Part shown: positions 1 to 64,000 of the stretch, piece by piece
Position numbering within the stretch: the first letter of the stretch is position 1
Layout of the letters: every line of letters begins with the position of its first letter
DNA from: a virus
Lineage: Duplodnaviria; Heunggongvirae; Uroviricota; Caudoviricetes
Reading direction: 5' to 3' (one strand)
Virus record (IMG/VR): IMGVR_UViG_3300012344_000014
Span: 42,581-106,580 of that record
DNA: 64,000 bases
The notes under the pieces: model-generated
Seen by the model: the letters and a program-made list of their open reading frames with translations, nothing else
The model's database searches: none
What the model was told of the DNA's origin: nothing
Position numbers and translations under genes: made by a program

Positions 1-204
1 AGCCGGTTCAAGACGAAGATCGACAACGAGAAGCTGGCGTTTCTGGAGGGAGATGAAGAGATCGCCTATATCAGCAACAACAGAATGTATATCACAGAGG
101 CGAACGTGACGAACAAGCTCACGGTAGGCGCGAAGTCGCTGGGCGGCGTATGGGAATGGGAAGCCGTTACCGCGGGTATGGGACTTAAATATAAAAGGAC
201 GTAA
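1..204 (+). CDS. C-terminal fragment of a tail/virion structural protein (5' end outside window)
   Basis: Frame 1 is open from the window edge to TAA 202-204 (...IAYISNNRMYITEANVTNKLTVG...). It directly precedes the fibre module. Confidence 0.5.
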   Translation, partial: SRFKTKIDNEKLAFLEGDEEIAYISNNRMYITEANVTNKLTVGAKSLGGVWEWEAVTAGMGLKYKRT

Positions 205-218
205 AGGAAGTGTAAGGC

Positions 219-1601
219 ATGAGCGTTGAGCAAGAAACCGAGGGTTGGATTAAGGTACAATACGACACCTTAAAACCGGGGGAAAAACAGACAATAACAT
301 TTGGCGGAAACATGAGGTGGCTATATAACCATCTGCGGTTTAATGTCGGCGGAAATGAGTACGACCGGATGTACACACACGACATGGAGGGTATTTTTAC
401 ATTCATCATCCCGGAGACGCTGACGGAATCCTGCTCGGTGCTGGTCACGCTCAGCATTATTGCACCGGACACAGAGCGTACGCTGGCGACGAAGCAAGTC
501 CGGTTCAATGTGGAAGTGCCGCCTAAGGAAGCAGTTACGATCCCCAGCGCTGTATTCGGCATACGGAACCTGAGCGGCGGCGCGGCGGAGCAATGGGAGC
601 TGCAGGACGGTGCGCTTTACTGCATCCGCAAGATGAGCGACGTTGTAGTTACGGCAACATTCAAGGCGGGGTATTACCACTTCGGCGACCTTGCGGTATC
701 GGTGGGGCGCTATTATAAATCCTTCTCGGTCAAATACACGTCCGACGGGGAGCTTGACTCGATACCGGCCTCGTATGATGCGGTGCCGGAAGCATCCCGC
801 AACAGCTGCGTGTATGGCAACAAAACCCAGTTGACCGTGCGCCATGTGTTCGAAAAGATTGACATCTTCGGCGACGAGGTGCGGTGCTACGCGTCGTCTA
901 CAGATTCGGCGAAACGGCGTGTAATAACGGAGGATGTAACGTTCGAAGTTGCCAGCTCCACAACGGGGGTCGATTTCCCAGGGCCATGGACGGGGAAGAC
1001 GCTGAAGGTGCTCGACTACAGTTCGCCCTCGATCTATGACATAAAAGCATACCGAAGCACAGAAGACGGGCTGCCAGACGACGAGAGTAATCACGTGAGC
1101 GCGAGCTGCAGCGTAAACATTTACTCGTTGGGTGAGAAGAACGCGCTGGAGCCGGCGGTAAGCGGCGGGAAAGTGGTGGAAGTCGAATTCCGGACGGTTG
1201 GCGATGAGGCGTGGACGGCGCTGGGCACGCAGGACGTGGATATTACGCAGACCTATGCGGTGGAATACCCAACAACAGAAGACCCTGTGGTGCATGAGGT
1301 GCGGGTTACAGTAAGCGATAAGCTCTCGACAATATCGAAGATCACAACACTTTCCTCGGGTGTATATCCGATTTTCTTCCCAGCCGGCGGGCGCGGGGTA
1401 TCTTTCGGGATGATTGGGAACGAGCAGGACGCGGTGCAGATTTCGGGGGACTGGAAGATGTATCATGGCGTCGGCACGACAAAGCGGGAACTGACGGACG
1501 CGTTCCTCCGAAGCGAAATCTGGACGGGGACGTCGGAGCCTTCTGACAGCTATGTACTGCCGAAAGGCTATCTGTACCTGCAGCTGGACACGGGGGAGTA
1601 A
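219..1601 (+). CDS. hypothetical virion structural protein
   Basis: 460-aa ORF with an AAGGAAG RBS before ATG 219, lying in the tail module. No family recognised. Confidence 0.6.
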   Translation: MSVEQETEGWIKVQYDTLKPGEKQTITFGGNMRWLYNHLRFNVGGNEYDRMYTHDMEGIFTFIIPETLTESCSVLVTLSIIAPDTERTLATKQVRFNVEVPPKEAVTIPSAVFGIRNLSGGAAEQWELQDGALYCIRKMSDVVVTATFKAGYYHFGDLAVSVGRYYKSFSVKYTSDGELDSIPASYDAVPEASRNSCVYGNKTQLTVRHVFEKIDIFGDEVRCYASSTDSAKRRVITEDVTFEVASSTTGVDFPGPWTGKTLKVLDYSSPSIYDIKAYRSTEDGLPDDESNHVSASCSVNIYSLGEKNALEPAVSGGKVVEVEFRTVGDEAWTALGTQDVDITQTYAVEYPTTEDPVVHEVRVTVSDKLSTISKITTLSSGVYPIFFPAGGRGVSFGMIGNEQDAVQISGDWKMYHGVGTTKRELTDAFLRSEIWTGTSEPSDSYVLPKGYLYLQLDTGE

Positions 1602-1606
1602 ACGAG

Positions 1607-2620
1607 ATGGCGCTATATATTGGAAACGCGGACAACAAACCACAATATGTGGCGGGGCTGTTTTACGGCGACGCAAACAACAAACCTGTACGCGTAGTCG
1701 CGGGGTGGATTGGCGACGAAAACAACAAACCCCGGCTGTTCTATTCGCCAAACCTGGAATACACGGTAGACGCTTACGGCGCGGACTGGTGGGGCGGAGA
1801 ATTCTATATTAATATGCTGAACGTGAGCGGTGGCACAGGCCGATACAGATACAAGTTCACGCTGACAGTTGAAGGGAAAGACCCGCTTGTTTACGAATCA
1901 CCGGAGCCGACGCGGGCAACCTCATGCAGCCACACGTTTACGCTGCCGAATGCTGGCACCTATGCGACATGGGAAGCGACAGTTATGGACGCGGCTAACG
2001 CGCATTGTATGGGGAGCCAGAGCGGCCGGTTCGATGTGGTGCGGGTGCCGTTTGTTATGGGGTGTGAGGCGGCACAGATCAACCTTTATGCGAATGGCGT
2101 ATGGAAGGCAACAATTTACAGCAATGTTCTGAAAAACTACGACAGGAACAAAGCGAAAGCCAGCGTCAAAGAAGTAAACGACGACCTGACGGTAGAATGT
2201 TCGATCGATTATTATGACGAGAATTACGCCAGCCCGGAGGTATGGTTTACGGCTGAAAGTCCTGGTACATACAGGTTGGAGTATTTAACGCTTACGACCT
2301 CTAGAGGGGTAACCGCTACGGCTGGTTCTGGCGCGACCATCTCGGTGTACGTCAAATCAAAAACAGTTACCAATGTCGTCAACTTCTATGGTTCGTCTCC
2401 GCAACTTTACTTTAATGCGAACGAGGACACGCCGTCCATGGAATATGTAGACGCGGTATACGGTGTCACCAAGGTCAACAGCAAATGGTATTCTTTCAGC
2501 CATACGCTTGTCTATCAAAACGGTGACCTGTGGGACGGCAGTTATATTGGAACATTGTACTTCCTGGCTTCTGATTTCTACGGCGAGATCATACCCAGCA
2601 TGGACGTATATTACAGTTAA
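1607..2620 (+). CDS. hypothetical structural protein with an N-terminal NNKP triplet repeat
   Basis: 337-aa ORF tightly packed after the previous gene. The motif G(D/N)xxNKP occurs three times in the first 45 aa. Confidence 0.6.
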   Translation: MALYIGNADNKPQYVAGLFYGDANNKPVRVVAGWIGDENNKPRLFYSPNLEYTVDAYGADWWGGEFYINMLNVSGGTGRYRYKFTLTVEGKDPLVYESPEPTRATSCSHTFTLPNAGTYATWEATVMDAANAHCMGSQSGRFDVVRVPFVMGCEAAQINLYANGVWKATIYSNVLKNYDRNKAKASVKEVNDDLTVECSIDYYDENYASPEVWFTAESPGTYRLEYLTLTTSRGVTATAGSGATISVYVKSKTVTNVVNFYGSSPQLYFNANEDTPSMEYVDAVYGVTKVNSKWYSFSHTLVYQNGDLWDGSYIGTLYFLASDFYGEIIPSMDVYYS

Positions 2621-2629
2621 GGAGGGTGA

Positions 2630-3811
2630 ATGGATATGGCAGACAAAATTTCTCTCGGCCGCGTTGTGACCGTACCGCGCGGCAAATATGACGCGAGCGC
2701 GGAATACAAAAAATAGGACATTGTGGAATATGAGGGCAACGGTTACATCGTGCTCAAGGACGTGAGCGGCACGGCGCCGACCGGCGCGAACGATGACCCG
2801 AACTATTCGCTTATCAGCCGGCGGGGGGCGACTTATACCCCGTCGGTGGACACAAGCGGGAACCTTACATGGGCAAACAACGCCGAACTGGAGAACCCGA
2901 CGGCGCGCAACATCACGGGGCCGAAGGGCGAACAGGGCGACCCCGGCAAGAACTTTACGATTAAGGGTGTATATGCGACGCTTGCAGCTTTGCAGGCAGG
3001 CGTACCAGCTCCGGCGCAGAGCGACTTCTATGCGGTGGGCACGGCCGGAGCGTATGAAGTTTACATGTGGAACAACAGCGCGTGGCTGAACATGGGATCG
3101 CTTCATGGCCCCGCAGGCCCCGCGTTCATTCCGAGCGTGGATGACGCCGGCAACCTGAGCTGGAGCGCGATTGAAGGCTACACCACGCCGACGACAAAAA
3201 ACATCAAAGGCCCTGCGGGCGACGTATGGAAGCCGACAGTGGCGGCGGATGGCGGAATCAGCTGGACGAAGGACAACACAGCGACTGCGCCGGCGGCTGC
3301 GAACATCAAGGGGCCTCAGGGCATTGCGGGGCCTGCGTTTGTGCCTACGGTGGCGGACGACGGCACGCTGAGCTGGGCACCTATTGACGGTTACACAACA
3401 CCGGCATCGAAAAACATTATGGGGCCGAACAAGATCACGGCGAACACGGCGACCGATTTCCCAAACACATCAGGGACGCAACGTTCCGGCATGCTGCGGG
3501 CGACCGGCGGAAAGGTGACGCTGGCTGTCGCGGGGCTGGATTACGCGGCTCCTCCGACCGTTACATCCATCACCCTGACGGCGGCGGGATGGACAGAGAA
3601 GGCGCAGACCATCAGCACAGGGCTGAGCATGGTGACGGCGAGCAACACAATTATTGTGGAGCCCGCGCCGGCCTCTGTCGCCGTATGGCGGGAGTGCGGA
3701 ATTTATTGTTCTGCACAAGCTGCGGGCAGCCTTACATTCACCTGTGTTGAGGACGCTCCCACGGACGCGGTAACTGTGAACGTCATGGCGATGGACACGA
3801 CGACGGCATAA
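2630..3811 (+). CDS. tail fibre protein 1 (read through in-frame TAG 2714-2716)
   Basis: ATG 2630 after a GGAGGG RBS is in frame with track ORF 2723-3811; only TAG 2714 separates them. Contains a short collagen-like GPKGEQGDPGK stretch. The C-terminal ~70 aa (TLTAAGW...YCSAQAAG.LTF.C) is shared with fibres 2 and 3. Confidence 0.75.
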
Positions 3812-3906
3812 CACGTTGTCTACCGAAACCTGTTTTCGTTCGATAATATACAGAGGGAGGAGTTTTTAATTCCTACCATTTTTTGTAAATCATGGAGGTG
3901 AGAAGC

Positions 3907-4248
3907 ATGTGCGATGATACCTCTGCAATTGAATTTGTGCAGGGCGATTCTGTCGACCGAATTTTTCTGCTGCAGGACGAAGCTGGCGAAGCGGTAGACC
4001 CCACCACAATCGCCGCTGTATATTTTACCTGCCGGGCTGCGAAATTCCAGCAACAGCTTTTTTATGACGAAACCCAGCAGGCATATCTGCTTACGATGAC
4101 ATATGACGATACGCGCGTTATGCCGAAAGGCCGATGGACGTACGACTTGACGGTTGAGTTTGTCGACACAAAACGGCGAACGGCGACGTATAACGGAACT
4201 TTTAATATCTTGCCAAAGATTAATTGTGTTGCTTACGAGGGGGGATAA
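3907..4248 (+). CDS. hypothetical protein
   Basis: GGAGGTG RBS lies 6 nt before ATG 3907, within track ORF 3892-4248. Confidence 0.55.
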   Translation: MCDDTSAIEFVQGDSVDRIFLLQDEAGEAVDPTTIAAVYFTCRAAKFQQQLFYDETQQAYLLTMTYDDTRVMPKGRWTYDLTVEFVDTKRRTATYNGTFNILPKINCVAYEGG

Positions 4249-4250
4249 CT

Positions 4251-4535
4251 ATGGCCGGGTCTACCGACTCTCCGAAGATAACTGTAAGCGTGCGGGAACC
4301 CCCGAAGATCAACGTTGTAATCGGAACCGGCGGGGGCGGCAGTTACACGCTCTTCCCCGCGACCGACAAGACGCTGGGCGGCATCAAAGTGGGCGACGCG
4401 CTTACAATTACGAAAGACGGCGTACTGTCCGTGCTCAGAGCGGACGCCGTGGAAGAAGACAACACGTTGCCCATTACATCCGCGGCGGTGCATACCGAAA
4501 TCGGTAATATTGCCGTTTTGCTATCTACAATATAA
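4251..4535 (+). CDS. hypothetical tail-associated protein
   Basis: GAGGGGGG RBS before ATG 4251, within track ORF 4224-4535. Confidence 0.55.
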   Translation: MAGSTDSPKITVSVREPPKINVVIGTGGGGSYTLFPATDKTLGGIKVGDALTITKDGVLSVLRADAVEEDNTLPITSAAVHTEIGNIAVLLSTI

Positions 4536-4547
4536 GGAGCTGATATT

Positions 4548-5759
4548 ATGCCTCAGACCACAATTGCAACTGAGATTGCGCGTATACAGACAGATAGAAA
4601 TACAATCAGAACAAAATAGGTCGACCTTGGCCTTGCAACTTCGACGGCGACGCTGGACGATTTAGCAGCCGCGATTGAGGGGATCGAAAACAGGGGCGCG
4701 GTCAACGCCAGTGTCACTGAAGGCAACACCTATACCATCCCGAAGGGTTATCACAACGGGAGCGGCACCGTCGCGGGCGTTGCGGGCGGCGGCAACTACA
4801 CGCTGCAGGCGAAGAGCATCACGCCCACAAAGAAGGGACAGAACGTCACTTCCGACGACGGGTATTACGGCCTGTCTGCTGTAACCGTCGCGGCGATCCC
4901 CGAAGCTTATCAGGACGTTTCGAGCACAACTGCTGCGGCCGGGAATGTCTTGGCTGGTAAAGTGTTCGTCACGGCGGCGGGCACAGTCACGACCGGTACG
5001 ATGGTCAATAACGGCGCGGTTGCAAAGACATTGGATGCATCGACGACCAGCTATACCGTTCCTGCCGGATACCACAGCGGCGCTGGAAAAGTGCAGATCG
5101 TGACGGAAACCAAGTCTGTCACGCCTGCGGAATCTGCGCAGGACGTCACGCCGACAACCGGTAAGGTGCTGAGCAAGGTAACCGTCGGCGCAATCCCGGC
5201 CAAGTACGCGGACGCGACCGACGTGAGTGTTACGGCCGATAAGCTGCTCAAGGACGAAACCGCAATCGGCTGGGACGCGGAGGCGGAGGCCCCTGTGGCC
5301 GTGACCGGCACCATGCCGAATAACGGGGCTATCTCAAAGACACTGGACACAACGACAGCCAGTTATACCATTGCGAAGGGCTATCACGACGGTACCGGCG
5401 TGATTAAGCTGGTAACGGAAACCAAGTCCGCTACCCCGACCGAATCCACGCAGACAATTTCCCCGACAGCCGGCAAAGTACTTTCGAGCGTCACTGTGAA
5501 TCGTATTCCGACCAAGTACAAGGACGCGACCGGCATGACCGCCACGGCGGCGGGGATGCTGGCGGATACGACGGCGATCGGCTGGGACGCCGCCAAGTCG
5601 CTCCCTGTTGTGCTGACCGGTACAATGGCAAATAATGGCAGCGTTACTACCACCATCGACGGCCTGACGACCACTTCGGTTTCTATCCCTGCCGGTTACA
5701 CGACTGGCGGAACTGTTTCTCTCACTGATGATATTTATACCGCTCTTGCGGCGATTTAA
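4548..5759 (+). CDS. tail protein with ~90-aa tandem repeats (read through in-frame TAG 4617-4619)
   Basis: AAGGAG RBS then ATG 4548. The frame stays open to 5759 apart from TAG 4617. The repeat NNGA..KTLD....SYT.P.GYH.G.G recurs four times, and the first copy lies upstream of track ORF 4950-5759. Confidence 0.75.
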
Positions 5760-5773
5760 GGCGGTGAAATAAG

Positions 5774-7663
5774 ATGGGAAACGTTCAGGGTGAGATTGAT
5801 CGCATTAGCGGCGCGAAGACCACACTGGGTGACTATCTCACCCAGAACGGGGTCAGCGTGGCCGACAGCGACAAGATTGACACGATGGCAAGCAAGCTTT
5901 CGACCGTAACGGCGAAGCAGGATAAGATTACTGCGAAGGGGATCCTTAAAGGGGATGGCGCGGGCACCATCACGGCGGCAGTGGCGGGGACGGATTACCT
6001 GACCCCGCAAGGGAACGCTGCGACGGCGACAAAACTGGCGACAGCCAGAACCATTGCCCTTGGCACCGGCGCGACCGGTACCGCGACAGGCTTTGACGGC
6101 AGTGGGAATATTACGATTCCGGTTACGGCTGTGAAGGAAAAGTATCTGAGCTGGGGCGGGAAAAATATCGTTGGAGATATTGCGCCTGTTGACGCGAGTA
6201 TGAGCGGAATGCTCGGCGCGGTTCGCAGCAATTTCATGAATCCTGCGGGAATTACAGTCGAATATTCCACGGATAGCGGCGTGACTTGGACAGATTATGG
6301 AGCGTCGGATAGTGATAAACGCGCACTTGTTAGCGAGTGTGCTTCTATGCCCAACTTTAAGCTGGGCAAGTACACCGATGGAGCTACGAGAGCAACAGAC
6401 CAGTTAAGGATTACAATTGATGGCGTTGCTGGCGGCGTTTACTTTAGTTTGAAGACGCTTTGTATTTATATGACTACAGGTGGGGCTTCGGGCTGTAAAT
6501 GCAAAGTTGAACACGCTCAGGGTAAAGCAGGTGCAACCGGTTTAAGCGATCTATCTTTTGTTACTGACGGAACTTATGATGTTGCTGGCTGGTCTGGTTG
6601 GAACAGTATTCCTTGCTCGTTAGCATATGGCGGTAAACGTACAAGAACTGATAATTCCAATGCAATCAGATTAACATTTTCTATTACAACGCCATATAGT
6701 CAGAGCCAACAATGCTGTATATATCGCGTTTTGATGCTGGGTACTACTTGCTGGGTTGGAAACAGTAATCAAGCAACATATGGAACGGCCTATCAATTAG
6801 ATGTGAGCCAGAATGTTGTTTTCCCCGCACAAGTTGCCGCCACCAAATTCAAGGGCGCGCTAACGAACGCTCTTAAGATCAACGGCAAAACCTACGACGG
6901 TTCCGCTGCGGTTAACGTGGGCGTTATCGGTGCGGCATACGGCGGCTCGGGGAAGACGACGCTTACGGATAGCGCGAACGCGTTTATAAACGCATTGACC
7001 AGCGGGACTGCAACTCCATCCGACGGAGACTATTATATCAGTCAATGGGCAAATGCGGCAAGCTCAACGGACGTGCAAAAAGCTACGTATGTGCGGCGAC
7101 CGATCAGCTCGCTTTGGACATACATCAAATCCAAAATCCCTTCGTGGGCATTGGCAGCGTCGAAGCCGACCTACACGGCAACCGAAGTGGGCGCTGAAGC
7201 GAGCGGCGCGGTGAGCACGCACAACACCAGCACGTCCGCGCATAGCACGCTGTTCGCGAACAAGGTGGACAAGGTGACCGGCAAGGGACTGTCCAGTAAC
7301 GACTATACGACCTCTGAGAAAGAAAAGCTTGCTGCGATTGAAGCGGGCGCGCAGAAGAACGTACAGGCGGACTGGGCGGCCACCAGCGGCGCAGCCGCCA
7401 TACTGAACAAACCCACCTTGCCCACCGTCGCACAGGCGCAGGTCACGCTGACGGCGGCGGGATGGAGCGGCACTACTCAGACCGTGACTGTATCCGGCGT
7501 GACGGCTGATAACATGGTCATCGTCACCTATGCGCCCGGCAGCCGCGCGGCATGGACGGACGCGGATATTTACTGCTCCGCGCAGGCGGCGAACGCGCTG
7601 GTCTTCACCTGCTCGGATACGCCTACAGAAGACGTGACCGCGAACGTGGCGATCTTCGGCTAA
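5774..7663 (+). CDS. tail fibre protein 2
   Basis: 629-aa ORF. It shares the modules KVTGKGLSSNDYT..EKEKLAAIEAGAQKNVQADW and SKPTYTATEVGAEASGAV.THNTS.SAHSTLF, plus the C-terminal module, with fibre 3. Confidence 0.8.
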   Translation: MGNVQGEIDRISGAKTTLGDYLTQNGVSVADSDKIDTMASKLSTVTAKQDKITAKGILKGDGAGTITAAVAGTDYLTPQGNAATATKLATARTIALGTGATGTATGFDGSGNITIPVTAVKEKYLSWGGKNIVGDIAPVDASMSGMLGAVRSNFMNPAGITVEYSTDSGVTWTDYGASDSDKRALVSECASMPNFKLGKYTDGATRATDQLRITIDGVAGGVYFSLKTLCIYMTTGGASGCKCKVEHAQGKAGATGLSDLSFVTDGTYDVAGWSGWNSIPCSLAYGGKRTRTDNSNAIRLTFSITTPYSQSQQCCIYRVLMLGTTCWVGNSNQATYGTAYQLDVSQNVVFPAQVAATKFKGALTNALKINGKTYDGSAAVNVGVIGAAYGGSGKTTLTDSANAFINALTSGTATPSDGDYYISQWANAASSTDVQKATYVRRPISSLWTYIKSKIPSWALAASKPTYTATEVGAEASGAVSTHNTSTSAHSTLFANKVDKVTGKGLSSNDYTTSEKEKLAAIEAGAQKNVQADWAATSGAAAILNKPTLPTVAQAQVTLTAAGWSGTTQTVTVSGVTADNMVIVTYAPGSRAAWTDADIYCSAQAANALVFTCSDTPTEDVTANVAIFG

Positions 7664-7676
7664 GGGGGCGGCGCGC

Positions 7677-8765
7677 ATGATCTATAACAGCTCGACAGGC
7701 TCGACCGATATTCTGGTCTGGCAGAGCGTCGAAATCACCACCCCGCCCACGCGGACGACGTATAACATTGATGAAGCGTTCGACCCGGCGGGAATGGTCG
7801 TTTCGCTCGTTTTTGCGGACGGCACGCGCATCGCAACGAACGCCTATACCGTCTCGCCTGCCACGCTCACGCTGGAAACCACGGCCGTCACGCTGACGGT
7901 CTCCTTCGGTGGAGGGACAAAAACCGTCACGCAGGCCGTGACGGTGCAGGAAAAGAAGTCGATGAGCTATTCCGGCGCGCACACGGTGAAGGAAATCACC
8001 GTCGGTGGCGTGACGTACACGCAGTACACAATTACCGGTTCCGGAACGCTGACCGTCGAAGGTACGTACAACGACGCTGCGATATGGCTCTGCGGAGGCG
8101 GGGCAAACGGAACCACTCCGCAATATTCCGGAGGGCCTGGCGGCGCGGGCGCATACTGCGCGCAAGCAGACAATCAAACACTGCATGGAACTTATGTGAT
8201 TACAATTGGGGCCGCATCCGCCGCTACTTCATTTGGAGATCTATTGAGTGTCGCGGCTGTGTCTGGTGCGAGCGGAGGTACGGGCGGCGGAAGCTCAGGC
8301 GGCGAGGTCTACTGGGCAACTCAATATGAAACATCGGAGAGGCTGTGGTATAACCAGGGTGCTGGTGATAAAGTTGCAAAATATCCATTTTCTGATACAG
8401 CCAGTTTCCAGCCCCACTGCGCGGGAGGAGGCGGCGGTGCGTATTATCAGCGGACTCCCTCTCAGGACTTTGGGGCTACAGGTGGTGCAGGCGGCACAAA
8501 CGGCGAATCTGGCAAAACAGGCAGCCTGGTGTCTTACTCTGGAATTGGTAGCTTCTATGGAGGGAGTGGCGGGAGTCGCGGCGGCGGTAGCGGAGGGTCT
8601 TCAGGCAAATCAGTTGATGCGTCCGCTGGTGGCAATGCAACGTTCTACGGCTCTGGAGGTGGTGGTGGCGGATACTATGAAGCGACAGCGATAGGCGCCG
8701 CAACACAGAAGAAATCCGGCGGCGCTGGCTATCAGGGCATCGTTTACATCCGCGTGCCCGCTTAA
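7677..8765 (+). CDS. glycine-rich protein, paralogue 1 (N-terminal Ig-like domain)
   Basis: 362-aa ORF. The N-terminus resembles bacterial Ig-like repeats (ITTPPTRTTYNIDEAFDPAGMVV). It has the core WLCGGGANG and long GGxGG tracts, and ends GYQGIVYIRVP like paralogues 2 and 3. Confidence 0.75.
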   Translation: MIYNSSTGSTDILVWQSVEITTPPTRTTYNIDEAFDPAGMVVSLVFADGTRIATNAYTVSPATLTLETTAVTLTVSFGGGTKTVTQAVTVQEKKSMSYSGAHTVKEITVGGVTYTQYTITGSGTLTVEGTYNDAAIWLCGGGANGTTPQYSGGPGGAGAYCAQADNQTLHGTYVITIGAASAATSFGDLLSVAAVSGASGGTGGGSSGGEVYWATQYETSERLWYNQGAGDKVAKYPFSDTASFQPHCAGGGGGAYYQRTPSQDFGATGGAGGTNGESGKTGSLVSYSGIGSFYGGSGGSRGGGSGGSSGKSVDASAGGNATFYGSGGGGGGYYEATAIGAATQKKSGGAGYQGIVYIRVPA

Positions 8766-8789
8766 ACATAAGGGATAAAGGGTGATTTT

Positions 8790-9608
8790 ATGATTTTCAA
8801 CAGAATGATCGGCGGCGGCGGGAAAGCGACGATAACATACAGCGGAACCCACACGACCGAAAGCTATACATTAAACGGGCAGACCTATACGTAGTATAAA
8901 ATTACCGGCTCGGGTACATTAACCGTCAAAGGCAAAGCGAAAGGCGTCAAGGTGTGGCTTTGCGGAGGTGGGGCAAACGGATTGGGTGGAGATGCTTCTG
9001 GTGGCGGGCGTGGCGGCGGCGGAGCGTTTTGTGCTCAGTATGACAGCCAAAAGTTATCCGGCGTATACACGATTGCAATCGCAAGTGGCGGTGGGAACAG
9101 CAGTATAACCACAAACGGGAACGTTGTTTTCTTAGCAAATGGAGCTAGCGGCGCGAACGGCGGCACGGGCGGCGGCGGCTCGGACGGCACTGGCGGCACG
9201 GGTGACGGAGTGACGAAGTATCCGTTCAGTGATTCCACCACTTTTCAATGTCATTGCGCGGGAGGCGGCGGCGGTTCAGGTAAGTATGTCACAAACTATG
9301 ATTGGGATAACTACACAGAATATTCTAATGTAGCTTACGCCGGGAATGGCGGTTCCAACGGCGCGGCAGGCGGTAAAGGCTCGTCACCCGTAACTTACAG
9401 CGCACGTAATGCTCCCGGAGGAAGCGTCGGCGGCGGAACCGGTGGCTCTAAGTCCGCGGGAAGCGCTGCGACGTTCTATGGGAGCGGTGGAGGTGGCGGC
9501 GGGAGCGAAGATTATTCCATTTCGCACGACCCCGGCTACGCAAACCGGAGTTACAGCGGCGGTTCCGGCTACCAAGGCATTGTATACTTACTCGTTCCAA
9601 TTGAATAA
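8790..9608 (+). CDS. glycine-rich protein, paralogue 2 (read through in-frame TAG 8892-8894)
   Basis: ATG 8790 is in frame with track ORF 8952-9608. The segment TYT-TAG-YKITGSGTLTV aligns with TYTQYTITGSGTLTV of paralogue 1. Confidence 0.75.
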
Positions 9609-9625
9609 CAGGAGGATATAAAGGA

Positions 9626-9886
9626 ATGAAATTTGCAGTTTTATCGACGGACCATACGATGGTTGAAAATGTAATTGTGGCGCGCGAAGACCAGCAAAGT
9701 GAGCTGCAGATCGCGCTGGGGCGCGTACTGATCGACGCAGGGCCTCTTGGCTTGACGGTCGGTGATCTTTTTAACGGCAGTGCTTGGACGCGCAATATAG
9801 AAGGGGAACAGGTCACGCTGCCCATCGGCGACAGCGCGGCTGTCACGGAAGCAATTGCAATTCTGGAAGGAGCGGATGACGAATGA
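9626..9886 (+). CDS. hypothetical protein
   Basis: 86-aa ORF with an AGGAGGA RBS. Confidence 0.5.
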   Translation: MKFAVLSTDHTMVENVIVAREDQQSELQIALGRVLIDAGPLGLTVGDLFNGSAWTRNIEGEQVTLPIGDSAAVTEAIAILEGADDE

Positions 9887-10488
9887 ATATGAGCGAAAGC
9901 CAGCGAACCAAACTGAAAGCAATTCGAGCGGCGATGGACGGCGGCGTAACGCTTGCGGCGGCGCAGGGCGCAGTTGAAATTAACGCCGTAGTAGAAATGA
10001 TCCGCCCTTGGAAGGCGGGCGCATATGCAGTAGGCGATGTTCGAGTTTATGCAGGCGTCCCGTACAAGTGCGTGCAGGCGCATGACTCGACCGAAAACAC
10101 GGACTGGACCCCGGATAAATACCCGGCGCTGTGGATGCAGTATCATGGCACATCCAAGGAGACGGCGCGGGCATGGGTTGCCCCGACCGGCGAGCAGGAT
10201 ATGTACCGCAAGGGCGAATGGATGATCTTCACGGACGGTAAGTATTACGAGTGCCTGACCGACACGAACTACAGCCCCACCGATCTGGCGAGTACATGGA
10301 AAGCAGACGGAGAAGAAACCGGAACCGAAACCGACGAATGGCCTGCGTTTGTTCAGCCGACCGGGGCACACGACGCATACAAGACCGGCGACAAGATAAC
10401 ATTCAATGGCAAGCATTACATCTGCAAGATGGACGGCTGTACCTATTCTCCGACCGACTACCCGGACGGCTGGACGGAACAGGCATAA
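9883..10488 (+). CDS. putative carbohydrate-binding protein (three CBM5/12-like repeats)
   Basis: The pattern W/Y-K-x-G-x(5-9)-Y-x-C-x(5-10)-W/Y-x-P occurs three times (e.g. WKAGAYAVGDVRVYAGVPYKCVQAH...WTPDKYPALW). Family assignment is from memory. Confidence 0.55.
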   Translation: MNMSESQRTKLKAIRAAMDGGVTLAAAQGAVEINAVVEMIRPWKAGAYAVGDVRVYAGVPYKCVQAHDSTENTDWTPDKYPALWMQYHGTSKETARAWVAPTGEQDMYRKGEWMIFTDGKYYECLTDTNYSPTDLASTWKADGEETGTETDEWPAFVQPTGAHDAYKTGDKITFNGKHYICKMDGCTYSPTDYPDGWTEQA

Positions 10489-10509
10489 CAAACAGCGGAG
10501 GCGAGGCGG

Positions 10510-12747
10510 ATGATAACAATTAACGCGGCGTTCTCCCAGCGGGAACAGGAGCTTGGCCTGATCGGGCGGCGCGGGGAAAACGGAACAAGGCAGATTGCCT
10601 TTGACTGCGGCGAAGTCCTCGCCGAATACCCCGGCGCGAGTATTGTATGCGCGATGCAGCGGCAGGGCGACCTTGGGGCGTACCTGAAGGAATGCAGCGC
10701 AGACGGCAGCGCGAGAATTATTACGATTAGCGACGCGGACGTTTCTATCCCCGGCCAGATGAGGATAGAACTCCGCGCTCTGGTCGGCGACAAGCGGGTG
10801 AAGAGCGCGGTCTATACGGCGACGGTGGCCAGCAGTCTGATCGGGCAGGCGGAAACGCCGGACAGCCCCGTGGCGGACACGCTGGACAAACTCGAAGGCG
10901 CGCTGAGCAACGCGCAGGCAATTGTGGCGACCGTGCAGACAAAACTGGATAACGGCGAATTCGTCGGAGCGCAAGGCCCTCAGGGACCGCAGGGACCAAA
11001 AGGCGACACGGGAGCAAAGGGAGACACAGGCGCACCTGGCAAAGATGGCAAGGACGGCAAAGACGGCGCAAAGGGCGAAGACGGTAAAAACTTCCGCGTG
11101 CTCGGAACCTATGCGACGCTGAGCGCGCTGCAGGCGGCTGTAACCGCACCGGCGCAGGGAGACTATTACAATATTGGTACGGCTGCGCCTTACACGATCT
11201 ACATGTGGGATACGTCAAAGGGCTGGCAGGATCAGGGACAGCTGCAGGGACCGACGGGTGCGAAGGGTGACCAAGGCGCGAAAGGCGACACTGGCGCGGC
11301 AGGCAAGGATGGTAAAGACGGCGCGGACGGCGCGACATTTACCCCGGCGGTAAGCGAAGCGGGCGTGCTGAGCTGGACGAACAACAAGAGCTTGACGAAC
11401 CCGGCGAGCGTAAACATCAAGGGCCCAAAGGGCGATACTGGTTCTCCCGGCGCGAAGGGTGAAACAGGAAGCCAAGGCGCAAAGGGTACCGACGGCGTAT
11501 CCCCGACCATTACAGTAAGCAAGACGGGCAAAGTCACGACACTGACCATCACAGACAAAGACGGCACGAAGACCGCGACCATTAACGACGGCGCGGACGG
11601 CGATGGTGCGGGCTCTGTTGGCGACATGCAGAAAGCCATTTACGACGCGAACGGCGACGGAATTGTGGACGATGCGGCCAAGCTGGGCGGACAGCTGCCG
11701 GCATATTACGCGAAAGCGTCCGATCTGTCCGGCAAAGTAAGCGCGGTAACAGGCAAGGGGCTTTCCACGAACGATTACACGACGGCGGAGAAAGAAAAAC
11801 TGGCTGCAATCGAGGCGGGGGCGCAGAAGAACGTTGCGCCGACATGGACGAGCGTTACAGGAAAACCTGACGCCTTTACACCGGCCGACCACACCCATGC
11901 ACAGACGGACATCACTGGATTGGAAACCGCACTGGCAGGGAAGGTGAGTGCCGTAACGGGCAAAGGGCTATCCAGCAACGACTACACGGACGACGAGAAG
12001 ACAAAGCTTGGTGGCATCGCAGCCGGGGCGCAGAAAAATGTACAGGCGGACTGGACGGCGACAAGCGGAGACGCTTTCATCAAGAACAAACCCACGATCC
12101 CCACAGTCCCCACGAAGGTGTCCAGTTTTGAAAACGACGCTAAATATCTGACGAGCTACACAGAAACCGATCCCACGGTTCCTGCATGGGCGAAAGCCGA
12201 AAGCAAGCCCGCCTACACGGCAAGCGAGGTGGGGGCTGAGGCGAGCGGTGCTGTGAACACACACAACACCTCTTCTTCCGCGCACTCTACGCTATTTTCG
12301 GCAAAGCAGAACAAGATTACCGCTACGGGTCTACTGAAAGGAACTTCCACGGGGATTACGGCTGCGACGGCAGGAACGGATTACGCTGCGGCAAGCCACA
12401 CACATACGGCGGCGGACGTTACGGGGCTTGCGACGGTTGCCACATCCGGAGCATACGGCGACCTGAGTGGAAAACCGACTATACCGACCCTCTATGCTTA
12501 TACGGTAAGCCTGACGGCGGCAGGATGGGATGCGACGGAGAAAACGCAGACCGTGACCGCCACCCATGTGACGGCTGATAATCTGGTGCAGGTATCGCCG
12601 GCGGAAGCAAGCTTTGAGGCATGGCAGACGGCAGAGATTCGATGCACGGCACAGGCGGCAGGAACGCTTACTTTTATTTGCGGCGGCGATGTGCCGAACG
12701 AAGCGGTAACATACAACGTGGTGGTCATAGAAGGAGTGACGGCATGA
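10510..12747 (+). CDS. collagen-like tail fibre protein 3
   Basis: 745-aa ORF with three G-X-Y tracts, repeated GKGLS.NDYT modules and the shared C-terminal module. Confidence 0.85.
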   Translation: MITINAAFSQREQELGLIGRRGENGTRQIAFDCGEVLAEYPGASIVCAMQRQGDLGAYLKECSADGSARIITISDADVSIPGQMRIELRALVGDKRVKSAVYTATVASSLIGQAETPDSPVADTLDKLEGALSNAQAIVATVQTKLDNGEFVGAQGPQGPQGPKGDTGAKGDTGAPGKDGKDGKDGAKGEDGKNFRVLGTYATLSALQAAVTAPAQGDYYNIGTAAPYTIYMWDTSKGWQDQGQLQGPTGAKGDQGAKGDTGAAGKDGKDGADGATFTPAVSEAGVLSWTNNKSLTNPASVNIKGPKGDTGSPGAKGETGSQGAKGTDGVSPTITVSKTGKVTTLTITDKDGTKTATINDGADGDGAGSVGDMQKAIYDANGDGIVDDAAKLGGQLPAYYAKASDLSGKVSAVTGKGLSTNDYTTAEKEKLAAIEAGAQKNVAPTWTSVTGKPDAFTPADHTHAQTDITGLETALAGKVSAVTGKGLSSNDYTDDEKTKLGGIAAGAQKNVQADWTATSGDAFIKNKPTIPTVPTKVSSFENDAKYLTSYTETDPTVPAWAKAESKPAYTASEVGAEASGAVNTHNTSSSAHSTLFSAKQNKITATGLLKGTSTGITAATAGTDYAAASHTHTAADVTGLATVATSGAYGDLSGKPTIPTLYAYTVSLTAAGWDATEKTQTVTATHVTADNLVQVSPAEASFEAWQTAEIRCTAQAAGTLTFICGGDVPNEAVTYNVVVIEGVTA
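10966..11088 (+). repeat. collagen-like G-X-Y coding repeat (first of three tracts in fibre 3)
   Basis: GAQGPQGPQGPKGDTGAKGDTGAPGKDGKDGKDGAKGEDGK. Further tracts start near 11248 and 11422. Confidence 0.8.
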
Positions 12748-13505
12748 TATTGAATATAAGCTTGCCCGGCAAGGCGGGAAAGGCCGAGTTCACCTATACC
12801 GGTGCTTACACGCTCAAGCAGATCACTTCCGGTGGCGTGACGTATGACCTGTATACGCTGACCGGCTCTGGCACGCTGACCGTGACGGGGACGGCGAAGA
12901 ATGTGGATGTGTGGTGCTGCGGGGGCGGGGCAACCTACTCGTATTACAGCGGCGGTGCTGGCGCGTATTGCGCGCAGGTAGACGCTCAGTCCCTTCACTG
13001 TGATTATGTGGTTGCCATAGGCGGTTCCGGCGGGAATACCTCAGTTGGCTCACTTGTCAGTGCGAATGGCACGACAACAGCCAACGGGGGCACAGGTGGC
13101 GGCGGTGGAAATATTGGCGCAAACTTTAACGCTCCCACAGGCGACGGGATAACTAAATACCCTTTCGGGGACACGACAAACTTTAGGTGTCATTGCGCAG
13201 GCGGCGGCGGTGGCGGCGTGAATTATTCCTCCGACGATAATAGTTGGCAATACAATGGCGGCGCTGGCGGCTCGAACGGTAGCAACGGGGCAAAGTCAAC
13301 AAGCGGTATCGGCGACGCTGGCGCTGGTGGTAATTATGGCGGTGGGCAGGGCGGTTCGCGTCACTCGATCAATGGCAAAGCTGCGACATTTTATGGTTCT
13401 GGCGGCGGTGGATATGGTGCGGGTTCTATGGGAACTTACGGGCCAAATACCGGTACCGCTGGTGCGGGTTACCAAGGCGTCGTCTACATCCGCGTACCGG
13501 TATAA
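12744..13505 (+). CDS. glycine-rich protein, paralogue 3
   Basis: AAGGAG RBS; ATG 12744 overlaps the fibre 3 stop (ATGA). Contains VTYDLYTLTGSGTLTV, WCCGGGA and the GYQGVVYIRVP ending. Confidence 0.75.
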   Translation: MILNISLPGKAGKAEFTYTGAYTLKQITSGGVTYDLYTLTGSGTLTVTGTAKNVDVWCCGGGATYSYYSGGAGAYCAQVDAQSLHCDYVVAIGGSGGNTSVGSLVSANGTTTANGGTGGGGGNIGANFNAPTGDGITKYPFGDTTNFRCHCAGGGGGGVNYSSDDNSWQYNGGAGGSNGSNGAKSTSGIGDAGAGGNYGGGQGGSRHSINGKAATFYGSGGGGYGAGSMGTYGPNTGTAGAGYQGVVYIRVPV

Positions 13506-13516
13506 GGAGGGATACT

Positions 13517-13834
13517 ATGATCATGCAGCCTTTGGCCACAGGCAGTGGCGGCGGGAGCGCGAAAATTTTCTTTGAGGCTGGCACTGCTGACCGCGGCAAC
13601 TTCACATTTGATCTGGGGTTCGCTCCGACTGAATGGGTGGGCGTGGCGGATTACAGTGTGTCGAGTGGGTACTCTCGTGAAATCTGGTCTTATTCGAAAG
13701 ACGGAACAGTTACTACAAAAACTGCGAATGGCGGCGCGTATGCAACGTGGGTTTTGTCGGGCACAAAACTGACGCTTACCGCAACCAGTGGAACAATGTC
13801 GTCCATTACAAATTACATTGTTTTTGCGCGCTAA
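13517..13834 (+). CDS. hypothetical protein
   Basis: 105-aa ORF with an AAGGAGGG RBS. Confidence 0.5.
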   Translation: MIMQPLATGSGGGSAKIFFEAGTADRGNFTFDLGFAPTEWVGVADYSVSSGYSREIWSYSKDGTVTTKTANGGAYATWVLSGTKLTLTATSGTMSSITNYIVFAR

Positions 13835-13848
13835 AAGGAGGAAATATT

Positions 13849-14250
13849 ATGAATAAAGTGTTTTGCATTTTGCTCACATAGGTTTTTATGATGACAGTAT
13901 GCGTTGGTATCGCCGCGGCGGAGACAGCGGCTGAACCGACCGCTCCTGTGGCACCTGTGACTGAACCGGACGCTGCCGGTGCTTTCGACCTGACCGAACT
14001 GGCAGTGGCGGTGCTATGCTTTGTGCTCGGCCTGTTGACCACGATCGTGACGGGCGTAGTTCGAAAGAATTTCAACAAGAACAAGCTCACCAAGCAATAC
14101 GACGAACTGTGGGCCCTCATCGGACAGAAACTGGAACAGGCGGGGCTAAAGGTCGACCGCGCGGCTATTGAGGCGGCGCTGAAACAGATGAGTGCCGCGG
14201 CACTGAAGGAGCTCGCCAAAGCGTTTAATAATGACGAACAGGCTGAATAA
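13849..14250 (+). CDS. membrane/secreted protein upstream of the endolysin (read through in-frame TAG 13879-13881)
   Basis: AAGGAGG RBS then ATG 13849, in frame with track ORF 13888-14250. The N-terminus MNKVFCILLT-TAG-VFMMTVCVGIAAA looks like a signal peptide, and a second TM segment is present (LAVAVLCFVLGLLTTIVTGVV). Confidence 0.6.
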
Positions 14251-15158
14251 TGAACATCAAGGTTAAGCTCACGCGTAAAACAAACGCGGACTATTATCAT
14301 GCTGCCAAAGGGGATGTTGTTTCCATCCCCTTCGAGCAGTATTTACTGGGCGTTGTGGCGAGCGAGATAGGAGTCGCCCCGCTGGAGGCATGCAAAGCAC
14401 AGACCATCGCGGCTCGAACATACGCGCTCCCGTATCTAACGAAGGGCGTGCCCATCAGCGACGCGTCCTCTACGGCGCAGGCGTATCGGGCGGAGCGGGC
14501 TGTAGACCCTGCTTATGAAAACGCGCATCGCGGCGTAAAAGCAACGGCCGGACTCGTGCTCTATTATGACGGCAAACCTCTGACAAGCTGCCCGTTCAGC
14601 AAGTCAAATGGCGGGCGCGAAATCAGCAACGCGGAGCGTTGGAATTCAACGGCGCTCCCATACCTGCCTTCGCAGGATGACCCGTGGGACTTGGCGGCTA
14701 CAAACGGAAAGAAGTTGGGACACGGCGTGGGCATGAGCCAGGAAGGCGCGAAGTACGCGGCGGGCACGCTCGGCAAAACCTGCGAGGAAATTCTCGCGTT
14801 TTATTATCCGGGGTGCGAAATACGCCCCGCGCAAGAAAAAGAGGTGCCGATAACAATGATTGGAACGGTAACGACCGCGAACGGCGGCGCGCTCAATATG
14901 CGGAAATATCCAGGCGCTTCGGCTGACCGGATTCTGAAGATTCCTAATGGGGCTGAAGTGAATATCCTGAGCACGGAAACGATCACGGACGGGTGGTACG
15001 AAGTGGAGTACAATGGGCAAACGGGGTATGTTATGGCCGCCTATGTGTCGGTGCGTGGTGAATCCGAGCCTAGTGCCTACACGGTCGGCGTCCGGTTCGA
15101 CACAAGAGCCGAGGCCGAAGCGTTCAGAGCCTTGCTTCAGCAGGCAAAAATATATTGA
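14250..15158 (+). CDS. endolysin: SpoIID/LytB-like domain plus C-terminal SH3b
   Basis: SpoIID-type motif YLLGVVASEIG...EACKAQTIAARTYAL. SH3_3-like C-terminus GALNMRKYPG...GWYEVEYNGQTGYVMAAYV. Confidence 0.8.
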   Translation: MNIKVKLTRKTNADYYHAAKGDVVSIPFEQYLLGVVASEIGVAPLEACKAQTIAARTYALPYLTKGVPISDASSTAQAYRAERAVDPAYENAHRGVKATAGLVLYYDGKPLTSCPFSKSNGGREISNAERWNSTALPYLPSQDDPWDLAATNGKKLGHGVGMSQEGAKYAAGTLGKTCEEILAFYYPGCEIRPAQEKEVPITMIGTVTTANGGALNMRKYPGASADRILKIPNGAEVNILSTETITDGWYEVEYNGQTGYVMAAYVSVRGESEPSAYTVGVRFDTRAEAEAFRALLQQAKIY

Positions 15159-15173
15159 CAGGAGTGATTCCTG

Positions 15174-15488
15174 GTGGAATGGCTAATTCAATTCCTGGTA
15201 AAGTATTGGGTTGAGTAGCTGCTGACGGCGGTCGTTGGAGCGTTCGTCGCGTATATCAAGAAAGAGGCGAGCACGCAAAAAGCGCTCAGACACGGAATGG
15301 TGGCGCTGCTGCGGGACCGGCTTTATCAGGCACACAATCAATACGAACATCTCGGGTATTTTCCAATCGATGCGCGCGAAGTGGTCGAGGATATGTTCAA
15401 ACAATATATAACGCTCGGCGGGAACGGCATTGTCCGGCATTTGAAAGAGGCGCTGGACGAACTCCCCACTGAGCCAGGGAAACAATGA
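15174..15488 (+). CDS. holin-like membrane protein (read through in-frame TAG 15216-15218)
   Basis: GGAG RBS 9 nt before GTG 15174, in frame with track ORF 15297-15488. The N-terminal TM segment WLIQFLVKYWVE-TAG-LLTAVVGAFVAYI is present only if TAG is read through. Confidence 0.55.
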
Positions 15489-15766
15489 AACAAAATCTTT
15501 CTAAACCCGAGACTTCGAAAATTATTCTTTTCAGAACTTTCTGGATATTCTGGGCGCTGGTTGTGCTTGTTATTGTGATGATCGCTTTGTTTCCCGCGGT
15601 AGGGGATTATATGATCGATGTACTGCAGACCGCGGCCACATTGGCCGGGGCGGTTCATGTCGGATATTTCGGAAAAGCTGGTATAGAAAATTTCAAGAAG
15701 ATTGAGTCTGCGATGAGAAATTCTGTGGACGATGATGTCTATGACGACGAAGACTGCGAAGGATAA
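15485..15766 (+). CDS. membrane protein (second holin candidate)
   Basis: 93-aa ORF with an ATGA overlap to the previous gene. TM segment IILFRTFWIFWALVVLVIVMIALF. Confidence 0.6.
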   Translation: MKQNLSKPETSKIILFRTFWIFWALVVLVIVMIALFPAVGDYMIDVLQTAATLAGAVHVGYFGKAGIENFKKIESAMRNSVDDDVYDDEDCEG

Positions 15767-15776
15767 AGAAAAAATT

Positions 15777-15826
15777 TGACCCTGCTACTTCCTTTCCGGA
15801 GGTGGCAGGGTCATTTTTTGTTTTTG
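15777..15826 (+). terminator. rho-independent terminator at the end of the late/lysis operon
   Basis: TGACCCTGC (15777-85) pairs with GCAGGGTCA (15805-13), followed by TTTTTTGTTTTT. Confidence 0.7.
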
Positions 15827-15904
15827 GACGCATGCAAATGCAGGAGATGTAGTTCATTGTGTAGTATAGTAGTTCCTTACGTAGTGTAAAGGAAGGGTTC
15901 CCCT

Positions 15905-17527
15905 TCATAAGGAAACATTCTATTGGTCGAGCTTCCCGGCGAACTTGTAGTAAATTTCTATTTTCTGCGTTGGTTTGCCATTCTGGTCACAGCGTCTATC
16001 GTGGACTACGATTTTGTCGATCAGCGCATTGAGCATCGGGATAGTCAGTTTGGTTGGATGGGTGTAACGTTTGACCATGTTAGCCCATTCGTTAAGACCT
16101 CTTTGGGTTTCGTCGGTAGCTCGTTGTGCTTCTTCGGCGGCAGCGATGAATTCTTGAAGGGCGGTTTGCTCGTCTTGGTATTTTTTGAGCAGCGTCGAGA
16201 AATTGTTCGGAGTGATGTTTCCTTCGGCGCGATCCTCATAGAGTGAGGCGAGCATCCCGTCTATTTTTCGTAGACGCCGCTTTTTATCATCAAGCTTCGC
16301 TTGCTCCTTGTCCCCACTAGACTGAGTTGCTTTGCGCGAAGAATTCATAATCTCCTGGGCAAAATCTATTTCGTTCCCAGCGAGTGTCGAGGTCCAATAC
16401 TGTATCCGTGATAGCACATAATTGTAGAGGGTAGACTGCCTTATGTAATGCGCGGTGCAGTGTTCTTTACCGAATTCCGAATATTGCCGGCAGACGTAGG
16501 CTTTATCGTCGGGAGCATAGCAGGGACGGGCTTTCAACGCTTTCCCGCAGGTTGAACATTTTAGCAGACCGGCGAAAAGCTGGGGCGTCCCATCCCCGCA
16601 GGAACGACGCCGCCGTGAAATATTTTCCTGAACCCGCTCGAATGTCTCGCGCGATATAAGAGGCGGATGGGTATTTTCTACCCGGTAAAACTCATCAGCG
16701 GAGTTGTGAATTCGTTTTTTGCTTTTGTACGAAATCTTTTGCCTGCGGTAATGAATCGTATTTCCAATGTATGTTTCATCCATCAGTATGGAACGCACGG
16801 CGGAGCTTTGCCAGAAGCTTTTCTTCTCTTCGGCGGCGTTCTCATAGTATTGCGAATACGCGCCGTAGCGGCTATAGCCAACCCAGCCCGGGGTAGGGAC
16901 TTTGGACGTCCTCAGATACCTTGCGATTACATTGTAGCCGTTTCCTTCCAGCGCAAGCGCGTATATCTTTTCGATGATCCAGCGGGTGTCTTCGTCGATG
17001 AGGAGTTTGCCTTTTTCTTTCGGACTCCATATATAACCGAGCGGCGGTGTGGGGCCTAGGCGTTCGCCTTTTTCATATTTCGCTTTTAGCGCGGCCTTTA
17101 CTTTCCGGCTGGTGTCTTTGGCGTACCACTCGTTGAAGAGGTTCTTAAAAGGGGAGAAGTCGCTCATACCTTTCTCGGAGTCTTCGCCGTCGTTTACCGC
17201 CACATAGCGGACGCGCTTCTCAGGGAACACGTATTCCAAGTAGCGATCCACCTGAATGTGTTCGCGCCCCAACCGGGAGAGGTCTTTTGTGATAACGCAA
17301 TTCAACGCGCCTTTGTCAATGTCCGCCATCATACGTTGAAACGCCGGTCGGTCAAAATTTGTACCAGACCATCCATCGTCGACGTATTCATCATAAATCG
17401 CAATGTTGTTGTCTTCGCAATATTGATGAAGAATCCGGCGCTGCGTTTCAATGCTGCCGCTGTCGCCCGGCTCTCCGTCATCGTTGCTTAGCCGCATGTA
17501 AAGAGCGGCTACCCAGGGTTGTTTCAT
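15905..17527 (-). CDS. large serine recombinase (integrase)
   Basis: Resolvase-type N-terminus (ALYMRLSNDDG...SIETQR), recombinase and zinc-ribbon regions and a C-terminal coiled coil. AAGGAGG RBS before ATG 17527. The frame meets TAG at 15920-22, then TGA at 15905-07. Confidence 0.9.
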
Positions 17528-17594
17528 TCCCATCCTCCTTTCGATAGAGAAACAACCCACATTTGCATGCGGGTTGATTATAGCATAAGTGGAA

Positions 17595-17756
17595 TTAAGA
17601 CGCAATTTTAAGATTGCGAAGGATGAATTCTTTGAAGAGGTCGGCGAATGGTTGGCCGTCCGCAGCGAAATGTTCTGTTATAAGAATTTTCACTTTGCCG
17701 GCGTCAAAGCATTTTTGTTCAGTCAATAGTATATTCTTCTCTGCGATTCCGAACAT
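17595..17756 (-). CDS. small hypothetical protein upstream of the recombinase
   Basis: AAAGGAG RBS then ATG 17756; 53 codons (MFGIAEKNILLTEQKCFDAGKVKILITEHF...) ending in TAA 17595-97. Below the track length cutoff. Confidence 0.4.
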   Translation of the reverse strand: MFGIAEKNILLTEQKCFDAGKVKILITEHFAADGQPFADLFKEFILRNLKIAS

Positions 17757-17871
17757 GGCATTCTCCTTTAATTTTTCTCAAACAGTCCAGGCAAATGTAT
17801 TCGTGCGAAAATAATCCAGCCGGTTCATAGAAGACGTTGGTCAGATCACGGCCACACATACAGCAATACAA
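17719..17871 (-). CDS. small Cys-rich (CxxC...CxxC) protein
   Basis: AAAGGAGGG RBS before TTG 17871 (alternative ATG 17859). The sequence YCCMCGRDL...YICLDCLRKI suggests a zinc ribbon. Confidence 0.3.
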   Translation of the reverse strand: MYCCMCGRDLTNVFYEPAGLFSHEYICLDCLRKIKGECHVRNRREEYTID

Positions 17872-17901
17872 AGCAGTCCCTCCTTTGACGAGACAGGTAG
17901 A

Positions 17902-18225
17902 TCATTCCCCATAAAGAATTTCGACCCCATAAGCCTTAGCCGCCTCATGTTCAAGCCGGCAGCCGCGTGCCTGCTCCCAACCATTGCAAAAGTAAGCGGC
18001 ATGACACAGGCTCATATTTTCAAGGCTCTTTGCGAGAAAAGACAAGGGAATCTGAACGACGCCGCGCTCGGTCATCGCCTCCTTGTTGTACCATTCATCG
18101 GTAAAGGGTGTATTGACGACAACATAGCCCATGTTCTCCAGCGCCTTAATGGCACGGTTGCGGGTTTCAATAATTTCCTGTTCGGTTTTGCCAGCCATCG
18201 GCTGAGATAACATTGCCTTCTTCAT
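17902..18225 (-). CDS. DUF4406 / nucleoside 2-deoxyribosyltransferase-like protein
   Basis: 107 aa; the pattern QPMAGK...NP...CHAAYFCNGWEQARGCRLEHEAA recalls DUF4406 (from memory). Confidence 0.5.
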   Translation of the reverse strand: MKKAMLSQPMAGKTEQEIIETRNRAIKALENMGYVVVNTPFTDEWYNKEAMTERGVVQIPLSFLAKSLENMSLCHAAYFCNGWEQARGCRLEHEAAKAYGVEILYGE

Positions 18226-18254
18226 ATTTTAATATTCCTTTCTAAAATGCGATG

Positions 18255-18263
18255 TGTTACAAT
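18255..18263 (+). promoter_or_regulatory. extended -10 promoter (TGTTACAAT)
   Basis: TGnTACAAT lies 20 nt upstream of the small + strand ORF at 18283. Confidence 0.45.
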
Positions 18264-18282
18264 GTAAGTGGAGGTGGCGCAT

Positions 18283-18444
18283 GTGACAGACAACGAGAAA
18301 AAGAAAATAGGCGCAGAACTTGATAAGCTGAGTGAAGCTGTAGAGAAGATCCAAGAATCCGCCGATGTACCAGGGCTCAAAGATGCGCTTGAAGCAATTT
18401 ATAATCTGCTGGAGAAAATTATATCCGAGGAAGGGTGGCAGTAA
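18283..18444 (+). CDS. small + strand hypothetical protein (53 aa)
   Basis: GGAGGTG RBS then GTG 18283. The predicted sequence is helical and acidic, and the hairpin at 18433-18466 follows. Confidence 0.4.
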   Translation: MTDNEKKKIGAELDKLSEAVEKIQESADVPGLKDALEAIYNLLEKIISEEGWQ

Positions 18445-18466
18445 TTATTCTGCCGCCCCATTTTTC
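18433..18466. terminator. hairpin terminator between convergent genes
   Basis: GGGTGGCAG pairs with CTGCCGCCC (one G-U pair), followed by CATTTTTCTC. Confidence 0.5.
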
Positions 18467-18633
18467 TCTGAGGAAAACTGTTCATTGGTAGCTTCAATTT
18501 CTGCAAAGCACGGGACAAAAGTAACGCGCCTCATTTCCTTCATGGCCGCATCATATTCTTTTTGAGCGGCAAGAAGACGCTTTAAGGCTTTGCTCATTTC
18601 CTCTGGTTCAGGGGCGTTAAAAATATATTGCAT
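18445..18633 (-). CDS. hypothetical protein
   Basis: 62-aa ORF in an operon with the neighbouring - strand genes. Confidence 0.45.
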   Translation of the reverse strand: MQYIFNAPEPEEMSKALKRLLAAQKEYDAAMKEMRRVTFVPCFAEIEATNEQFSSEKNGAAE

Positions 18634-18648
18634 TGTATTTATCTCCTT

Positions 18649-19080
18649 TTAATTATATTTCATTTTTTGAAGAAGGCTTCTGTATAGGGGTTCCAGCTGC
18701 GGTGAGGACGCTTTGAATTTTTTCTGTTCGCAATTATGCGTCTTACCGGCTTTATAAAAACCATGACCGACTTCATGATACCGAGAGCGGTCCATATAGG
18801 CATATTCCATTTCAATATCCGGAAGCTGCTTTGTAATGCCTTTATAAAGCATAAAGGGCGGCATATAAACCGTTTTGAAGGCAAGCAGCCGCTCATCATT
18901 AAACCCTGGATCGAATGTAACGGGAGATTTCTCCTTCACGCCGGTTTCAGGAATTGCGGGATGCTGTTTAAGATAAGCGCCGCTGGGCTTAAATTTAACG
19001 ACGCCTTTCTTGCCGCACAGTTTCAGGACGGCTTCATCGAGCTGCTCTTTTGTGCCGGTGATGCGCAGATAGTTTTCCAT
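18649..19080 (-). CDS. hypothetical protein
   Basis: 143-aa ORF with a TAATG-type junction to the upstream gene. Confidence 0.55.
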   Translation of the reverse strand: MENYLRITGTKEQLDEAVLKLCGKKGVVKFKPSGAYLKQHPAIPETGVKEKSPVTFDPGFNDERLLAFKTVYMPPFMLYKGITKQLPDIEMEYAYMDRSRYHEVGHGFYKAGKTHNCEQKKFKASSPQLEPLYRSLLQKMKYN

Positions 19081-19397
19081 TAAACCTTATCCTCCTTCAT
19101 GTTTTCAAGCAGCAGGTTATACAGATCGCGTGTGGTGGCGAGCGGAATGTCTTTGTCCCCGTCCGTTATCATGCCAGGTTTATATCGCCGGCCGAAGTTA
19201 AGCTCCCAACAGAAGTAGCCGGTCCAGTCGTTTTCTTTATCTTTCATAATAATTTCCAGCAGGTTTACAATGGGATCGTCCAGCTGGCACAGTTCAGGAA
19301 GGCGTATGGCGTCGTCTGTTGCATCCGAAACCTTTTCGCAGAAGTCGTTCCATTCCATCAATCGGTGCAGAATTTCATCGAATAAGTCAAATGTCAT
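19080..19397 (-). CDS. hypothetical protein
   Basis: 105-aa acidic ORF. Confidence 0.55.
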   Translation of the reverse strand: MTFDLFDEILHRLMEWNDFCEKVSDATDDAIRLPELCQLDDPIVNLLEIIMKDKENDWTGYFCWELNFGRRYKPGMITDGDKDIPLATTRDLYNLLLENMKEDKV

Positions 19398-19410
19398 TGT
19401 GTTCTCCTTA

Positions 19411-19419
19411 TGATATAAT
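19411..19419 (+). promoter_or_regulatory. extended -10 promoter (TGATATAAT)
   Basis: Perfect TGnTATAAT located 10 nt before the 5' arm of the 19429-19740 element. Confidence 0.55.
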
Positions 19420-19428
19420 TGTGTCGGC

Positions 19429-19740
19429 GGGGAGAGGAGCGGAGGCGATCGCGTTTACATAGCCGCACCTGATGCATCGGGATGCGTAGCGCTATGTGAA
19501 AGGAGCGATGTGCCAATGGAACATGTTTGTGACGTTATGATCGAACTGTTTCTTGAGTACGTCGTCAAAAAGGTGATCTCATAGATGAAAACCTGGCTGA
19601 CGGGGCAACTCGAAAAGGCCAGGAAAAACAAACCTGAGCCTAAGTACACTATTTGTACTTGGGAGCAGCATTGCCGGTAATAGAAACCGGCGGGGTTAAC
19701 GCGATCGCCCCTTAATATTGCTGTACCGCTCCATCTCCCC
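19429..19740 (+). other. stem-closed + strand cassette (structured transcript enclosing a small ORF)
   Basis: The 5' arm GGGGAGAGGAGCGGAGGCGATCGCGTT (19429-55) is complementary to AACGCGATCGCC...CCGCTCC.TCTCCCC (19698-19740), giving helices of 12+7+7 bp. Confidence 0.45.
19516..19680 (+). CDS. small ORF inside the stem-closed cassette (in-frame TAG 19582-19584)
   Basis: AAAGGAG RBS 10 nt before ATG 19516; 54 codons if TAG is read through, ending TAA-TAG. Alternatively a separate ORF from ATG 19585 with its own GGTGA RBS. Confidence 0.3.
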
Positions 19741-19775
19741 GTTCACAAAAGAAAACATTGCAGTCTGCCGCGTGT

Positions 19776-19786
19776 TTGTGTATAAT
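19776..19786 (+). promoter_or_regulatory. candidate -10 promoter (TATAAT) for HicA-like gene 1
   Basis: TTGTGTATAAT lies 20 nt upstream of ATG 19807. Confidence 0.4.
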
Positions 19787-19806
19787 AGCCACAGGAGGTG
19801 GCTTCA

Positions 19807-20019
19807 ATGCATAAGCCGTTAGGTAGCAAAGAGGTTATCTCGATACTCGAAAAGTAGCAGTGGCGCAAGCTCAAAAACCGTGGTAAGGGAAGCCATACGG
19901 TTCTTGAGAACCCTGAGAACGGGCTCCACGTTACGGTACCCCGCAGCAAAGAACTCCCAGCGGGAACCTAGAAGAGTATCGGGCGGCAAACCGGTGTGAA
20001 TTTTGATGATCACCGGTGA
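19807..20019 (+). CDS. hicA: HicA-like mRNA-interferase toxin, copy 1 (in-frame TAGs at 19855 and 19969)
   Basis: AGGAGGTG RBS. The sequence ...EVISILEK-TAG-QWRKLKNRGKGSHTVLENP..HVTVPRSKELPAGT-TAG-KSIGRQTGV matches the HicA pattern (GSH ... VP ... GT.xSI.xQxG) only if both TAGs are read through. Confidence 0.65.
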
Positions 20020-20032
20020 GCGACCTCGCTTC

Positions 20033-20070
20033 AAAATGGACGGCCTTCTACTGGGCATGTCCATTTTTGT
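20033..20070 (+). terminator. hairpin plus T-run after HicA-like gene 1
   Basis: ATGGAC pairs with GTCCAT, with an inner GCC/GGC pairing, followed by TTTTTG. Confidence 0.4.
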
Positions 20071-20102
20071 TTGTAAACGGCAGACCGCAATGATGGGGTG
20101 GG

Positions 20103-20720
20103 TTAAATAATTTCGTCCATTGTTTTCACAATGATGTCGCAGACTCCGTGCTCAAGGCAAAAAACGGAATCCAGTTCCCAGTCATTGTTGCGCTTTTTAT
20201 TCAGCAGCTTAGCAGGAATGTTGGTCTTCTTGAGGATATGTTCCTTCATGGCTTTTAGGGAACTTTTGTAGCTGTCGGCCGCGTCGAACACCTTGGTGCT
20301 GTCGCCGGAAAGGGAGGCGCTGCCCTCGTGGATTACAACGCGAGCGCGGGGAAGCATGAAACGCTTATGACCGCTGAGGAAGATGATACCAGCCGCTGAA
20401 GCGCACACGCCCATGTTAACCGTATAAACCGGCGTCACAGAGGATTCGATTGTATCAATGAAAGACCACATCATATCGGCGTCGCCGCCGTAATTCATCA
20501 GATACAGCCAGATCGGTTTGCGCTCATTGACCGGCTTGCCCGCGTCTTCAATGTTCCAGCGGAGGATCAGCCGCTCATACTCGAGCATGTTGATATCGAC
20601 TTCGCCGTCGAGCCAGAGTTTGCGCTCTTTTTCCAGCTTGTAATAGGATACCAGTTCAGGATCTGGCAACTGATAATTGCCAACGTTATCAGAAAGAATA
20701 GGAAGTACAAGTCCGTCCAT
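20103..20720 (-). CDS. ClpP-family serine protease
   Basis: 205 aa; IWLYLMNYGGD...VNMGVCASAAGIIFLSG...RVVIHEGS fits the ClpP/S14 Ser-His arrangement. Confidence 0.75.
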   Translation of the reverse strand: MDGLVLPILSDNVGNYQLPDPELVSYYKLEKERKLWLDGEVDINMLEYERLILRWNIEDAGKPVNERKPIWLYLMNYGGDADMMWSFIDTIESSVTPVYTVNMGVCASAAGIIFLSGHKRFMLPRARVVIHEGSASLSGDSTKVFDAADSYKSSLKAMKEHILKKTNIPAKLLNKKRNNDWELDSVFCLEHGVCDIIVKTMDEII

Positions 20721-20731
20721 ATGTTCTCCTC

Positions 20732-21442
20732 TCAGGATCTATGTTCTACGCTGTCAGCCCAGTTGGACACAACACCGCGATAGTTATGGGTCAGTTTACA
20801 GACGGCGGCAAAAGGTTCATATCTCGCCTCGGCCAGATAATCCACAAAGCCGGAATGTTCAGGCCGGTGATACAGATCGCACTGGCCGGTATGACCGATG
20901 ACGATTGTTTTGCAGCTGTCATGGATGCGGGTCAGGGTTTTCTTGAGCTCATCGAAGTAATAGTTCTGCGCTTCATCGATGATAACGACCTTATTTTCGA
21001 TGTTTTGCCCGCGGAAGAAGGTGTGGGACACACAGTCGATATACGCGGTATCCTCCTTTACGTTCATCATGTTCTCCTGCTTGACAGCGTGCATTACATC
21101 GATGCCGGCCTTGAGCGCCGCCTGATAAAACGGCTCGTTATAAACAGAGAGCTTATCCTGCACGGTGCCGGGGAGAAACCCGATCTTCTGTTCCTGTACA
21201 GGGGAAGTGACGTAAACGATGCCCTCATAACGCCCATATTTGACGAGCAGTTCGGCCGTCATAACTGCGATGGTTGTTTTGCCGCAGCCGGCTTTCGCAT
21301 CGCAGAGAACGATCAGCTTTTCGGGGTCCCAGATCGCGTCGCGAAACGCCCTCTGTTCGCCGTCAAGCTGGAGGCCGAAGAACGGATGATCGTCCAGTGT
21401 CTCCGGCGGGTTAGAATAATCGATAGTTTTTCGTTTTGCCAA
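20732..21442 (-). CDS. phoH: PhoH-like ATPase
   Basis: Walker A motif DAKAGCGKTT; VVIIDEAQNY...IVIGHTGQCDL is typical of PhoH. Confidence 0.85.
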   Translation of the reverse strand: MAKRKTIDYSNPPETLDDHPFFGLQLDGEQRAFRDAIWDPEKLIVLCDAKAGCGKTTIAVMTAELLVKYGRYEGIVYVTSPVQEQKIGFLPGTVQDKLSVYNEPFYQAALKAGIDVMHAVKQENMMNVKEDTAYIDCVSHTFFRGQNIENKVVIIDEAQNYYFDELKKTLTRIHDSCKTIVIGHTGQCDLYHRPEHSGFVDYLAEARYEPFAAVCKLTHNYRGVVSNWADSVEHRS

Positions 21443-21493
21443 ACCGTATCATCACCTTTGCTTTTAATGGTTGTATATTGTCGCCCCGTGCCG

Positions 21494-21499
21494 TATAAT
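21494..21499 (+). promoter_or_regulatory. candidate promoter for HicA-like gene 2 (TTGTAT-N17-TATAAT)
   Basis: -35 TTGTAT (21471-76), 17-nt spacer, TATAAT (21494-99). An alternative -10, TATATT, lies at 21474-79. Confidence 0.4.
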
Positions 21500-21518
21500 G
21501 AGTGCGGAGGTGATTTTC

Positions 21519-21734
21519 TTGAAGAAGAACATATCTTCTCGGGAAGTTATCTCAATACTCAAAGAGCACGGATTCGTAGAAGACAAACGCCGGAGGACGG
21601 GCGGAGACACTATCTTTGTTAAACAGGGCTAGACGTCACACGTAAAAGTCCCCACAGGCCGGGAGTCGATACGAATCGGTACTTAGGTTAGTATCGAGAA
21701 ACAGTCCGGATTGCCCATTCGGTGTTAGCTGTAA
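21519..21734 (+). CDS. hicA: HicA-like protein, copy 2, divergent (in-frame TAGs at 21630, 21684 and 21726)
   Basis: GGAGGTG RBS then TTG 21519. REVISILKEHGF... and ...VKVPTGRESIRIGT-TAG-VSIEKQSGL are paralogous to copy 1, with TAG at the same GT-TAG-xSI position. GSH is replaced by GGD. TAA lies at 21732. Confidence 0.5.
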
Positions 21735-21790
21735 TGGGCTCCGGGCGGCTTCCGCACTCATTGCACGGCGCAGGCCGGCAATATGCGAAG

Positions 21791-22063
21791 TTAGTCGGAT
21801 TCTACCTTCGCCACGAATTCATCAATCGCGTCTTCAACAGGCATTGCTTTGCCCGATACGCGGCTGTAAATCATCCCGTTGCGCCCATACAAGTACAGGT
21901 CCCCGCCGGCATAGGCTTTAGAAACCCGCTTGAGAACGTCCCATCCCATTGCGGCGGCAACCTCATCCAGATAGATCAATGTGGTAATCGCATCGTCAAT
22001 CAGCTCATGGTCCTGGTCGCGGAGAGCGGAAAGTCCATCGATAATTTCATTCAATGTTTTCAT
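21791..22063 (-). CDS. hypothetical protein
   Basis: 90-aa ORF directly downstream of glyA. Confidence 0.5.
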   Translation of the reverse strand: MKTLNEIIDGLSALRDQDHELIDDAITTLIYLDEVAAAMGWDVLKRVSKAYAGGDLYLYGRNGMIYSRVSGKAMPVEDAIDEFVAKVESD

Positions 22064-22066
22064 GCT

Positions 22067-23308
22067 TCACCTCATAAACAGCGGGAAATTAAGGGCAAGA
22101 TCGCGAACGTCTTTCGCATAATCCGACGGGTTCGCGCCTTCAAGAATATCGGCGATTGTGTTAGCAATAAATTTTACTTCCGGCTCACGCATGCCGCGCG
22201 TCGTAATGGCGGGAGAGCCGATGCGGATACCGCTTGCCACGTTGGGGCTTAGCTTCTCGCCGGGAATGGTATTCTTGTTAACCGTGATATGACACGCGCC
22301 GAGAGCGGCCTCAATTTCCTTGCCTGTCTTGCCCGCATGGGAGACATTGAGCAGAAGCAGATGATTATCGGTGCCGCCGGTGACAAGACGGACGCCGCGT
22401 TCGGTAAGAACCCGCTCGAACGTCTTCGCGTTTTTTAGCACGTGCTTCTGATACTGCTTAAAGCCGGGTTCTAGCGCTTCCTTAAAGGCAATAGCTTTGG
22501 CTGCGATGATATGTTCCAAGGGGCCGCCCTGCAGGCGGGGGAACACCGCAAGATCAATCTGCCTGGCATACTCGGCTTTGCACAGAATCAACCCGGCGCG
22601 AGGACCGCGTAACGTTTTATGTGTGGTAGTCGTTACAAAATCAGCGTAGGGGACAGGAGAAGGATGAAGCCCCGTCGCGACCAGACCTGCGATATGCGCG
22701 ATATCGGCCAGAAGATAAGCGCCGACGCTATCGGCAATCTCGCGGAACTTTTTGAAATCGATCACACGGGAATAAGCGGAAGCGCCGCAGACGATGAGCT
22801 TCGGCCGATGCTGCTGAGCGAGGTCATAAACCCTGTCGTAGTCGATCAGGCCGGTTTCTTCATTAACCCCGTAGAGCACCGCGTCGTAAAGCCGACCGCC
22901 CTGGCCTTGCGGATTGCAATGGCTCAGGTGGCCGCCGCCGCTGAGCGACATCCCCAGCACCTTATCGCCCGGTTTGAGCACCGCAGCGTAGACGGCGTTG
23001 TTGGTCGTGGTGCCGCAATGCGGCTGCACATTAGCATGTTCGGCCCCGAAGAGCTGCTTCGCGCGCTCAATGGCCAGACGCTCGATTTCGTCAATATACT
23101 CACAACCGCCATAATAGCGCCTGCCGGGATACCCTTCGGCGTATTTACAGGTCAGAATAGAACCGGCCGCGGCCAGCACGGCGGGACTTGGATAATTCTC
23201 CGAGGCGATCAGTTCGATTCCGCCCGTCTGACGCAGATATTCTTTACGAATTAGGGCAGACACTTGCGGGTCAGTCTGCTCGATCGTTTCCAGTTCACTC
23301 AATTTCAT
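22067..23308 (-). CDS. glyA: serine hydroxymethyltransferase
   Basis: 413 aa; LIASENY, YYGGCE and the PLP-lysine motif [12 protein letters not shown]. Confidence 0.9.
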
Positions 23309-23492
23309 ATCCGTTTACAGGCATTTCCTTTCCGGCCGCAGACAGCGGCTCGTAGTTTTTTGCAGAACGCCAACACCATTGACGATTTTCATAGACGAGG
23401 AATTGCGGGTAGCCGTTCTTATCGTTACGAACAGCATAAACTTCGACGTTCCGGCCTGTGTGGAGCGCGGAAACAATGAAGGAGTTGGTCAT
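23295..23492 (-). CDS. hypothetical protein
   Basis: 65-aa ORF with overlapping junctions on both sides. Confidence 0.45.
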
Positions 23493-23716
23493 TCGACTCC
23501 GAGCGCCTCCGCTTCGCTATAGCCAGGCATCCCGCTGAAGCGTTCCATGACGGCGTCGCGCTGCGACTGACCTAGAAAGTGTTTCAGCAAATAGTCGCAA
23601 TACAGATTCAGGTTCTGACAGCGGACAAGCGTGTGCTCGTAATCTCGAACGAGCGTTTTATACCTCACCGCACAGCCGCCTTTTTTACAGGAGCAGACGC
23701 GTTTTACTTCGCCCAT
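23489..23716 (-). CDS. hypothetical Cys-containing protein
   Basis: GGAGG RBS 8 nt before ATG 23716, within track ORF 23489-23731. Confidence 0.5.
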   Translation of the reverse strand: MGEVKRVCSCKKGGCAVRYKTLVRDYEHTLVRCQNLNLYCDYLLKHFLGQSQRDAVMERFSGMPGYSEAEALGVE

Positions 23717-23720
23717 AATA

Positions 23721-23897
23721 TTAACCTCCAAAGAAACCGCCCCAGAGGAGCAGGCCGACCATCATTCCTGTTCCTACAACCGACCCGATACAGCCGGCTG
23801 CTATTTTAGTCGGGTCTTTCTCTTTAAGAGCGTTTAGCAAATTCACAAGGAAAGAAAGCGAATACAGAATAATTACAATAATTTGAGGAGCACCCAT
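23721..23897 (-). CDS. small membrane protein (58 aa)
   Basis: ATG 23897. MGAPQIIVIILYSLSFLVNLL...GMMVGLLLWGGFFGG gives two TM segments. Below the track cutoff. Confidence 0.45.
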   Translation of the reverse strand: MGAPQIIVIILYSLSFLVNLLNALKEKDPTKIAAGCIGSVVGTGMMVGLLLWGGFFGG

Positions 23898-23901
23898 CAC
23901 A

Positions 23902-24378
23902 TCAAACCTTTCTATGTTGGAATTTATAAGTGATATTGGAGTAGTTCATTGCCATACCGTTTTTGCCGGATGACAGCAGCCACATGGACTGATTGGTGTT
24001 CGGTGAGTCGAGCCCACCGCGCTCTTCAATGTAGGGGCCGATTTTGTAGTAATCAACCCAGCACTGAAGGGAGAGATCGAACACCTGCGAGCCGGAATAG
24101 AGGCAGGTTTTAAGTCCCGCCTTCCGCACCGACATCAGGCATCGCGCCAGCGCGTCTCGGTCATTCCCCTCACCCATAAAGCAGACGCAGGTAATTCGGC
24201 CCGCATACTCCTTGAGTAAAGTTGGAAGATCGTGCTCAAGATCATAGCCGACATCCTGCTGCAGCTCCGGCGAGTGACAGCCGGGGCAGCGATGCGGGCA
24301 GTTTGAAACCTCCACCGCGAGACTGATTTCATCAGGGACTTCCTGCAGGACGACGCTGTAACCGGTGTATTTAATCAT
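23902..24378 (-). CDS. nrdG: anaerobic ribonucleotide reductase activating protein (radical SAM)
   Basis: CxxxCxxC motif NCPHRCPGCHS; adjacent to nrdD; start at ATG 24378 (MIKYTGYSVVLQEVP). Confidence 0.85.
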   Translation of the reverse strand: MIKYTGYSVVLQEVPDEISLAVEVSNCPHRCPGCHSPELQQDVGYDLEHDLPTLLKEYAGRITCVCFMGEGNDRDALARCLMSVRKAGLKTCLYSGSQVFDLSLQCWVDYYKIGPYIEERGGLDSPNTNQSMWLLSSGKNGMAMNYSNITYKFQHRKV

Positions 24379-24556
24379 CGGCCGGTACCTGCACATAGAG
24401 GCCGCAGCAACATTCCTTTGTCGTCCGGAACGCAAGGCACGGACATTTGTTATCATCAGTCTTCTCGACCCGGCAGGGGCAATAGCCGTTGTTAGCGGCT
24501 ATTCTCCCCCTGAGCATCGCGACGAAATCCTTATCAGGATTCAGTTTGATTTTCAT
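24371..24556 (-). CDS. ferredoxin-thioredoxin-reductase catalytic-subunit-like small Cys protein, copy 1
   Basis: NPDKDFVAMLRGRIAANNGYCPCR......KCPCLAFR....CCCGLY. Paralogue at 30201-30419. Family call is from memory of the FTR beta CPC...CPC...CHC pattern. Confidence 0.55.
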   Translation of the reverse strand: MKIKLNPDKDFVAMLRGRIAANNGYCPCRVEKTDDNKCPCLAFRTTKECCCGLYVQVPADD

Positions 24557-26855
24557 ATTCCTGTCCACCGAAATACCTCCGGTCATATTCATTCTTGCGC
24601 TCGGCCGACCACTTCGACACGCGGGTCAGATAGCCGATGATGCGCGTGGCATAATCCAGATTTTCACTGCTGCACTTTGGGCACTTCTCCAGCTTGTGCT
24701 TGCTGATATACCCGCAGTCGTTGCAGATGGTATTGGGAACGTTGAAGGTAAAATACGAGCAGCCTTCATGAATCGCGTTGAGAATGAGCAGCTCGTACTG
24801 GCGAGCGGTGAGGTGTTCTTCGAGGTTGATATGGCAGGCGCTGCCGCCGTCGAGATTGCGGATATAACGATCGCCATGCAGCCGAATCTTATCAAGAACC
24901 GTTGTTTTAGGATCTTCAACCACGAAGAAATAGCTGTTATAACACGCTCTCGGGACGGAGAGCCCGTCGGCTTTATCCCATTTGGCGTTCTTCACGCCTA
25001 AGCTTTCGGCTGGCACGTACTCCGTGTTAAACATAACGCCCGGCTCGGCATCGGCCACGTTCCGCCGGTGAATCGTATCAAGGATGAGATCAGTGAACTC
25101 GCCGTAAGCCTTGTTGTCACCGACCGGAATGCCCAGATACTCCGCCGCCTCGACCAGACCGTTGATGCCAACGGTAAGATACTGCTTCTCCGGCGAAACG
25201 AACCCTGCGTCATAAAGCGGGATCATATGCTTGGCCTGCGCATCCTTCACCATCGCGTTATACGCTTTCAAATAGCGATGGACATGCGCGGTCAGATCGT
25301 CAAGCGAGGCTTTGACCTTGGCCAGATCGCCGCCGCAGCCCTGAACGAGCCGGTTGATATTGATGGTCATGACGCGCTTGGAGCCGGTCGCGATGCCGCC
25401 CGCGCCAAGGCTGTAAGTGAACTGGTTTTCAACGATGTTGTTTTTCAGGCGGCAGTTATGCGTAATTACTCCGGAGGGAAGCATGAAGTAGGGCTCGCAC
25501 CCATCATCAACCTCGAGGCAGTAAACATAATCGTATGTATTGGCGCTCTCGATCACCTCAGATACCGGGCGGTATGTATACATCCTGCTTTCGGGATCCC
25601 AACACTGGACTTCATCCCCCTCGACGAGCTCCTTCGCCTGGACGTCTCCGCGCCGGGTGGGGAAAAGATGGTTATCCGTCACCTCATACATATGGCGGGC
25701 GTTCGGCTTGACGTCGATTGTGATAAAATACATCTGACGGCCGGGGAGACGAATGAGAGTCGCGGGAACCACTTCCTCACCGAGCATAACCCGAACACGA
25801 AAATCCTGTTCCTGTTCAAGCATCTGGTAAAGACGCTCTGCAGCCCCGACAAGCAATGTGTTATGCTGGTCCCAGACGGAGAACAGTGTATCCGGCGCAA
25901 AGCAGCACGAACTCAAGCTATCCACGCTATCGCTGGTATAAGTGAAAAAACTGTGCCCTTCGGCATACATCTCGGCGATATGCTTCAGTGCCCGCTGGTC
26001 AACAGCCGTCTTGCCGTTGTTCAGGAGAGAGAACGTTTCGACCGGGAAGGTGATGATCTTGCGGAGCCGCTCCTGATTAAACCACTTCATAAACCGAACC
26101 TGCAGCCACCAGAGGGACTCCCAGAGATCGGTCATTACTGTGCCGTCCGGGAAGGCGAAACCTTCGAACAGCCCGCGGAAATACGGCTCATCAAAATAGG
26201 AAATATTCCAGAAGACGGCCTGATTGCCGCGCGCCGCCGCCGGTTGATTGACCGAGTAGACAACCTGCGCGAAGGTATCGGTGATCACGTTATCAATGGT
26301 GCGCTTGCGGCCGAACAGTTCGGCTTGCGTATCCGGCTTCAGATAATAATCTTCGCCGTATTCCTTGACGAGGAAATAGTTCATATAGGCGAGAAACTCC
26401 GGGGTGGCAATCGCGCCGAGCACCTGAGCGGAAGCGGCGAACACCAGATTGACAAACCCGCCGGCGAAACTTTGCAGCGTCTTGGGAGCGTCCGACGTGC
26501 CGCCCAGCCCCTTCAAGCCGTGCAAAAGAAACGGGTACATAGTGATGCTAGCGCAATAGATCTGCGGGGTCTGGCCGGTTTCATCATGGCAATAGACACG
26601 ATGGGTTTCGAGGTTATCAATGTAGCTGTCGGCCTCTTCCTCGCCGTACATGGCGGTGAGCATATCATGCATCATCAACCGGCTGGTATAGATGCGGCCG
26701 CGCTTACCGCTTTCGGACGCGAGGGTGGCCAGATTCTTTGAACTGACATTGGAGTTTGGATCATAGTCGCTGCTTTCGGCGGCGCATTTTTCATCCATAT
26801 AACGTCTGATGAAATTTGCTTCCGGACGATAGCGCGCATATTTGTCGGGGATCAT
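24534..26855 (-). CDS. nrdD: anaerobic (class III) ribonucleotide reductase, intein-containing
   Basis: 773-aa ORF; Zn ribbon CNDCGY..KCPKC, glycyl-radical motif TRIIGYLTR, and the active-site SSC/CRL motif split by an insert. Confidence 0.95.
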   Translation of the reverse strand: MIPDKYARYRPEANFIRRYMDEKCAAESSDYDPNSNVSSKNLATLASESGKRGRIYTSRLMMHDMLTAMYGEEEADSYIDNLETHRVYCHDETGQTPQIYCASITMYPFLLHGLKGLGGTSDAPKTLQSFAGGFVNLVFAASAQVLGAIATPEFLAYMNYFLVKEYGEDYYLKPDTQAELFGRKRTIDNVITDTFAQVVYSVNQPAAARGNQAVFWNISYFDEPYFRGLFEGFAFPDGTVMTDLWESLWWLQVRFMKWFNQERLRKIITFPVETFSLLNNGKTAVDQRALKHIAEMYAEGHSFFTYTSDSVDSLSSCCFAPDTLFSVWDQHNTLLVGAAERLYQMLEQEQDFRVRVMLGEEVVPATLIRLPGRQMYFITIDVKPNARHMYEVTDNHLFPTRRGDVQAKELVEGDEVQCWDPESRMYTYRPVSEVIESANTYDYVYCLEVDDGCEPYFMLPSGVITHNCRLKNNIVENQFTYSLGAGGIATGSKRVMTININRLVQGCGGDLAKVKASLDDLTAHVHRYLKAYNAMVKDAQAKHMIPLYDAGFVSPEKQYLTVGINGLVEAAEYLGIPVGDNKAYGEFTDLILDTIHRRNVADAEPGVMFNTEYVPAESLGVKNAKWDKADGLSVPRACYNSYFFVVEDPKTTVLDKIRLHGDRYIRNLDGGSACHINLEEHLTARQYELLILNAIHEGCSYFTFNVPNTICNDCGYISKHKLEKCPKCSSENLDYATRIIGYLTRVSKWSAERKNEYDRRYFGGQEYENQTES
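25455..25904 (-). mobile_element. mini-intein (150 aa) in nrdD
   Basis: The insert starts CFAPDT directly after SLSSC and ends VITHN, followed by +1 Cys (CRLKNN). Removal restores the SCCRL-type motif. No endonuclease motifs were seen. Confidence 0.85.
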
Positions 26856-27064
26856 TCAACAGATACTCCTTTGCTGAGATATTTCATGGCCTGCGCAAAG
26901 TTCATGAGATTGCCGTCCTTGTCTTCGAGGGCGGGGACAACCTGAATGCCTTTTGCCTTCAGCTGCTCCGCATCGGAAACAATATTGCATGGGATCTAAA
27001 GCTGCGCGAGCCGCTCGGCAAGCAGGTCGCACATGGGGCAGCCGGGAAGAGTATAAAGCGTCAT
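26852..27064 (-). CDS. NrdH/glutaredoxin-like redoxin (read through in-frame TAG 26996-26998)
   Basis: AAAGGAG RBS then ATG 27064. MTLYTLPGCPMCDLLAERLAQL-TAG-IPCNIVSD...VVPAL carries a CPxC motif and cis-Pro VP. The TGA overlaps the nrdD ATG (ATGA). Confidence 0.7.
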
Positions 27065-27082
27065 TTCGGAATCAAACTCCTT

Positions 27083-27122
27083 TCATATAATAAAGGGAAC
27101 ATTTTCATGCCCCCTTTTTCAC
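27083..27122 (-). promoter_or_regulatory. conserved intergenic element, copy 1 (candidate phage-specific promoter)
   Basis: The - strand reads TGAAAAAGGGGGCATGAAAATGTTCCCTTTATTATATGAAAGGAG, just upstream of the nrdH-like/nrdD/nrdG operon. Near-identical copies lie at 32556 and 51774. Confidence 0.5.
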
Positions 27123-27628
27123 ATTTGAAAAATTTTATTTTGAATAAGCCACGCGACGCCTACCGCAACCGCATCAGATTCGTCGTCGCAGGCGTAACGC
27201 TGAGGGCCGACATAATCCTCAAGCATCTCGGCCACGCGGTCTTTCTCCGCATTGGCGTCGCCGGTGACGATGCGCTTGGTCATGCGAGGATCGATCTCTT
27301 CAAACTCTCTGCCTGTCAAATGCCAGGCATAAAGATCGGCCACGCCGACAACCTTATGCAAAACCCCGATGGTCTTCATCTGATAGCGGCCGGGGTAAAT
27401 CGCTTTCTCTCGAACCAATATGGCGTCCGGATAAGCGGTCATATATCGCTTCTATTCGCGCGCAATCTCCAGAAGCATCTGGCCATGCGTTTTCTTGCGG
27501 GCATACTTGTTGTTGACATTGCTGAGCTCGCGCACGGTGATCGTATTATTCTCACAATGAAGCAGCGCAAAGCCGGGGCGATGGAGCGAGAGATCGCAGG
27601 CGAAGACATCGACGGCGGTTTCAGGCAC
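27119..27628 (-). CDS. ruvC: RuvC-like Holliday junction resolvase (read through in-frame TAG 27452-27454)
   Basis: GAGGGGA RBS then GTG 27628. The N-terminal half (VDVFACDLSL...LLEIARE) and C-terminal half (YPDAILVRE...TGDANAEKDRV...DESDAVAVGVAW) are in one frame, separated only by TAG. Confidence 0.75.
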
Positions 27629-27977
27629 AGGGCGTCCCCTCGCTTTCACGCGCCAGCTTATCCGTCTCATAGGCGAAGAGCGCGCGGACAATGGCGTGCG
27701 CCAGATGATCATCGCTGATATCGCCGGCAAGATAAGCGTACAGATGTTGGATGCAATGCCCGATATGCTCCTCGGGCGGGATTTTTGTATAGTTACGGCA
27801 GGCGAAGGTTTCGCCGTATTTCTCAGCACCGGCCTTCGCGACTTCAGCCGCGGCAAACATTGCATGCACGGGCAGAAGCTGGAAAGCATAAGGGCTGCGG
27901 CTTTGCTTGCCGCCTTCGCTGTTCACGACGACGGGGACGTCTTTACCGACCCCGAAGATTACATTATCGCCAAGCAT
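27621..27977 (-). CDS. MazG-like / dATP-dGTP diphosphohydrolase N-domain-like protein
   Basis: The pattern AGAEKYGE...EEHIGHCIQHLYAYLAGD..DDHLAHAIVRALF; family recalled from memory. Confidence 0.45.
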   Translation of the reverse strand: MLGDNVIFGVGKDVPVVVNSEGGKQSRSPYAFQLLPVHAMFAAAEVAKAGAEKYGETFACRNYTKIPPEEHIGHCIQHLYAYLAGDISDDHLAHAIVRALFAYETDKLARESEGTPCA

Positions 27978-27986
27978 TTTATCACC

Positions 27987-28709
27987 TCAGAAATCAATAA
28001 AATCATGATACAGAAAACGGGTGCGGGGCGGCACGCGGCGATCAAGATGCCAATGCCCGCAGAACCATTCAGGCTCGAGCGCGGCGGCGTCTACCTCGTC
28101 CATCCAGCGTTCCATGGTATAATCGGGAGGGCCTCCATAAATATTGGGAGCGCATCGATCCCACGGAATCATGCTCTGGGGGCAGGTATGGGAGAGGATA
28201 ACATCGGGGCGATGGACGCGCGCGGTTTCCAGAATAGAATCTCTTTCAGGTTTTGAAAGCTGCTCATCAGGGAACCAGCGATATTGCGGGAACCCCTGCG
28301 CCTGACGCTCGAGCCGGATAAACTTATCGATGCTGTAAGCGCCGCCGATCACCATGACGCTCGTGCCGCTGAAATCATACAGGCCGCCGTCTTTCGCATA
28401 GAGAATATTTGGAAACTCATCCTCGACGAGCACAGGGCCTGAAAGATAAGAACTGACATAGTCTTCCTCGCGGCAGACTTTGCGGCTGGGGCGCTGATCA
28501 TGGTTGCCGCGAACCATAAAGAACGTCAGCGGCAAAGCGGCGAGCTCGGCCTTGAGTTTTCTATCCCGCTTACCGCCAAAGTAATTCACCCCGTTATCGC
28601 CAAGCACAACCATGAGATCTCCGCCGGCGTCTTTGCCGACGTCGTGAGACTCGCAGAAGAGTTCGACGGAACTATAATCGCCGTGTTTATCGCCGGTAAG
28701 CCAGATCAT
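27987..28709 (-). CDS. metallophosphoesterase (calcineurin-like)
   Basis: Motifs LTGDKHGD, VLGDNG and VRGNHD. AAAGGAG RBS before ATG 28709. Confidence 0.8.
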   Translation of the reverse strand: MIWLTGDKHGDYSSVELFCESHDVGKDAGGDLMVVLGDNGVNYFGGKRDRKLKAELAALPLTFFMVRGNHDQRPSRKVCREEDYVSSYLSGPVLVEDEFPNILYAKDGGLYDFSGTSVMVIGGAYSIDKFIRLERQAQGFPQYRWFPDEQLSKPERDSILETARVHRPDVILSHTCPQSMIPWDRCAPNIYGGPPDYTMERWMDEVDAAALEPEWFCGHWHLDRRVPPRTRFLYHDFIDF

Positions 28710-29071
28710 TGCGTGCTCCTTTTTAATCTCTGCCCGCATTGCGGGCAATATCGATCGGTTCGTTTAACTTCGTTGGGGCAGGCGGGGCAGCGCAGTGTAT
28801 GAAGCTTGCGCCGCCCATCATCCATGGTTTGTTCCAGCGGAGGGAGGGGATTATCCCGGTTCTTGCGCCATTCAACCAGCTCGCTGGCGGGAACCAGTCG
28901 GAACTCTCCGCTCTCCCAATCAAAGCCGAGATAACCATGGGAAACTTCGACGCCCGCCGGAGGCCCCAACGCGGGGAAGCCCAGGGAAATGAGGACTTCC
29001 ACCTTGTCAGGGTCACACAGCGTACCCGCAACCGCCTGGCGCACAGCTTCGTTTAGCTGAGAAAGCGTCAT
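28706..29071 (-). CDS. hypothetical protein with C-terminal zinc ribbon
   Basis: 121 aa; CPACPNEV...YCPQCG at the C-terminus. Confidence 0.5.
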   Translation of the reverse strand: MTLSQLNEAVRQAVAGTLCDPDKVEVLISLGFPALGPPAGVEVSHGYLGFDWESGEFRLVPASELVEWRKNRDNPLPPLEQTMDDGRRKLHTLRCPACPNEVKRTDRYCPQCGQRLKRSTQ

Positions 29072-29349
29072 CTGCGGGCATCGGCGAGCGTCACGTCATA
29101 AGCGACGTCGTCCGGGATCTCCAGCGAGAGAAGCATCTTGTAAAGAGCGGCGAAATAAGCGGCGCGCGTGCGGCCGGCGTTAATCGCCTGCTTCATCTCC
29201 TCGGGCAGGTTTTCCTTCGGTTTCGGGGATTCCTTCACTCCCTCCGGCTTTGCCGGTTTCTCCGTCTTCAGGGAAGAGTCTGTTTTCGGCTCCTCCTTCT
29301 CCGCAAGAAAGTTGAGCAGATCCCACAGTTCTTTCATTTCGTTTGCCAT
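29068..29349 (-). CDS. hypothetical Lys/Glu/Pro-rich protein
   Basis: AAGGA RBS 9 nt before ATG 29349. Codon usage (CTG, CCG, GAG, AAG) is typical of this genome. Confidence 0.5.
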   Translation of the reverse strand: MANEMKELWDLLNFLAEKEEPKTDSSLKTEKPAKPEGVKESPKPKENLPEEMKQAINAGRTRAAYFAALYKMLLSLEIPDDVAYDVTLADARR

Positions 29350-29527
29350 AATTTCGAATCCTTTCACCATATTTAATATCAATCCATGCGCGCAGGAACG
29401 TGCCTGCAACGCAGACCGTGACGGCCAGCACCCACGCGGCCACATAGGAAACCCAGTGCGTCAATATCCAGATGAGCGCGGTAAGTACCGCCGCCCCAAG
29501 AAAAACGCCAAGGAAATCAATCAACAT
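29180..29527 (-). CDS. small two-TM membrane protein (3' end uncertain)
   Basis: ATG 29527, MLIDFLGVFLGAAVLTALIWILTHWVSYVAAWVLAVTVCVAG. The frame has no stop until 29180 and overlaps the next gene out of frame for about 170 nt, with poor codons in that stretch. Confidence 0.4.
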   Translation of the reverse strand: MLIDFLGVFLGAAVLTALIWILTHWVSYVAAWVLAVTVCVAGTFLRAWIDIKYGERIRNYGKRNERTVGSAQLSCGEGGAENRLFPEDGETGKAGGSEGIPETEGKPARGDEAGD

Positions 29528-29537
29528 CTACATTACA

Positions 29538-29690
29538 TCACCACCTCGGAAGAGAATGATTATCATCGTCAGGGAAAAAATAGGCAAGCGCGATACCGGA
29601 AATAAGGAAGAGCGCCGCAGCCCATGGAGGCAGCCCTAATTCCGCAAACCGTCTATATACGACGCCTGCCATAAAACCAACTGTAAACAT
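29538..29690 (-). CDS. small membrane protein (50 aa)
   Basis: ATG 29690 lies immediately after the dut stop. MFTVGFMAGVVYRRF...AAALFLISGIALAYFF. Confidence 0.45.
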   Translation of the reverse strand: MFTVGFMAGVVYRRFAELGLPPWAAALFLISGIALAYFFPDDDNHSLPRW

Positions 29691-29691
29691 A

Positions 29692-30201
29692 TTACACCCC
29701 TGTGCTGCCAAATCCCCCGTTACGCACACCGGACGCAGTATCGTTCGCGGCCGTCAGATAAGGGAGGAAAATGCCCTGCATAAACTTCGCGCAGCCCGGC
29801 AGACGAACGGGCTCTTCGGCGGTGAGCTTGGCCTGAATATGCCCCTCATTAGACGAATAGTAATAATCGCTGTCGACGATCCCGGTGCTGTTGCGCAGGC
29901 GCAGGCCATATTTGAAACCGAGCCCGGATTTGGGAACGATCGCGAGGACTACGCCGGGCGGCATATGGCAGCGGATACCTGTCGGCAGAGTGAGCGGATA
30001 CTCGGGGAGGACTTCAATTTCATAGGGAAGGAAGAAATCATAGCCCGCCGAACCGGCCGTTGCGCGGCAGGGAAGCGGAATCGCCTCCCAGATCTTACGC
30101 GTTTCAGCCACGCCCAAAGGGGCGATTTGCCTTCCTTTTTCGAACGTCTCCCGGAACTCGTCAAAGGAAACCTTTTCAAAATAGATTTCGTCGGTATTCA
30201 T
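29692..30201 (-). CDS. dut: dUTP diphosphatase
   Basis: Motifs AGSAGYDF, GIVDSDYY and the C-terminal RNGGFGSTG. Confidence 0.9.
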   Translation of the reverse strand: MNTDEIYFEKVSFDEFRETFEKGRQIAPLGVAETRKIWEAIPLPCRATAGSAGYDFFLPYEIEVLPEYPLTLPTGIRCHMPPGVVLAIVPKSGLGFKYGLRLRNSTGIVDSDYYYSSNEGHIQAKLTAEEPVRLPGCAKFMQGIFLPYLTAANDTASGVRNGGFGSTGV

Positions 30202-30419
30202 CAGACATACCCCTCGTTTACAAATTCTTCATCCACGTTCGGATTGCGGATATACATGCCGCAGGCGCAATCGCCATGCTCGCGGAAGTCTTTACAGGGG
30301 CACTTCGTATCCTTCGTCTTTTCCCTCTTGCAGGGGCAGAAACCCGAGTTGGCCTTGATTCGTTTCCGAAGGTTCCAAAGAAATTCAGAGTCTGGATTCT
30401 TGATAAACCCATCAAGCAT
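30201..30419 (-). CDS. ferredoxin-thioredoxin-reductase catalytic-subunit-like small Cys protein, copy 2
   Basis: NPDSEFLWNLRKRIKANSGFCPCK......KCPCKDFR....CACGMY, paralogous to 24371-24556. Confidence 0.55.
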   Translation of the reverse strand: MLDGFIKNPDSEFLWNLRKRIKANSGFCPCKREKTKDTKCPCKDFREHGDCACGMYIRNPNVDEEFVNEGYV

Positions 30420-31080
30420 TCTTTTCCTCCCATGTGATATCATCAAAAATAACGGGAAACAGTTTCTGGAATTCGCAAAGCAACGGGCGCATGAGCGAGC
30501 GCATTTCCGGATAAGCGGCCGACGAGGTGCGCAGCTGAAAAATATGCCGCCATTCCCGCAGGTTTGCCTTCATGACGATGATGCAGGCGGTAGAATTGGG
30601 GAGCACCTTGCGCGCGTCTTCCGCCTTCATGCCGCACTCATACCTGAGATACCGGTAATAAGTTTCGGCATGCTCCATGGACGCATCCCAGCCGCGGGAA
30701 GCGCACCATGTTTTCGCATCCAGATCGGGGCCTTCGGCTGGAAGATAGATATCCGGCCGGATGAAGCTGATATCTCCGGTCTTATCATCTTCGACATAGC
30801 GCTGGCTCTGAACGCAGAAACTGGGGAGCCGGTGCCGTGTGATCTCGGCCAGGACATCGCGCCCGGTGACGAGCTCAACCATGGCGTCGCCAAACTCAAT
30901 AGGGGCTTCATGCCCCCGCTTTATAAGCCCGCCAAGAAACTTGCGCCAGCTATCGGCCGTGATTTTATCATGCGAGCGATAGCAATTACGGGCGGCGTAT
31001 TCGATAAGGCGCAGCGTTTCCAGTGCGCGCTCCGGCGTGGACGGCGAGAGAATCTTAAAAGACTGGTTAATTACCTTCAT
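30412..31080 (-). CDS. thyX: flavin-dependent thymidylate synthase
   Basis: ThyX signature RHRLPSFCVQSQRY. Start at ATG 31080 (MKVINQSFKIL). Confidence 0.9.
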   Translation of the reverse strand: MKVINQSFKILSPSTPERALETLRLIEYAARNCYRSHDKITADSWRKFLGGLIKRGHEAPIEFGDAMVELVTGRDVLAEITRHRLPSFCVQSQRYVEDDKTGDISFIRPDIYLPAEGPDLDAKTWCASRGWDASMEHAETYYRYLRYECGMKAEDARKVLPNSTACIIVMKANLREWRHIFQLRTSSAAYPEMRSLMRPLLCEFQKLFPVIFDDITWEEKNA

Positions 31081-31444
31081 CGAAGGTTGATTCCTCCTTT
31101 CCTTCTTCATTATTAATGAGGGAATCCGCCTCGACGCCGTCCGTGTTTTCAGGATCGGTTTCAGCGTATTCGCTATCCCGATCATAGAGGTTGCCGCGCA
31201 TATCGCCGTTGAGGCGCATGAGCAGCGTTTCAAACCGGAGAGAGGAGAGCATAACGGTGCCCTCGTTAAAGAGAATGACGGAGCGGATTTTGCGCCCGAC
31301 CGTCGCATCCAAGAGATGCTTACGGCCTTTGGCAGCTTTGACCTATTCTTTCGAAGTCATGGTGCGCGGGTTAAGAACGGCAATGACATGATTGGCGCAG
31401 ACGGCATGCTTCAGGCCAGCGTTGACAAAGCGCAGTTCTTCCAT
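31067..31444 (-). CDS. RemA/DUF370-like protein with acidic tail (read through in-frame TAG 31343-31345)
   Basis: ATG 31444 abuts the upstream stop. MEELRFVNAGLKHAVCANHVIAVLNP..SKE-TAG-VKAAKGRKHLLDATVGRKIRSVILFNEG.VMLSSL..ETL..R follows the RemA pattern across the TAG, in frame with track ORF 31067-31312. Confidence 0.65.
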
Positions 31445-32527
31445 TTATTCTTCACCTCCAAGGAGATATTGTTCGAGGATGTCGGTAAGGTTTGCAAAAT
31501 TGAAGCCGGTGCCGCCGCCGAAATTGGGCATCAGCTGGCCGTTCCATTTTTCGATCATCTGCTGCTGGATTACAAGCTCGCTCAAGCCGGCCTTGCTGGC
31601 TTCCAATTCAGCCTTGGTGGCTTCGGCGGCATCCAGCCTGGCCTGCTTATCAGCCGCGGCACGGGTCTTGATCACATAGGCTTCGTTATCCACACGGATC
31701 TTTTCAGCCTCGGCGGACGCCTGTGCGTTGATCAGCGCGACAGCCTGATCGCTTTCCGCCTTGATGCGTTCCTGCTCGGCTTTCTGTTCGGCCTGTTTGA
31801 CGGCGACGTCGTATTCGGTTTGCGCGGAAATTTTTTCTTTCTGTTGGCGCAGTTCGGTGTTGGTGAGTTCAGCGCTGAGGCGGGCACGCTCCTCAAGAAT
31901 GGCAGTATACTCCGGCGTAAAATCGTACGTCTTCATGTTGACGCGGAGAATATTGATACCGTACGGTTTCGTGATCTCATCCAGCCGCTCGGCGATCTGC
32001 GCGGGAATTGCTTCCTTATTATTGACGATATCCTCGCTATCATAAAGGGAGAAGACCTGTTTGATAATCGCCAGAGCGTTGGACTCGACCAGGACACCGG
32101 TGTAATTCTTGCCATAGTTGGTATATACATCGTAAGACTTTTCCGGCGCGAGCTGATGCTGAATCTCGAACTCAAAGACAGGCACGAGCTGACGATCTTT
32201 TGTTTCGGCGGTATCAGACGTGGTCGGCTTCGAAGTGCCGCTGGCGATGCGCAGGGTTTGTACCTGATTAGAAATCAGATCAAGCGAATCGACAAACGGG
32301 ATTTTAAGAAACCAGCCTTCTGACACGCCTTCCTTCTGAACAACTCCCGCCCGACGCAGTACGCCGGTATGGTTATACGGAACGACTCCCACTGCGTTGA
32401 CGCTAAGTACAAGCACAAGAAGCGCGCAGGCGGCGATAAGAATTATTTTTTTGATACGTCGAGATCGGATGCGCTCACGCTCGGCGGCCATATCTTCCAC
32501 CGTTTTGCGCCAATTTCTTGTTTCCAT
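31445..32527 (-). CDS. SPFH/band-7 family membrane protein
   Basis: N-terminal TM segment, SPFH core (GVLRRAGVV...GWFLKIPFVDSL) and a long coiled-coil C-terminus. Confidence 0.75.
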   Translation of the reverse strand: METRNWRKTVEDMAAERERIRSRRIKKIILIAACALLVLVLSVNAVGVVPYNHTGVLRRAGVVQKEGVSEGWFLKIPFVDSLDLISNQVQTLRIASGTSKPTTSDTAETKDRQLVPVFEFEIQHQLAPEKSYDVYTNYGKNYTGVLVESNALAIIKQVFSLYDSEDIVNNKEAIPAQIAERLDEITKPYGINILRVNMKTYDFTPEYTAILEERARLSAELTNTELRQQKEKISAQTEYDVAVKQAEQKAEQERIKAESDQAVALINAQASAEAEKIRVDNEAYVIKTRAAADKQARLDAAEATKAELEASKAGLSELVIQQQMIEKWNGQLMPNFGGGTGFNFANLTDILEQYLLGGEE

Positions 32528-32555
32528 AACAGAACCCCTTTCAAAATTTTCTTTT

Positions 32556-32594
32556 CATATAATAAAGGGAACATTTTTCACCCCGCTTTTTCAG
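32556..32594 (-). promoter_or_regulatory. conserved intergenic element, copy 2
   Basis: The - strand reads TGAAAAAGCGGGGTGAAAAATGTTCCCTTTATTATATGAAAAG, between the Pol III alpha stop and the SPFH gene. Confidence 0.5.
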
Positions 32595-35500
32595 TTTGAG
32601 CGGGCGAAACAGAAATTTTTTTGTAGCCGTCCATCCAAAGCTCAGTCACGCCGGGCTTGACAGAACGTTTGCCATCCTGATACTGATAGGCGGGCTTCTT
32701 CTGCCAGCCAAGGAGCTTGATGACGTCGCCGGCCTTAACGGGATCTTTAGCGAAATCAGGCTTGCGAATTTTCATCACACCGGTGTCTCCGGTGGAGACG
32801 CTATAGAGCTTCAGCTTGGGGCTATATTTCTCATCCACATCAATGACGGCGTAGCAGCCCTTCTTTTCGGGATAGACGCTGAGGGGCGCGCCGAAATAGT
32901 CGCACTCGAAGGGAATGATTTCCTCCATGGGGAGATCTTCATCCGGCAGGGAAGACTCCAGATCGCGCAGGACGGCGAGACGTTTCTGCTGCGTCTTCTC
33001 GACGAGCCCTTTATAGAACCGGTTCTCGCCGGACTTGAACTCCTGAAAGAGCTTGAGCAGTTTGGCGGAGCCGCCGAAATCGCTGAAGTATCCCATCTTG
33101 ATGAGCGCGGTGATGCTGGTGGCGTCGAACGCCGGAGACATATCCATATCGTAAAGCAGATCGGTGAAGTAAAGATACAGCGTATCGCGCATTTTATAGA
33201 GCGCGTCGGCGACTTTTCTACTGACGTGCTTGACGGAGGTGAGCGCGTCGGCGATGGTGTGCGCGCTTTCATCGATAAAGAAATCGCGGTTATCCTGCCC
33301 GAACTTGCAAGCGACGACGCGGATGCCGAACGCCCGACGCATTTCCTCCTTGGCTTTGGCGATGCGGTCTTTATCCTTCTTGGCGGCGTAGGCGCGAAGC
33401 AGGGTGGTGTAATACTGATAAGGATAGTGCGCCTTGAGCCATGCGCCGTAAAGACTATCCAGCGCGACGCAGGTGGCATGCGATGCATTAAAAAGATAGG
33501 AGCAGGAATCGTTGATGATCTGCCAGATTTTATCGGTGGTGGCGAGAGCTTCGGCCTCAGTGACATGCTCCTCCTCCACGATGCGCTGAGAGAACGTGGC
33601 GCGGAACTTTTCCTTGAGAGCGAGCACCTTTTCGGGATGCTTCTTCGAGATGGCCTTGATGGCGGCATAGGATTCAGCCCCAGTGAAACCGCCATGCTGT
33701 AGGACTTTCATGATCTGCTCCTGAAACATGAGGAAGCTGTCGGGAATTTCTTTCGTCTGAAGCAGGTTATCCAGCGAGGGGATACCATAATCGAAATGCC
33801 GGCGGGCGAGGAATGTATCGATCATCGACTTGAAGCCCGGGCGGATGGCGGCGACGAACGCGGCCAGCTCGGTAATATTGCGCGGCTTATAGCGGGCGAC
33901 CTTTTCAGTGGCCTTCTCGCGCTCAACCTGATTGAGCCCCATGGTATAGCCTTTGGCGTACATATCCCAGACTGGATCATCCGGCGGGCACATGGCGAGC
34001 AGTTCGTTAACAGAGGGGAGGGGGATATTGGCGGCCTTGTAGGCGGCGGCGTTGATGTTGACGACGGTGACGGAAAGAAGATCGTTTTTTAGATATCCGT
34101 ATCGATCCGCTGTCGCCCCGTCGATAAAAGCGGCATAAATAGTTCCCTTCTTGCCGGTTTTGCTATTGATACGATAAAGCCCAATTTCCCGGCGGATATC
34201 CTGATCGGTCAGAAGATAGGAACAGGGGCTGGGGGAGATGGAATCGACCATGCCAAGATATTTATTGGACATGCGCAGCTGCTCATGATACTCCTTGGGC
34301 ACGTAATCGAACGGATCGATGGCTTCGCGGTCTTCATCGTCTTCGGCGTATTTTACATCAAGCTCATACTTTTTCAAGCTGTCAGAGATGGCGTTAGCCG
34401 TTTCGAAGGCGACGTTGGTAGAACGGCAATACATCTTCCAGGCGGAAAGCCGTTTGAGCGTGCCAAAGGCGACCATCTGCGCGCTATGCCACTCGCCCAT
34501 GACCTCGGCCTGCGCTTTTTCAAACACCTCAACGTTGCCGCAGTTCAGATCCAAATCCGGCATCTGACCGGTGCTCAGGCGCTCTTTGGAAATAAACCGG
34601 TCGGGGTACATGGTGACGGGCATCTTCAAGCGATCAACGGAGGAGAAGCCGAGAAGCATATTCGTCAGGAAACTGACGCCGCTATTATGGACGACCATAT
34701 GATTAAGTAAGTAGCTGTGTGAATTTTCGATATGCAGATCGTAGACTTTGCACTTCTGCCGAGGTAGAAGATTGATTCCAGTAACTGGAATAAGCCAGTA
34801 CTTGTCGTTTTCAGATATTTTGCGTGACATCCCATAAGGAGTTGAATAAACGGGAATAACCCATTTATATGAGGTTTTGCAGTTATAACCGCGTTTATCA
34901 AACCAACGATCTCGCACTGTAAGCCGCGGCGGCTTCTCTCCAGCTTTCATACAAAGAATATTAAAGGCGTTCATCAAGGAAGGAGATGTATTGTCAAAGC
35001 ATTTACGATCCGATTCAGCAAAACAGCCATCGGTACGCATAAGCCCCGATAAAAAAGCTTTTGATTTCTCGTTATCAAGAAGCAAAATCTCATCGGGGAC
35101 AACTTTATCGTTTCCCTTTTTTGAAATGAAATACGTACAGCCAAGATATTTAGCAAAGGAAGAAGCATGCAGGGTAAGTTGAACCAATTTTTTATTTTTA
35201 GCTTTCGCTTCATAAATAGTTCCGCCAACCCGCGATGCCATAGTCTCAAAGATTTTGCGATTGTAAATATTTTTTTCGTTCTCCGCATTGATGGCAATAC
35301 CACAGACATAACTGCCGTCGTTTCTATGTCGAACCCAGCCGTCTCCATACATCATACCAAGGAATTCGTAATAGAGCGCGTCTTTAACGACCCATCTGCT
35401 CATCAACCGAAAACAAGTATCCTTATATTTTTGCGTAAGCGCTTCTTGAGTATCAACACCATAATAATCGAGTATTTCTCTTTTTGCTTTATTGAGATAT

Positions 35501-37089
35501 ACCCCAGGGCCACGACGAACTTCCGCGGAAGTTCGCCCAACAACAAAATTGTATAACGCTGAACGGGAGATGTGGAATTTTTTCATCAGGATTTCCCAGC
35601 CAAACGCTTCGCGCATCATGTCTTTGCGTAATTCAAAAATATGATCTCCGTCAAATATAGAGGCTCTGCTAATGTATTTGCTGAGATCAACCACTTCGGC
35701 AGTTTGTGAGGCCGGCTGAACAATCTTCGGAATACAAAGCAAATCCCCTTTCTTCAGCCGCGATGCTTCCACCCAGTCATAAGAGCCGTTCAACCGGCAA
35801 ACGAGAACACGATGATCCAACGTACATGTAGGATAAGAGCCAAACATCTTATTCGCCGGAGCCTGAATTTCAACAAGGGGTTCGTCAATATCATAAGAGA
35901 AGGTTTCAATTACTTTTTGATAATCCCCATCCTTATCAATTACAACGTCTCCAGGAGCCACTTGCGAAATTTGTTTCAGCCCGGTCAGTGTTGGCACACG
36001 CGCAGTGTCGGTGAAACAGCCCCTTCCAGATTGGGTTAACACCCCGCCTTCCCGCTTGGCAGTATCGACAACGCGGTTATCAATAAGAAAATAATCCGAA
36101 GTGTTGGTACCGGTAACGGCGTCTGTCTCATACCGGATCGCTTCTTCGTATTCCGGCCAGCGCTCCTGCGGCACTTCAGCTTTATACTGATCCCACGCCT
36201 GATGTACAAGGTCGAGATATTTTTGATTGCGCTCTTCCTGCGTCATGTCGGGATAAGCCGCGGGGAGCTTGCGGCGTTTACCAAACGAGACATCCTCAAA
36301 ATCCAGGAAGACGTTTGTGTTTTCCATCGCTTCATTAATCTGGGCGACGGACAGAACGCCCTGCGCCTTGAACCTGTCGAGCAAATGCTTTTCAGAGGGA
36401 TAATCCATATCCCAACCCTCTTCATCTTCATATTTAAGATGATGGGACTCAAGCAGCTGATCGCGCAGTTTGGAATCCTCCGGGTAAATGAAATGGGAAT
36501 CGGTTGCGGCAATGAGCGGGATATTATACTTGCGATAAAGATCGAGCACGAGCCGGTTGACATCCTTCTGCTTATCGACGTTATGCGCCTGAACCTCGAG
36601 CATGAAGCTGCCGCGGAAATGATCGTTCAAGAGCGTAACGAGCCGTTCGGCCTCCTCCGCGCCGTACTTCCAAATACCGCCGACGCAGGCTGTGGTAACG
36701 AATACATCCTTCGGATCGAGGGCCATGAGCAGATCCAGATCGACGCGGGGGCGATAGTAATAGCCGGTGATATTCGCTTCGGAGAGCGCATAATTCAAAT
36801 CGCCGACGCCTTTGCGCGTCTTCGCTGCCAGAATGAGATGGCAGTTGGATTTGTCTTTTTCGAAGCGGTCCTTGACGAAATAGGCTTCGGTAACATAGCG
36901 CCACTTCAGGCCATACTTTTCAGCTAGCTCGGCGCACTCCCAATAGTTGCCCTGCGTGCCATGGTTACAGGAGGAAAGAACCGTCTGGTTCAGTTCGACG
37001 GCGCGCCTGGCGTAATCCTCCATGGTGGCGACGCTGTCGGCAAGCATGATATTGGAGATGTGATCATGTTTATGATAATTGACGTACAT
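32578..37089 (-). CDS. dnaE: DNA polymerase III alpha subunit (PHP plus polymerase core), intein-containing
   Basis: GGAGGT RBS then ATG 37089. The PHP N-terminus is MYVNYHKHDH. About 1500 aa; the GRG/SGVSF (GRGSAAGS-type) motif is split by an insert. Confidence 0.9.
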   Translation of the reverse strand: MYVNYHKHDHISNIMLADSVATMEDYARRAVELNQTVLSSCNHGTQGNYWECAELAEKYGLKWRYVTEAYFVKDRFEKDKSNCHLILAAKTRKGVGDLNYALSEANITGYYYRPRVDLDLLMALDPKDVFVTTACVGGIWKYGAEEAERLVTLLNDHFRGSFMLEVQAHNVDKQKDVNRLVLDLYRKYNIPLIAATDSHFIYPEDSKLRDQLLESHHLKYEDEEGWDMDYPSEKHLLDRFKAQGVLSVAQINEAMENTNVFLDFEDVSFGKRRKLPAAYPDMTQEERNQKYLDLVHQAWDQYKAEVPQERWPEYEEAIRYETDAVTGTNTSDYFLIDNRVVDTAKREGGVLTQSGRGCFTDTARVPTLTGLKQISQVAPGDVVIDKDGDYQKVIETFSYDIDEPLVEIQAPANKMFGSYPTCTLDHRVLVCRLNGSYDWVEASRLKKGDLLCIPKIVQPASQTAEVVDLSKYISRASIFDGDHIFELRKDMMREAFGWEILMKKFHISRSALYNFVVGRTSAEVRRGPGVYLNKAKREILDYYGVDTQEALTQKYKDTCFRLMSRWVVKDALYYEFLGMMYGDGWVRHRNDGSYVCGIAINAENEKNIYNRKIFETMASRVGGTIYEAKAKNKKLVQLTLHASSFAKYLGCTYFISKKGNDKVVPDEILLLDNEKSKAFLSGLMRTDGCFAESDRKCFDNTSPSLMNAFNILCMKAGEKPPRLTVRDRWFDKRGYNCKTSYKWVIPVYSTPYGMSRKISENDKYWLIPVTGINLLPRQKCKVYDLHIENSHSYLLNHMVVHNSGVSFLTNMLLGFSSVDRLKMPVTMYPDRFISKERLSTGQMPDLDLNCGNVEVFEKAQAEVMGEWHSAQMVAFGTLKRLSAWKMYCRSTNVAFETANAISDSLKKYELDVKYAEDDEDREAIDPFDYVPKEYHEQLRMSNKYLGMVDSISPSPCSYLLTDQDIRREIGLYRINSKTGKKGTIYAAFIDGATADRYGYLKNDLLSVTVVNINAAAYKAANIPLPSVNELLAMCPPDDPVWDMYAKGYTMGLNQVEREKATEKVARYKPRNITELAAFVAAIRPGFKSMIDTFLARRHFDYGIPSLDNLLQTKEIPDSFLMFQEQIMKVLQHGGFTGAESYAAIKAISKKHPEKVLALKEKFRATFSQRIVEEEHVTEAEALATTDKIWQIINDSCSYLFNASHATCVALDSLYGAWLKAHYPYQYYTTLLRAYAAKKDKDRIAKAKEEMRRAFGIRVVACKFGQDNRDFFIDESAHTIADALTSVKHVSRKVADALYKMRDTLYLYFTDLLYDMDMSPAFDATSITALIKMGYFSDFGGSAKLLKLFQEFKSGENRFYKGLVEKTQQKRLAVLRDLESSLPDEDLPMEEIIPFECDYFGAPLSVYPEKKGCYAVIDVDEKYSPKLKLYSVSTGDTGVMKIRKPDFAKDPVKAGDVIKLLGWQKKPAYQYQDGKRSVKPGVTELWMDGYKKISVSPAQTEKAG
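34684..36018 (-). mobile_element. intein (445 aa) with LAGLIDADG homing endonuclease in Pol III alpha
   Basis: Starts CFTDT after QSGRG and ends MVVHN followed by +1 Ser. Two LAGLIDADG-like motifs are present (FLGMMYGDGW, FLSGLMRTDGCF). The region is visibly more AT-rich than its flanks. Confidence 0.9.
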
Positions 37090-37103
37090 AATACCTCCAC
37101 CCC

Positions 37104-37132
37104 TTGTTATTTCAAATGAGACATGATATACT
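37104..37132 (+). promoter_or_regulatory. sigma-A-type promoter (TTGTTA-N17-TATACT with a TG extension)
   Basis: Lies in the divergent intergenic region between dnaE and the + strand island. Confidence 0.55.
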
Positions 37133-37165
37133 TTGTTTATAATGCACGAAAGGATTTGAACGACA

Positions 37166-45086: not shown

Positions 45087-45688
45087 CAATGTGGAGACGA
45101 CCCCACGATCCCATCTGCGATACCTAGCCATTGTTTTCCCTCCATTAATTTTGTCCGAATTCGCGCGCCCGTTTCCGCGACGCGCTGCTGAACGCGTTGG
45201 CGGCTGAGCCCGAGCTCGTCACCGAGCGACTGACAGGTTTTGCCACCTATATGATAACACAGATACAGCCGCGCCGCATCCTCGCCGACAATGGATTTCA
45301 TATAAGAAACGATGCGCTGCGCATCCATAAAGGCGTCTGCATCGGTGATACAGCGCTGATCGCCGGGGAGATAATAGTCGATCATCATATCGGAAAGAAA
45401 ACCGACGCCACTCTCTGGTTTACGGGACTGCGTGTTATTATACGCGTTAAGATGGGAGAGCTCGCTGCGAACCTGGTGCCAGAGATAAGTCGACCAGGCG
45501 CATTTGCCGGGGACATAGCTCTGCACGGCGCGAACCGCAACAAGATGGACGAGTCCAAGCGAATCATCGAACCCCAAATCCCGTCGATAACGCGCAAGCT
45601 TTGAAGCATAGAGGACAAGCAGCCCATAATTCCGCTCGAGGAAGGCGCGCTGCGCATCAGTGAGCGGCGGACAAATTTTCTTTCTCAT
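45086..45688 (-). CDS. sigma-70 family RNA polymerase sigma factor 1
   Basis: Region 2-like (LVHLVAVRAVQSY...STYLWHQVRSEL) and region 4 HTH (SLGDELGLSRQRVQQRVAETGARIR). Confidence 0.7.
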   Translation of the reverse strand: MRKKICPPLTDAQRAFLERNYGLLVLYASKLARYRRDLGFDDSLGLVHLVAVRAVQSYVPGKCAWSTYLWHQVRSELSHLNAYNNTQSRKPESGVGFLSDMMIDYYLPGDQRCITDADAFMDAQRIVSYMKSIVGEDAARLYLCYHIGGKTCQSLGDELGLSRQRVQQRVAETGARIRTKLMEGKQWLGIADGIVGSSPH

Positions 45689-47517
45689 TAGAACGGCAAT
45701 GTCTGAGCCAGCATGATGCCATACTCCGGCATGGAATCGGCGCGCGGGTCAGGCTTCTGCACTCCCTCCTTATTCCAGCTGAAATTATTCAGATCGCCTT
45801 TATCGGCCTGATAGATGCGGCGGCTATCGCCGCAATAACAGCACTCGATGAGTTTTTCAATGCCGCCTTCGCGGTTTTTGATGATGCGCAAATTCGGGCG
45901 CTCAACAACGATGGCGGAATCTGCAAGGTTGACGATCTGTGAAGAACCGGCGACATCAAATTTCCCAAATTGTTCGCCCGCTTTACGCTTGCGCGGGTGA
46001 CAAACGGCCAGCACATGGACTGAAAAACGAACGGCAAACTTTTTGAGCGCGCCGATAAACTTGCCCTGCGCACGGGTTTCCTCATCGACGTCAGAGAGAG
46101 AAGTCATCAGGTTATCGACAAGAAAAAGCTTGCAGCCATAGCGGCGAACCGCCATGGTGAACACTTCGAGAATGGATTCCGCCTGATTATGCTCGAAGAT
46201 TTCGTTATTATCGAAGAGAAAAAACTTGCCGCCGTAATATTCCGAAAGCCGCTGCTGAACCTGCCAGCTGAGAGACGGCACCTGTTTTTCTCGAACAGGA
46301 TCATACTTCAGGCCGATATAATCAGAGCCGGCGCACTGGAGATTGATCCATTCCTGAAACTTCTCCTTGCGAAGTTCGCCGGAATAAGCACAGACGCTAT
46401 AACCCTGCTCGATTGCGTTGAGAAGAAGCAGCCCGGTTAGGGTACTTTTACCGTTTCCGGAATCACCCGTAAAAACGGTGAGGCCGCCCTCGACAAGCCC
46501 GCCAATCGTCGCATCCAGCGCAGGGATCATCGTCTTGATTCGGGGAACGGTCGTCGGGTCATACGGGGTGACGGTGCCGAGATCGAGCAGACCCTTGATG
46601 GGAACCTGTCGGGCATTCTCGACCATATCGATCAGTTCGAATGGGCCCAACGCAAAGAGGATTTCGTTCGCGTCCTTACATTCCTTGCCGCGGTCTTCCC
46701 AGTAAGGGTAATCCTCAACGATGGCGCACCGCGACTCGTCCAGCCGCTTGGCCACCTGCTGAACCATCTTGCGGCCGGGGTCGTCGTTATCGCCGAAGAG
46801 AATAATACGCTTGAATTTTTCCAGCCAGTCCCAGCAGTTCTCGATCCAGCTGAAATCCTCGCAGCCGGAGGGGACAGAAACGACGTTGGTGACGCCGGCC
46901 TCATAAAGGGACATGGCGTCCAGCTGGCCTTCCGTGATGACGAGCGGCTGGGCGAAGGAGCACATATCCATCCCGAAGAGAACAGCCTTTGTGCCGGGGG
47001 CGCGCCACTCCTTTCCCTTCTCGCCCTCTTTCGGCTTCCACGGCCGGCGGAATTTCTCAAAGACGTTGACGCCGTTTTCATAAAAAGGGAAGACGATCAT
47101 GCCGGCGTCGTCGGACTGGATCTTAAAAGCGTCGACCGTTTCGCGGCTGATGCAGCGCTTCTCAAAATACTGATAGATCGCTTCCGTGGGCGGGTTGAGA
47201 TGCGTATCGGGGAGCTTCCACGCTTTAGGCTTTTGTTTGGCGAGGCTGGAGGAGCGAGCGGAGCGGGCGGCATTGGTATCGCCGAAGAATTCGGCCAGCT
47301 CGTCAAAGTGCCCGCGCTTGCCGCAGGTGCCACGCTTGCAGACAAACACTCCTTTATCGATGGAGAGCGCGAAGGTTTCCTTATCCCCATTATCCCCGCC
47401 GTGACAGAAGGGACAATACTCCGGGACGATTTCTTCGCCCCCATCCTGCTTGGGTTTCACCTTAAAATTGCCGAGATACTGATCCGCGAACCGGATCATC
47501 TGATCTCTGTTATTCAT
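45688..47517 (-). CDS. primase-helicase (zinc finger, Toprim and DnaB/RecA-like ATPase)
   Basis: CPFCHGGD...CKRGTCG zinc finger; Toprim VITEGQLDAMS...FGDNDDPG; Walker A GDSGNGKST. Confidence 0.9.
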   Translation of the reverse strand: MNNRDQMIRFADQYLGNFKVKPKQDGGEEIVPEYCPFCHGGDNGDKETFALSIDKGVFVCKRGTCGKRGHFDELAEFFGDTNAARSARSSSLAKQKPKAWKLPDTHLNPPTEAIYQYFEKRCISRETVDAFKIQSDDAGMIVFPFYENGVNVFEKFRRPWKPKEGEKGKEWRAPGTKAVLFGMDMCSFAQPLVITEGQLDAMSLYEAGVTNVVSVPSGCEDFSWIENCWDWLEKFKRIILFGDNDDPGRKMVQQVAKRLDESRCAIVEDYPYWEDRGKECKDANEILFALGPFELIDMVENARQVPIKGLLDLGTVTPYDPTTVPRIKTMIPALDATIGGLVEGGLTVFTGDSGNGKSTLTGLLLLNAIEQGYSVCAYSGELRKEKFQEWINLQCAGSDYIGLKYDPVREKQVPSLSWQVQQRLSEYYGGKFFLFDNNEIFEHNQAESILEVFTMAVRRYGCKLFLVDNLMTSLSDVDEETRAQGKFIGALKKFAVRFSVHVLAVCHPRKRKAGEQFGKFDVAGSSQIVNLADSAIVVERPNLRIIKNREGGIEKLIECCYCGDSRRIYQADKGDLNNFSWNKEGVQKPDPRADSMPEYGIMLAQTLPF

Positions 47518-47518
47518 A

Positions 47519-48028
47519 TCAATCCATCACATTCGTTCGGAGAGTATAGCTGCGGCTATCGACCAGCTCTTTACAGGCGCGGCATTTGCCCTGCACCTGC
47601 GCAAGCTGGTTAATGGCCTGCTTATCGGCGAAGAAATCATAAACCGGCTTGAGCAGGTCCATTTCGTTTTTACACTGCCGGCGTTCCCGGCGGACAGCGG
47701 CCAGCCGCCTATACATATCATAGCCTTTGGAGGCGTTCAGATTATCAGACAGCTCGATAACATGGAGAAGATCCTGCGTTTCCTGATCGAACTCCTGCCA
47801 GCGGCGCTCGTTTTCCTCATAGCGGGTGACGGCGGAGCGGGCGAAATCGAGAAAGGCGCGAATCTGATCAACCGGTTGGAGGGTATCGTACTCCTGCTTG
47901 CGATATAACCTGAGCACGGGGGCAGGAGCGGGGGATGCGGAAGCTGACGGCGGCTGCTCCGGGTTTGAATTCAGGATATCCTTCACAATCCGCTGCGAAA
48001 GCGGTTTATATTTGAGCTTTTTCCCCAT
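47519..48028 (-). CDS. hypothetical protein
   Basis: ATG 48028 lies immediately after the upstream stop, within track ORF 47519-48244. Confidence 0.5.
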   Translation of the reverse strand: MGKKLKYKPLSQRIVKDILNSNPEQPPSASASPAPAPVLRLYRKQEYDTLQPVDQIRAFLDFARSAVTRYEENERRWQEFDQETQDLLHVIELSDNLNASKGYDMYRRLAAVRRERRQCKNEMDLLKPVYDFFADKQAINQLAQVQGKCRACKELVDSRSYTLRTNVMD

Positions 48029-48029
48029 A

Positions 48030-49544
48030 TCACTTGAGCACCTCCCAAACAAGCAGGTAACGATCGCTGCGCAGCTGCTCCATGAGGCACTGATAGGGAT
48101 CGAGCGTGCCGGACATGACCATCTTTGCAATGTTAGGCGAGAAACCGGAAACGAGCGCGACGCCGAAATCATTTTCCCTGACGGGAATGGTATCGGTGCG
48201 GCCGCAAACATTCCAAAAGACCAGGCGGGGCAGGGAATAACCATAAAAATCGTACTTCTCCCTCACCTCATCGAACAGACTGCGATTGAAGTGCGGATAA
48301 CACCCGGCGTCGAACTGCATATCGGAAATGATGAGGATATTTTTCGGAAGCTCTTCCTGCCTGAGCTTATTTTGAACCGCCGTATCAAGGATAAGATCAA
48401 ACACAGCCTCGATATTCGTATTCGAACATTCATCATGCCGGCGGGCAATGCGCAGCTTGGACAGCAGCGTGCTCGCGCCGGAAAGATCGACCAGCTGAGG
48501 ACGCACGGAGAAGGTGATATAGCGATTACGGTAAACGCCATGCAGCCGTTCGGCAAAATAAATCGCCAGACCGTGCGCGATATCGAGCGGCTGAACACCG
48601 CCGGCTTTCAAACCGCACGTCATACTGCCGCTGCCATCGGCGACGACGATGGTTTCCGCTCCATCGGGGACGGTATCAGGGAGCGCCCGCCAGAGCGCTT
48701 CAAGCGCGTCGTCCACACGCCGTTCATCTTCGTCATATTTTGCGGCGATTTCATGCGGCATGAGGACGGAGGAATTAATCTTGACATCCTTCACGCCGGC
48801 CTTGAGATCTTCCAGATATTGCCGCCGGCGATCTTCATCATGCTTAAGGAACGCCTTGCGATAAATCAAATTCGCGCGGGAGGGGACGGTATTATAATTG
48901 ATTTGCCCCCACTCGCCGGCTGACATTTTCAGCTCGATAACATCCAGATAGCGGCGCAGCTTTGCGACGGCGCGGCGATAATTGCGCGGCGTGACGTGAA
49001 ACTTTGCGGCCAGCAATTTTGCGGCTTCGCGATGGGAGGGGACGCGGCTCTTTTCGGATGGAAGCCATTTGGCAAGGAGCGAAATCGGCCGCTTTTGCAG
49101 CATATCCGCCGTATCCTGCCGCATCTGATCGGCAAGGATATCGAGAACGGAAGAAGCGAGCTGCGTATCGAGCAGGGTAAACAAATCGTCCCAGCGGCCA
49201 TACTCCGCGAAAAGCGGGAGCAGGCGCATCAGGGCATAAGGAAACTCGCGCGCCAGATAGCGGGCGCAGACGCGAAAGAGCCGCCGTTCGCCCATACCCT
49301 GCCGGCAATCGCGGGCAAAGAAGAGCCAGACGATCGCCGCGGCCATATCTTCCGCACAGGCGGCGGCAAACATCGTTTCGATCTTCTCTTCAGGCGCTTC
49401 CCGCAGAGAGGAGACGGCAAAATTCAGATCAAGCAGGGCATGGCCGCTGGTGCGATAAACCTTCGCGCCGTTATCGGTATAAGAAACGTTCGCCGAACTA
49501 TTCACGAGCGTTTCATTCATCTTATCATAAAAATTAACAGCCAT
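48030..49544 (-). CDS. DUF2828-like protein with C-terminal vWA domain
   Basis: N-terminus YTDNGAKVYRTSGHALLDLNF...FFARDCRQGMGERRLF and a vWA-like C-terminal half. Family assignment is from memory. Confidence 0.6.
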   Translation of the reverse strand: MAVNFYDKMNETLVNSSANVSYTDNGAKVYRTSGHALLDLNFAVSSLREAPEEKIETMFAAACAEDMAAAIVWLFFARDCRQGMGERRLFRVCARYLAREFPYALMRLLPLFAEYGRWDDLFTLLDTQLASSVLDILADQMRQDTADMLQKRPISLLAKWLPSEKSRVPSHREAAKLLAAKFHVTPRNYRRAVAKLRRYLDVIELKMSAGEWGQINYNTVPSRANLIYRKAFLKHDEDRRRQYLEDLKAGVKDVKINSSVLMPHEIAAKYDEDERRVDDALEALWRALPDTVPDGAETIVVADGSGSMTCGLKAGGVQPLDIAHGLAIYFAERLHGVYRNRYITFSVRPQLVDLSGASTLLSKLRIARRHDECSNTNIEAVFDLILDTAVQNKLRQEELPKNILIISDMQFDAGCYPHFNRSLFDEVREKYDFYGYSLPRLVFWNVCGRTDTIPVRENDFGVALVSGFSPNIAKMVMSGTLDPYQCLMEQLRSDRYLLVWEVLK

Positions 49545-49555
49545 TGAAACCTCTT

Positions 49556-50107
49556 TCAGGCGGCGAACGCCGCATATTTTTTTCGGATACGCTGCAGGGT
49601 GCGCATGGCCGTAGCATCGCCAAAGCCGGCGGCACGCCCCGCATCGCGCGTGGTGGCACCGTTCATTTTCTGCTGGACAAGTATTCTTTCAGGCTTGGAA
49701 AGGGTGCCGAGGAAGATATCGAAATCAGCCTGTGTCTCGATATCTTCCGCAGTAGAGCCTTCTTTGGCATAATAATCCAGCCCATCGAACATAATCGACG
49801 AATCAACGGGATAGGAAATGGTTTTTGTGAAATCAGTCGTGCGCTTGGGGATATGGACGACATTCATCTCCATCAGGTAGCGGCACATTGCGTTCGTCAT
49901 ATCAAGAAGCGGGGCTTTGCGCGCCGTTTCGATATCGGGGCTGCGGCGGATATGCTCCAGCATAACAATGGACGCTTCCTGAAAGAGATCCTCCGCGCAG
50001 GCGCTATAATTTTTGTCATTGCGGCGTCTAAACTGATGGACAGCTGACCAGACCAGATTTATACAGGAACGAAAAATCTGGTCTTCCTGACCGGGAGAAA
50101 GATTCAT
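49556..50107 (-). CDS. sigma-70 family RNA polymerase sigma factor 2 (divergent)
   Basis: Region 2-like DLFQEASIVMLEHI and region 4-like SKPERILVQQKMNGATTRDAGRAAGFGDATAMRTLQRIRKKY. Confidence 0.6.
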   Translation of the reverse strand: MNLSPGQEDQIFRSCINLVWSAVHQFRRRNDKNYSACAEDLFQEASIVMLEHIRRSPDIETARKAPLLDMTNAMCRYLMEMNVVHIPKRTTDFTKTISYPVDSSIMFDGLDYYAKEGSTAEDIETQADFDIFLGTLSKPERILVQQKMNGATTRDAGRAAGFGDATAMRTLQRIRKKYAAFAA

Positions 50108-50185
50108 TTGGCATCCTTTCTGCCAGCAGCCTGATATAAACGTTTTCTATGGGCGATTTACGAAATTACGGGATGAGGAGAAAAA

Positions 50186-50689
50186 TTAAAAGGGAAGATC
50201 ATCCTCATTGAAACGATTGGCGGGAGCGGCAGCGGGCGCAACAGGAGGCTGCACAGCGTAATTATTATAAGCGGGGACGGGCTGGGCGGGGGCATAAGCC
50301 GGAGCGGGCGGAGCGTATCCGTAAGGCTGGGGCTGAGGCTGAACTGGTGCGGCGGCCTGCGCATCCTTCTTAGATGAGAGGAACTGCACCTTGCCGGCAC
50401 GAAGCTCGAGGGAGAATTTCATTGTGCCGTCGCGCCCCTGATAGGAACGGACGCTCGGCTCGCCATCACAATAGACGGGATCACCCTTATGGAGATACTT
50501 GGCGCAGGCGTCTGCCTGCTTGCCCCAGACGGCGACGCGATAAAAGGTCGCGGCTTTTTCTTCGCCGTTGCGGGGCTGATAATCGGGGTCAACGGCCACG
50601 TTAAAGTTGGTGACCATATTTTCGCCGACCATACGGTTTTCAGGATCAGCCGTGAGACGGCCGATGATTTCAGTTCTATGAAGACTCAA
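50186..50689 (-). CDS. ssb: single-stranded DNA-binding protein
   Basis: OB-fold N-terminus, Pro/Ala/Gln-rich linker and the acidic tail EDDLPF. Confidence 0.9.
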   Translation of the reverse strand: MSLHRTEIIGRLTADPENRMVGENMVTNFNVAVDPDYQPRNGEEKAATFYRVAVWGKQADACAKYLHKGDPVYCDGEPSVRSYQGRDGTMKFSLELRAGKVQFLSSKKDAQAAAPVQPQPQPYGYAPPAPAYAPAQPVPAYNNYAVQPPVAPAAAPANRFNEDDLPF

Positions 50690-50706
50690 TGCTTTTCCTC
50701 CCTTTC

Positions 50707-51741
50707 TCAGGCGGCAAACGCGGCGTAAAGCGCGTCGAGCGTAGCCTGATCTTTAATGGTACGATAATTCGCGGTGCCGCCGGTGATCGATTTGACTTTT
50801 GCCAGCAAATCGGCGCGTTCCATCGTTTTTGAAGCGGCCTTGATAGCAGCATCTACCATTTCCGGCGTGACAGCCGAAGCGGGGATGGGAGCGGGCGGCT
50901 CGCTGAAGGGGAGCTGCGATTCATCCATCGGGGATGCGGCGGCGGGCATCGGCTCGGAAACGGGAGCCTTTACGGCGCGCTCAATAGGCGCCGTTGCGGC
51001 TTCCGGCTTTGCGCCGGCCAGCCAACCGTGAATCTTCGCGCCGACTTCAGGCGTGATGACGAAATACTGGCCGTCGAACAGGCGGGTACGATCCTTCGTG
51101 GCGCATGCCTGATGCGCCTGATCAAGCTCGAAGAAGGTGGTGACTTCATATTCCAGACCATCGCGGAACTGAATGCCCATACCCTTCTGGACGACCTTCT
51201 TGCGCCCGTTTTCCTCTTCCATAGCGTACTCTTTCTTGGAGCGCGCAGTGATGATGACGTGCATATCACACTGAAGGATTTTATCAATGAGCTTATTGTG
51301 CAGCGGAGTCACATCCCGCCAGGCGGTGTAGCTGTTGCCGCTGCGCTTGGCCGCGTTGGCCTGCATTTCAAGCAAGCCGCCTTCGCCCGTCCATGCATGA
51401 GTGAGCGAATCGATAATGAGGAATTCCATGCCGGCGCGTTGTGCTTCGTCAATCGCGTCAATGTATTTCTGGGGCCCGAAGGGCGGAGTGATATCAATTT
51501 TGCAGAACTCTCCGATTCGCACATTGCCGACCTGCTCATCGACGAACAGATTGGCGGAGCGGTTTTCGGTATCGACGACGCAGATTCTATCCCAAACCTG
51601 CGCGTCCGGCCAATCGGGATGGTCTGCGTGGACAAGACCATAGGCGAGCAGGAGAGAGCTCATCGTTTTGCCGCTGCCGGAGATGCCGCCGATGCCAAGC
51701 TTGATGCGTACCTGCGATTTTCTCGCTTTACTGATTGCCAA
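50707..51741 (-). CDS. RecA-like AAA ATPase (Sak4/AAA_24-like)
   Basis: TTG start. Walker A IGGISGSGKT and Walker B FLIIDSL. Adjacent to ssb. Confidence 0.7.
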   Translation of the reverse strand: MAISKARKSQVRIKLGIGGISGSGKTMSSLLLAYGLVHADHPDWPDAQVWDRICVVDTENRSANLFVDEQVGNVRIGEFCKIDITPPFGPQKYIDAIDEAQRAGMEFLIIDSLTHAWTGEGGLLEMQANAAKRSGNSYTAWRDVTPLHNKLIDKILQCDMHVIITARSKKEYAMEEENGRKKVVQKGMGIQFRDGLEYEVTTFFELDQAHQACATKDRTRLFDGQYFVITPEVGAKIHGWLAGAKPEAATAPIERAVKAPVSEPMPAAASPMDESQLPFSEPPAPIPASAVTPEMVDAAIKAASKTMERADLLAKVKSITGGTANYRTIKDQATLDALYAAFAA

Positions 51742-51773
51742 GGTAAAATACCCCCTTCTCGAATTTTGTTTTT

Positions 51774-51811
51774 CAATAATAAAGGGAACATTTTCGGCAC
51801 CGTTTTTTCAC
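51774..51811 (-). promoter_or_regulatory. conserved intergenic element, copy 3
   Basis: The - strand reads TGAAAAAACGGTGCCGAAAATGTTCCCTTTATTATTGAAAAAC, upstream of the ATPase/ssb/sigma operon. Confidence 0.5.
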
Positions 51812-51843
51812 TTTTCGAAAATTTTCTTCGAAAAAATTTTTAT

Positions 51844-52740
51844 TCACCACGGCAGCGTATTCACCGCCCTCGCGAGCTGCTCGGGATGGGAGTGATCATA
51901 CCGGTTGGTAACGCGCAGAGACGAGTGGTTCGCGCAGTCCCTCGCCACGCCGGCGCCGTTACGCTTTTCAACCTCGGAGATGAAAGTATGCCGCAGGCAA
52001 TGAGGCCCTGTGGCAAGGCCGAGCTGTTTCTGCTTGAATGCGAGCGCGCCGTAAACGGTTTTGCGGTTCATCGGCTGACCGTGCGTGGAGAGGAAGAGCG
52101 GGCGGGAATGATCGTCCGCGTCGGGGCGGGTTTGAAGATATGCGTCGAGCACGTCGTAGAACGAATCCTTAACGTAAACATCCTCCCAGTTGCCGCCCTT
52201 GCGTTTGCAGTAAATTTTGCCGCGTTCGCCGTCGAGCACGTCGCCGATGGTCAGGGCGCACAGCTCGCTCACGCGCATGCCGGATTCCAGAATAAGCGTG
52301 CAGATGGCGCGATCGCGCAGTTTATTGCGGCCGGGCATATCGCCGAGCAGTTTGCGCGTCTGCTGGACGGTCATGTATTTCTCCTTGCGCTCCCATTTGG
52401 GGACGGCCTTCTCATTGGGGAGCTTATGCGTGGTCAGCACGCCGCTGAGATCTTCCGCCGTGGCCTGCGCGACCTTCCACGCCCAGCGGAGGAACGGGTT
52501 GAGCATGCAGACGTAATTATTGCGCGTCGTCATCTTGCAACGAACGGACAGATGGTTATAATACGCATCCAGCACGGACGGCGTAAGGCCGGAGAGTTCG
52601 TTCTCCCCGACCTGCACGCCGTAGTTCCGCTCCAGCTGCCGGAGGATGCGGTTCAAGACCTCGGCGCAATGCGCCGCTGAAACATCCGAAGCGCCGCCCG
52701 CCTTATAGCTTGCGGCGTAGCGTTCAACCAGCCTGTACAT
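51844..52740 (-). CDS. tyrosine recombinase (XerC/D-like)
   Basis: AAGGAGGG RBS then ATG 52740. Catalytic residues fall in LESGMRVSEL, HCLRHTF and RVTNRYDH. Confidence 0.85.
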   Translation of the reverse strand: MYRLVERYAASYKAGGASDVSAAHCAEVLNRILRQLERNYGVQVGENELSGLTPSVLDAYYNHLSVRCKMTTRNNYVCMLNPFLRWAWKVAQATAEDLSGVLTTHKLPNEKAVPKWERKEKYMTVQQTRKLLGDMPGRNKLRDRAICTLILESGMRVSELCALTIGDVLDGERGKIYCKRKGGNWEDVYVKDSFYDVLDAYLQTRPDADDHSRPLFLSTHGQPMNRKTVYGALAFKQKQLGLATGPHCLRHTFISEVEKRNGAGVARDCANHSSLRVTNRYDHSHPEQLARAVNTLPW

Positions 52741-52945
52741 TTCCCTGTTCCCTCCTTCTGCGCGCGGCGACGATCTGCTTATATTCCTCAACGACCTCAT
52801 TCAGCCGGGGCGTGCGCAGATAGCGCCAGTAACGCGTGCCGAACTCATCCTTATAGGAATTCTCATAGCGGATATCGTGGACGTGGATGAAGGTTTCGAG
52901 GGCGAAGTTGTTCGTTTCAAAGATTTCGGGATTCTGATTCATCAT
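52724..52945 (-). CDS. hypothetical protein
   Basis: 73-aa ORF. Confidence 0.45.
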   Translation of the reverse strand: MMNQNPEIFETNNFALETFIHVHDIRYENSYKDEFGTRYWRYLRTPRLNEVVEEYKQIVAARRRREQGNVQAG

Positions 52946-53162
52946 AATAATTTTGTCCTCCTAATTGTTTTTCGGTTTCGGAAAGATAGAAGAGAATTGC
53001 CTGCCGGATTGCTTCCGATCTGGTAAGCCCCGCCTGCCGGCAGAGGGAATCGACGCGATGAACAATCCAGGGCTCGAGCCGGAGATGAACGCGTTCGCTG
53101 CGGGCTTCCGCCCCAAGGGTTTTGCGGCCGGCTCCGCGTGGGTTTTTGATTTTGTCACACAT
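52917..53162 (-). CDS. ribbon-helix-helix (CopG-like) DNA-binding protein
   Basis: VHLRLEPWIVHRVDSLCRQAGLTRSEAIRQAI fits an RHH beta-strand plus two helices. Confidence 0.55.
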   Translation of the reverse strand: MCDKIKNPRGAGRKTLGAEARSERVHLRLEPWIVHRVDSLCRQAGLTRSEAIRQAILFYLSETEKQLGGQNYYDESESRNL

Positions 53163-53240
53163 AATTAAACACCTCGTTTCTGCGACATATGATACCCGAC
53201 GCGGAAGGAATTGTCAAGAGGAAATGCGAACGAACGTTCT

Positions 53241-53274
53241 TATTTATTTAACGCCGCGTCAAAAATTCGCGGCG
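53241..53274 (-). terminator. candidate terminator after the 53302-53916 gene
   Basis: CGCCGCG pairs with CGCGGCG, followed on the - strand by the A/T-rich TTAAATAAATA. Confidence 0.35.
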
Positions 53275-53301
53275 GGGACGGGCTATTTTTGACAGTTTTG
53301 C

Positions 53302-53916
53302 TCAGTGCTTATGGAAGACGACGGACTGGCCGCCGGCAAGATCCCAGCATTTGGCGCAGGCGGAACAATTGCCGCTGCAGGGCATGGCGTCAGCAGGGAC
53401 GCGGGTTTCGCGCCCATCCTGCATGAAGGCGACGGGATAATAACCCGGCAATGCACTAGGCATTTCGACGCCCGGCCACGCGCTGAGCACGAGACGGAAA
53501 TTTTCGGGGAGGGTTTCGCGATCGATTGCGGCGAAGAGGTCGTACCGCTTAGTGAAGGCAAGAAACTTGGTGCTGGGATGAGAACGAATAACGCGCAGCC
53601 ACATATCGAGATATTCGCGGGAGAAGAAATCGCCGGAGACATGAATACGGAACATACGCGGGGCGTTAGGGGAATCAAAATACCAGGCGAGATAGGCTTC
53701 AAGGGCGGGGAGATCCTCTTGAGCGAGGGAGAAGTTTTCCGCATAGGCGTTGCGGACGCTGGGGCGGAGGCGTTCCAGCTTGCGGGCATAGCAGCCTTCG
53801 CAGAAGCAGGTTTTGCAGGCGGAAGAGGAACAGGACGCGCCGGAAGACAAAGAAAAAGACGGGATCGCTCCCATCTTCGTGTTGCCGGCGCTGATATGCA
53901 CGGGAAGTTTATTCAT
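53302..53916 (-). CDS. Cys-rich phage protein (GP88-like)
   Basis: N-terminus NTKMGAIPSFSLSSGASCSSSACKTCFCEGCYARK and a C-terminal CSGNCSACAKC cluster. The family name is from memory. Confidence 0.4.
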   Translation of the reverse strand: MNKLPVHISAGNTKMGAIPSFSLSSGASCSSSACKTCFCEGCYARKLERLRPSVRNAYAENFSLAQEDLPALEAYLAWYFDSPNAPRMFRIHVSGDFFSREYLDMWLRVIRSHPSTKFLAFTKRYDLFAAIDRETLPENFRLVLSAWPGVEMPSALPGYYPVAFMQDGRETRVPADAMPCSGNCSACAKCWDLAGGQSVVFHKH

Positions 53917-53983
53917 TTGTCAGGACTCCTTATAGGTTGAGACGGCGGAGAGGGAAGGAACCTCCTTTCTTTTTGAATTGAGG

Positions 53984-54010
53984 GGTAAAAGAAAAGCCCC
54001 CGGAGGGGCT
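53984..54010 (-). terminator. rho-independent terminator after abiEii
   Basis: On the - strand, AGCCCC-TCCG-GGGGCT is followed by TTTTCTTTTAC. Confidence 0.65.
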
Positions 54011-54011
54011 G

Positions 54012-64000: not shown

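What the first reader, a model, noticed from the sequence alone, without database searches (positions are those of the whole stretch)
8892..8894. Which amino acid TAG encodes is not settled by the sequence: Gln precedent versus repeated Leu/hydrophobic contexts
Among the three glycine-rich paralogues, TAG 8892 (TYT-TAG-YKITGSG) aligns with CAG/Gln in paralogue 1 (8022-24, TYTQYTITGSG). It aligns with CTG/Leu in paralogue 3 (12849-51, TYDLYTLTGSG). TAG 38722 (GL-TAG-GM) aligns with Leu (SLLGM) in the tandem paralogue. Both HicA-like copies carry TAG in GT-TAG-xSI, where I recall Leu in the family consensus. The RemA-like TAG sits where I recall a hydrophobic residue (KRLI). Several TAGs lie inside predicted TM cores or a signal-peptide h-region (13879, 15216, 41985, 60219). 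Other sites are polar contexts (26996, 27452, 21630). Gln is the usual reading in other TAG-recoded phages, so a hydrophobic reading would be unusual.
Basis: inference. Interest (0 to 1): 0.7.

Follow-up and report, generated by a model that had tools for sequence, protein, structure and literature searches.

The report
Phage amber codon read as leucine
In this large gut phage and its relatives the stop codon TAG sits inside genes and is almost certainly read as leucine, not as glutamine as in every recoded phage reported so far in the literature I could search.

Summary
TAG 8892 and about 25 other in-frame TAGs lie inside real genes of a 112-kb SPbeta-like temperate phage. The window is 100% identical to Logan contig SRR1747039_750.

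Four independent lines point to leucine:
- Pfam substitution test on 7 window TAGs: Leu 215.0 bits, Met 211.3, Gln 200.5.
- Site 8892: Leu in 13 of 15 IMG/VR homologues and Val in 2.
- Close relatives: TAG replaces CTG (Leu) at two orthologous sites.
- 389 TAG sites across the phage clade: the aligned residues (L .59, I .07, M .06, V .04) match those of true Leu codons. Gln codons give a different profile.

Relatives carry a tRNA(CUA) 8-10 kb upstream of the capsid gene. All 15 types have discriminator A73. Most have a tRNA-Leu-type D-arm, and several have a long variable arm.

The window phage's own suppressor tRNA was not seen. No tRNA lies in 84 of its 112 kb, and the remaining 28 kb could not be fetched.

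Two window TAGs align with Trp and Lys in a 74%-identical relative, at variable columns.

The phage literature I searched reports TAG only as Gln. This is therefore a new variant of phage stop-codon recoding.

The parts
8892..8894 (+). In-frame TAG, codon 35 of glycine-rich protein g10 (8790-9608); the site named in the finding
   Evidence: Homology to paralogues lies on both sides of the TAG. The TAG is conserved in L001. The aligned residue in 15 IMG/VR homologues is Leu 13 and Val 2. Paralogue g14 has Leu (CTG 12849) and paralogue g9 has Gln (CAG 8022).
2714..2716 (+). In-frame TAG, codon 29 of tail-fibre-like g4 (2630-3811)
   Evidence: Conserved in L001 and L003. phrog_5073 aligns across it at residues 10-68. 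The column is weak and polar: Gln scores 1.1 bits above Leu.
4617..4619 (+). In-frame TAG, codon 24 of 403-aa tail protein g7 (4548-5759)
   Evidence: Conserved in L001 and L003. A standard-code gene caller truncates this gene to 269 aa. No profile covers the column.
13879..13881 (+). In-frame TAG, codon 11, in the signal-peptide or TM h-region of g16 (13849-14250), next to the SpoIID/SH3 lysin
   Evidence: lysin at 14250-15158. No homologue column was obtained.
15216..15218 (+). In-frame TAG, codon 15 of g18 (15174-15488), lysis-region protein
   Evidence: phrog_4105 aligns at residues 9-102, across the TAG. Leu scores 0.8 bits above Gln.
15920..15922 (-). TAG five codons before the TAA of the large serine recombinase (15905-17527); probably its real stop in the lysogen
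   Evidence: The Pfam DUF4368 profile (67 positions) ends at residue 533-534, just before the TAG at codon 536.
19855..19971 (+). Two in-frame TAGs (19855 and 19969) in HicA-like toxin g28 (19807-20019); the second lies in the motif GT-TAG-KSI
   Evidence: Pfam HicA_toxin aligns at residues 7-64 over both TAGs. HicA score with all four HicA TAGs set to one residue: Leu 79.6, Val 76.1, Met 75.6, Gln 70.4 bits.
21630..21728 (+). Three TAGs (21630, 21684, 21726) in the second HicA-like gene (21498-21734). 21684 lies in GT-TAG-VSI. 21726 is two codons before the TGA.
   Evidence: In L167, 21684 is still TAG and 21630 is TGG (Trp).
26996..26998 (-). In-frame TAG, codon 23 of glutaredoxin-like g38 (26852-27064)
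   Evidence: Weak Pfam Glrx-like and phrog_22 hits. TAG is conserved in L167. The column was not informative.
27452..27454 (-). In-frame TAG, codon 59 of RuvC-like resolvase g39 (27119-27628)
   Evidence: Pfam RuvC aligns at residues 14-158 across it. Scores: Val 24.6, Leu 23.8, Ile 23.7, Gln 21.2 bits. TAG is conserved in L167.
31343..31345 (-). In-frame TAG, codon 34 of RemA-like g47 (31067-31444)
   Evidence: Pfam RemA-like aligns at residues 6-78. Scores: Met 60.5, Ile 59.9, Leu 59.8, Gln 56.8 bits. TAG is conserved in L167. Database copies of this gene are truncated after the TAG.
38272..38724 (+). Four TAGs (38272, 38407, 38644, 38722) in two tandem small membrane-protein paralogues (38176-38421 and 38548-38805)
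   Evidence: Paralogue alignment: 38722 versus TTA (Leu), 38644 versus CTG (Leu), 38272 versus TGG (Trp). 38644 and 38722 are conserved as TAG in L167.
41985..41987 (+). In-frame TAG, codon 8 of small hydrophobic protein g56 (41964-42122)
   Evidence: TAG is conserved in L167.
42715..42717 (-). In-frame TAG, codon 116 of PAPS-reductase-like g57 (42202-43062)
   Evidence: Pfam PAPS_reduct aligns at residues 25-231 across it. The column is flat: 50.6-52.3 bits for all 20 residues. L167 has AAA (Lys) here.
60096..60221 (+). Two TAGs (60096 and 60219) in a 93-aa membrane protein (60045-60326) with a strong GGAGG ribosome-binding site
9913..9915 (+). CTG (Leu), codon 11 of g12 (9883-10488). The orthologous codon is TAG in the 97%-identical relative L001.
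   Evidence: Codon-by-codon alignment: AAA CTG AAA in the window versus AAA TAG AAT in L001.

Best explanation
The window is part of a roughly 112-kb SPbeta-like temperate siphophage of gut Clostridia that uses UAG as a sense codon for leucine.

The most likely mechanism has four steps:
1. The phage encodes an amber-suppressor tRNA with anticodon CUA that derives from a tRNA-Leu.
2. The host leucyl-tRNA synthetase charges it with Leu. This enzyme does not read the anticodon and relies mainly on discriminator A73 and D-arm/tertiary features.
3. The charged tRNA outcompetes release factor 1 at UAG.
4. Genes carrying a TAG are then made full-length only when the suppressor is expressed. These genes include tail fibres, the distal tail protein, lysis-region proteins, two HicA toxins, RemA-like, RuvC-like and small membrane proteins. 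The serine recombinase simply stops at its terminal TAG in the lysogen.

TAG is used sparingly, about 1 per 1000 codons, and mostly within the first 60 codons. That fits a cheap translational gate.

Shown here: the in-frame TAGs are real and conserved, their columns are Leu-like, and relatives carry Leu-type tRNA(CUA) genes.

Inferred: this phage has such a tRNA in its unseen 28 kb, LeuRS charges it, and the TAGs act as a timing gate.
For: (1) Pfam substitution test. Seven window TAGs in HicA x2, RemA, RuvC and PAPS reductase were set to each of the 20 residues. Summed bits: Leu 215.0, Met 211.3, Val 210.6, Ile 209.7, Gln 200.5, Lys 199.1, Trp 194.5.

(2) Site 8892. 13 of 15 IMG/VR homologues have Leu and 2 have Val.

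(3) Orthologous codon swaps inside the genus. L001 has TAG where the window has CTG at 9913. L007 has TAG at codon 674 of its Prophage_tail protein where L002, L003 and L005 have CTG. TAG sites of L005 and L007 align with Leu in 30 of 31 homologues at one site, with Leu 10 / Val 5 / Ile 1 at another, and with a single Leu at a third.

(4) Clade-wide test on 389 TAG sites in loci fetched with the capsid protein.
- Leu is the majority residue at 66% of sites.
- Mean residue fractions are L .59, I .07, M .06, V .04. TTG gives L .66, I .08, M .06, V .05, while CAG gives Q .55, E .08, K .07.
- All 12 control codons recover their own amino acid.
- Log2-likelihoods are Leu -1009, Met -1368 and Gln -1956.

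(5) Suppressor tRNAs in relatives.
- 15 distinct tRNA(CUA) genes lie 8-10 kb upstream of the capsid gene on the same strand.
- All have A73. ARAGORN draws a stem-forming extra arm in 6 of the 13 types displayed, all 86-92 nt long.
- The D-arm is most similar to a Leu-anticodon tRNA of the same phage arrays for 9 of 15. Ser tRNAs in those arrays have G73.
- 14 of them fold to one cloverleaf, and all 20 pairs show compensatory changes.
- Six exceed the Rfam tRNA threshold.

(6) LeuRS ignoring the anticodon, and tRNA-Leu-derived amber suppressors such as E. coli supP, are established knowledge.
Against: - The window phage's own suppressor tRNA was not found. ARAGORN and Rfam find no tRNA in the window, L002 or L004, which cover 84 of 112 kb. 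ARAGORN also finds none in the TMP neighbourhoods of its closest relatives. The remaining 28 kb could not be fetched.
- Two window TAGs are replaced by non-Leu codons in L167: 21630 by TGG (Trp) and 42715 by AAA (Lys).
- One paralogue has Gln at the 8892 column.
- The g4 column slightly prefers Gln, and PHROG columns for Dit and g18 favour Leu by only about 1 bit.
- Met, Ile and Val are only 4-5 bits behind Leu in the window-only Pfam test.
- One related lineage (L014/L040) has a degenerate 77-nt tRNA(CUA) and ambiguous columns (Leu -38.0 versus Gln -39.7).
- No proteomic or biochemical evidence exists.
Confidence: 0.85

Rival explanations
1. Ordinary code 15: TAG is read as glutamine through a tRNA-Gln-derived suppressor, as in crAss-like, Lak and phAss-1 phages.
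For: This is the precedent in all phage literature I found. Paralogue 1 has CAG at the 8892 column. The g4 column scores Gln 1.1 bits above Leu.
Against: - Gln is 14.5 bits below Leu in the Pfam test.
- Gln is the majority residue at only 10 of 390 clade sites.
- The CAG control gives a quite different residue profile.
- None of the 15 tRNA(CUA) genes sits with a tRNA-Gln, and no tRNA-Gln gene occurs in these tRNA arrays.
Confidence: 0.04
2. The TAGs are true stops. On this view they are nonsense mutations or pseudogenes, restarts after the TAG, or low-level read-through by near-cognate host tRNAs, with no dedicated decoding.
For: No tRNA was found in 84 kb of this phage. Many TAGs lie near the 5' end, where a downstream restart is conceivable; in g4 a GTG follows two codons after the TAG. 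The recombinase and HicA2 have a terminal TAG that looks like a real stop.
Against: - TAG is kept at 8 of 10 sites across 26% protein divergence and in a second sample.
- Pfam and PHROG domains run across the TAGs.
- TAG is almost never the terminator.
- Near-cognate read-through is known to insert mainly Gln, Tyr, Lys or Trp, yet the columns are Leu.
- Mutation alone would favour transitions from CAG and TGG, not Leu codons.
- Relatives carry dedicated tRNA(CUA) genes.
Confidence: 0.05
3. TAG encodes another hydrophobic residue (Met, Ile or Val), or is decoded ambiguously or differently in different lineages of the clade.
For: RemA prefers Met and RuvC prefers Val by under 1 bit. The L014/L040 lineage has strongly Lys-aligned and Asp-aligned TAG sites and an aberrant tRNA. 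L167 has Trp and Lys at two window sites.
Against: - Clade-wide likelihood puts Met 359 log2 units and Ile 522 log2 units below Leu.
- The I/M/V fractions opposite TAG equal those opposite true Leu codons.
- To my knowledge MetRS, IleRS and ValRS depend on the anticodon, so a CUA tRNA is unlikely to be charged by them.
Confidence: 0.05

Closest known systems
Stop-codon recoding in gut phages with phage-encoded suppressor tRNA (code 15, TAG to Gln): crAss-like, Lak, Garnet/Topaz and phAss-1 phages (Borges et al. preprint 10.1101/2021.08.26.457843; PMC9523058; PMC10607447)
   Same: - In-frame TAG in structural and lysis genes of a phage whose host is presumed to use the standard code.
- TAG is avoided as a terminator.
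- A tRNA(CUA) is encoded by the phage, as shown here in relatives.
- The recombinase is free of internal TAG.
- The proposed role as a translational switch for late genes is the same.
   Different: - The amino acid is Leu, not Gln. The Borges preprint states that only TAG to Gln and TGA to Trp were seen in phages whose code differs from the host.
- The suppressor derives from tRNA-Leu, so it would depend on an anticodon-blind synthetase.
- TAG use is very sparse in this lineage, about 1 per 1000 codons.
- phAss-1 itself is only distantly related (TerL 24% identity).
Classical tRNA-Leu amber suppressors of E. coli (supP / Su+6, tRNA-Leu with CAA changed to CUA); from my own knowledge
   Same: A tRNA-Leu whose anticodon is CUA is still charged with Leu, because LeuRS does not use the anticodon, and it inserts Leu at UAG.
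   Different: Those are laboratory or spontaneous host mutations that suppress nonsense alleles. Here the tRNA is a conserved phage gene, and the phage genome has evolved dozens of TAG sense codons around it. Several phage versions have lost the long variable arm.
NCBI genetic codes 16 and 22 (UAG to Leu in chlorophycean mitochondria) and UAG to Leu in phyllopharyngean ciliates (PMC11687900, title and term hits only)
   Same: Same codon and same new meaning.
   Different: Those are organellar or nuclear eukaryotic systems with genome-wide reassignment. This is a virus recoding itself inside a standard-code bacterium, probably conditionally.
Pyrrolysine decoding (ARAGORN labels every CUA tRNA 'tRNA-Pyl')
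   Same: UAG is read by a dedicated tRNA(CUA).
   Different: - Most of these tRNAs have normal G18G19 D-loops and T-loops, and several have long variable arms, unlike tRNA-Pyl.
- Their columns are Leu.
- No pyl genes turned up among the window proteins scanned with Pfam, which were the TAG-bearing ones and about 20 others.

Membership tests
Phage stop-codon recoding with suppressor tRNA (alternative-code phages) | In-frame stop codons inside conserved protein-coding genes, with homology on both sides | tested here: met
   Pfam HicA, RemA, RuvC and PAPS_reduct alignments, and PHROG Dit and phrog_4105 alignments, span the TAGs. Paralogue alignment spans 8892.
Phage stop-codon recoding with suppressor tRNA (alternative-code phages) | The recoded codon is depleted as a gene terminator | tested here: met
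   44 genes end in TAA and 42 in TGA. Only three genes have a TAG within the last five codons.
Phage stop-codon recoding with suppressor tRNA (alternative-code phages) | A suppressor tRNA with the matching anticodon is encoded in the phage genome | tested here: inconclusive
   None lies in the 84 kb of this phage that could be read, and 28 kb could not be read. Relatives at 52-67% capsid identity carry 15 distinct types of tRNA(CUA).
Phage stop-codon recoding with suppressor tRNA (alternative-code phages) | Lysogeny/integrase genes avoid the recoded codon while late genes use it | tested here: inconclusive
   The recombinase has no internal TAG and ends at a TAG. Tail, lysis and accessory genes carry TAG. 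So do some non-late genes (RuvC, Glrx, PAPS reductase), and expression timing is unknown.
Genetic code 15 (TAG = Gln) | TAG columns in homologue alignments are dominated by Gln | tested here: not met
   Gln is the majority residue at 10 of 390 sites and Leu at 255. Pfam test: Gln 200.5 versus Leu 215.0 bits.
Genetic code 15 (TAG = Gln) | The suppressor tRNA is of tRNA-Gln type | tested here: not met
   In relatives, all have A73. Most have a Leu-type D-arm and several have long variable arms. No isotype-specific model such as tRNAscan-SE was available.
UAG = Leu via a tRNA-Leu(CUA) suppressor | TAG columns behave like Leu codons | tested here: met
   The residue profile opposite TAG equals that opposite TTG and CTG, and 12 control codons are recovered correctly. 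Site 8892 has Leu in 13 of 15 homologues. TAG swaps with CTG at two orthologous sites.
UAG = Leu via a tRNA-Leu(CUA) suppressor | The tRNA(CUA) carries LeuRS identity features: A73, a Leu-type D-loop with A14/A15 and G18G19, and usually a long variable arm | tested here: met
   Tested in relatives only. A73 is present in 15 of 15. The D-arm is nearest to a Leu-anticodon tRNA in 9 of 15. ARAGORN draws a stem-forming extra arm in 6 of the 13 types displayed. The cloverleaf is supported by covariation at 20 of 20 pairs.
UAG = Leu via a tRNA-Leu(CUA) suppressor | Leu is actually incorporated at UAG (aminoacylation, peptides) | not testable with these tools
   This needs metaproteomics or biochemistry.
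Pyrrolysine system | tRNA-Pyl architecture (short D-loop without G18G19, 3-nt variable loop, 6-bp anticodon stem) and pylS/pylBCD genes | tested here: not met
   Most CUA tRNAs have an 11-nt D-loop with GG and a normal T-loop. No Pyl family appeared among the window proteins scanned with Pfam, which were the TAG-bearing ones and about 20 others.

The most novel reading that the evidence does not exclude
A whole clade of SPbeta-like temperate phages of gut and rumen Clostridia has reassigned UAG to leucine through phage-borne tRNA-Leu-derived suppressors. Some of these tRNAs have lost the long variable arm. This would be the first natural amber-to-leucine code in a virus or in a bacterial translation system. 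The lineage in this window uses it minimally, with one or two TAGs near the 5' end of selected tail, lysis and toxin genes, as a suppressor-dependent translational gate.
Probability: 0.7. Interest if true: 0.85.

Novelty: new variant of a known kind. Interest (0 to 1): 0.8.

Why it matters
- **Annotation.** Phage stop-codon recoding is currently annotated by default as table 15 (TAG = Gln). If a widespread clade of gut and rumen phages reads TAG as Leu, automatic annotation mistranslates hundreds of proteins. Structure predictions and proteomic searches for these phages then carry the wrong residue at conserved hydrophobic positions.
- **Mechanism.** It would show that phages can recode through an anticodon-blind synthetase (LeuRS), not only through GlnRS and TrpRS. 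The Borges preprint proposed those two as the enzymes 'intrinsically susceptible' to being repurposed.
- **Evolution of recoding.** The sparse, 5'-biased use of TAG in this lineage gives a clean natural system for asking whether recoding acts as a lysis/lysogeny timing switch. The existence of relatives that carry the tRNA but have no TAG in the 20 kb read gives a possible view of how a code change starts.
- **Synthetic biology.** The short-arm tRNA-Leu(CUA) variants may be of interest as compact suppressors.

Tried and rejected
- **Own suppressor tRNA.** ARAGORN and Rfam found nothing in the window, L002 or L004, and ARAGORN found nothing in the close relatives L001, L003 and L005-L009. Lowering ARAGORN thresholds gave only noise.
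- **Walking to the unread 28 kb.** The capsid query returned only relatives at 50-67% identity. IMG/VR, JGI and GTDB scans held nothing closer than 71% capsid identity. The tape-measure query found nothing in IMG/VR, and an exact 48-mer was absent from IMG/VR.
- **Concatenated queries.** A concatenated HicA+RemA query to the search for homologous proteins returned only four truncated RemA copies.
- **PHROG substitution test on g4, g18 and Dit.** The columns were too weak to discriminate, with differences of about 1 bit.
- **BLAST of the L010 tRNA(CUA).** There was no match against E. coli genomes. Against phages, only weak partial hits appeared (E 0.2), to genes annotated tRNA-Leu.
- **phAss-1.** I considered whether this published TAG-to-Gln siphophage belongs to the same clade. 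It does not: TerL is 24% identical and there is no capsid hit.
- **Pyrrolysine, Tyr and Ser.** These readings were considered because ARAGORN labels the tRNAs 'Pyl' and several have long variable arms. Columns, A73 and the D-arm reject them.
- **First all-frame TAG comparison.** It was dominated by conserved non-coding frames and was discarded in favour of called genes.
Full report
**What the window is**

The 64-kb window is 100% identical to part of Logan contig SRR1747039_750, which is 112,235 bp long. Window position w corresponds to record position 74,242 - w.

Gene content and Pfam hits in flanking loci (YonB, YomX, YomU, YOMG, a 2,055-aa tape-measure protein) mark it as an SPbeta-like temperate siphophage. 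The layout of the window is as follows.
- Tail and tail-fibre genes run from 1 to 13.5 kb.
- A lysis region follows, with a SpoIID+SH3 lysin at 14250-15158.
- A large serine recombinase lies at 15905-17527.
- A long minus-strand block then encodes replication and nucleotide-metabolism genes: PolIII alpha with an intein, NrdD, a primase-helicase, a ligase, ThyX, SHMT, ClpP, PhoH and a PARP-like protein.

The nearest cultured phages reach only about 42% identity in PolIII alpha (Lactococcus 949, Geobacillus E3). Megablast of the first 25 kb of the window against GenBank phages finds nothing. The few capsid homologues found in GTDB genomes are mostly in Clostridia/Eubacteriales MAGs.

**Check of the observation**

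Every coordinate in the finding is right.
- TAG 8892 is codon 35 of a 272-aa glycine-rich protein. The alignment to its two paralogues runs across it, with CAG at 8022 and CTG at 12849.
- With TAA and TGA as the only stops, my gene call gives about 106 genes for the 84 kb of this phage that I could read. Nineteen of them carry 26 in-frame TAGs.
- Pfam domains (HicA_toxin twice, RemA-like, RuvC, PAPS_reduct) and PHROG families (Dit, phrog_4105) align straight through the TAGs.
- The TAGs are the same in a 97%-identical contig from another sample.
- Eight of ten comparable TAGs remain TAG in L167, a relative with a median 74% protein identity.
- TAG is essentially unused as a terminator. There are 44 TAA and 42 TGA ends, and three genes have a TAG within five codons of the end.

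So the phage is truly TAG-recoded, although sparsely, at about one TAG per 1000 codons.

**Which amino acid: tests on the window's own sites**

I built a Codetta-like test from the Pfam library. Six TAG-bearing proteins were concatenated, and all eight TAGs were set to each of the 20 residues in turn. The Glrx-like segment did not score in the concatenate, so seven TAGs in four families contribute.

| Residue | Summed HicA + RemA + PAPS + RuvC bits |
|---|---|
| Leu | 215.0 |
| Met | 211.3 |
| Val | 210.6 |
| Ile | 209.7 |
| Phe | 206.7 |
| Tyr | 203.0 |
| Glu | 201.2 |
| Gln | 200.5 |
| Ser | 200.0 |
| Lys | 199.1 |
| Trp | 194.5 |

- Leu beats Gln by 14.5 bits.
- HMMER bits are log-odds against background. 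Leu is a common residue, so its lead in raw emission probability is larger still.
- The signal comes from the two GT-TAG-xSI sites of HicA, from RemA and from RuvC. The PAPS-reductase column is flat.

For site 8892 itself I fetched 15 IMG/VR homologues of the glycine-rich family. The column is Leu in 13 and Val in 2. The Gln of paralogue 1 is therefore the exception.

PHROG profiles for Dit, g18 and g4 gave differences of only about 1 bit. Dit and g18 favour Leu, and g4 favours Gln.

**Which amino acid: close relatives**

- In the 97% relative L001, codon 11 of the g12 orthologue is TAG where the window has CTG at 9913.
- In L007 (tape-measure protein 69% identical), codon 674 of the Prophage_tail protein is TAG where L002, L003 and L005 have CTG.
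- Other TAGs of L005 and L007 align with Leu in 30 of 31 homologues at one site, with Leu 10 / Val 5 / Ile 1 at another, and with a single Leu at a third.
- Against this, L167 has TGG (Trp) at window site 21630 and AAA (Lys) at 42715. Both are loop positions that the profiles score as variable.

**Which amino acid: the clade**

Using an alignment of the capsid (YonB) C-terminus, I fetched 80 metagenome loci, 51 IMG/VR loci and 5 genome loci. I called genes with TAG as sense in the Logan, ENA and metagenome loci L001-L095 plus the window. I then tallied what each TAG aligns with in homologues from other loci, using pairs at 30-97% identity with local identity of at least 0.4.

- Of 389-390 TAG sites, Leu is the majority residue at 255 (66%). 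Next come Ile 29, Lys 20, Pro 12, Met 11 and Gln 10.
- With an empirical substitution matrix from the same alignments and one effective observation per site, the log2-likelihoods are Leu -1009, Met -1368, Ile -1531 and Gln -1956.
- As a control, the same procedure on 12 sense codons returns the correct residue every time.
- The residue spectrum opposite TAG (L .59, I .07, M .06, V .04) is that of TTG (L .66, I .08, M .06, V .05) and CTG. It is not that of CAG (Q .55, E .08, K .07).
- The Leu codons opposite TAG follow overall Leu codon usage. Mutation bias, which would favour CAG and TGG through transitions, therefore cannot explain the pattern.
- TAG density in these loci ranges from 0 to 8 per 1000 codons.

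**The suppressor tRNA**

No tRNA is detectable in the window, in the 20 kb of flanks, or in the tape-measure neighbourhoods of the closest relatives. In more distant relatives the picture is different.

- Where about 10 kb upstream of the capsid gene was available, a tRNA(CUA) lies 8-10 kb upstream of it on the same strand in most loci. It is alone in some and inside arrays of up to 16 tRNAs in others.
- I found 15 distinct sequences, and all have discriminator A73.
- Lengths run from 76 to 92 nt. ARAGORN draws a stem-forming extra arm in six of the 13 types displayed, all 86-92 nt long.
- The D-arm reads (G/C)AAyUGGCA(G/U)A with a 3-bp stem. This is the same as in the Leu-anticodon tRNAs (CAA, UAA, UAG, AAG) of the same arrays.
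- It is unlike the Ser tRNAs (G73) and the Tyr tRNA found there. By D-arm identity, the nearest neighbour is a Leu-anticodon tRNA for 9 of 15.
- Fourteen of them share one cloverleaf. All 20 pairs show compensatory changes, and CUAA in the anticodon loop is invariant.
- Six score 37-52 bits on the Rfam tRNA model, against a threshold of 29.
- The 5' half of the L010 tRNA best matches genes annotated tRNA-Leu in Stenotrophomonas phages, but only weakly.

From established knowledge, LeuRS does not use the anticodon and depends chiefly on A73 and D-arm/tertiary elements. tRNA-Leu also mutates readily to an amber suppressor, as in E. coli supP. These tRNAs are therefore expected to insert Leu.

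**Mechanism and its status**

Shown:
- The in-frame TAGs are real and conserved.
- Their columns are Leu-like at window, genus and clade level.
- Relatives carry Leu-type tRNA(CUA) genes at the head of the structural module.

Inferred:
- This phage carries such a tRNA in its unread 28 kb. That stretch should hold the terminase, portal and capsid genes.
- The host LeuRS charges it.
- TAG acts as a gate.

Three observations support the gate idea.
- TAG sits early in genes. Thirteen of 26 TAGs lie within 40 codons and 19 of 26 within 60 codons. Leu codons in the same genes give 75 of 267 and 107 of 267 (Fisher p = 0.025 and 0.0016).
- In long genes the TAG is at codon 24-35 of 272-403.
- The serine recombinase ends at a TAG exactly where its Pfam DUF4368 domain ends.

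The relative-position test is not significant (p = 0.25), because many TAG-bearing genes are short. Start-codon calls are also my own. The bias should be treated as suggestive.

**Comparison with what is known**

Phage TAG recoding with suppressor tRNAs is well described, but the papers I could search give Gln as the meaning. [quoted passage not shown]

Searches for TAG or UAG to leucine returned only green-algal and chytrid mitochondria and phyllopharyngean ciliates. Searches combining phage, amber suppressor and tRNA-Leu returned nothing relevant. The library lacks most subscription journals, so an earlier report cannot be excluded. phAss-1 is not part of this clade.

**Verdict**

TAG most likely means Leu. 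I put this at about 0.85 for this phage and higher for the clade. It is a new variant of phage stop-codon recoding. The main gap is the unseen tRNA of this particular phage, together with the absence of peptide evidence.

Noticed in passing
L010:161-237, 1566-1642, 1874-1950; also L023, L024, L025 tRNA arrays: The phage-encoded tRNAs with Leu anticodons (CAA, UAA, UAG, AAG) are only 75-80 nt long. They lack the long variable arm that bacterial tRNA-Leu normally has, but keep A73 and the Leu-type D-arm. Several tRNA(CUA) genes show the same shortening.
   Followed up: partly
L034:237-322, L037:169-248, L094:169-248: These relatives carry a tRNA(CUA) upstream of the head module, yet have no in-frame TAG in the 20 kb read. 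They may represent a stage before, or after, TAG sense codons spread.
   Followed up: no
L014:1461-1537 (also L040, L107): This 77-nt tRNA(CUA) has no G18G19, a UUUAAGU T-loop and a G1-U72 pair, and falls below the Rfam tRNA threshold. TAG columns in this lineage are mixed: three sites are purely Leu, two are mostly Lys and two mostly Asp.
   Followed up: partly
L014:3835-5514, L036:4266-5966, L042:4261-5967: The terminase large subunit carries a TAG at about codon 30 (IWYWRTH-TAG-D) in several lineages. Other lineages have Leu at this position. This TAG position is shared across lineages.
   Followed up: no
window 15905-17527 (-): The large serine recombinase (Resolvase, Recombinase, Zn_ribbon_recom, DUF4368) ends at a TAG five codons before a TAA. 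Suppression would add five residues (LNVSL).
   Followed up: partly
window 19807-20019 (+) and 21498-21734 (+): Two HicA-like toxin genes carry two and three TAGs each. The toxins would be made full-length only when the suppressor is present. No HicB partner was looked for.
   Followed up: no
window 32578-37089 (-) and 24534-26855 (-): DNA polymerase III alpha carries an intein (Pfam Intein_splicing, residues 391-802). NrdD matches its profile in two stretches. The L167 orthologue of NrdD has an annotated intein and is 930 aa long, against 773 aa here.
   Followed up: no
window 38881-40535 (-): A WGR + PARP catalytic-domain protein lies next to a gene whose L167 orthologue has a faint Macro-domain hit. 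This may be an ADP-ribosylation writer/eraser pair in a phage.
   Followed up: no
window 7677-8765, 8790-9608, 12744-13505 (+): Three paralogous glycine-rich proteins (53-55% identical) share a conserved ITGSGTLTV / WLCGGGA N-terminal module and a GYQGIVYIRVP C-terminus. They lie in the tail-fibre region. Homologues exist in IMG/VR phages.
   Followed up: partly
L014:14448-14703: A group I intron (Rfam RF00028, 71.7 bits) lies in the tail-tube region of a related phage.
   Followed up: no
window 48030-49544 (-): A 504-aa protein has DUF2828 and DUF7788 domains and lies among the replication genes.
   Followed up: no

What the first reader, a model, noticed from the sequence alone, without database searches (positions are those of the whole stretch)
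15905..15922. TAG followed closely by a canonical stop: dual-code-compatible gene ends
The serine recombinase frame hits TAG at 15920-22 and then TGA five codons later (15905-07). The same layout appears at HicA-like 2 (TAG 21726, TAA 21732) and small membrane protein 1 (TAG 38407, TGA 38419). The 19516 ORF ends TAA-TAG. Such ends give almost the same protein whether or not TAG is suppressed. That is what one would expect for an integrase that must work both in a standard-code host and in the recoded state.
Basis: seen in the sequence. Interest (0 to 1): 0.5.

Follow-up and report, generated by a model that had tools for sequence, protein, structure and literature searches.

The report
Integrase TAG stop in TAG-recoded phage
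The integrase gene really does end in TAG with a TGA five codons later, but that spacing is what chance gives; the window is a phage that elsewhere reads TAG as an amino acid (apparently leucine), and the other cited "gene ends" are simply such sense TAGs.

Summary
All coordinates check out. The serine recombinase ends TAG (15922-15920), then AAT GTT TCC TTA, then TGA (15907-15905). The TAG sits at the family's normal C-terminus.

The proposed pattern does not hold:
- 22% of ordinary TAA/TGA-terminated genes in this phage have a second TAA/TGA within 5 codons. Shuffled flanks give 0.20.
- One close relative lineage has TGT instead of TGA, then 98 open codons.
- Three other TAG-terminated early genes have the next TAA/TGA 37, 75 and 143 codons away.
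- HicA-like 2, membrane protein 1 and the 19516 ORF carry further internal TAGs, so they cannot be made without TAG decoding.

The context is real. The window is part of a ~112-kb phage with in-frame TAGs inside conserved domains of tail, lysis-region, toxin and small membrane-protein genes. Those TAG positions are conserved in relatives. Opposite TAG, relatives have Leu (36/61 and 19/23 sites), not Gln, and they carry CUA-anticodon tRNAs with tRNA-Leu-like features.

That integrases of recoded phages avoid internal recoded stops, and may end on one, was already noted by Borges et al. The TG of the "backup" TGA lies in a conserved ~50-bp palindrome.

The parts
15920..17533 (-). Large serine recombinase CDS (ATG 17533 or 17527) ending at TAG 15922-15920. 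No internal TAG.
   Evidence: Pfam Resolvase + Recombinase + Zn_ribbon_recom + DUF4368; DUF4368 matches to residue 535/537, profile 66/67. 102 of 117 homologs end ...IYYRFIGKID; the window ends ...IYYKFAGKLDQ, one residue longer.
15908..15919 (-). Four codons AAT GTT TCC TTA (N V S L) between the TAG and the TGA. They would be added, after the TAG residue, if the TAG is decoded.
   Evidence: The same 15 nt with one substitution occur in relatives L019-L023.
15905..15907 (-). In-frame TGA, the 'backup stop'.
   Evidence: It is TGA in the window and in L019/20/21, and TGT in L022/23. T and G pair in the outer stem of the conserved hairpin; the third base is unpaired in the L019/L022 folds.
15873..15914 (.). 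Imperfect palindrome next to the recombinase stop (arms 15873-15889 and 15898-15914). It is either an attP-like site or an RNA hairpin.
   Evidence: 17-nt arms at 76% in the window; 24-nt arms at 83% and 79% in L019 and L022, where the left arm starts at the G of TAG; dG -14.5 (z -2.1) window, -24.9 (z -7.4) L019, -20.4 (z -5.9) L022. Conserved in alignment A1.
15777..15813 (.). GC-rich hairpin with T-runs on both sides, between the convergent recombinase gene and gene 15485-15766. Likely a bidirectional terminator.
21519..21734 (+). HicA-like 2. In-frame TAGs at 21630-32, 21684-86 and 21726-28; real stop TAA 21732-34.
   Evidence: The TAG at codon 56 and the terminal 'TAG CTG stop' are conserved in L019/L022, with the stop switching TAA to TGA. 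In the paralog HicA-like 1, MAFFT places its codon-55 TAG opposite this codon-56 TAG, and that TAG aligns with V or L of solved HicA structures.
38176..38421 (+). Small membrane protein 1. In-frame TAGs at 38272-74 and 38407-09; real stop TGA 38419-21.
   Evidence: Its read-through tail T-x-RKR is the same length as the tail of paralog 2 (ARKAQ), so the real end is the TGA.
38548..38805 (+). Small membrane protein 2, with two in-frame TAGs (codons 33 and 59). The second aligns with a Leu (TTA) of paralog 1.
19516..19683 (+). The 19516 ORF. In-frame TAG at 19582-84, stop TAA 19678-80, followed by TAG 19681-83.
   Evidence: The TAG at codon 23 is conserved in L019/L022. TAA stops translation in either code, so the following TAG is irrelevant.
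19807..20019 (+). HicA-like 1, with two in-frame TAGs (codons 17 and 55).
   Evidence: phmmer to PDB HicA 4c26 (E = 2.5e-5); TAG 55 lies opposite V/L in the 'GT-V/L-(K/R)SI' motif. Both TAGs are conserved in L019.
2630..3811 (+). Tail-fibre-like gene with TAG at codon 29. The ATG at 2630 closes the gap to the upstream gene only if TAG is read.
   Evidence: PHROG tail-fibre hit over residues 10-68 spans the TAG.
4548..5759 (+). Structural gene with TAG at codon 24. In the standard code, 110 codons downstream of the TAG have no start codon.
8790..9608 (+). Structural gene with TAG at codon 35.
   Evidence: Paralogs and orthologs have Leu (CTG, TTA, CTT) or Gln (CAG) at this position.
13849..14250 (+). 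Membrane or secreted protein directly upstream of the endolysin, with TAG at codon 11 inside the hydrophobic N-terminal segment.
   Evidence: The TAG is conserved in L019 and L022.
15174..15488 (+). Membrane protein directly downstream of the endolysin (14250-15158), with TAG at codon 15 in the N-terminal hydrophobic segment.
   Evidence: PHROG phrog_4105 hit over residues 9-102 spans the TAG. The TAG is conserved in L019/L022.
27119..27649 (-). RuvC-like resolvase with an in-frame TAG at 27454-27452.
   Evidence: The downstream piece alone hits phrog_159 from profile position 167. With TAG read as L the hit covers residues 15-172 at E = 1e-13. The TAG is conserved in L019.
42202..43116 (-). 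PAPS-reductase-like gene with an in-frame TAG at 42717-42715.
   Evidence: The two halves hit consecutive parts of phrog_424: profile 136-255 and 282-369.
26852..27064 (-). Thioredoxin/glutaredoxin-like gene with TAG at codon 23.
   Evidence: The TAG is conserved in L019/L022.
31067..31444 (-). Gene with TAG at codon 34. Its ATG abuts the upstream gene only if TAG is read.
   Evidence: Relatives have Leu at this position.
60045..60326 (+). Small membrane protein 3, with two in-frame TAGs in hydrophobic segments.

Best explanation
The window is part of a ~112-kb SPbeta-like, probably temperate phage of Clostridia. TAG has two uses in it.

(1) TAG as a sense codon. It occurs in-frame in about 18% of genes: tail genes, the two membrane-protein genes flanking the endolysin, HicA-like toxins, small membrane proteins and a few DNA-metabolism genes. 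It is most likely decoded as leucine by a phage-borne CUA-anticodon tRNA.

(2) TAG as an ordinary terminator. A few early-strand genes still end on it, including the large serine recombinase. That TAG lies at the recombinase family's canonical C-terminus.

If the recombinase mRNA is translated while the suppressor is active, the product gains five residues (Leu-Asn-Val-Ser-Leu) and stops at the TGA. The closeness of that TGA is best explained as incidental. Its T and G belong to the outer stem of a conserved ~50-bp palindrome that starts next to the stop codon (an attP-like site or an mRNA 3' hairpin), and its third base is free to vary.

The 'terminal TAGs' of HicA-like 2 and membrane protein 1 are sense codons near the ends of genes that need TAG decoding anyway.

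Shown: the sequence layout; the family terminus; the in-frame TAGs and their conservation; the TAG-to-Leu correspondence; the CUA tRNAs in relatives; the chance-level statistics. Inferred: the timing (TAG is a stop early and Leu late); charging of the tRNA with Leu; temperate lifestyle; the role of the palindrome.
For: Layout and family terminus; a 49%-identical homolog ends one residue earlier with TGA.

Chance level:
- 21.6% of TAA/TGA-terminated genes have a second TAA/TGA within 5 codons.
- Shuffled flank gives P = 0.20.
- TAG positions near gene ends: 3 observed, 1.3 expected, P = 0.14.
- Other TAG-terminated genes have the next TAA/TGA at +37, +75 and +143 codons.
- The TGA is replaced by TGT in L022/L023, with 98 open codons following.

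Palindrome.

TAG as a sense codon:
- Split PAPS reductase and RuvC.
- PHROG hits span the TAG in Dit, tail fibre, phrog_4105 and thioredoxin.
- ATG starts that close intergenic gaps appear only if TAG is read.
- TAG positions are conserved in relatives at 60-90% amino-acid identity.
- All 61 in-frame stops inside HSPs of more distant relatives are TAG.

TAG as Leu:
- The window residue opposite relatives' TAG is L in 36/61 cases (V 6, I 3, Q 2).
- Within the window's own clade, 19 of 23 are Leu. These are mostly CTG/CTT, two mutational steps from TAG.
- The window's TAGs sit in transmembrane or signal-peptide segments.
- The HicA-like 1 TAG aligns with V/L of solved HicA structures.

tRNAs:
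- 84-86-nt class II tRNAs with anticodon CUA and A73 in L006, L007 and L013. Their D-arm matches Clostridia tRNA-Leu and not tRNA-Ser.
- A 74-76-nt CUA tRNA sits in a Gly/Thr/Ala tRNA cluster upstream of the terminase region in L110/L111. These loci are ~86% nt-identical to L106, which is ~89% identical to the window phage.
Against: - Only 2 of 66 homologous recombinase genes in standard-code Clostridia genomes have a second TAA/TGA within 5 codons.
- The 'TAG + 4 codons + TGA' layout is shared by two lineages, the window and L019. Weak selection for a nearby stop therefore cannot be excluded. The two lineages share ancestry and the conserved palindrome, so they count as one event.
- No suppressor tRNA was found in the 83 kb of this very phage that I could read. 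About 17-28 kb of the 112-kb contig was unreachable.
- There are no expression or proteomic data, so the timing model and the Leu charging are inferences.
- The close-clade CUA tRNA lacks the long variable arm typical of bacterial tRNA-Leu.
- No integrated copy was found, so the temperate lifestyle is inferred from the gene content only.
Confidence: 0.75

Rival explanations
1. Adaptive fail-safe. The TGA five codons after the TAG is maintained by selection, so that the recombinase is nearly identical whether TAG is a stop (host code) or a sense codon (recoded state).
For: - The recombinase is the only long gene that carries a TAG, and that TAG is terminal.
- The same TAG-N-(V/F)-S-L-TGA layout occurs in the 74%-identical L019 lineage, where it is followed by TAG TGA.
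- Only 2/66 standard-code homologs have a second stop that close.
- The idea fits published observations on integrases of recoded prophages.
Against: - The frequency is at chance level within this phage.
- The L022/L023 lineage lost the TGA and has 98 open codons after the TAG.
- Three other TAG-terminated genes have no close backup.
- The TG of the TGA is constrained by a conserved palindrome while the third base varies.
- The other three cited examples need TAG decoding anyway.
Confidence: 0.15
2. Code-state sensor. The conserved terminal TAG is kept so that the recombinase acquires a C-terminal extension once the suppressor tRNA is on: 5 aa here, 98 aa in the L022 lineage. That would change or switch off integrase activity during lytic growth.
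For: The TAG stop is invariant in three lineages although about 26% of the protein's residues differ. The extension length differs widely between lineages.
Against: - A 5-aa tail is unlikely to change activity.
- The extension sequences are not conserved as protein.
- The invariance of the TAG is explained by the conserved DNA/RNA element that overlaps it.
- There are no data on timing.
Confidence: 0.05
3. No recoding. The in-frame TAGs are pseudogene lesions, assembly errors or sites of truncated products, and all TAGs, including the recombinase's, are plain stops.
For: No suppressor tRNA was found in the readable 83 kb of this contig. TAG density is low, at 27 in about 25,000 codons.
Against: - The same TAG positions recur in independently assembled relatives at 60-90% identity.
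- Only TAG, never TAA or TGA, interrupts conserved genes.
- Homology continues across the TAGs.
- Relatives carry CUA tRNAs.
- TAG aligns with Leu far above the background frequency of Leu.
Confidence: 0.03

Closest known systems
TAG-recoded temperate gut phages (Garnet and Topaz prophages) of Borges et al. (bioRxiv 10.1101/2021.08.26.457843)
   Same: - In-frame TAG in structural and lysis genes.
- Suppressor tRNA in part of the genomes.
[quoted passage not shown] - The window's contig comes from SRR1747039, a run accession close to those the paper names (SRR1747048 and SRR1747065).
   Different: - Those phages are ~24 kb, densely recoded, and were assigned TAG->Gln.
- The authors state that they saw only TAG->Gln and TGA->Trp in phages whose code differs from the host's.
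- Here the genome is ~112 kb, TAG is sparse (about 18% of genes) and it aligns with Leu.
- Several early genes here still end in TAG.
Genetic code 15 in crAss-like and Lak phages (TAG->Gln, validated by metaproteomics; PMC9523058)
   Same: TAG is reassigned in a phage whose host presumably uses the standard code. Recoding is concentrated in late genes.
   Different: The amino acid differs. Gln lies opposite TAG in only 2/61 and 2/23 comparisons here, against Leu in 36/61 and 19/23. The tRNAs are Leu-like rather than Gln-like.
Leucine-inserting amber suppressors of E. coli (tRNA-Leu with anticodon CUA, e.g. supP), and TAG->Leu in chlorophycean mitochondria (codes 16 and 22). Both from my own knowledge.
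   Same: A tRNA-Leu whose anticodon is changed to CUA stays a LeuRS substrate, because LeuRS does not read the anticodon. That gives a simple route to TAG = Leu without a phage-encoded synthetase.
   Different: The E. coli cases are laboratory or host suppressor alleles, and the mitochondrial ones are organellar codes. Here the tRNA is carried by a phage and TAG is used as a gene-specific sense codon. My searches of the held library found no report of TAG->Leu in phages.
Tandem or back-up stop codons downstream of leaky stops (described in bacteria, yeast and ciliates; from my own knowledge)
   Same: A second in-frame stop a few codons after the first limits the cost of read-through.
   Different: The defining excess over background is not seen here, and the backup is not conserved.
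attP sites of large serine integrases (~40-50 bp imperfect inverted repeats beside int, e.g. phiC31 and Bxb1; from my own knowledge)
   Same: A ~45-54-bp imperfect palindrome lies directly beside the recombinase gene and is conserved in three lineages.
   Different: No attL/attR junction or attB was found. The element also folds as a strong RNA hairpin in L019/L022, so a 3' mRNA structure is equally possible.

Membership tests
Stop-codon-recoded (alternatively coded) phage | In-frame stop codons inside conserved protein-coding genes, with homology continuing across them | tested here: met
   PAPS reductase halves hit consecutive profile parts. RuvC, Dit, tail fibre, phrog_4105 and thioredoxin hits span the TAG. 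HSPs with relatives run through conserved TAGs.
Stop-codon-recoded (alternatively coded) phage | Only one of the three stop codons is used in-frame | tested here: met
   61 of 61 in-frame stops inside HSPs of the relatives are TAG. In the close clade, 41 of 64 positions opposite an in-frame TAG are TAG again, and none is TAA or TGA.
Stop-codon-recoded (alternatively coded) phage | Phage-encoded suppressor tRNA with the matching anticodon | tested here: inconclusive
   None in the window or in contig positions 741-84,023. A CUA tRNA is present in L110/L111, which are ~86% nt-identical to L106, itself ~89% identical to the window phage. CUA tRNAs are also present in six IMG/VR relatives. The rest of the 112-kb contig could not be read.
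Stop-codon-recoded (alternatively coded) phage | Integrase free of in-frame recoded stops | tested here: met
   There is no TAG in the 535-537 recombinase codons before the terminal one, and the tyrosine integrase at 51844-52800 also has none. At the observed TAG density this has P of about 0.56 by chance.
Genetic code 15 (TAG = Gln) | TAG aligns with Gln in homologs | tested here: not met
   Leu 36, Gln 2 of 61. Leu 19, Gln 2 of 23.
Stop-codon-recoded (alternatively coded) phage | Host uses the standard code | not testable with these tools
   The host is not identified. Recombinase homologs (at most 50% identity) lie in Oscillospiraceae, Acutalibacteraceae, Ruminococcus and Lachnospiraceae genomes. 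No integrated copy was found.
Adaptive back-up (tandem) stop codon | A second stop closer than after other genes or in shuffled flanks | tested here: not met
   21.6% of ordinary genes have TAA/TGA within 5 codons. The shuffle gives P = 0.20.
Adaptive back-up (tandem) stop codon | Backup conserved in relatives and present after other TAG-terminated genes | tested here: not met
   It is TGT in L022/L023, followed by 98 open codons. The other terminal TAGs have backups at +37, +75 and +143 codons.
Large serine recombinase (phage integrase type) | Resolvase catalytic domain, recombinase domain and zinc ribbon, at full length | tested here: met
   Pfam PF00239, PF07508, PF13408 and PF14287. Length and C-terminus match 120 homologs.
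Large serine recombinase (phage integrase type) | Catalyses attP x attB integration | not testable with these tools
   The only pointer is a candidate palindromic site beside the gene.
HicA toxin | Sequence similarity to solved HicA proteins over the whole domain | tested here: met
   HicA-like 1 against 4c26 and 6g26, E = 2.5e-5, residues 5-63. The match runs through both TAG positions.

The most novel reading that the evidence does not exclude
This phage clade has reassigned TAG to leucine rather than glutamine, through phage-borne CUA tRNAs. One of these tRNAs is a class II tRNA-Leu look-alike. The other is a short-variable-arm derivative. The clade also keeps TAG in two roles at once. It is a sense codon that gates tail, lysis-region, toxin and small membrane-protein genes, and it is still a working terminator for early genes, including the recombinase. 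The meaning of TAG would then depend on when a gene is translated. The recombinase's TAG stop would be the visible trace of that time-dependent double meaning.
Probability: 0.5. Interest if true: 0.75.

Novelty: new member of a known kind. Interest (0 to 1): 0.3.

Why it matters
For the finding itself, little changes. An integrase that stays readable in the host's code, and may end on the recoded codon, is the published picture for recoded temperate phages. The nearby TGA adds nothing beyond chance.

The context matters more, in three ways.

(1) Annotation. Standard-code gene calling truncates or splits about one gene in five here. Code 15 would insert Gln where the evidence points to Leu.

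(2) Biology. TAG sits at codons 11-35 of tail and lysis-region genes, and inside toxin and small membrane-protein genes. That fits a translational gate opened only when the suppressor tRNA is present.

(3) Code evolution. A sparse, Leu-decoding TAG reassignment in which TAG stops survive in early genes would be an intermediate, ambiguous stage of stop-codon capture. It is directly testable by metaproteomics.

Tried and rejected
- Megablast of window 1-20000 against the phage collection gave no match.
- The search for related loci with the 460-aa structural protein found no IMG/VR relatives. The recombinase gave only one 49% relative there. The genome-contig scan found only homologs at 50% identity or less, so there was no integrated copy or att junction to study.
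- BLAST of the class II suppressor tRNA against the phage and E. coli collections gave nothing useful. I compared it instead with tRNA-Leu and tRNA-Ser found by ARAGORN in the fetched Clostridia loci.
- A coding-potential control compared 'read-through' of TAG with TAA and TGA. It did not discriminate, because adjacent same-frame genes mimic read-through (6, 2 and 8 cases).
- A first all-frames TAG tally in the close clade was contaminated by non-coding frames, giving many TAG<->TAA pairs. I discarded it and repeated the tally on called genes only.
- I walked the contig with two extra protein searches to look for this phage's own suppressor tRNA. This reached relatives but not the missing part of SRR1747039_750.
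- Simple stop-to-stop ORF length totals under each read-through were not informative at this TAG density.
- Seven literature searches found no report of TAG->Leu in phages. The final journal version of Borges et al. is not held.
Full report
**The observation**

On the minus strand the large serine recombinase reads ...TAC TAC AAG TTC GCC GGG AAG CTC GAC CAA TAG AAT GTT TCC TTA TGA. The TAG is at 15922-15920 and the TGA at 15907-15905.
- HicA-like 2: TAG 21726, CTG, TAA 21732.
- Membrane protein 1: TAG 38407, three codons, TGA 38419.
- The 19516 ORF: TAA then TAG.

**What the window is**

Pfam and PHROG annotation shows a phage.
- The plus-strand block (219-15766) holds tail, tail-fibre and collagen-like genes and a SpoIID+SH3 endolysin.
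- The long minus-strand block starts with the recombinase. It continues with ClpP, PhoH, SHMT, NrdD, an intein-containing Pol III alpha, PARP, a ligase, a primase-helicase, a tyrosine integrase, AbiEii and Bro/ANT antirepressors.

The window is positions 10,242-74,241 (reversed) of a 112,235-bp Logan contig from run SRR1747039. I joined the window to its flanks to get 83,283 bp of the same phage. Further upstream, relatives carry SPbeta-type YonB, YomX and YomU structural genes and a terminase.

**TAG is a sense codon in part of the genes**

- Two halves of a PAPS-reductase-like gene, in one frame and separated by a single TAG, hit consecutive parts of one PHROG profile.
- With TAG read as an amino acid, PHROG matches run straight through the TAG in RuvC (residues 15-172), the distal tail protein Dit (3-261), a tail fibre (10-68), phrog_4105 (9-102) and a thioredoxin-like protein.
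- Several late genes gain ATG starts that abut the preceding gene. One of them (4548-5759) otherwise has 110 codons without any start codon.
- The same TAG positions recur in independently assembled relatives whose proteins are only 60-90% identical (L019, L022).
- In more distant relatives, found through the primase-helicase (62-67% identity), all 61 stops inside tblastn alignments are TAG.

TAG is sparse. There are 27 in-frame TAGs in about 25,000 codons, spread over roughly 18% of genes. They lie in:
- tail genes, at codons 24-35;
- the two membrane-protein genes flanking the endolysin, at codons 11 and 15;
- two HicA-like toxins;
- three small membrane proteins;
- a few DNA-metabolism genes.

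**Which amino acid**

- Opposite the relatives' TAGs the window has Leu 36 times out of 61 (V 6, I 3, Y 3, Q 2).
- Within the window's own clade, counting called genes only, 19 of 23 sense codons opposite a TAG are Leu. These are mostly CTG or CTT, which are two mutations away from TAG, so mutational adjacency does not explain the pattern.
- The window's TAGs lie in transmembrane or signal-peptide segments.
- In HicA-like 1 the second TAG aligns with V/L of solved HicA structures.

Two kinds of CUA-anticodon tRNA occur in relatives.
- Distant relatives carry 84-86-nt class II tRNAs with anticodon CUA and discriminator A73. Their D-arm (TGGCGGAATTGGC.TACGC) matches tRNA-Leu and not tRNA-Ser from the Clostridia loci I had fetched. 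The same tRNA pattern occurs in six IMG/VR contigs.
- Phages about 86-89% nt-identical to the window phage carry a 74-76-nt CUA tRNA in a Gly/Thr/Ala tRNA cluster upstream of the terminase region. Read by eye from the, 98 sequence, it has A73 and a similar D-arm.

I found no tRNA in the 83 kb of the window's own contig that I could read. The remainder of that contig was out of reach.

Borges et al. state that they observed only TAG->Gln and TGA->Trp in phages whose code differs from the host's. My searches of the held library turned up no report of TAG->Leu in phages.

**The recombinase end**

The TAG is the real end of the family.
- The Pfam DUF4368 match reaches residue 535 of 537, at profile position 66 of 67.
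- 102 of 117 homologs end ...IYYRFIGKID, and the window protein ends one residue later at ...IYYKFAGKLDQ.
- A 49%-identical homolog stops at the same place with TGA.

The gene is therefore complete in the standard code, and read-through would add only five residues.

**Is the close TGA more than chance? No.**

- Among 102 TAA/TGA-terminated genes of this phage, 21.6% have another TAA/TGA within 5 codons and 34% within 10.
- Shuffling the recombinase's 3' flank gives 0.20.
- Three of 27 in-frame TAGs lie within 5 codons of the real stop, against 1.3 expected (P = 0.14).
- Standard-code gene calling finds eight TAG-ended genes. Four of those TAGs are internal sense codons. The four true terminators are the recombinase (+5) and three small early genes in L018, whose next TAA/TGA is 37, 75 and 143 codons away. 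One of these is followed, one codon later, by the next gene's ATG, with that gene's GGAGG ribosome-binding site lying just upstream of the TAG.
- In close relatives (recombinase 74% identical), L019/L020/L021 read TAG AAT TTT TCC TTA TGA TAG TGA. L022/L023 read TAG AAT TTT TCC TTA TGT TAG, followed by 98 codons without TAA or TGA.
- One result points the other way: only 2 of 66 homologs in standard-code Clostridia genomes have a second stop within 5 codons. I cannot weigh that control, because many of those elements are related to each other.

**Why the sequence after the TAG is conserved**

The 15 nt after the TAG are more conserved than the coding sequence before it. They form the left arm of an imperfect palindrome:
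- 24-nt arms at 83% and 79% complementarity in L019 and L022;
- 17-nt arms at 76% in the window, at 15873-15889 and 15898-15914.

As RNA the element folds at -24.9, -20.4 and -14.5 kcal/mol, with z-scores of -7.4, -5.9 and -2.1. The T and G of TGA pair in the outer stem. The third base is unpaired in the L019/L022 folds, and it is the base that differs (A or T). The element could be the attP site of the serine integrase or a 3' mRNA hairpin, and I could not decide between the two. Either way, it accounts for the TG without any need for a stop codon.

**The other examples**

- HicA-like 2 has TAGs at codons 38, 56 and 70. Its end 'TAG CTG stop' is conserved in relatives, with the stop switching from TAA to TGA. 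The TAG at codon 56 is conserved too, so the protein cannot be made without TAG decoding.
- Membrane protein 1 has a TAG at codon 33. Its read-through tail x-RKR has the same length as the tail of paralog 2, so the TGA is its real end.
- The 19516 ORF has an internal TAG and ends with TAA, which is a stop in either code.

**Comparison with what is known**

Borges et al. reported that integrases of TAG-recoded Garnet and Topaz phages lack in-frame recoded stops. [quoted passage not shown] The recombinase here is a further example of that arrangement. In this phage, standard-code compatibility is also unremarkable, because most genes have no TAG.

**Verdict**

The sequence facts are confirmed. 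The claimed pattern of dual-code-compatible gene ends is not supported beyond the single recombinase, and there it is indistinguishable from chance and partly explained by a neighbouring palindrome. The more interesting result lies in the context: a sparse TAG reassignment that points to leucine, with TAG still serving as a terminator in early genes.

Noticed in passing
window-wide; L006:15762-15846, L007:15806-15891, L013:15738-15821, L110:511-586, L111:508-584: TAG appears to be decoded as leucine, not glutamine. Leu lies opposite TAG in 36/61 and 19/23 comparisons. Relatives carry CUA-anticodon tRNAs: a class II form whose D-arm and A73 match tRNA-Leu, and a 74-76-nt short-variable-arm form in the closer clade that (read by eye from its sequence) also has A73 and a similar D-arm. 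I found no published report of TAG->Leu in phages in the held library.
   Followed up: yes
window 2630-3811, 4548-5759, 8790-9608, 13849-14250, 15174-15488, 26852-27064, 31067-31444; L016:5214-6293: Where late genes have a TAG, it is usually a single one near the 5' end, at codons 11-35. Two genes have it at codon 29. The TAGs in the two membrane-protein genes flanking the endolysin are conserved in relatives. This looks like a translational gate placed early in the reading frame.
   Followed up: partly
window 15873-15914; L019:11590-11643; L022:11578-11631: A conserved ~45-54-bp imperfect palindrome lies next to the recombinase stop; in L019/L022 its left arm starts at the G of TAG. It is a candidate attP of the serine integrase or a 3' mRNA hairpin. 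No att junction was found to test this.
   Followed up: partly
window 19516-20019, 21519-21734, 38176-38805, 60045-60326: Small plus-strand genes sit as islands inside the minus-strand early region: two HicA-like toxins, three paralogous small membrane proteins and a 54-aa ORF. They are the most TAG-dense genes, with 1-3 TAGs in 54-93 codons. They would be silent until TAG is decoded.
   Followed up: partly
L018:1408-1584, 4056-4250, 7635-7985 (the same contig, to the right of the window): Three small early genes end in TAG with no nearby TAA/TGA. For one of them the next gene's ATG follows one codon later in the same frame, with that gene's GGAGG ribosome-binding site lying just upstream of the TAG, so read-through would fuse the two proteins.
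   Followed up: partly
window 32578-37494: The Pol III alpha subunit gene (1638-aa ORF) has an intein (Pfam Intein_splicing, residues ~526-937) inserted in it. The L006 ortholog has no intein but four in-frame TAGs. In L022 the NrdD gene carries an intein that the window's NrdD lacks.
   Followed up: no
window 7677-8765, 8790-9608, 12750-13505: Three paralogous genes (~47-56% identical, Gly-rich, one with a Big_3 domain) lie in the tail-fibre region. Only one of them carries a TAG, where its paralogs have Leu or Gln.
   Followed up: no
window 51844-52800 and 54012-55567: A second recombinase (tyrosine integrase family) sits beside an RHH protein, with an AbiEii toxin-like gene nearby, in the early region. 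Neither the integrase nor the AbiEii-like gene contains a TAG.
   Followed up: no
window 38881-40083, 22067-23308: Unusual auxiliary genes for a phage: a WGR+PARP-domain protein and a full-length serine hydroxymethyltransferase.
   Followed up: no
L106:4051-5269 and L108:4869-6025: Standard-code gene calls leave gaps of about 1 kb in the structural module of relatives. These are probably genes fragmented by in-frame TAGs. I did not examine them.
   Followed up: no

What the first reader, a model, noticed from the sequence alone, without database searches (positions are those of the whole stretch)
19411..19740. Promoter-driven, stem-closed 310-nt element of unknown function next to HicA-like gene 1
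A perfect TGATATAAT (19411-19) is followed by an element whose first 27 nt pair with its last 43 nt, including a 12-bp GGCGATCGCGTT/AACGCGATCGCC helix. The interior has an AAAGGAG RBS and a 54-codon frame (19516-19680) interrupted by TAG 19582. Alternatively it holds two mini-ORFs of 22 and 31 codons, the second with its own GGTGA RBS. It sits directly upstream of HicA-like gene 1, so it could be its regulator or antitoxin (protein or RNA), or an independent structured RNA. I could not match it to any RNA family.
Basis: partly seen in the sequence, partly recalled or inferred. Interest (0 to 1): 0.55.

Follow-up and report, generated by a model that had tools for sequence, protein, structure and literature searches.

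The report
Stem-closed phage mRNA with amber-interrupted mini-gene
The flagged element is a real, conserved, tightly folded prophage RNA that carries a 54-codon gene with an in-frame UAG stop codon. It is one of at least seven genes in this prophage that need UAG read as an amino acid, yet no suppressor tRNA is found in about 74 kb of the phage.

Summary
A near-consensus extended -10 promoter (19411-19419) is followed by a ~320-nt plus-strand RNA whose first bases pair with its last. The fold is far stronger than chance (z = -9.2). It is kept in five diverged phage lineages, one of which has completely different arm sequences.

The interior is one 54-codon gene, not two mini-ORFs. Three alleles keep the same start, stop, length and the UAG at codon 23. 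They show a coding substitution pattern (dN/dS about 0.26-0.29).

The UAG is not a defect. Both HicA genes, two small membrane-protein genes, a RuvC-like gene and a PAPS-reductase gene also carry in-frame TAG, and never TAA or TGA. TAG ends only 4 of 57 called phage genes. No tRNA was found in about 74 kb.

The element is not HicA's partner. One lineage has HicA1 without the element, and another keeps the element beside a decayed HicA1.

Best reading: a stable, translation-restrained phage accessory mRNA, built like a type I toxin mRNA, for an orphan basic peptide made only under amber suppression. Function and suppressor source are unknown.

The parts
19391..19419 (+). Sigma-A/sigma-70-type promoter: ATGTCA, 17-nt spacer, TATAAT with TG extension (TGATATAAT at 19411-19419).
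   Evidence: 10/12 plus TG. Invariant in four lineages. Kept as TGTGATATAAT in the diverged L032.
19426..19442 (+). P1 5' arm (outer closing helix). It starts at the predicted transcription start, about 7 nt after the -10 box.
   Evidence: Compensatory G:C to A:U changes and a shifted bulge in L008 and L010. Completely different but still pairing sequence in L032.
19444..19455 (+). P2 5' arm, GGCGATCGCGTT (the 12-bp helix).
   Evidence: One G.U in L008. Replaced by ACACGUCGC/GCGACGUGU in L032.
19455..19499 (+). 5' hairpin stacked on P2 (helices 3 and 4 of the consensus).
   Evidence: L032 has a hairpin of unrelated sequence at the same place.
19499..19505 (+). Shine-Dalgarno AAAGGAG. Its core lies in a 5-nt linker between helices, and the start codon lies inside a helix.
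   Evidence: Invariant in four lineages.
19516..19680 (+). 54-codon ORF with in-frame TAG at 19582-19584 (codon 23) and TAA stop at 19678-19680. Product: MEHVCDVMIELFLEYVVKKVIS[UAG]MKTWLTGQLEKARKNKPEPKYTICTWEQHCR.
   Evidence: Three alleles of identical length. dN/dS 0.26-0.29 against L032. Differences by codon position 21/12/25.
19634..19668 (+). Interior hairpin (helix 11) inside the coding region, with four compensatory pairs between alleles.
19698..19709 (+). P2 3' arm, AACGCGATCGCC.
19726..19743 (+). P1 3' arm, CCGCTCCATCTCCCCGTT. No U-tract follows, so transcription probably continues or the RNA is processed.
19756..20092 (+). Neighbouring independent module. HicA-like gene 1 is 19807-20019, with in-frame TAG at 19855 and 19969. 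It has its own promoter (TTGCAG 19758-19763, TGTGTATAAT 19777-19786). It is closed by its own long-range helix, 19756-19770 with 20078-20092.
   Evidence: (PF07927, 5e-14, profile 1-58 of 58).

Best explanation
The element is a self-contained accessory ('moron'-type) transcription unit of a temperate phage of Clostridia. It lies antisense inside a spacer of a minus-strand phage operon.

A strong extended -10 promoter makes a plus-strand RNA of about 320 nt. Its very first nucleotides pair with its last ones (P1 plus P2, about 28 bp). The rest folds into a conserved set of hairpins. The RNA is an mRNA for a 54-residue orphan peptide with a hydrophobic or amphipathic N-terminal half and a basic, aromatic C-terminal tail. 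Codon 23 of that peptide is UAG.

In this phage UAG behaves as a conditional sense codon. The full peptide would therefore be made only when amber suppression is available. Otherwise translation stops after 22 residues.

The closed fold leaves no free 5' end, sets the SD core in a 5-nt linker and buries the start codon. It most likely keeps the message long-lived and poorly translated until it is opened or processed, as in type I toxin mRNAs.

Shown: the promoter motif, the fold and its covariation, conservation of the ORF with a coding signature, phage-wide in-frame TAG, and independence from HicA1.

Inferred: transcription from this promoter, read-through of UAG, the stabilising and translation-restraining role of the helix, and any toxic or lysis-related activity of the peptide.
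For: Fold and closure:
- z = -9.2 for the plus strand. It folds better than the minus strand.
- 98.4% of cells paired, 7 double-compensated pairs against 0-2 in slid controls, and many conserved G.U pairs that only the plus-strand RNA can form.
- L032 keeps P1, P2 and the 5' hairpin with unrelated sequences (z = -8.1).
- The closure duplex beats all 300 shuffles in 5 of 5 lineages.

Coding:
- Three alleles are 36-45% diverged in nucleotides. All keep the SD, the ATG, exactly 54 codons and the TAA.
- Their only internal stops are TAG. Codon 23 is TAG in all alleles, with extra TAGs at codon 34 (L004/L008) and codon 45 (L032).
- dN/dS is 0.26-0.29 and second codon positions vary least.

UAG as sense:
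- Pfam domains span the in-frame TAGs in HicA1, HicA2, RuvC-like and PAPS_reduct.
- HicA2 has pN/pS 0.05-0.18 over the whole read-through frame.
- HicA1 differences between its two TAGs are [4,0,10], [5,1,12] and [5,1,9] by codon position.
- TAG ends only 4 of 57 called phage genes.
- TAG alternates with the sense codons CAG, AAG and TGG in relatives.

Independence from HicA1: L034 and L010.

Precedents:
- Type I toxin mRNAs are highly stable and need end processing to unmask the SD (PMC5416894).
- Prophage-borne small toxins are silenced through RNase III in B. subtilis (PMC3531473).
- Recoded stop codons are concentrated in lysis and late genes of gut phages (bioRxiv 10.1101/2021.08.26.457843).
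Against: - There are no expression data, so the transcription start, the 3' end and translation are all inferred.
- No suppressor tRNA or other RNA gene was found in about 74 kb of the phage, even at permissive thresholds. Who reads UAG is unknown.
- Between the two commonest alleles the coding signal is weak (dN/dS about 0.6, differences 22/16/22).
- Part of the amino-acid conservation coincides with RNA helices.
- The L008/L009 lineage has a 1-nt deletion that changes the C-terminal 17 residues.
- The window allele's N-terminal half is too charged for a membrane helix, and amphipathicity was not significant.
- The peptide has no homologue anywhere searched.
- No antisense promoter was found.
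Confidence: 0.55

Rival explanations
1. It is a non-coding structured RNA and the ORF is incidental. The RNA could act as a regulatory RNA, an antisense partner of the minus-strand ClpP-to-105-aa operon spacer, or an RNase III processing module. RNase III excises rRNAs from comparable closing stems.
For: - The fold and its covariation are very strong, including inside the 'coding' part (helix 11).
- The flanks (about 91% identity) are far better conserved than the interior (about 63%).
- dN/dS is about 0.6-0.7 with flat codon-position differences between the two commonest alleles.
- Conserved residues YVV and KTWL coincide with helices 5, 8 and 9.
- The L008 lineage has a frameshift.
- The HicA1 and HicA2 modules are closed by similar helices, so closure is a property of the modules and not of this ORF.
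Against: - Three alleles keep exactly 54 codons with no indel across a region that is 36-45% diverged.
- They keep the same SD, start and stop, and have no TAA or TGA in frame.
- dN/dS is 0.26-0.29 and second positions vary least once L032 is included.
- No Rfam match.
Confidence: 0.22
2. It is the regulator or antitoxin (protein or RNA) of the adjacent HicA-like toxin 1.
For: It lies immediately upstream on the same strand, with no terminator between them. Both HicA genes lack a HicB partner. HicA has a dsRNA-binding-like fold, so a helix-rich RNA could in principle bind it (own knowledge, not tested).
Against: - L034 has an intact HicA1 with its promoter, both TAGs and its closing helix, but no element.
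- HicA2 has no such element.
- L010 keeps the element intact while HicA1 has a 24-nt deletion and a 2-nt frameshift.
- ORF alleles are shuffled independently of HicA1 alleles.
- There is no HicB-family match.
Confidence: 0.07
3. The arms are DNA-level inverted repeats, either an invertible cassette or a recombination or cruciform site. The pairing is kept by recombination between the arms and not by RNA function.
For: - All three modules are bracketed by inverted repeats.
- For HicA1 and HicA2 the 5' arm overlaps the module's own -35 or -10 box.
- In the HicA1 helix, wobbles and mismatches are split evenly between the strands (reading).
- A large serine recombinase lies 2 kb away.
Against: - For this element the arms begin at the predicted transcription start, contain bulges and conserved G.U pairs, and extend into a plus-strand-specific fold.
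- Arm sequences are not conserved between lineages.
- Every contig examined (window, L001-L010, L031-L034) has the same orientation.
Confidence: 0.06
4. The TAG-interrupted frames are decaying pseudogenes, and the element is a remnant.
For: L010 HicA1 and the L008 small ORF carry frameshifts. No suppressor tRNA was found.
Against: - The only interruptions are TAG, at about ten sites in seven genes, never TAA or TGA.
- The same TAG positions are kept across lineages whose ClpP is only 77-80% identical.
- Purifying selection acts downstream of the TAGs.
Confidence: 0.05

Closest known systems
Type I toxin mRNAs (hok/Sok, aapA1/IsoA1; prophage-borne txpA/RatA, yonT/SR6, bsrG/SR4 of Bacillus subtilis; type I modules of Clostridia)
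   Same: Both have a small ORF of under 60 codons on a strongly folded, presumably stable mRNA. In both, the ends interact and the translation start is restrained. Both are often carried by prophages, and both lie opposite to transcription that could supply antisense RNA (PMC5416894, PMC3531473, PMC6563280).
   Different: No dedicated antisense sRNA or promoter was found. The peptide is not clearly a transmembrane toxin, because the window allele is charged. Toxicity is untested. An in-frame UAG gates the ORF, which is not a feature of any described type I system as far as I know.
Stop-codon-recoded (TAG-reassigned, 'code 15') gut phages and prophages (Borges et al., bioRxiv 10.1101/2021.08.26.457843)
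   Same: In-frame TAG occurs in conserved genes of a phage whose host uses the standard code. TAG is depleted as a stop. The TAGs are concentrated in toxic or lysis-like genes. The hosts are Clostridia and Oscillospiraceae, in the same kind of gut samples.
   Different: Recoding here is sparse: about ten TAGs in seven or more genes, while large structural genes are uninterrupted. No suppressor tRNA, release factor or synthetase gene was seen in about 74 kb. Most TAG-bearing genes are antisense accessory genes with their own promoters.
HicAB type II toxin-antitoxin system
   Same: The element sits next to a full-length HicA_toxin domain gene (PF07927). Closest solved relatives are 4c26 and 6g26.
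   Different: There is no HicB. The small ORF is 54 residues with no HicB similarity. The element and HicA occur independently of each other.
Processing stalks around rRNAs and RNase III sites between phage T7 cistrons (own knowledge)
   Same: Sequences flanking a whole functional unit pair to form a long helix that encloses it.
   Different: Cleavage here is untested. The helix starts at the predicted transcription start, not inside a long precursor.

Membership tests
Type I toxin-antitoxin (toxin mRNA) | Small (<60 aa) hydrophobic, membrane-active toxic peptide | tested here: inconclusive
   The peptide is 54 aa. The L004 and L032 alleles have a hydrophobic, small-residue-rich N-terminal 22 residues, but the window allele has D, E, E, K, K there. 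The hydrophobic moment is not above shuffles. Toxicity cannot be tested here.
Type I toxin-antitoxin (toxin mRNA) | Antisense RNA antitoxin encoded in cis or nearby | tested here: not met
   No promoter-like site lies on the minus strand in 19398-19800 (reading). The only candidate antisense is read-through of the phage operon.
Type I toxin-antitoxin (toxin mRNA) | Stable, highly folded mRNA with end-to-end pairing and a restrained translation start | tested here: met
   z = -9.2. P1 and P2 close the RNA from its first nucleotide. The start codon lies in a helix and the SD core in a 5-nt linker. Stability itself was not measured.
HicAB (HicB antitoxin) | HicB fold or family match in the partner protein | tested here: not met
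   No Pfam, NCBIfam, PHROGs or PADLOC match for the peptide or for the flanking 105-, 143- and 90-aa proteins.
HicAB (HicB antitoxin) | Obligate co-occurrence with HicA | tested here: not met
   L034 has HicA1 without the element. HicA2 is solitary. L010 has the element beside a decayed HicA1.
TAG-recoded phage gene | In-frame TAG inside conserved coding sequence under purifying selection | tested here: met
   Pfam domains span the TAGs in four genes. Selection acts downstream of the TAGs. For the small ORF itself: three alleles, dN/dS 0.26-0.29.
TAG-recoded phage gene | Phage-encoded suppressor tRNA(CUA) or other code-change machinery | tested here: not met
   ARAGORN and Rfam (gathering, and E up to 0.5) find no tRNA in the window plus 10 kb beyond it. 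The right end of the phage was not reached.
TAG-recoded phage gene | TAG avoided as a true stop | tested here: met
   TAG ends 4 of 57 called genes. One of those continues in frame into the next called gene.
Any Rfam family (including large phage-associated ncRNAs such as GOLLD and ROOL) | Covariance-model match | tested here: not met
   No hit at gathering score. Nothing relevant at E up to 10 locally or up to 0.5 window-wide.
Invertible DNA segment (inverton) | Both orientations present in populations; conserved recombinase-binding repeats | tested here: not met
   One orientation in all contigs examined. Arm sequences differ completely in L032. Read-level data are not available.

The most novel reading that the evidence does not exclude
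The prophage keeps a battery of antitoxin-less killers silent with in-frame UAG codons on stable, stem-closed mRNAs. The battery comprises this peptide, two solitary HicA RNases and two small membrane proteins. It fires only when an amber suppressor appears. That trigger could be the phage's own code switch at lysis, or the suppressor tRNA of a superinfecting TAG-recoded phage. In the second case it would be a 'genetic-code sensor' form of abortive infection. TAG-recoded phages of Oscillospiraceae occur in the same kind of gut samples.
Probability: 0.15. Interest if true: 0.9.

Novelty: new variant of a known kind. Interest (0 to 1): 0.62.

Why it matters
The finding gives a concrete, testable locus where stop-codon recoding, toxin control and RNA structure meet. 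A standard-looking temperate phage carries UAG inside a handful of potentially lethal accessory genes and two enzymes, with no suppressor tRNA in about 74 kb.

If UAG gates these genes, sparse recoding is a regulatory device that coding-density screens would miss. It would also let solitary toxins such as HicA be carried without an antitoxin.

The end-to-end closing helices around three separate modules are kept by compensatory change. They point to a general way of packaging antisense accessory genes inside phage operons. Gene callers currently miss all of these genes or split them.

Tried and rejected
- GenBank phages (blastn, distant mode), IMG/VR (two protein scans and a DNA pattern) and GTDB genomes (a protein scan and a DNA pattern) gave nothing. 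The element is known only from metagenome contigs reached through neighbouring proteins.
- The first relatives found (L001-L003, L031) were 100% identical and uninformative.
- Eighteen distant ClpP loci (54-64% identity) contain neither HicA nor the element.
- The peptide searched against 1.84 billion representative proteins returned only two repetitive, spurious hits.
- Two mini-ORFs: rejected.
- Cyanobacterial-type iterated palindrome: rejected.
- A hidden tRNA in the interior hairpin: rejected by reading, because the loop is not conserved and has no U33-CUA.
- A minus-strand 64-codon ORF (19455-19649): rejected. It has no SD and no conserved start, and it is the usual open shadow frame.
- Whole-window TAG recoding is not evident from ORF-length statistics. 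The recoding is sparse and was found only by looking for TAG-only interruptions.
- An amphipathic-helix test was not significant.
- MAFFT misaligns the 5' part of L032, so its closure was checked by folding and duplex energy instead.

Full report
**Setting.** From about 15.9 kb onward the window is a temperate phage of a Clostridia-type host. A large serine recombinase lies at 15920-17605, next to host spoIID. Further on are DUF4406, ClpP-like, PhoH, SHMT and NrdD genes, almost all on the minus strand. The finding lies in the 705-nt spacer 19398-20102, between the ClpP-like gene (20103-20720) and a 105-aa gene (19080-19397). Its features are on the plus strand, antisense to the phage operon.

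The sequence shows the following:
- TGATATAAT at 19411-19419, with ATGTCA 17 nt upstream. This is the best promoter-like site in the neighbourhood.
- An outer helix, 19426-19442 with 19726-19743.
- The 12-bp helix, 19444-19455 with 19698-19709.
- AAAGGAG at 19499-19505, ATG at 19516, TAG at 19582 and TAA at 19678.

The plus-strand RNA folds at -147.3 kcal/mol, z = -9.2. The minus strand folds less well, at -120.9. GCGATCGC occurs at chance frequency. Rfam has nothing.

**Relatives.** No match exists in GenBank phages, IMG/VR or GTDB genomes. Metagenome contigs were reached through neighbouring proteins:
- Identical copies: L001-L003 and L031.
- Three close variants: L004-6, L008-9 and L010.
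- Two more diverged lineages, whose ClpP is 80% and 77% identical: L032/L033 and L034.

**The RNA structure is under selection.**
- On the four close variants RNAalifold predicts 92 pairs in 12 helices. Of the cells, 98.4% are paired. Seven pairs have compensatory double changes, against 0-2 when partners are slid. One-sided changes are nearly all to G.U.
- Many G.U pairs are invariant, so the structured molecule is the plus-strand RNA.
- L032 is decisive. Its promoter is kept (TGTGATATAAT), but P1, P2 and the adjoining 5' hairpin have unrelated sequences. P1 is CGGAGGAGAA(A)GGCC/GGCCUUCUUCUCCG and P2 is ACACGUCGC/GCGACGUGU. They still form the same architecture (-120.5 kcal/mol, z = -8.1).
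- The duplex between the first 36 and last 60 nt is -44.7 to -55.5 kcal/mol in all five lineages. That is better than any of 300 shuffles in each.
- P1 starts at the predicted transcription start, so the RNA would have no free 5' end.
- The SD core sits in a 5-nt linker and the start codon sits in a helix.

**The interior is one gene.** Three alleles exist: window/L010, L004/L008 and L032. They differ at 36-45% of nucleotides, whereas the flanks are about 91% identical.
- All three keep the SD, the ATG, exactly 54 codons, the TAA, and TAG at codon 23.
- L004/L008 add a TAG at codon 34 (AAG in the window). L032 adds one at codon 45.
- No TAA or TGA occurs in frame, while the other plus-strand frames are full of stops.
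- The ATG after the TAG is GCG or GCA in the other alleles, so the two-mini-ORF reading fails.
- With L032 included, dN/dS is 0.26-0.29 and second codon positions vary least (21/12/25). This also holds after the TAG.
- Between the two commonest alleles the signal is weak (dN/dS about 0.6, differences 22/16/22).
- L008/L009 carry a 1-nt deletion that changes the C-terminal tail.
- Allele distribution disagrees with the flanks. L008 and L010 are sisters in the flanks but carry different ORF alleles, so the ORF core is exchanged by recombination.
- The peptide matches nothing in Pfam, PHROGs, PADLOC, NCBIfam or 1.84 billion representative proteins.

**The in-frame TAG is a phage-wide feature.**
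- HicA1 (19807-20019) and HicA2 (21519-21731) match the whole HicA_toxin profile across two in-frame TAGs each. Their closest solved relatives are 4c26 and 6g26. One TAG sits at the same GT[x]xSI position in both genes.
- These TAGs are conserved in all lineages, including L032-L034.
- HicA2 has pN/pS 0.05-0.18.
- HicA1 differences between its two TAGs fall mainly on third positions: [4,0,10], [5,1,12] and [5,1,9].
- TAG alternates with CAG (HicA1 in L008), AAG (small ORF) and TGG (HicA2 in L032).
- A scan for frames interrupted only by TAG found two paralogous small membrane-protein genes, 38176-38421 and 38548-38805, both plus strand.
- The same scan found two ordinary minus-strand genes whose Pfam domains span a TAG. 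They are RuvC-like (27119-27613) and PAPS_reduct (42202-43062).
- TAG ends only 4 of 57 called phage genes.
- Large structural genes are uninterrupted, so the recoding is sparse.
- No tRNA or any other Rfam RNA is found in the window or in 10 kb beyond it, even at permissive thresholds. The contigs end in low-complexity repeats before the phage's right end.
- The pattern resembles that described for TAG-recoded gut phages, including prophages of Oscillospiraceae. There recoded stops concentrate in lysis and late genes, and TAG depletion precedes recoding.

**Relation to HicA.** The element is not HicA1's partner.
- L034 has an intact HicA1 module but no element.
- HicA2 has no such neighbour.
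- L010 keeps the element while its HicA1 has lost 24 nt and is frameshifted after the second TAG.

**A shared architecture.** HicA1 and HicA2 are each bracketed by a long-range helix with compensatory changes.
- HicA1: 19756-19770 with 20078-20092. L034 has three compensated pairs.
- HicA2: about 21481-21511 with 21748-21778.

In these two modules the 5' arms overlap the module's own -35 or -10 box. In the HicA1 helix, wobbles and mismatches are split evenly between the strands. I therefore cannot say whether those helices act in plus-strand RNA, in the minus-strand operon RNA, or in DNA. For the element itself, the plus-strand RNA reading is well supported.

**Mechanism, committed.** The element is a promoter-driven, end-closed, stable but translation-restrained mRNA for a 54-residue orphan basic peptide. 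Completion of that peptide requires UAG suppression (confidence about 0.55).

It works like a type I toxin mRNA. Such mRNAs are stable and folded, and need processing to unmask the SD (PMC5416894). Prophage-borne examples are silenced by RNase III (PMC3531473). The element fails membership because no antisense antitoxin was found and toxicity is untested.

Rivals are a non-coding or antisense or processing RNA (0.22), a HicA regulator (0.07), DNA-level repeats (0.06) and pseudogene decay (0.05).

**Verdict.** The feature is real and conserved, and belongs to no known family. It is a new variant at the junction of two known kinds: structured small-toxin-like mRNAs and stop-codon-recoded phage genes. 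The unexplained source of amber suppression, and the clustering of UAG in antitoxin-less toxin-like genes, make it worth experimental follow-up.

Noticed in passing
window 19807-20019 and 21519-21731 (+): Two solitary HicA_toxin genes, each with two in-frame TAG codons. One TAG is at the same GT[TAG]xSI position in both genes. The TAGs are conserved in all lineages and the frames are under purifying selection. There is no HicB. In L008 the first TAG is followed by a second TAG where others have CAG. In L032 the first TAG of HicA2 is TGG.
   Followed up: yes
window 38176-38421 and 38548-38805 (+): Two tandem paralogous small multi-pass membrane-protein genes. They share 5' UTRs, have extended -10 promoters and terminators, and each carries in-frame TAG, one at an equivalent position. 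No family match. They lie next to a PG_binding/PASTA protein gene (37166-38071), so they may be holin-like.
   Followed up: partly
window 27119-27613 (-) and 42202-43062 (-): RuvC-like and PAPS-reductase-like phage genes, each split by a single in-frame TAG (at 27452-27454 and 42715-42717). The Pfam domains span the TAG.
   Followed up: partly
window 19756-19770/20078-20092 and about 21481-21511/21748-21778: Long-range helices with compensatory changes close the HicA1 and HicA2 modules. Their 5' arms overlap the modules' own -35 or -10 boxes. The HicA1 3' arm lies beyond a terminator-like hairpin (20035-20070). The strand, and whether the level is RNA or DNA, is unresolved.
   Followed up: partly
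window 19516-19680 versus L004, L008, L010, L032: The ORF core exists as sharply diverged alleles. Their distribution among lineages conflicts with the flanks, and the 5' hairpin loop gives a third grouping. This indicates fine-scale recombination within the element.
   Followed up: partly
L030 1-240 and 1000-1900 (beyond the window's right end): Contigs from two samples end at about the same place, in CCCTCC/CCTTCC low-complexity repeats. A gene-free stretch of about 900 nt follows the first gene. No tRNA or Rfam hit there.
   Followed up: partly
L030 1905-2081 and 2085-2306: Two called genes lie in the same frame, separated only by TAG plus one codon. This may be another read-through gene.
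   Followed up: no
window 51844-52800 (-) and 52.9-55 kb: A tyrosine integrase lies inside the phage region, with RHH, GP88 and AbiEii genes beside it and Bro-N/ANT, DUF932 and AcrIC5-like genes further right. This could be a second element or a composite prophage. L010 has a tyrosine integrase in place of the serine recombinase at the spoIID-side junction.
   Followed up: no
window 59814-59943 (-): Weak RsmY-like Rfam hit (25 bits against a gathering score of 57, E = 0.05). Probably chance.
   Followed up: no
window 15920-17605 (-): The serine recombinase ends in TAG, followed four codons later by TGA, so read-through would add only four residues.
   Followed up: no

Follow-up and report, generated by a model that had tools for sequence, protein, structure and literature searches.

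Antitoxin-less hicA genes interrupted by amber codons in a TAG-recoded phage of gut Clostridia: candidates for control by a translational gate

We found that the window, a 64,000-nucleotide stretch of phage DNA, carries two paralogous hicA genes that are each interrupted by two or three in-frame TAG codons and that have no hicB beside them. A toxin gene from a toxin-antitoxin module is generally considered tolerable only alongside its cognate antitoxin, and the comparative pattern described here suggests another solution, namely a toxin silenced by stop codons that can be read only under a changed genetic code. According to this reading, to which we give about an even chance, full-length HicA would be made only under amber suppression, and this gate would stand in for the antitoxin. 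In a cell that uses the standard code, translation of hicA mRNA would end at codon 17 in copy 1 and at codon 38 in copy 2, leaving only the peptides of 16 and 37 amino acids that the original prediction had named and that can be read directly from the sequence, and once amber suppression became active, full-length HicA would follow. A translational gate of this kind would be the most likely reason that an antitoxin-less toxin gene can be carried. The features on which the argument draws are collected in Table 1.

Table 1. Positions in the window of the two hicA cassettes and of other genes that bear on how TAG is read
Feature	Position	Strand	Description
Small ORF upstream of copy 1	19516..19680	+	54 codons, in-frame TAG at 19582-19584
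Promoter-like site of copy 1	19758..19786	+	TTGCAG, 17-nt spacer, TATAAT
Shine-Dalgarno of copy 1	19794..19800	+	GGAGGTG, 6 nt before ATG
hicA copy 1	19807..20019	+	70 codons, ATG to TGA
Hairpin	20033..20075		Carries T-runs on both strands; separates copy 1 from the end of the ClpP-like gene
Promoter-like site of copy 2	21471..21499	+	TTGTAT, 17-nt spacer, TATAAT
Shine-Dalgarno of copy 2	21506..21512	+	GGAGGTG, 6 nt before TTG start
hicA copy 2	21519..21734	+	71 codons, TTG to TAA
Hairpin downstream of copy 2	21740..21799	+	Stable, without U-tract; fold z-score -2.56
Tail-fibre-like repeat protein	4548..5759	+	TAG at codon 24
Holin-like membrane protein	15485..15766	+	Codon 53 TTG (Leu) here, TAG in sister phage
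RuvC-like gene	27119..27649	-	TAG at codon 66; PF02075 over residues 21-165; PHROG 159
RemA-like gene	31067..31444	-	TAG at codon 34; PF04025 positions 1-73 of 73 across TAG; PDB 7bm2 alignment
PAPS-reductase-like gene	42202..43116	-	TAG at codon 134; PF01507 over residues 43-249

When TAG was read as sense, both products matched the HicA toxin profile (PF07927, HicA_toxin) over positions 1-58 of its 58 positions, across the TAGs, with 51.7 bits (E = 9e-14) for copy 1 and 33.4 bits (E = 5e-8) for copy 2 against a curated cut-off of 27 bits, in agreement with the HicA homology first proposed for the read-through products. Both copies also matched PHROG 353 ‘toxin’, and copy 1 matched two HicA chains of known structure, 4c26 and 6g26 (E about 3e-5); from such sequence matches we infer a dsRBD-like alpha-beta-beta-beta-alpha fold for the HicA copies. 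The in-frame TAGs of copy 1 lie at 19855-19857 (codon 17) and 19969-19971 (codon 55), and those of copy 2 at 21630-21632 (codon 38), 21684-21686 (codon 56) and 21726-21728 (codon 70), the last of which, two codons ahead of the TAA, was absent from the in-frame list of the original prediction. The two copies differ at the catalytic motif in the way that had been described, with GSH in copy 1 and a degenerate GGD in copy 2. In copy 1 the motif G28-S29-H30 is intact and aligns to Gly22-Ser23-His24 of the PDB HicA; Gly22 and His24 of Burkholderia pseudomallei HicA are both needed for toxicity (PMC3969222). We predict that copy 1, once read through, is an active toxin that cleaves mRNA. In copy 2, Asp replaces the catalytic His, which is present in 119 of 120 homologues, and this copy is probably a non-cleaving RNA-binding paralogue; without its catalytic His, it is probably not a toxin in need of a gate.

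The paralogy of the two genes, also part of the original prediction, was evident from 36% amino acid identity and from the alignment of the motifs EVISIL, HV.VP and GT-TAG-.SI..Q.G. The TAG said to occupy the same position in both copies does so: codon 55 of copy 1 and codon 56 of copy 2 fall in one alignment column, and this column holds Leu in all 120 homologues. Eight residues that are invariant in the 120 homologues (G28, P45, G53, T54, S57, I58, Q61 and G63) are kept in both copies. The retention of invariant residues after the TAGs, together with synonymous differences between the paralogues, points to protein-level selection on the part that follows the shared TAG since the duplication.

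By its sequence layout, each hicA forms an independent cassette, equipped with a sigma-70-type promoter-like site of its own and a strong predicted ribosome-binding site. The promoter with TATAAT that had been claimed for each copy was found as a predicted site, in which TTG-17-TATAAT is followed by GGAGGTG and from which each gene may be transcribed. Both sites have a weak -35 hexamer (3 of 6 matches) and were therefore missed by a generic promoter scan. The orientation of the cassettes is opposite to that of the nearby ClpP, PhoH and SHMT genes, and the hairpin that follows copy 1 is probably a bidirectional intrinsic terminator, judging from the fold of 20015-20100 on both strands. A promoter-like site on the - strand was also seen inside hicA copy 2 (hicA2). 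Rfam showed no RNA family in the window or around the cassettes, and no PADLOC model fitted either HicA copy. The small ORF upstream of copy 1 has a promoter-like site of its own (19391-19419) and lies where the window and the sister phage are most alike (93–97% identity over 19500-19699), and it may or may not belong to the hicA unit. It had no Pfam or PADLOC match, and it is unlike both HicB and the 76-aa partner family described below.

The source genome of the window is a phage of about 112 kb from gut Clostridia in which TAG is sense, and this phage is probably temperate. Pfam domains cross an in-frame TAG in three unrelated genes (RemA-like, RuvC-like and PAPS-reductase-like), PHROG matches likewise run through an in-frame TAG in Dit and a holin-like protein, and small membrane proteins of the lysis cassette contain in-frame TAGs. 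The codon is read through in many unrelated genes on both strands. The TAG at codon 66 of the RuvC-like gene is also present in the sister phage. Read with the standard code, the tail-fibre-like gene would have no start codon past its TAG until 4950, so that about 400 nt of a tightly packed block would hold no gene. Of 77 standard-code gene calls, only three have TAG as their terminator, and two of these are fragments of TAG-containing genes; the integrase, which has no in-frame TAG, is the sole true TAG-terminated gene among about 77. Genome-wide use of TAG is sparse (about 0.07% of codons). The TAG-bearing RuvC-like, PAPS-reductase-like and RemA-like genes lie on the - strand, as do the polymerase, ligase and primase-helicase genes, and the presence of TAG in replication- and repair-type genes indicates that suppression is not purely late and that any gate is not specific to hicA. 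No suppressor tRNA, and no tRNA of any kind, was found in the window and flanking loci (83 of 112 kb). The phage also carries a complete AbiEi/AbiEii defence pair.

As to the amino acid inserted, TAG here looks more like Leu than Gln. Substitution scoring of Leu against Gln, over few sites, gave +6.0 bits for HicA, +2.9 for RemA and -0.3 for PAPS with Pfam profiles, and +3.6 for RuvC, +1.6 for Dit and +0.8 for a holin-like protein with PHROG profiles. Codon 53 of the holin-like gene provides an orthologous replacement of TTG by TAG between this phage and its sister. Two close variants (L007 and L009) keep every TAG and are uninformative on the decoded amino acid. If confirmed, TAG as Leu would add a new variant to the codes of phages.

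TAG is concentrated in the two hicA genes: it makes up 5 of their 141 codons as compared with 18 of 25,020 in all others (Fisher p = 1.6e-7) and is thus 49 times denser in hicA than elsewhere in this genome. Within the HicA lineage, each of the six independent in-frame stops is a TAG, and none is TAA or TGA (chance about 0.0014). We found a third TAG-bearing cassette without HicB in a Tn4451-like element of a Clostridia genome (locus L071), with TTGACT-17-TATAAT, AAGGAGGTG and a terminator. Its HicA scored 69.5 bits across two TAGs, at positions that differ from those in the window copies, and no other ORF in 8.8 kb is interrupted by TAG. Antitoxin-less HicA cassettes with TAG were found in only three lineages.

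The original prediction had seen no HicB next to either copy, and this absence held well beyond the neighbouring genes: none adjoins either copy, none was detected in 83 of 112 kb, either when 65 small ORFs were compared with Pfam or by tblastn, and an ad hoc profile HMM found neither HicB nor a partner among 1,510 six-frame ORFs. Among standard-code relatives, a partner gene adjoins HicA in nine of nine examined, this partner being HicB or HicB-like in six (three by Pfam PF15919, three annotated in phages AP45, PBL1c and phi105) and a conserved protein of 76–77 aa in the other three. Searches of IMG/VR with either protein gave no further relatives, and the pattern matches there (42 to a degenerate EVISIL pattern, 5 to SIEKQSG) were all due to chance. 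An alignment query and a GT-TAG-SI DNA pattern likewise yielded no further relatives in JGI metagenomes, and IMG/VR phages about 59% identical in ClpP had no hicA near ClpP. A homologous-protein search with copy 2 found nothing and one with copy 1 found only a 46-aa fragment from the sister phage; an exhaustive representative search with that fragment returned only itself and repeat proteins. The sister-phage hicA is on record only as this fragment, with no entry at all for copy 2. In practice, standard-code gene callers miss or truncate such hicA genes.

Comparison with the sister phage gave different pictures for the two copies. In the sister’s copy 1, codon 17 and strand beta-1 are lost to a 24-nt deletion, and the second TAG is followed by a 2-nt deletion that causes a frameshift; being broken there, copy 1 is dispensable. 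The sister’s hicA2 keeps all three TAGs and shows purifying selection, with 5 of 14 substitutions non-synonymous (p = 0.0016), while the 2 synonymous and 3 non-synonymous changes past the first TAG are too few to show selection alone. The TTG-17-TATAAT layout was found in both sister-phage copies, the spacer sequence of copy 2 being different. Synonymous divergence of hicA2 and the region upstream of hicA1 was far below that of the flanking genes (pS 0.18 compared with about 0.55, p = 5e-7), a difference that may stem from recent exchange or from a constraint acting on the nucleotides and not on the protein.

The translational gate, offered originally as a hypothesis, is favoured by the TAG enrichment, by the third HicB-less cassette and by the partnered state of the standard-code relatives, but it does not stand as a control peculiar to hicA, since TAG is sense throughout the genome. 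This last point also favours an account that we regard as unlikely, in which these are ordinary recoded genes, TAG is one more sense codon and HicA acts as a host shut-off RNase in the lytic phase; no antitoxin would be needed in a doomed host, and the TAGs would be a non-regulatory legacy of a more heavily recoded ancestor. Read-through in many unrelated genes on both strands is what this account would expect, and the cassettes and their upstream region are much less diverged from the sister than their flanks, as recently exchanged modules would be; the shared TAG is older than the duplication, which implies that the lineage has long resided in TAG-reading genomes. Such an account leaves unexplained, however, the 49-fold excess of TAG in hicA, the L071 cassette as a lone TAG-interrupted ORF among standard-code neighbours, and the lack of HicB beside TAG-bearing copies when all nine standard-code relatives have a partner. 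That the genes are instead decaying relics, toxins inactivated by nonsense mutations after loss of the antitoxin, we judge quite unlikely; a variant holds that only the nucleotide sequence or the N-terminal peptides matter, for example as promoter or 5′ regions of PhoH-ClpP. The deletion and frameshift in the sister’s copy 1, the lost catalytic His of copy 2, the low synonymous divergence of hicA2 (which fits nucleotide-level constraint) and the - strand promoter-like site within it are all in keeping with decay, as is the L071 host, which looks standard-code, so that two TAGs would truncate its HicA. Decay should not, however, have produced stops that are all TAG (6 of 6), the window copies, the sister’s hicA2 and L071 being free of internal TAA or TGA and of frameshifts, nor does it sit well with the retention of every family-invariant residue after the TAGs, the conserved promoter and Shine-Dalgarno elements, the purifying selection on hicA2 and a genome in which TAG is demonstrably read through.

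A very unlikely use of the same genes would be in defence, whereby a transcript made constitutively in a lysogen or element-bearing cell stays untranslatable until a TAG-recoding phage enters, and HicA, once completed, brings about superinfection exclusion or abortive infection against recoded phages. The moron-like layout (host-type promoter and terminator), oriented against the phage’s own genes, would suit this role, as would the like cassette beside standard-code genes in a non-phage, Tn4451-like element and the AbiEi/AbiEii pair in the same phage. Against it, the phage would fire its own copies in its lytic cycle, and only three lineages are known. The evenly weighted reading, that amber suppression gates HicA in place of an antitoxin, can be extended to a broader idea that we consider distinctly doubtful, in which amber-interrupted, antitoxin-less HicA cassettes are natural ‘suppression sensors’, or code-dependent switches, with TAG as Leu a linked possibility. 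Toxin mRNA from a host-type promoter would be completed only once an amber suppressor appears; in a recoded prophage the switch would fire on induction, and in lysogens or in mobile elements of standard-code Clostridia the trigger would be an infecting TAG-recoding phage, with abortive infection as the outcome. Were TAG read as Leu, only a suppressor of the phage’s own kind would put Leu back at its invariant place in the HicA GTL motif. If the gate is real, it would offer a simple test case for the stop-codon-recoding hypothesis of phages (a single small gene, two of its codons and growth as the phenotype), and bacteria and mobile elements might detect recoded phages through amber-interrupted toxins.

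Among known systems, type II HicAB (PF07927; HicB PF15919 and PF05534) is like the window genes in its full-length HicA domain of about 70 aa with GSH, VP and GTL.SI..Q.G. The copies described here differ in having no HicB (83 kb read), in carrying two or three TAGs per gene and, in copy 2, in having Asp for His; their control would be translational, through suppression, and not by protein-protein neutralisation. Similar-sized accessory HicA proteins, 37–46% identical, occur near integrases in phi105 (Bacillus), AP45 (Aeribacillus) and PBL1c (Paenibacillus) and belong to PHROG 353, but in these three phages a HicB-like gene directly follows hicA and there are no in-frame stops, unlike in the window copies. 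In engineered suppressor-tRNA systems, barnase with amber codons serves as a negative selection, the RNase being lethal only when an amber suppressor is active. That system is man-made, and by analogy hicA here would be a natural counterpart. TAG recoding is established for gut phages, in which a role in gating lysis genes and the switch to lysogeny has been suggested for it (Borges et al., bioRxiv 10.1101/2021.08.26.457843; Peters et al., PMC9523058; Babkin et al., PMC10607447). Gln is the amino acid reported for TAG in known recoded phages. The sample from which our phage comes belongs to the SRR17470xx run series on which Borges et al. also drew. Our phage resembles the TAG-recoded gut phages in reading TAG as sense, in its TAG-ending integrase without an in-frame TAG and in the TAGs of its lysis-cassette membrane proteins, whereas its TAG is sparse, touches replication genes and is better scored as Leu, with no suppressor tRNA in 83 kb. 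The gene that would be gated here is a toxin of the toxin-antitoxin type, a class unmentioned by Borges et al. (bioRxiv 10.1101/2021.08.26.457843).

Both ORFs named as HicA-like in the original prediction matched Pfam HicA_toxin (PF07927; cut-off 27 bits) over 58 of 58 profile positions once TAG had been masked or replaced (copy 1, 51.7 bits; copy 2, 33.4 bits), and both matched PHROG 353, "toxin". Copy 1 also matched solved HicA structures, its G28-S29-H30 aligning to Gly22-Ser23-His24 of B. pseudomallei HicA, which loses toxicity with G22C and H24A (PMC3969222). The predicted paralogy was borne out by 36% identity between the copies, as was the common TAG position, a single column with Leu in 120 of 120 aligned standard-code homologues. 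The remaining residues invariant across this alignment (G, P, G, T, S, I, Q, G) were kept, including those 3′ of the TAGs, and past the shared TAG the paralogues show synonymous differences at conserved positions, which means protein-level selection on this part since duplication. The GSH motif was intact in copy 1 and degenerate in copy 2, as had been noted; only copy 2 carries Asp at the catalytic His column (His in 119/120 homologues), and its sequence makes it an unlikely toxin.

Coordinates of the hicA genes and other features (window positions unless a locus is named)
Feature	Position	Strand	Details
hicA copy 1	19807-20019	+	ATG to TGA, 70 codons; in-frame TAG at codons 17, 55
hicA copy 2	21519-21734	+	TTG to TAA, 71 codons; in-frame TAG at codons 38, 56, 70
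Shared-column TAG, copy 1	19969-19971	+	
Shared-column TAG, copy 2	21684-21686	+	
HicA cassette of L071	5996-6198 of L071 (JAFQPI010000039.1)		two in-frame TAGs, no HicB
RemA-like gene	31067-31444	-	full domain, positions 1-73/73, across TAG
RuvC-like gene	27119-27649	-	Pfam domain across in-frame TAG
Stretch upstream of hicA copy 1	19391-19700	+	
Serine integrase	15920-17605	-	ends in TAG, TGA five codons on
Tyrosine integrase, sister phage	6263-7555 of L011		
Lysis region	13747-15766	+	
SpoIID/SH3 endolysin	14250-15158	+	no TAG
Membrane protein	13747-14250	+	TAG at codon 45
Membrane protein	15174-15488	+	TAG at codon 15
Holin-like membrane protein	15485-15766	+	sister orthologue, TAG at codon 53
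DNA polymerase III alpha subunit	32578-37494	-	1,638 aa
Second + strand island	37166-38805	+	
WGR + PARP catalytic domain protein	38881-40083	-	
AbiEi/AbiEii pair	54012-55567	-	PADLOC E ~1e-74 for both
AcrIC5-like small protein	56497-56709	-	Pfam E=1.4e-6, small ORFs scanned

The window comes from a phage, and its sequence was also found in two contigs (112,235 and 112,403 nt), each a circular permutation of the other. Among the encoded products are a Pol III alpha subunit that carries an intein splicing domain, NrdD, collagen-like tail proteins, and ligase, primase-helicase and serine integrase enzymes. Pfam domains cross an in-frame TAG in three genes (RemA-like, RuvC-like and PAPS-reductase-like), and at a tail-fibre-like gene some 400 nt would be empty of genes unless its TAG at codon 24 were read. 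Because other genes read through TAG and the codon is nearly absent as a terminator (truly so only in the integrase, among ~77 standard-code gene calls), the hicA TAGs belong to a genome-wide code. Some TAG genes are on the - strand, as are those for polymerase, ligase and primase-helicase, so suppression cannot be strictly late. Outside hicA, 12 of 16 in-frame TAGs in the window and flanks fell before the 45% mark of their gene, several tail genes having theirs at codons 24-35, a 5′ bias for which uncertain start codons could partly account. At the place of the serine integrase, the sister phage has a tyrosine integrase, the integration module having been swapped. The phage also carries a complete abortive-infection pair (AbiEi/AbiEii, type IV toxin-antitoxin) without in-frame TAG, a small Macro-domain protein, another small protein weakly matching the anti-CRISPR family AcrIC5, and, within the - strand block, a second + strand island that encodes a PG_binding and PASTA protein along with a membrane protein of 85 codons, two of them in-frame TAGs.

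Recoded phages known so far read TAG as Gln (PMC10607447; PMC9523058). Here Leu outscored Gln at TAG in five of six protein families, the sixth being neutral: Leu minus Gln was +6.0 bits for HicA, +2.9 for RemA and -0.3 for PAPS reductase with Pfam profiles, and +3.6 for RuvC, +1.6 for Dit and +0.8 for the holin-like protein with PHROG profiles (+8.6 bits summed over non-HicA sites). With the Pfam profiles Leu was the best of seven residues tried (Q, L, E, K, S, Y, W). One codon of the holin-like gene is TTG (Leu) in the window and TAG in the sister, and the reading frame beyond it is conserved. The TAG of one tail protein lined up with Q in one of its paralogues and with L in a second. No tRNA genes of any kind were found in the 83 kb read, which stops short of ~28 kb past the tape-measure gene, presumably head and packaging genes. 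These few sites, with no tRNA seen in the 83 kb, give a lead that TAG may encode Leu rather than Gln.

Upstream of both copies we found TTGnnn, a 17-nt spacer, the predicted TATAAT and GGAGGTG 6 nt 5′ of the start codon. The -35 hexamers are weak and a generic promoter scan did not return these sites; from the layout and its conservation in other copies we infer that each copy has its own promoter, as a consensus match. Copy 1 and a convergent ClpP-like gene share a hairpin, located 3′ of copy 1, that has T-runs on either strand.

The sister phage, represented by a 123 kb contig (L011, L012), carries both cassettes at the same places. There, copy 2 is intact and retains the three TAGs, and the 9 synonymous and 5 non-synonymous changes from the window (p=0.0016) fit purifying selection. 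In its copy 1, 24 nt are missing, and with them codon 17 and strand beta-1, as are a further 2 nt directly after the second TAG, an example of real decay in this lineage; since it has decayed there, copy 1 is dispensable. Synonymous divergence was far lower for hicA2 and the region upstream of hicA1 than for the flanking genes (0.18 vs ~0.55), identity peaking at 0.93-0.97 over 19500-19699 (flanking genes, 74-87%), which points to recent cassette exchange or constraint on the nucleotide sequence. The best-conserved stretch there contains a promoter-like ATGTCA-17-TATAAT extended by TG, together with two hairpins and an ORF of 54 codons that is itself interrupted by an in-frame TAG; its substitutions were mostly non-synonymous, and it had no match in Pfam, Rfam or PADLOC.

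A single scan of species-representative genomes yielded the third, and last, cassette lineage found, at locus L071 of a goat-colon Clostridia genome. This cassette combines TTGACT-17-TATAAT and AAGGAGGTG with a GTG start codon and a terminator, and its HicA (69.5 bits; 59% identity to copy 2) keeps the His. Its TAGs occupy sites other than the window's, with TTA (Leu) at the shared-TAG column. The cassette sits in a Tn4451-like mobilisable element adjoining a sporulation gene, with a MobA/MobL relaxase gene on one side and ParB and TnpX-like recombinase genes on the other; hicA is the sole TAG-interrupted ORF in the 8.8 kb read, the other element genes being ordinary standard-code ones. As noted for the window, no HicB accompanied any window, sister or L071 cassette. 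Six standard-code homologues, by contrast, all had an adjacent partner (Pfam HicB in three, a conserved 76-77 aa protein in three), and in the standard-code Firmicutes phages phi105, AP45 and PBL1c a HicB-like gene directly follows hicA in each.

The cassettes without antitoxin carry amber codons, which arose repeatedly at different sites, and the window copies, sister hicA2 and L071 lack other stop types and frameshifts. This pattern favours an account in which TAG is selected as a lock on translation, by which full-length HicA would be made only under amber suppression. Were TAG an ordinary sense codon without regulatory meaning, as its use in other genes of the phage might suggest, neither the L071 case nor the density in hicA would be expected: 5 TAGs per 141 codons vs 18 per 25,020 in 104 called genes, a 49-fold excess (Fisher p=1.6e-7). 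Pseudogene decay does occur in this lineage, but would give TAA, TGA and frameshifts, as in sister copy 1. Both accounts fit less well than the lock.

The proposed gate in place of an antitoxin thereby gained from the comparison; corrected in that it is not private to hicA and that copy 2 is unlikely to be a toxin, it is the reading we favour, at about even confidence. Such a gate would act via the general code of the genome, and the toxin might serve lytic-cycle host shut-off, a lysogeny safeguard or defence against other recoded phages. Recoding has been proposed to gate lysis genes and the lysogeny switch, in a paper from which toxins and HicA are absent (bioRxiv 10.1101/2021.08.26.457843); the present idea extends that proposal to a HicA toxin. 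The lysis region of the window matches the published pattern, with small TAG-containing membrane proteins around a TAG-free endolysin.

What the first reader, a model, noticed from the sequence alone, without database searches (positions are those of the whole stretch)
24371..27064. Phage-borne redox chain around anaerobic dNTP synthesis: NrdH-like redoxin plus two FTR-catalytic-subunit-like proteins
Next to nrdD/nrdG are a CPxC glutaredoxin-like gene (26852-27064) and a ~60-aa protein with the pattern NPD...N.GYCPC...KCPC..FR...C.CG.Y (24371-24556). A second copy of that small protein (30201-30419) lies between dut and thyX. The Cys pattern recalls the catalytic subunit of ferredoxin:thioredoxin reductase. 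Two copies beside the nucleotide-reduction and thymidylate genes (with glyA at 22067-23308) suggest that the phage supplies its own ferredoxin-linked disulfide-reducing system.
Basis: partly seen in the sequence, partly recalled or inferred. Interest (0 to 1): 0.5.

Follow-up and report, generated by a model that had tools for sequence, protein, structure and literature searches.

The report
Phage mini ferredoxin-disulfide reductases beside anaerobic RNR
A gut phage carries two roughly 60-residue relatives of the iron-sulfur subunit of ferredoxin:thioredoxin reductase, one inside its anaerobic ribonucleotide reductase operon next to a small glutaredoxin-like protein, so it probably uses host ferredoxin to power DNA-precursor synthesis; the cassette is common in gut phages but untested.

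Summary
Both small Cys-rich ORFs (24371-24556 and 30201-30419, minus strand) belong to the FTR-catalytic-subunit / ferredoxin:disulfide reductase (FDR) family. Both score just above the Pfam PF02943 threshold, all six family cysteines are in register, and a confident AlphaFold model matches only FTRc/FDR structures.

Copy A overlaps nrdD and nrdG. Copy B overlaps thyX and dut. The NrdD is the thiol-dependent NrdD2 type (three Cys plus Glu; closest solved structure is Thermotoga maritima NrdD), so it needs a protein dithiol reductant.

The CPMC redoxin gene (26852-27064) is real but contains an in-frame TAG. ruvC and a PAPS-reductase-like gene carry the same feature, so this phage very probably reads TAG as a sense codon.

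At least 200 IMG/VR contigs encode a relative of the small protein. In 29 of 31 informative dereplicated clusters it lies just downstream of nrdD. Cellular homologues in gut Clostridia sit beside a classic thioredoxin gene.

The closest characterised system is Methanosarcina barkeri NrdD3-NrdH-FDR. The phage version is smaller, viral and paired with NrdD2. No ferredoxin gene lies in the window, so the electron source is probably the host. Phage homologues are already annotated (crAss001 gp5, c-st CST077), but I found no paper linking them to RNR.

Verdict: new variant of a known kind, moderate interest.

The parts
26852..27064 (-). Small glutaredoxin/NrdH-like redoxin (70 aa, active site GCPMC). 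Its stop overlaps the nrdD start. It contains an in-frame TAG at 26996-26998.
   Evidence: Translation. Sub-threshold Pfam hits to Glrx-like and Glutaredoxin. PHROG 22 thioredoxin domain, 4e-4. A profile of 30 phage homologues hits PDB glutaredoxin 7c10 (8e-9), MtH895 1ilo (8e-8) and NrdH 1r7h (7e-6). Homologues lie directly upstream of nrdD in 63/80 and 61/80 viral loci. Sequence after the TAG stays conserved in frame.
24534..26855 (-). nrdD, class III ribonucleotide reductase of the thiol-dependent NrdD2 type. It is interrupted by a 150-aa intein-like insert.
   Evidence: NCBIfam TIGR02827, 738 bits against a cutoff of 568. The extein matches T. maritima NrdD 4coi at E 8e-72, with Y-C, SCCR, N-x-E-x-VPAE and RIIGY aligned. 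The C..CC-R..E..G signature is present in 140 of 150 related viral NrdDs; the others are mostly truncated alignments.
25455..25904 (-). Intein-like insertion (150 aa, starts with Cys, ends His-Asn, followed by Cys). It sits exactly between the two cysteines of the SCCR finger-loop motif.
   Evidence: Boundaries read from the sequence. The extein aligns contiguously to TmNrdD once the insert is removed. NCBIfam matches in two stretches. The insert has no Pfam hit.
24371..24556 (-). Mini ferredoxin:disulfide reductase (FTRc-like) copy A, 61 aa, CPC-x9-CPC-x8-CCC. Its start overlaps the nrdD 3' end by 23 nt, and its stop overlaps the nrdG start (ATGATTAA).
   Evidence: Pfam PF02943, 23.6 bits against GA 22. 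PHROG 38239. AF2 pLDDT 92.6. Foldseek returns only FTRc/FDR. PDB profile hit 4tpu at 4e-5. Overlaps read.
23902..24378 (-). nrdG, radical-SAM activase of NrdD (158 aa, CPHRCPGC).
   Evidence: NCBIfam TIGR02826 RNR_activ_nrdG3, E 4e-40, 137 bits (below the curated cutoff of 151.7). CxxxCxxC motif. The start was inferred from the gene call in close relative L083 and from the sequence.
30201..30419 (-). Mini ferredoxin:disulfide reductase (FTRc-like) copy B, 72 aa, CPC-x9-CPC-x8-CAC. Its start overlaps the thyX stop by 8 nt, and its stop overlaps the dut start by 1 nt.
   Evidence: Pfam PF02943, 23.5 bits. Best PDB hit is M. acetivorans FDR 4tpu, E 0.006, aligned from NPD to the last Cys. Overlaps read.
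29692..30201 (-). dut (dUTPase), the usual downstream neighbour of the FDR-like gene in related phages.
   Evidence: Pfam dUTPase 1.4e-12. dut lies downstream of the FDR-like gene in 48/80 viral loci and in Clostridium phage c-st.
30412..31080 (-). thyX (flavin-dependent thymidylate synthase), upstream neighbour of copy B.
   Evidence: Pfam Thy1 7e-39. Start ATG at 31080 with an AAAGGAGG RBS.
22067..23308 (-). glyA (serine hydroxymethyltransferase). Context only: it supplies the folate one-carbon unit for ThyX.
   Evidence: Pfam SHMT 1.6e-158. Also present next to nrdG in close relative L083.

Best explanation
The two small proteins are minimal, single-domain members of the FTR-catalytic-subunit / ferredoxin:disulfide reductase (FDR) family.

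Inferred from homology: each binds one [4Fe-4S] cluster through four of its six cysteines. In copy A these are C26, C38, C40 and C49, equivalent to FTR Cys55, 74, 76 and 85. The other two cysteines (C28 and C51, equivalent to Cys57 and 87) form a redox-active disulfide next to the cluster.

Proposed chain: reduced ferredoxin from the Clostridia-like host gives two successive electrons to the mini-FDR. The mini-FDR reduces the CPMC disulfide of the phage glutaredoxin-like redoxin. That redoxin re-reduces the active-site disulfide formed in each turnover of the phage NrdD2-type class III RNR, after NrdG has installed the glycyl radical. Phage dNTP synthesis is thereby tied to the host's low-potential ferredoxin pool, not to formate or NADPH.

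Shown here: family membership, gene order and overlaps, NrdD subtype, and conservation of the cassette.

Inferred: cluster binding, ferredoxin as donor, and the redoxin as acceptor.

Copy B occupies the ancestral position upstream of dut. It is most simply a diverged paralogue with the same chemistry and an unknown, possibly redundant, acceptor.
For: Family membership:
- Pfam PF02943 scores are above threshold for both copies.
- The six cysteines align to Synechocystis FTRc and M. acetivorans FDR.
- The AF2 model has pLDDT 92.6, and its 13 best PDB matches are all FTRc/FDR, including a Grx-FDR fusion, 7pwe.
- All six Cys are kept in 137/156 family representatives and 70/73 unique viral peptides.

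Operon structure:
- nrdH-like, nrdD, FDR-A and nrdG overlap one another. thyX, FDR-B and dut also overlap.

NrdD subtype:
- The NrdD has Cys + CC + Glu, the NrdD2 signature as defined in PMC4493059. It therefore needs a dithiol protein reductant.

Conservation:
- At least 200 IMG/VR contigs carry the gene.
- nrdD lies directly upstream on the same strand in 70/80 loci, which is 29/31 informative clusters at 90% identity.
- In the reciprocal search, 42/80 NrdD-seeded loci carry the gene.
- 40/42 FDR-positive loci also have the Grx-like gene.
- Clostridium phage c-st has Grx - NrdD - FTR-like - dUTPase.

Independent context:
- In 36/80 bacterial loci the homologue is next to a WCGPC thioredoxin gene. 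That points to thioredoxin-fold proteins as substrates.

Precedent:
- M. barkeri class III RNR is reduced by FDR plus NrdH (Wei et al. 2015, cited in PMC9176816; the details come from my memory of the abstract).
- M. acetivorans FDR reduces an atypical Trx (PMC6262447).
- The commonest active-site motif of the phage redoxins is GCPKC. The same motif occurs in one of the atypical Methanosarcina Trxs listed in that paper.
Against: - No biochemistry exists for any roughly 60-aa member.
- The Pfam scores are only about 1.5 bits above threshold.
- Both window copies lack the His found between the last two Cys in FTR and in most relatives (C in copy A, A in copy B).
- The CPC-CPC spacer is 9 residues, against 16 in FTRc, and about 35 N-terminal residues of FTRc are absent.
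- No ferredoxin gene is in the window.
- The FDR-NrdH co-occurrence is not significant after dereplication (12/13 against 17/26 clusters, p 0.12).
- About half of related phage NrdD2 loci lack the gene.
- crAss001-type phages carry it without a phage NrdD2, so the family is not restricted to RNR.
- The redoxin gene needs TAG read-through.
- The best 80 loci of each scan are biased toward close relatives of the query.
Confidence: 0.6

Rival explanations
1. The mini-FDRs are general auxiliary metabolic genes. They reduce host thioredoxin or the host disulfide pool from ferredoxin. Their position near nrdD reflects only the clustering of nucleotide-metabolism genes.
For: Cellular homologues sit beside classic thioredoxin, not nrdD, in 36/80 loci. 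crAss001-type phages carry the gene among tRNA genes with no phage NrdD2, and the crAss001 paper lists it as an auxiliary metabolic gene. Lak phages have it about 200 kb from their nrdD. Copy B is not next to nrdD.
Against: In the clade containing the window copies, nrdD is the immediate same-strand neighbour in 29/31 clusters. Copy A overlaps both nrdD and nrdG. No viral locus of 80 has a classic Trx. A dedicated Grx-like gene precedes nrdD in most loci.
Confidence: 0.2
2. The mini-FDR acts without the redoxin. Either it reduces the NrdD disulfide directly, or it serves as the low-potential electron donor that reduces the NrdG [4Fe-4S] cluster for SAM cleavage.
For: The gene usually lies immediately after nrdG, or between nrdD and nrdG as here. 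17/80 FDR-seeded loci show no Grx-like gene. NrdG needs a reductant.
Against: From established knowledge of FTR: the cluster works together with the adjacent disulfide and is not a simple one-electron carrier. The redox-active Cys pair is conserved in 70/73 viral peptides. 40/42 FDR-positive NrdD loci have the redoxin.
Confidence: 0.1
3. The small proteins are zinc-binding or structural Cys-rich peptides that only resemble FTRc and have no redox role.
For: They are very short. The Pfam scores are marginal. The His86 equivalent is missing. The single-sequence PDB E-values are weak, 0.006 to 0.1.
Against: All six Cys are in register with FTRc/FDR, and the NPD N-terminal motif is shared with FDR 4tpu. 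The fold search returns only FTRc/FDR. No zinc-ribbon or other Pfam family was hit. The neighbours are thioredoxin-fold proteins in both cells and phages.
Confidence: 0.05
4. The redoxin gene is a pseudogene because TAG is a true stop. The phage would then depend on host thioredoxin, and the proposed phage chain is incomplete.
For: There is an in-frame TAG at codon 23. No suppressor tRNA is in the window.
Against: In-frame TAGs also lie inside the single-domain matches of RuvC and a PAPS-reductase-like protein. RuvC homologues in four IMG/VR loci carry TAGs at other positions, one aligned to Gln. All 18 checked genes stop with TGA or TAA. The redoxin sequence after the TAG remains conserved in frame.
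Confidence: 0.05

Closest known systems
Methanosarcina barkeri class III RNR electron chain: ferredoxin -> FDR -> NrdH -> NrdD3 (Wei et al. 2015, Biochemistry 54:7019; cited in PMC9176816. The paper is not held here, so the details come from my memory of the abstract.)
   Same: A class III RNR with an extra active-site Cys is encoded next to a small thioredoxin-fold redoxin, and an FTRc-homologous [4Fe-4S] disulfide reductase is linked to it. The proposed electron path is the same.
   Different: The NrdD here keeps the Glu, so it is NrdD2 and not NrdD3. The reductase is about 60 aa. The system is viral or clostridial, not archaeal. There are two reductase paralogues. Nothing has been tested biochemically.
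Methanosarcina acetivorans ferredoxin:disulfide reductase (PDB 4TPU)
   Same: It is the best sequence match. It shares the NPD...CPC...CPC...CxC...LYV core, and a non-His residue (Tyr) lies between the last two Cys. It is a top fold match, TMq 0.67.
   Different: FDR is 173 aa with a C-terminal rubredoxin domain and longer loops (CPC-CPC spacer of about 14 in the alignment, against 9 here). The phage proteins are the bare core.
[quoted passage not shown]
   Same: Pfam family PF02943, six-Cys arrangement and fold.
   Different: FTRc is about 110 aa and works as a heterodimer with a variable subunit that is restricted to oxygenic phototrophs (PMC9025218). It has CHC, where the window copies have CCC and CAC, and a 16-residue spacer.
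Annotated phage homologues: crAss001 gp5 'putative ferredoxin-thioredoxin reductase' and Clostridium phage c-st CST077
   Same: They belong to the same small-protein family (39-43% identity). c-st has the same Grx - NrdD - FTR-like - dUTPase order.
   Different: crAss001 gp5 lies among tRNA genes with no phage NrdD2. Neither has been studied functionally. The crAss001 paper mentions gp5 only as an auxiliary metabolic gene.
Neisseria bacilliformis / Thermotoga maritima NrdD2 with thioredoxin as reductant (Wei et al. 2014; PMC4493059)
   Same: The NrdD here aligns best to TmNrdD and shares the Cys, SCCR and Glu features.
   Different: Those systems use NADPH-thioredoxin reductase and Trx, or an unidentified protein in T. 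maritima. Here the proposed upstream donor is ferredoxin through a mini-FDR.
Desulfotalea psychrophila glutaredoxin-FDR fusion protein (PDB 7PWE)
   Same: An FDR domain is physically joined to a glutaredoxin. This mirrors the Grx-like plus FDR-like gene pair here, and it is a fold match.
   Different: It is a single fused polypeptide of about 195 aa in a bacterium. I did not examine whether it is linked to an RNR.

Membership tests
FTR catalytic subunit / FDR family (Pfam PF02943 FeThRed_B) | Profile score above the curated gathering threshold | tested here: met
   23.6 and 23.5 bits against GA 22. The margin is small. The family profile hits PDB 4tpu at 4e-5.
FTR catalytic subunit / FDR family (Pfam PF02943 FeThRed_B) | Six cysteines arranged CPC...CPC...CxC (four cluster ligands plus a redox-active pair) | tested here: met
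   All six are present in both copies and aligned to FTRc and FDR. They are conserved in 137/156 representatives.
FTR catalytic subunit / FDR family (Pfam PF02943 FeThRed_B) | FTRc-like fold | tested here: met
   AF2 pLDDT 92.6. The top 13 Foldseek PDB hits are all FTRc/FDR, TMq 0.58-0.70, probability 0.80-0.99. The E-values are only 0.04-0.2 because the protein is small.
FTR catalytic subunit / FDR family (Pfam PF02943 FeThRed_B) | His between the last two Cys (FTR His86) | tested here: not met
   Copy A has Cys and copy B has Ala. 99/137 representatives have His. M. acetivorans FDR has Tyr at this position, so this residue is not universal in the family.
FTR catalytic subunit / FDR family (Pfam PF02943 FeThRed_B) | Binds a [4Fe-4S] cluster and reduces disulfides with ferredoxin as donor | not testable with these tools
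   This needs anaerobic purification, spectroscopy and activity assays.
Heterodimeric plant-type FTR | Variable subunit (FTRv) partner | not tested
   FTRv is reported as exclusive to oxygenic phototrophs (PMC9025218). I made no specific search of the window. Only the top 25 Pfam families from the window-wide scan were visible.
NrdD2 subtype of class III RNR (thioredoxin-dependent) | Third active-site Cys (SCCR motif) plus bottom-face Cys plus conserved Glu, as defined in PMC4493059 | tested here: met
   IYC, SSC|CRL (after intein removal) and FNTEYVPAE align to TmNrdD Y124-C125, S328-CCR and FNIEQVPAE. Naming that Glu as the diagnostic residue rests on my own numbering and on memory of Wei et al. 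2014.
NrdD2 subtype of class III RNR (thioredoxin-dependent) | Glycyl-radical motif, C-terminal Zn ribbon and cognate activase | tested here: met
   RIIGYL and CNDC...CPKC are present. TIGR02827 scores above its cutoff. NrdG hits TIGR02826 at 4e-40.
NrdD3-NrdH-FDR system of methanogens | NrdD has the third Cys but lacks the Glu | tested here: not met
   The Glu is present here and in 140 of 150 related viral NrdDs. The system therefore works like the M. barkeri one but is not an NrdD3 member.
NrdH-redoxin family | Small thioredoxin-fold protein with a CxxC site encoded with an RNR | tested here: met
   CPMC is at residues 9-12. The profile hits Grx, MtH895 and NrdH structures. The gene is directly upstream of nrdD.
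NrdH-redoxin family | Family-specific sequence signature (C[V/M]QC and WSGFRP motifs; recalled from memory) and a profile score above threshold | tested here: not met
   The sequence has CPMC and no WSGFRP-like motif. Pfam Glrx-like scores 20.8 against 26, and Glutaredoxin 17.0 against 22.9. No NCBIfam NrdH hit was found.

The most novel reading that the evidence does not exclude
Many gut phages carry a compact ferredoxin-driven electron-supply cassette for class III RNR: a roughly 60-aa FTR-type [4Fe-4S] disulfide reductase, the smallest of its kind, plus a dedicated glutaredoxin-like carrier. The cassette reroutes the host's low-potential ferredoxin pool into viral dNTP synthesis. The same mini-enzyme paired with thioredoxin would be an unrecognised ferredoxin:thioredoxin reductase system of gut Clostridia. 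In this phage the two diverged paralogues would serve different acceptors, one in ribonucleotide reduction and one in the dUTP/thymidylate branch.
Probability: 0.35. Interest if true: 0.7.

Novelty: new variant of a known kind. Interest (0 to 1): 0.5.

Why it matters
If the chain works as proposed, it extends the ferredoxin-FDR-redoxin route for class III RNR, so far known only in one methanogen. The extension covers a large set of gut phages (at least 200 IMG/VR contigs) and the NrdD2 subtype, whose physiological reductant in strict anaerobes is poorly defined.

It would also be a clear case of a phage tapping host ferredoxin for DNA-precursor synthesis. And it would define a minimal, roughly 60-residue FTR-type enzyme that is convenient for mechanistic work.

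The adjacent mini-FDR and thioredoxin gene pairs in Clostridia suggest that the same enzyme may be a general, overlooked thioredoxin reductase in gut anaerobes.

It is not a new principle. The family, the chemistry and the RNR link all have precedents, and phage homologues already carry the annotation.

Tried and rejected
- Megablast of 12 kb of the window against GenBank phages gave no match. The phage has no close sequenced relative.
- The word-seeded homologue search found only 8 relatives. The exhaustive profile search was needed and found 1490 representatives.
- The key papers are not held: Wei 2014, Wei 2015 and Prakash 2018. Definitions were taken from PMC4493059, PMC9176816 and PMC6262447.
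- A literature search for phage + FTR + anaerobic RNR returned no papers.
- I looked for a phage ferredoxin. No CxxCxxCxxxCP motif was found, and nothing informative turned up in the small ORFs around the operon.
- I looked for informative domain fusions among longer family members. Pfam found none. A BFVD entry annotated as dihydrofolate reductase contains an FDR-like part and was not pursued.
- The raw FDR-NrdH association (p 3e-5) was rejected as evidence, because dereplication brought it to p 0.12.
- I considered that copy B serves ThyX. I rejected this as unsupported: ThyX is nearby in 5/80 loci, and both copies share the same closest single-copy relative.
- Close-relative contigs carrying P0001 do not reach the redoxin gene. 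I therefore could not check whether the TAG is conserved in near relatives.
- The intein-like insert has no Pfam match.

Full report
**1. What is in the sequence**

The region 20-37.5 kb is one minus-strand block of replication and nucleotide-metabolism genes. In the direction of transcription the order is:

- dnaE (with an intein), an SPFH protein
- thyX (30412-31080), small Cys protein B (30201-30419), dut (29692-30201)
- three small ORFs, a metallophosphoesterase, a dATP/dGTP diphosphohydrolase, ruvC
- a CPMC redoxin (26852-27064), nrdD (24534-26855), small Cys protein A (24371-24556), nrdG (23902-24378)
- three small ORFs, glyA (22067-23308), phoH, clpP

The genes are tightly packed:

- The redoxin stop overlaps the nrdD start.
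- Protein A starts 23 nt before the nrdD stop behind an AGGA motif. Its stop overlaps the nrdG start (ATGATTAA).
- Protein B overlaps the thyX stop by 8 nt and the dut start by 1 nt.

**2. The small proteins are FTRc/FDR homologues**

- Both hit only Pfam PF02943 (FTR catalytic chain), at 23.6 and 23.5 bits against a gathering score of 22. PHROGs places them in family 38239, of unknown function.
- Against PDB sequences, copy B's best hit is the Methanosarcina acetivorans ferredoxin:disulfide reductase 4TPU. The alignment runs from the N-terminal NPD motif through CPC...CPC...CxC...LYV. Synechocystis FTRc comes next. A 10-sequence profile raises 4TPU to E 4e-5 and FTRc to 3e-3.
- An AlphaFold2 model of copy A is confident (pLDDT 92.6). 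Its 13 best Foldseek hits in the PDB are all FTRc or FDR chains (TMq 0.58-0.70). They include the glutaredoxin-FDR fusion of Desulfotalea psychrophila. The next hits are noise.
- By alignment, the six cysteines correspond to the four cluster ligands and the redox-active pair of FTR.

Differences from the known enzymes:

- The proteins are about 60 aa, against about 110 aa for FTRc and 173 aa for FDR.
- The first spacer is 9 residues, not 16.
- The residue equivalent to FTR His86 is Cys in copy A and Ala in copy B. It is His in 99/137 family representatives and Tyr in 4TPU.

**3. The partner genes**

*nrdD.* It contains a 150-aa insertion (25455-25904) that begins with Cys and ends with His-Asn followed by Cys. 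The insertion lies exactly between the two cysteines of the SCCR finger-loop motif. With the insert removed:

- The 623-aa extein matches T. maritima NrdD at E 8e-72.
- It scores 738 bits on TIGR02827, against a cutoff of 568.
- It keeps the bottom-face Y-C, the SCCR pair and the Glu in N-x-E-x-VPAE.

PMC4493059 defines NrdD2 as having the third Cys and a Glu, NrdD3 as having the Cys without the Glu, and NrdD1 as having neither. By that definition this is an NrdD2-type enzyme, the kind that forms a disulfide and needs a protein dithiol and not formate. The exact position of the diagnostic Glu is my own numbering.

*nrdG.* It matches TIGR02826 at 4e-40.

*The redoxin.* It has GCPMC. It falls below the Pfam glutaredoxin thresholds. 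A profile of 30 phage homologues hits glutaredoxin 7C10 (8e-9), MtH895 (8e-8) and NrdH 1R7H (7e-6). It is a small glutaredoxin-like thioredoxin-fold protein that plays the NrdH position. It is not a demonstrated NrdH family member.

**4. The in-frame TAG**

The redoxin ORF has TAG at codon 23 (26996-26998). This is not an isolated defect:

- ruvC (27119 to about 27628) has TAG at 27452-27454, and a single Pfam RuvC match spans it.
- A PAPS-reductase-like gene (42202-43062) has TAG at 42715-42717, inside a single PAPS_reduct match.
- Three structural genes on the plus strand appear to have TAG near their N-termini (not verified).
- RuvC homologues in IMG/VR loci L001-L003 and L021 carry in-frame TAGs at other positions, one aligned to Gln.
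- All 18 genes checked between 20 and 37.5 kb end in TGA or TAA.

TAG is therefore very probably a sense codon, as in known recoded gut phages. The redoxin is probably made at full length. No suppressor tRNA lies in this window.

**5. Conservation**

- An exhaustive profile search found 1490 cluster representatives, 532 of them at E 1e-10 or better. Most are 55-130 aa.
- IMG/VR holds at least 200 contigs with a relative. In the best 80, nrdD lies directly upstream on the same strand in 70, dut lies downstream in 48, and thyX is within 8 kb in 5.
- After clustering at 90% identity, 29 of 31 informative clusters have nrdD nearby.
- Starting from NrdD instead, 42 of the 80 closest viral loci carry the FDR-like gene. 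It is always on the same strand, usually 400-500 nt after nrdD, which is the space nrdG occupies.
- 140 of 150 of these NrdDs show the full Cys/CC/Arg/Glu/Gly signature. The others are mostly truncated alignments.
- A profile finds the Grx-like gene in 63/80 and 61/80 loci, with the motifs GCPKC, HCPRC and HCPKC.
- FDR-positive loci have the Grx-like gene in 40/42 cases, against 21/38 for FDR-negative loci. After dereplication this becomes 12/13 against 17/26 clusters, p 0.12. The trend is suggestive only.
- In GenBank, Clostridium phage c-st has glutaredoxin, NrdD, 'weakly similar to FTR catalytic chain' and dUTPase in that order.

The family is not restricted to RNR:

- crAss001 and its relatives carry a 'putative ferredoxin-thioredoxin reductase' among tRNA genes and have no NrdD2-type gene.
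- Lak phages have both genes, far apart.

In bacterial genomes there are 336 loci, mostly from gut Clostridia:

- 21 of the best 80 show the phage-like nrdD context.
- 36 of the best 80 have a classic WCGPC thioredoxin gene next to the mini-FDR. An example is Huintestinicola butyrica L132, 7001-7198 and 7211-7525.
- None of the 80 viral loci has such a thioredoxin.

In two independent contexts, then, the neighbour is a thioredoxin-fold protein or an enzyme that consumes one.

**6. The two copies**

- Copies A and B are 51% identical to each other.
- Each is closest to the same single-copy gene of L001-L003: 63% for A and 69% for B.
- None of the 160 other viral loci has two copies within the flanks examined.

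Copy B keeps the usual position upstream of dut, and copy A has been placed between nrdD and nrdG. This looks like a duplication with divergence in this lineage. Nothing ties copy B specifically to ThyX.

**7. Mechanism**

The best-supported reading is: host reduced ferredoxin, then mini-FDR ([4Fe-4S] plus disulfide), then the Grx-like redoxin, then the NrdD2 active-site disulfide, with NrdG and SAM generating the glycyl radical.

- Shown here: homology, fold, the Cys set, operon structure, NrdD subtype and conserved synteny.
- Inferred from the family's established chemistry and from the M. barkeri precedent: cluster binding, the ferredoxin donor and the redoxin acceptor. The precedent is cited in PMC9176816 and PMC6262447.

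No ferredoxin motif occurs in the window, so the claim that the phage supplies its own system holds for the reductase and the carrier but not for the donor.

Rivals, in order of weight:
1. A general host-thioredoxin reductase.
2. Direct action on NrdD or NrdG.
3. A non-redox zinc peptide.
4. A broken chain because TAG terminates the redoxin.

**8. Comparison and novelty**

Functionally the cassette works like the M. barkeri NrdD3-NrdH-FDR system. It fails the NrdD3 membership test because the Glu is present, and its reductase is a stripped-down form without the rubredoxin domain or the variable subunit.

Phage homologues are already annotated, and one paper mentions the crAss001 gene as an auxiliary metabolic gene. 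I found no paper connecting phage FTR-like genes with anaerobic RNR, although the library is incomplete.

I class this as a new variant of a known kind. It has moderate interest and is directly testable.

Noticed in passing
window 26996-26998, 27452-27454, 42715-42717; possibly also the 5' parts of 2630-3811, 4536-5759 and 8772-9608 (+ strand); IMG/VR loci L001-L003 (9278/9273) and L021 (10622): In-frame TAG codons lie inside conserved domains of the redoxin, RuvC and a PAPS-reductase-like protein. RuvC homologues of related phages carry them too. All 18 checked genes stop with TGA or TAA. TAG is very probably a sense codon (one aligned position suggests Gln). No tRNA of any kind lies in the 64-kb window.
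   Followed up: partly
window 25455-25904 (- strand), within nrdD: A 150-aa intein-like insertion (Cys...His-Asn/Cys) splits the two adjacent catalytic cysteines of the SCCR finger-loop motif. It has no Pfam match. Several related viral nrdD genes span about 3 kb instead of 1.8 kb and may carry inserts too.
   Followed up: partly
window 32578-37494 (- strand): The DNA polymerase III alpha (DnaE) ORF is 1638 aa. It contains an internal segment ending ...VVHNS that looks like a second intein with a homing-endonuclease-sized insert.
   Followed up: no
bacterial loci L102-L164, e.g. L132 7001-7198 and 7211-7525: In gut Clostridia genomes a 65-aa mini-FDR (CPC-x9-CMC-x15-CHC) is directly followed by a classic WCGPC thioredoxin gene in 36 of 80 loci. 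This may be an uncharacterised minimal ferredoxin:thioredoxin reductase operon.
   Followed up: partly
family representatives P0008, P0016, P0018, P0027, P0038, P0039, P0047, P0049, P0080: A subset of the family lacks the second Cys of the first CPC motif (CLS, CPS, CPN, CIS). That Cys is the equivalent of the FTR interchange thiol Cys57. The other five Cys are kept, so these members must work differently.
   Followed up: no
BFVD entry A0A8S5RYM0 (232 aa, Myoviridae sp. ctNQV2) and representative P0076 (232 aa): A viral protein annotated as dihydrofolate reductase has a C-terminal part that matches the mini-FDR model (TMq 0.81). Pfam found no domain in P0076. It could be a fusion or a mis-called ORF.
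   Followed up: partly
window-wide, e.g. ORFs in 38-64 kb: The window also encodes a phage integrase, a serine recombinase/resolvase, an AbiEii toxin domain, a PARP catalytic domain, three Bro-N and two ANT/KilAC proteins, an ATP-dependent DNA ligase, SpoIID and a collagen-repeat protein. This suggests a large, possibly temperate phage of a Clostridia-like host (GC about 53%).
   Followed up: no
window 16000-20000: GC content falls to 0.47-0.49, against about 0.53-0.56 elsewhere, and only short ORFs are present between about 17.6 and 20.1 kb.
   Followed up: no
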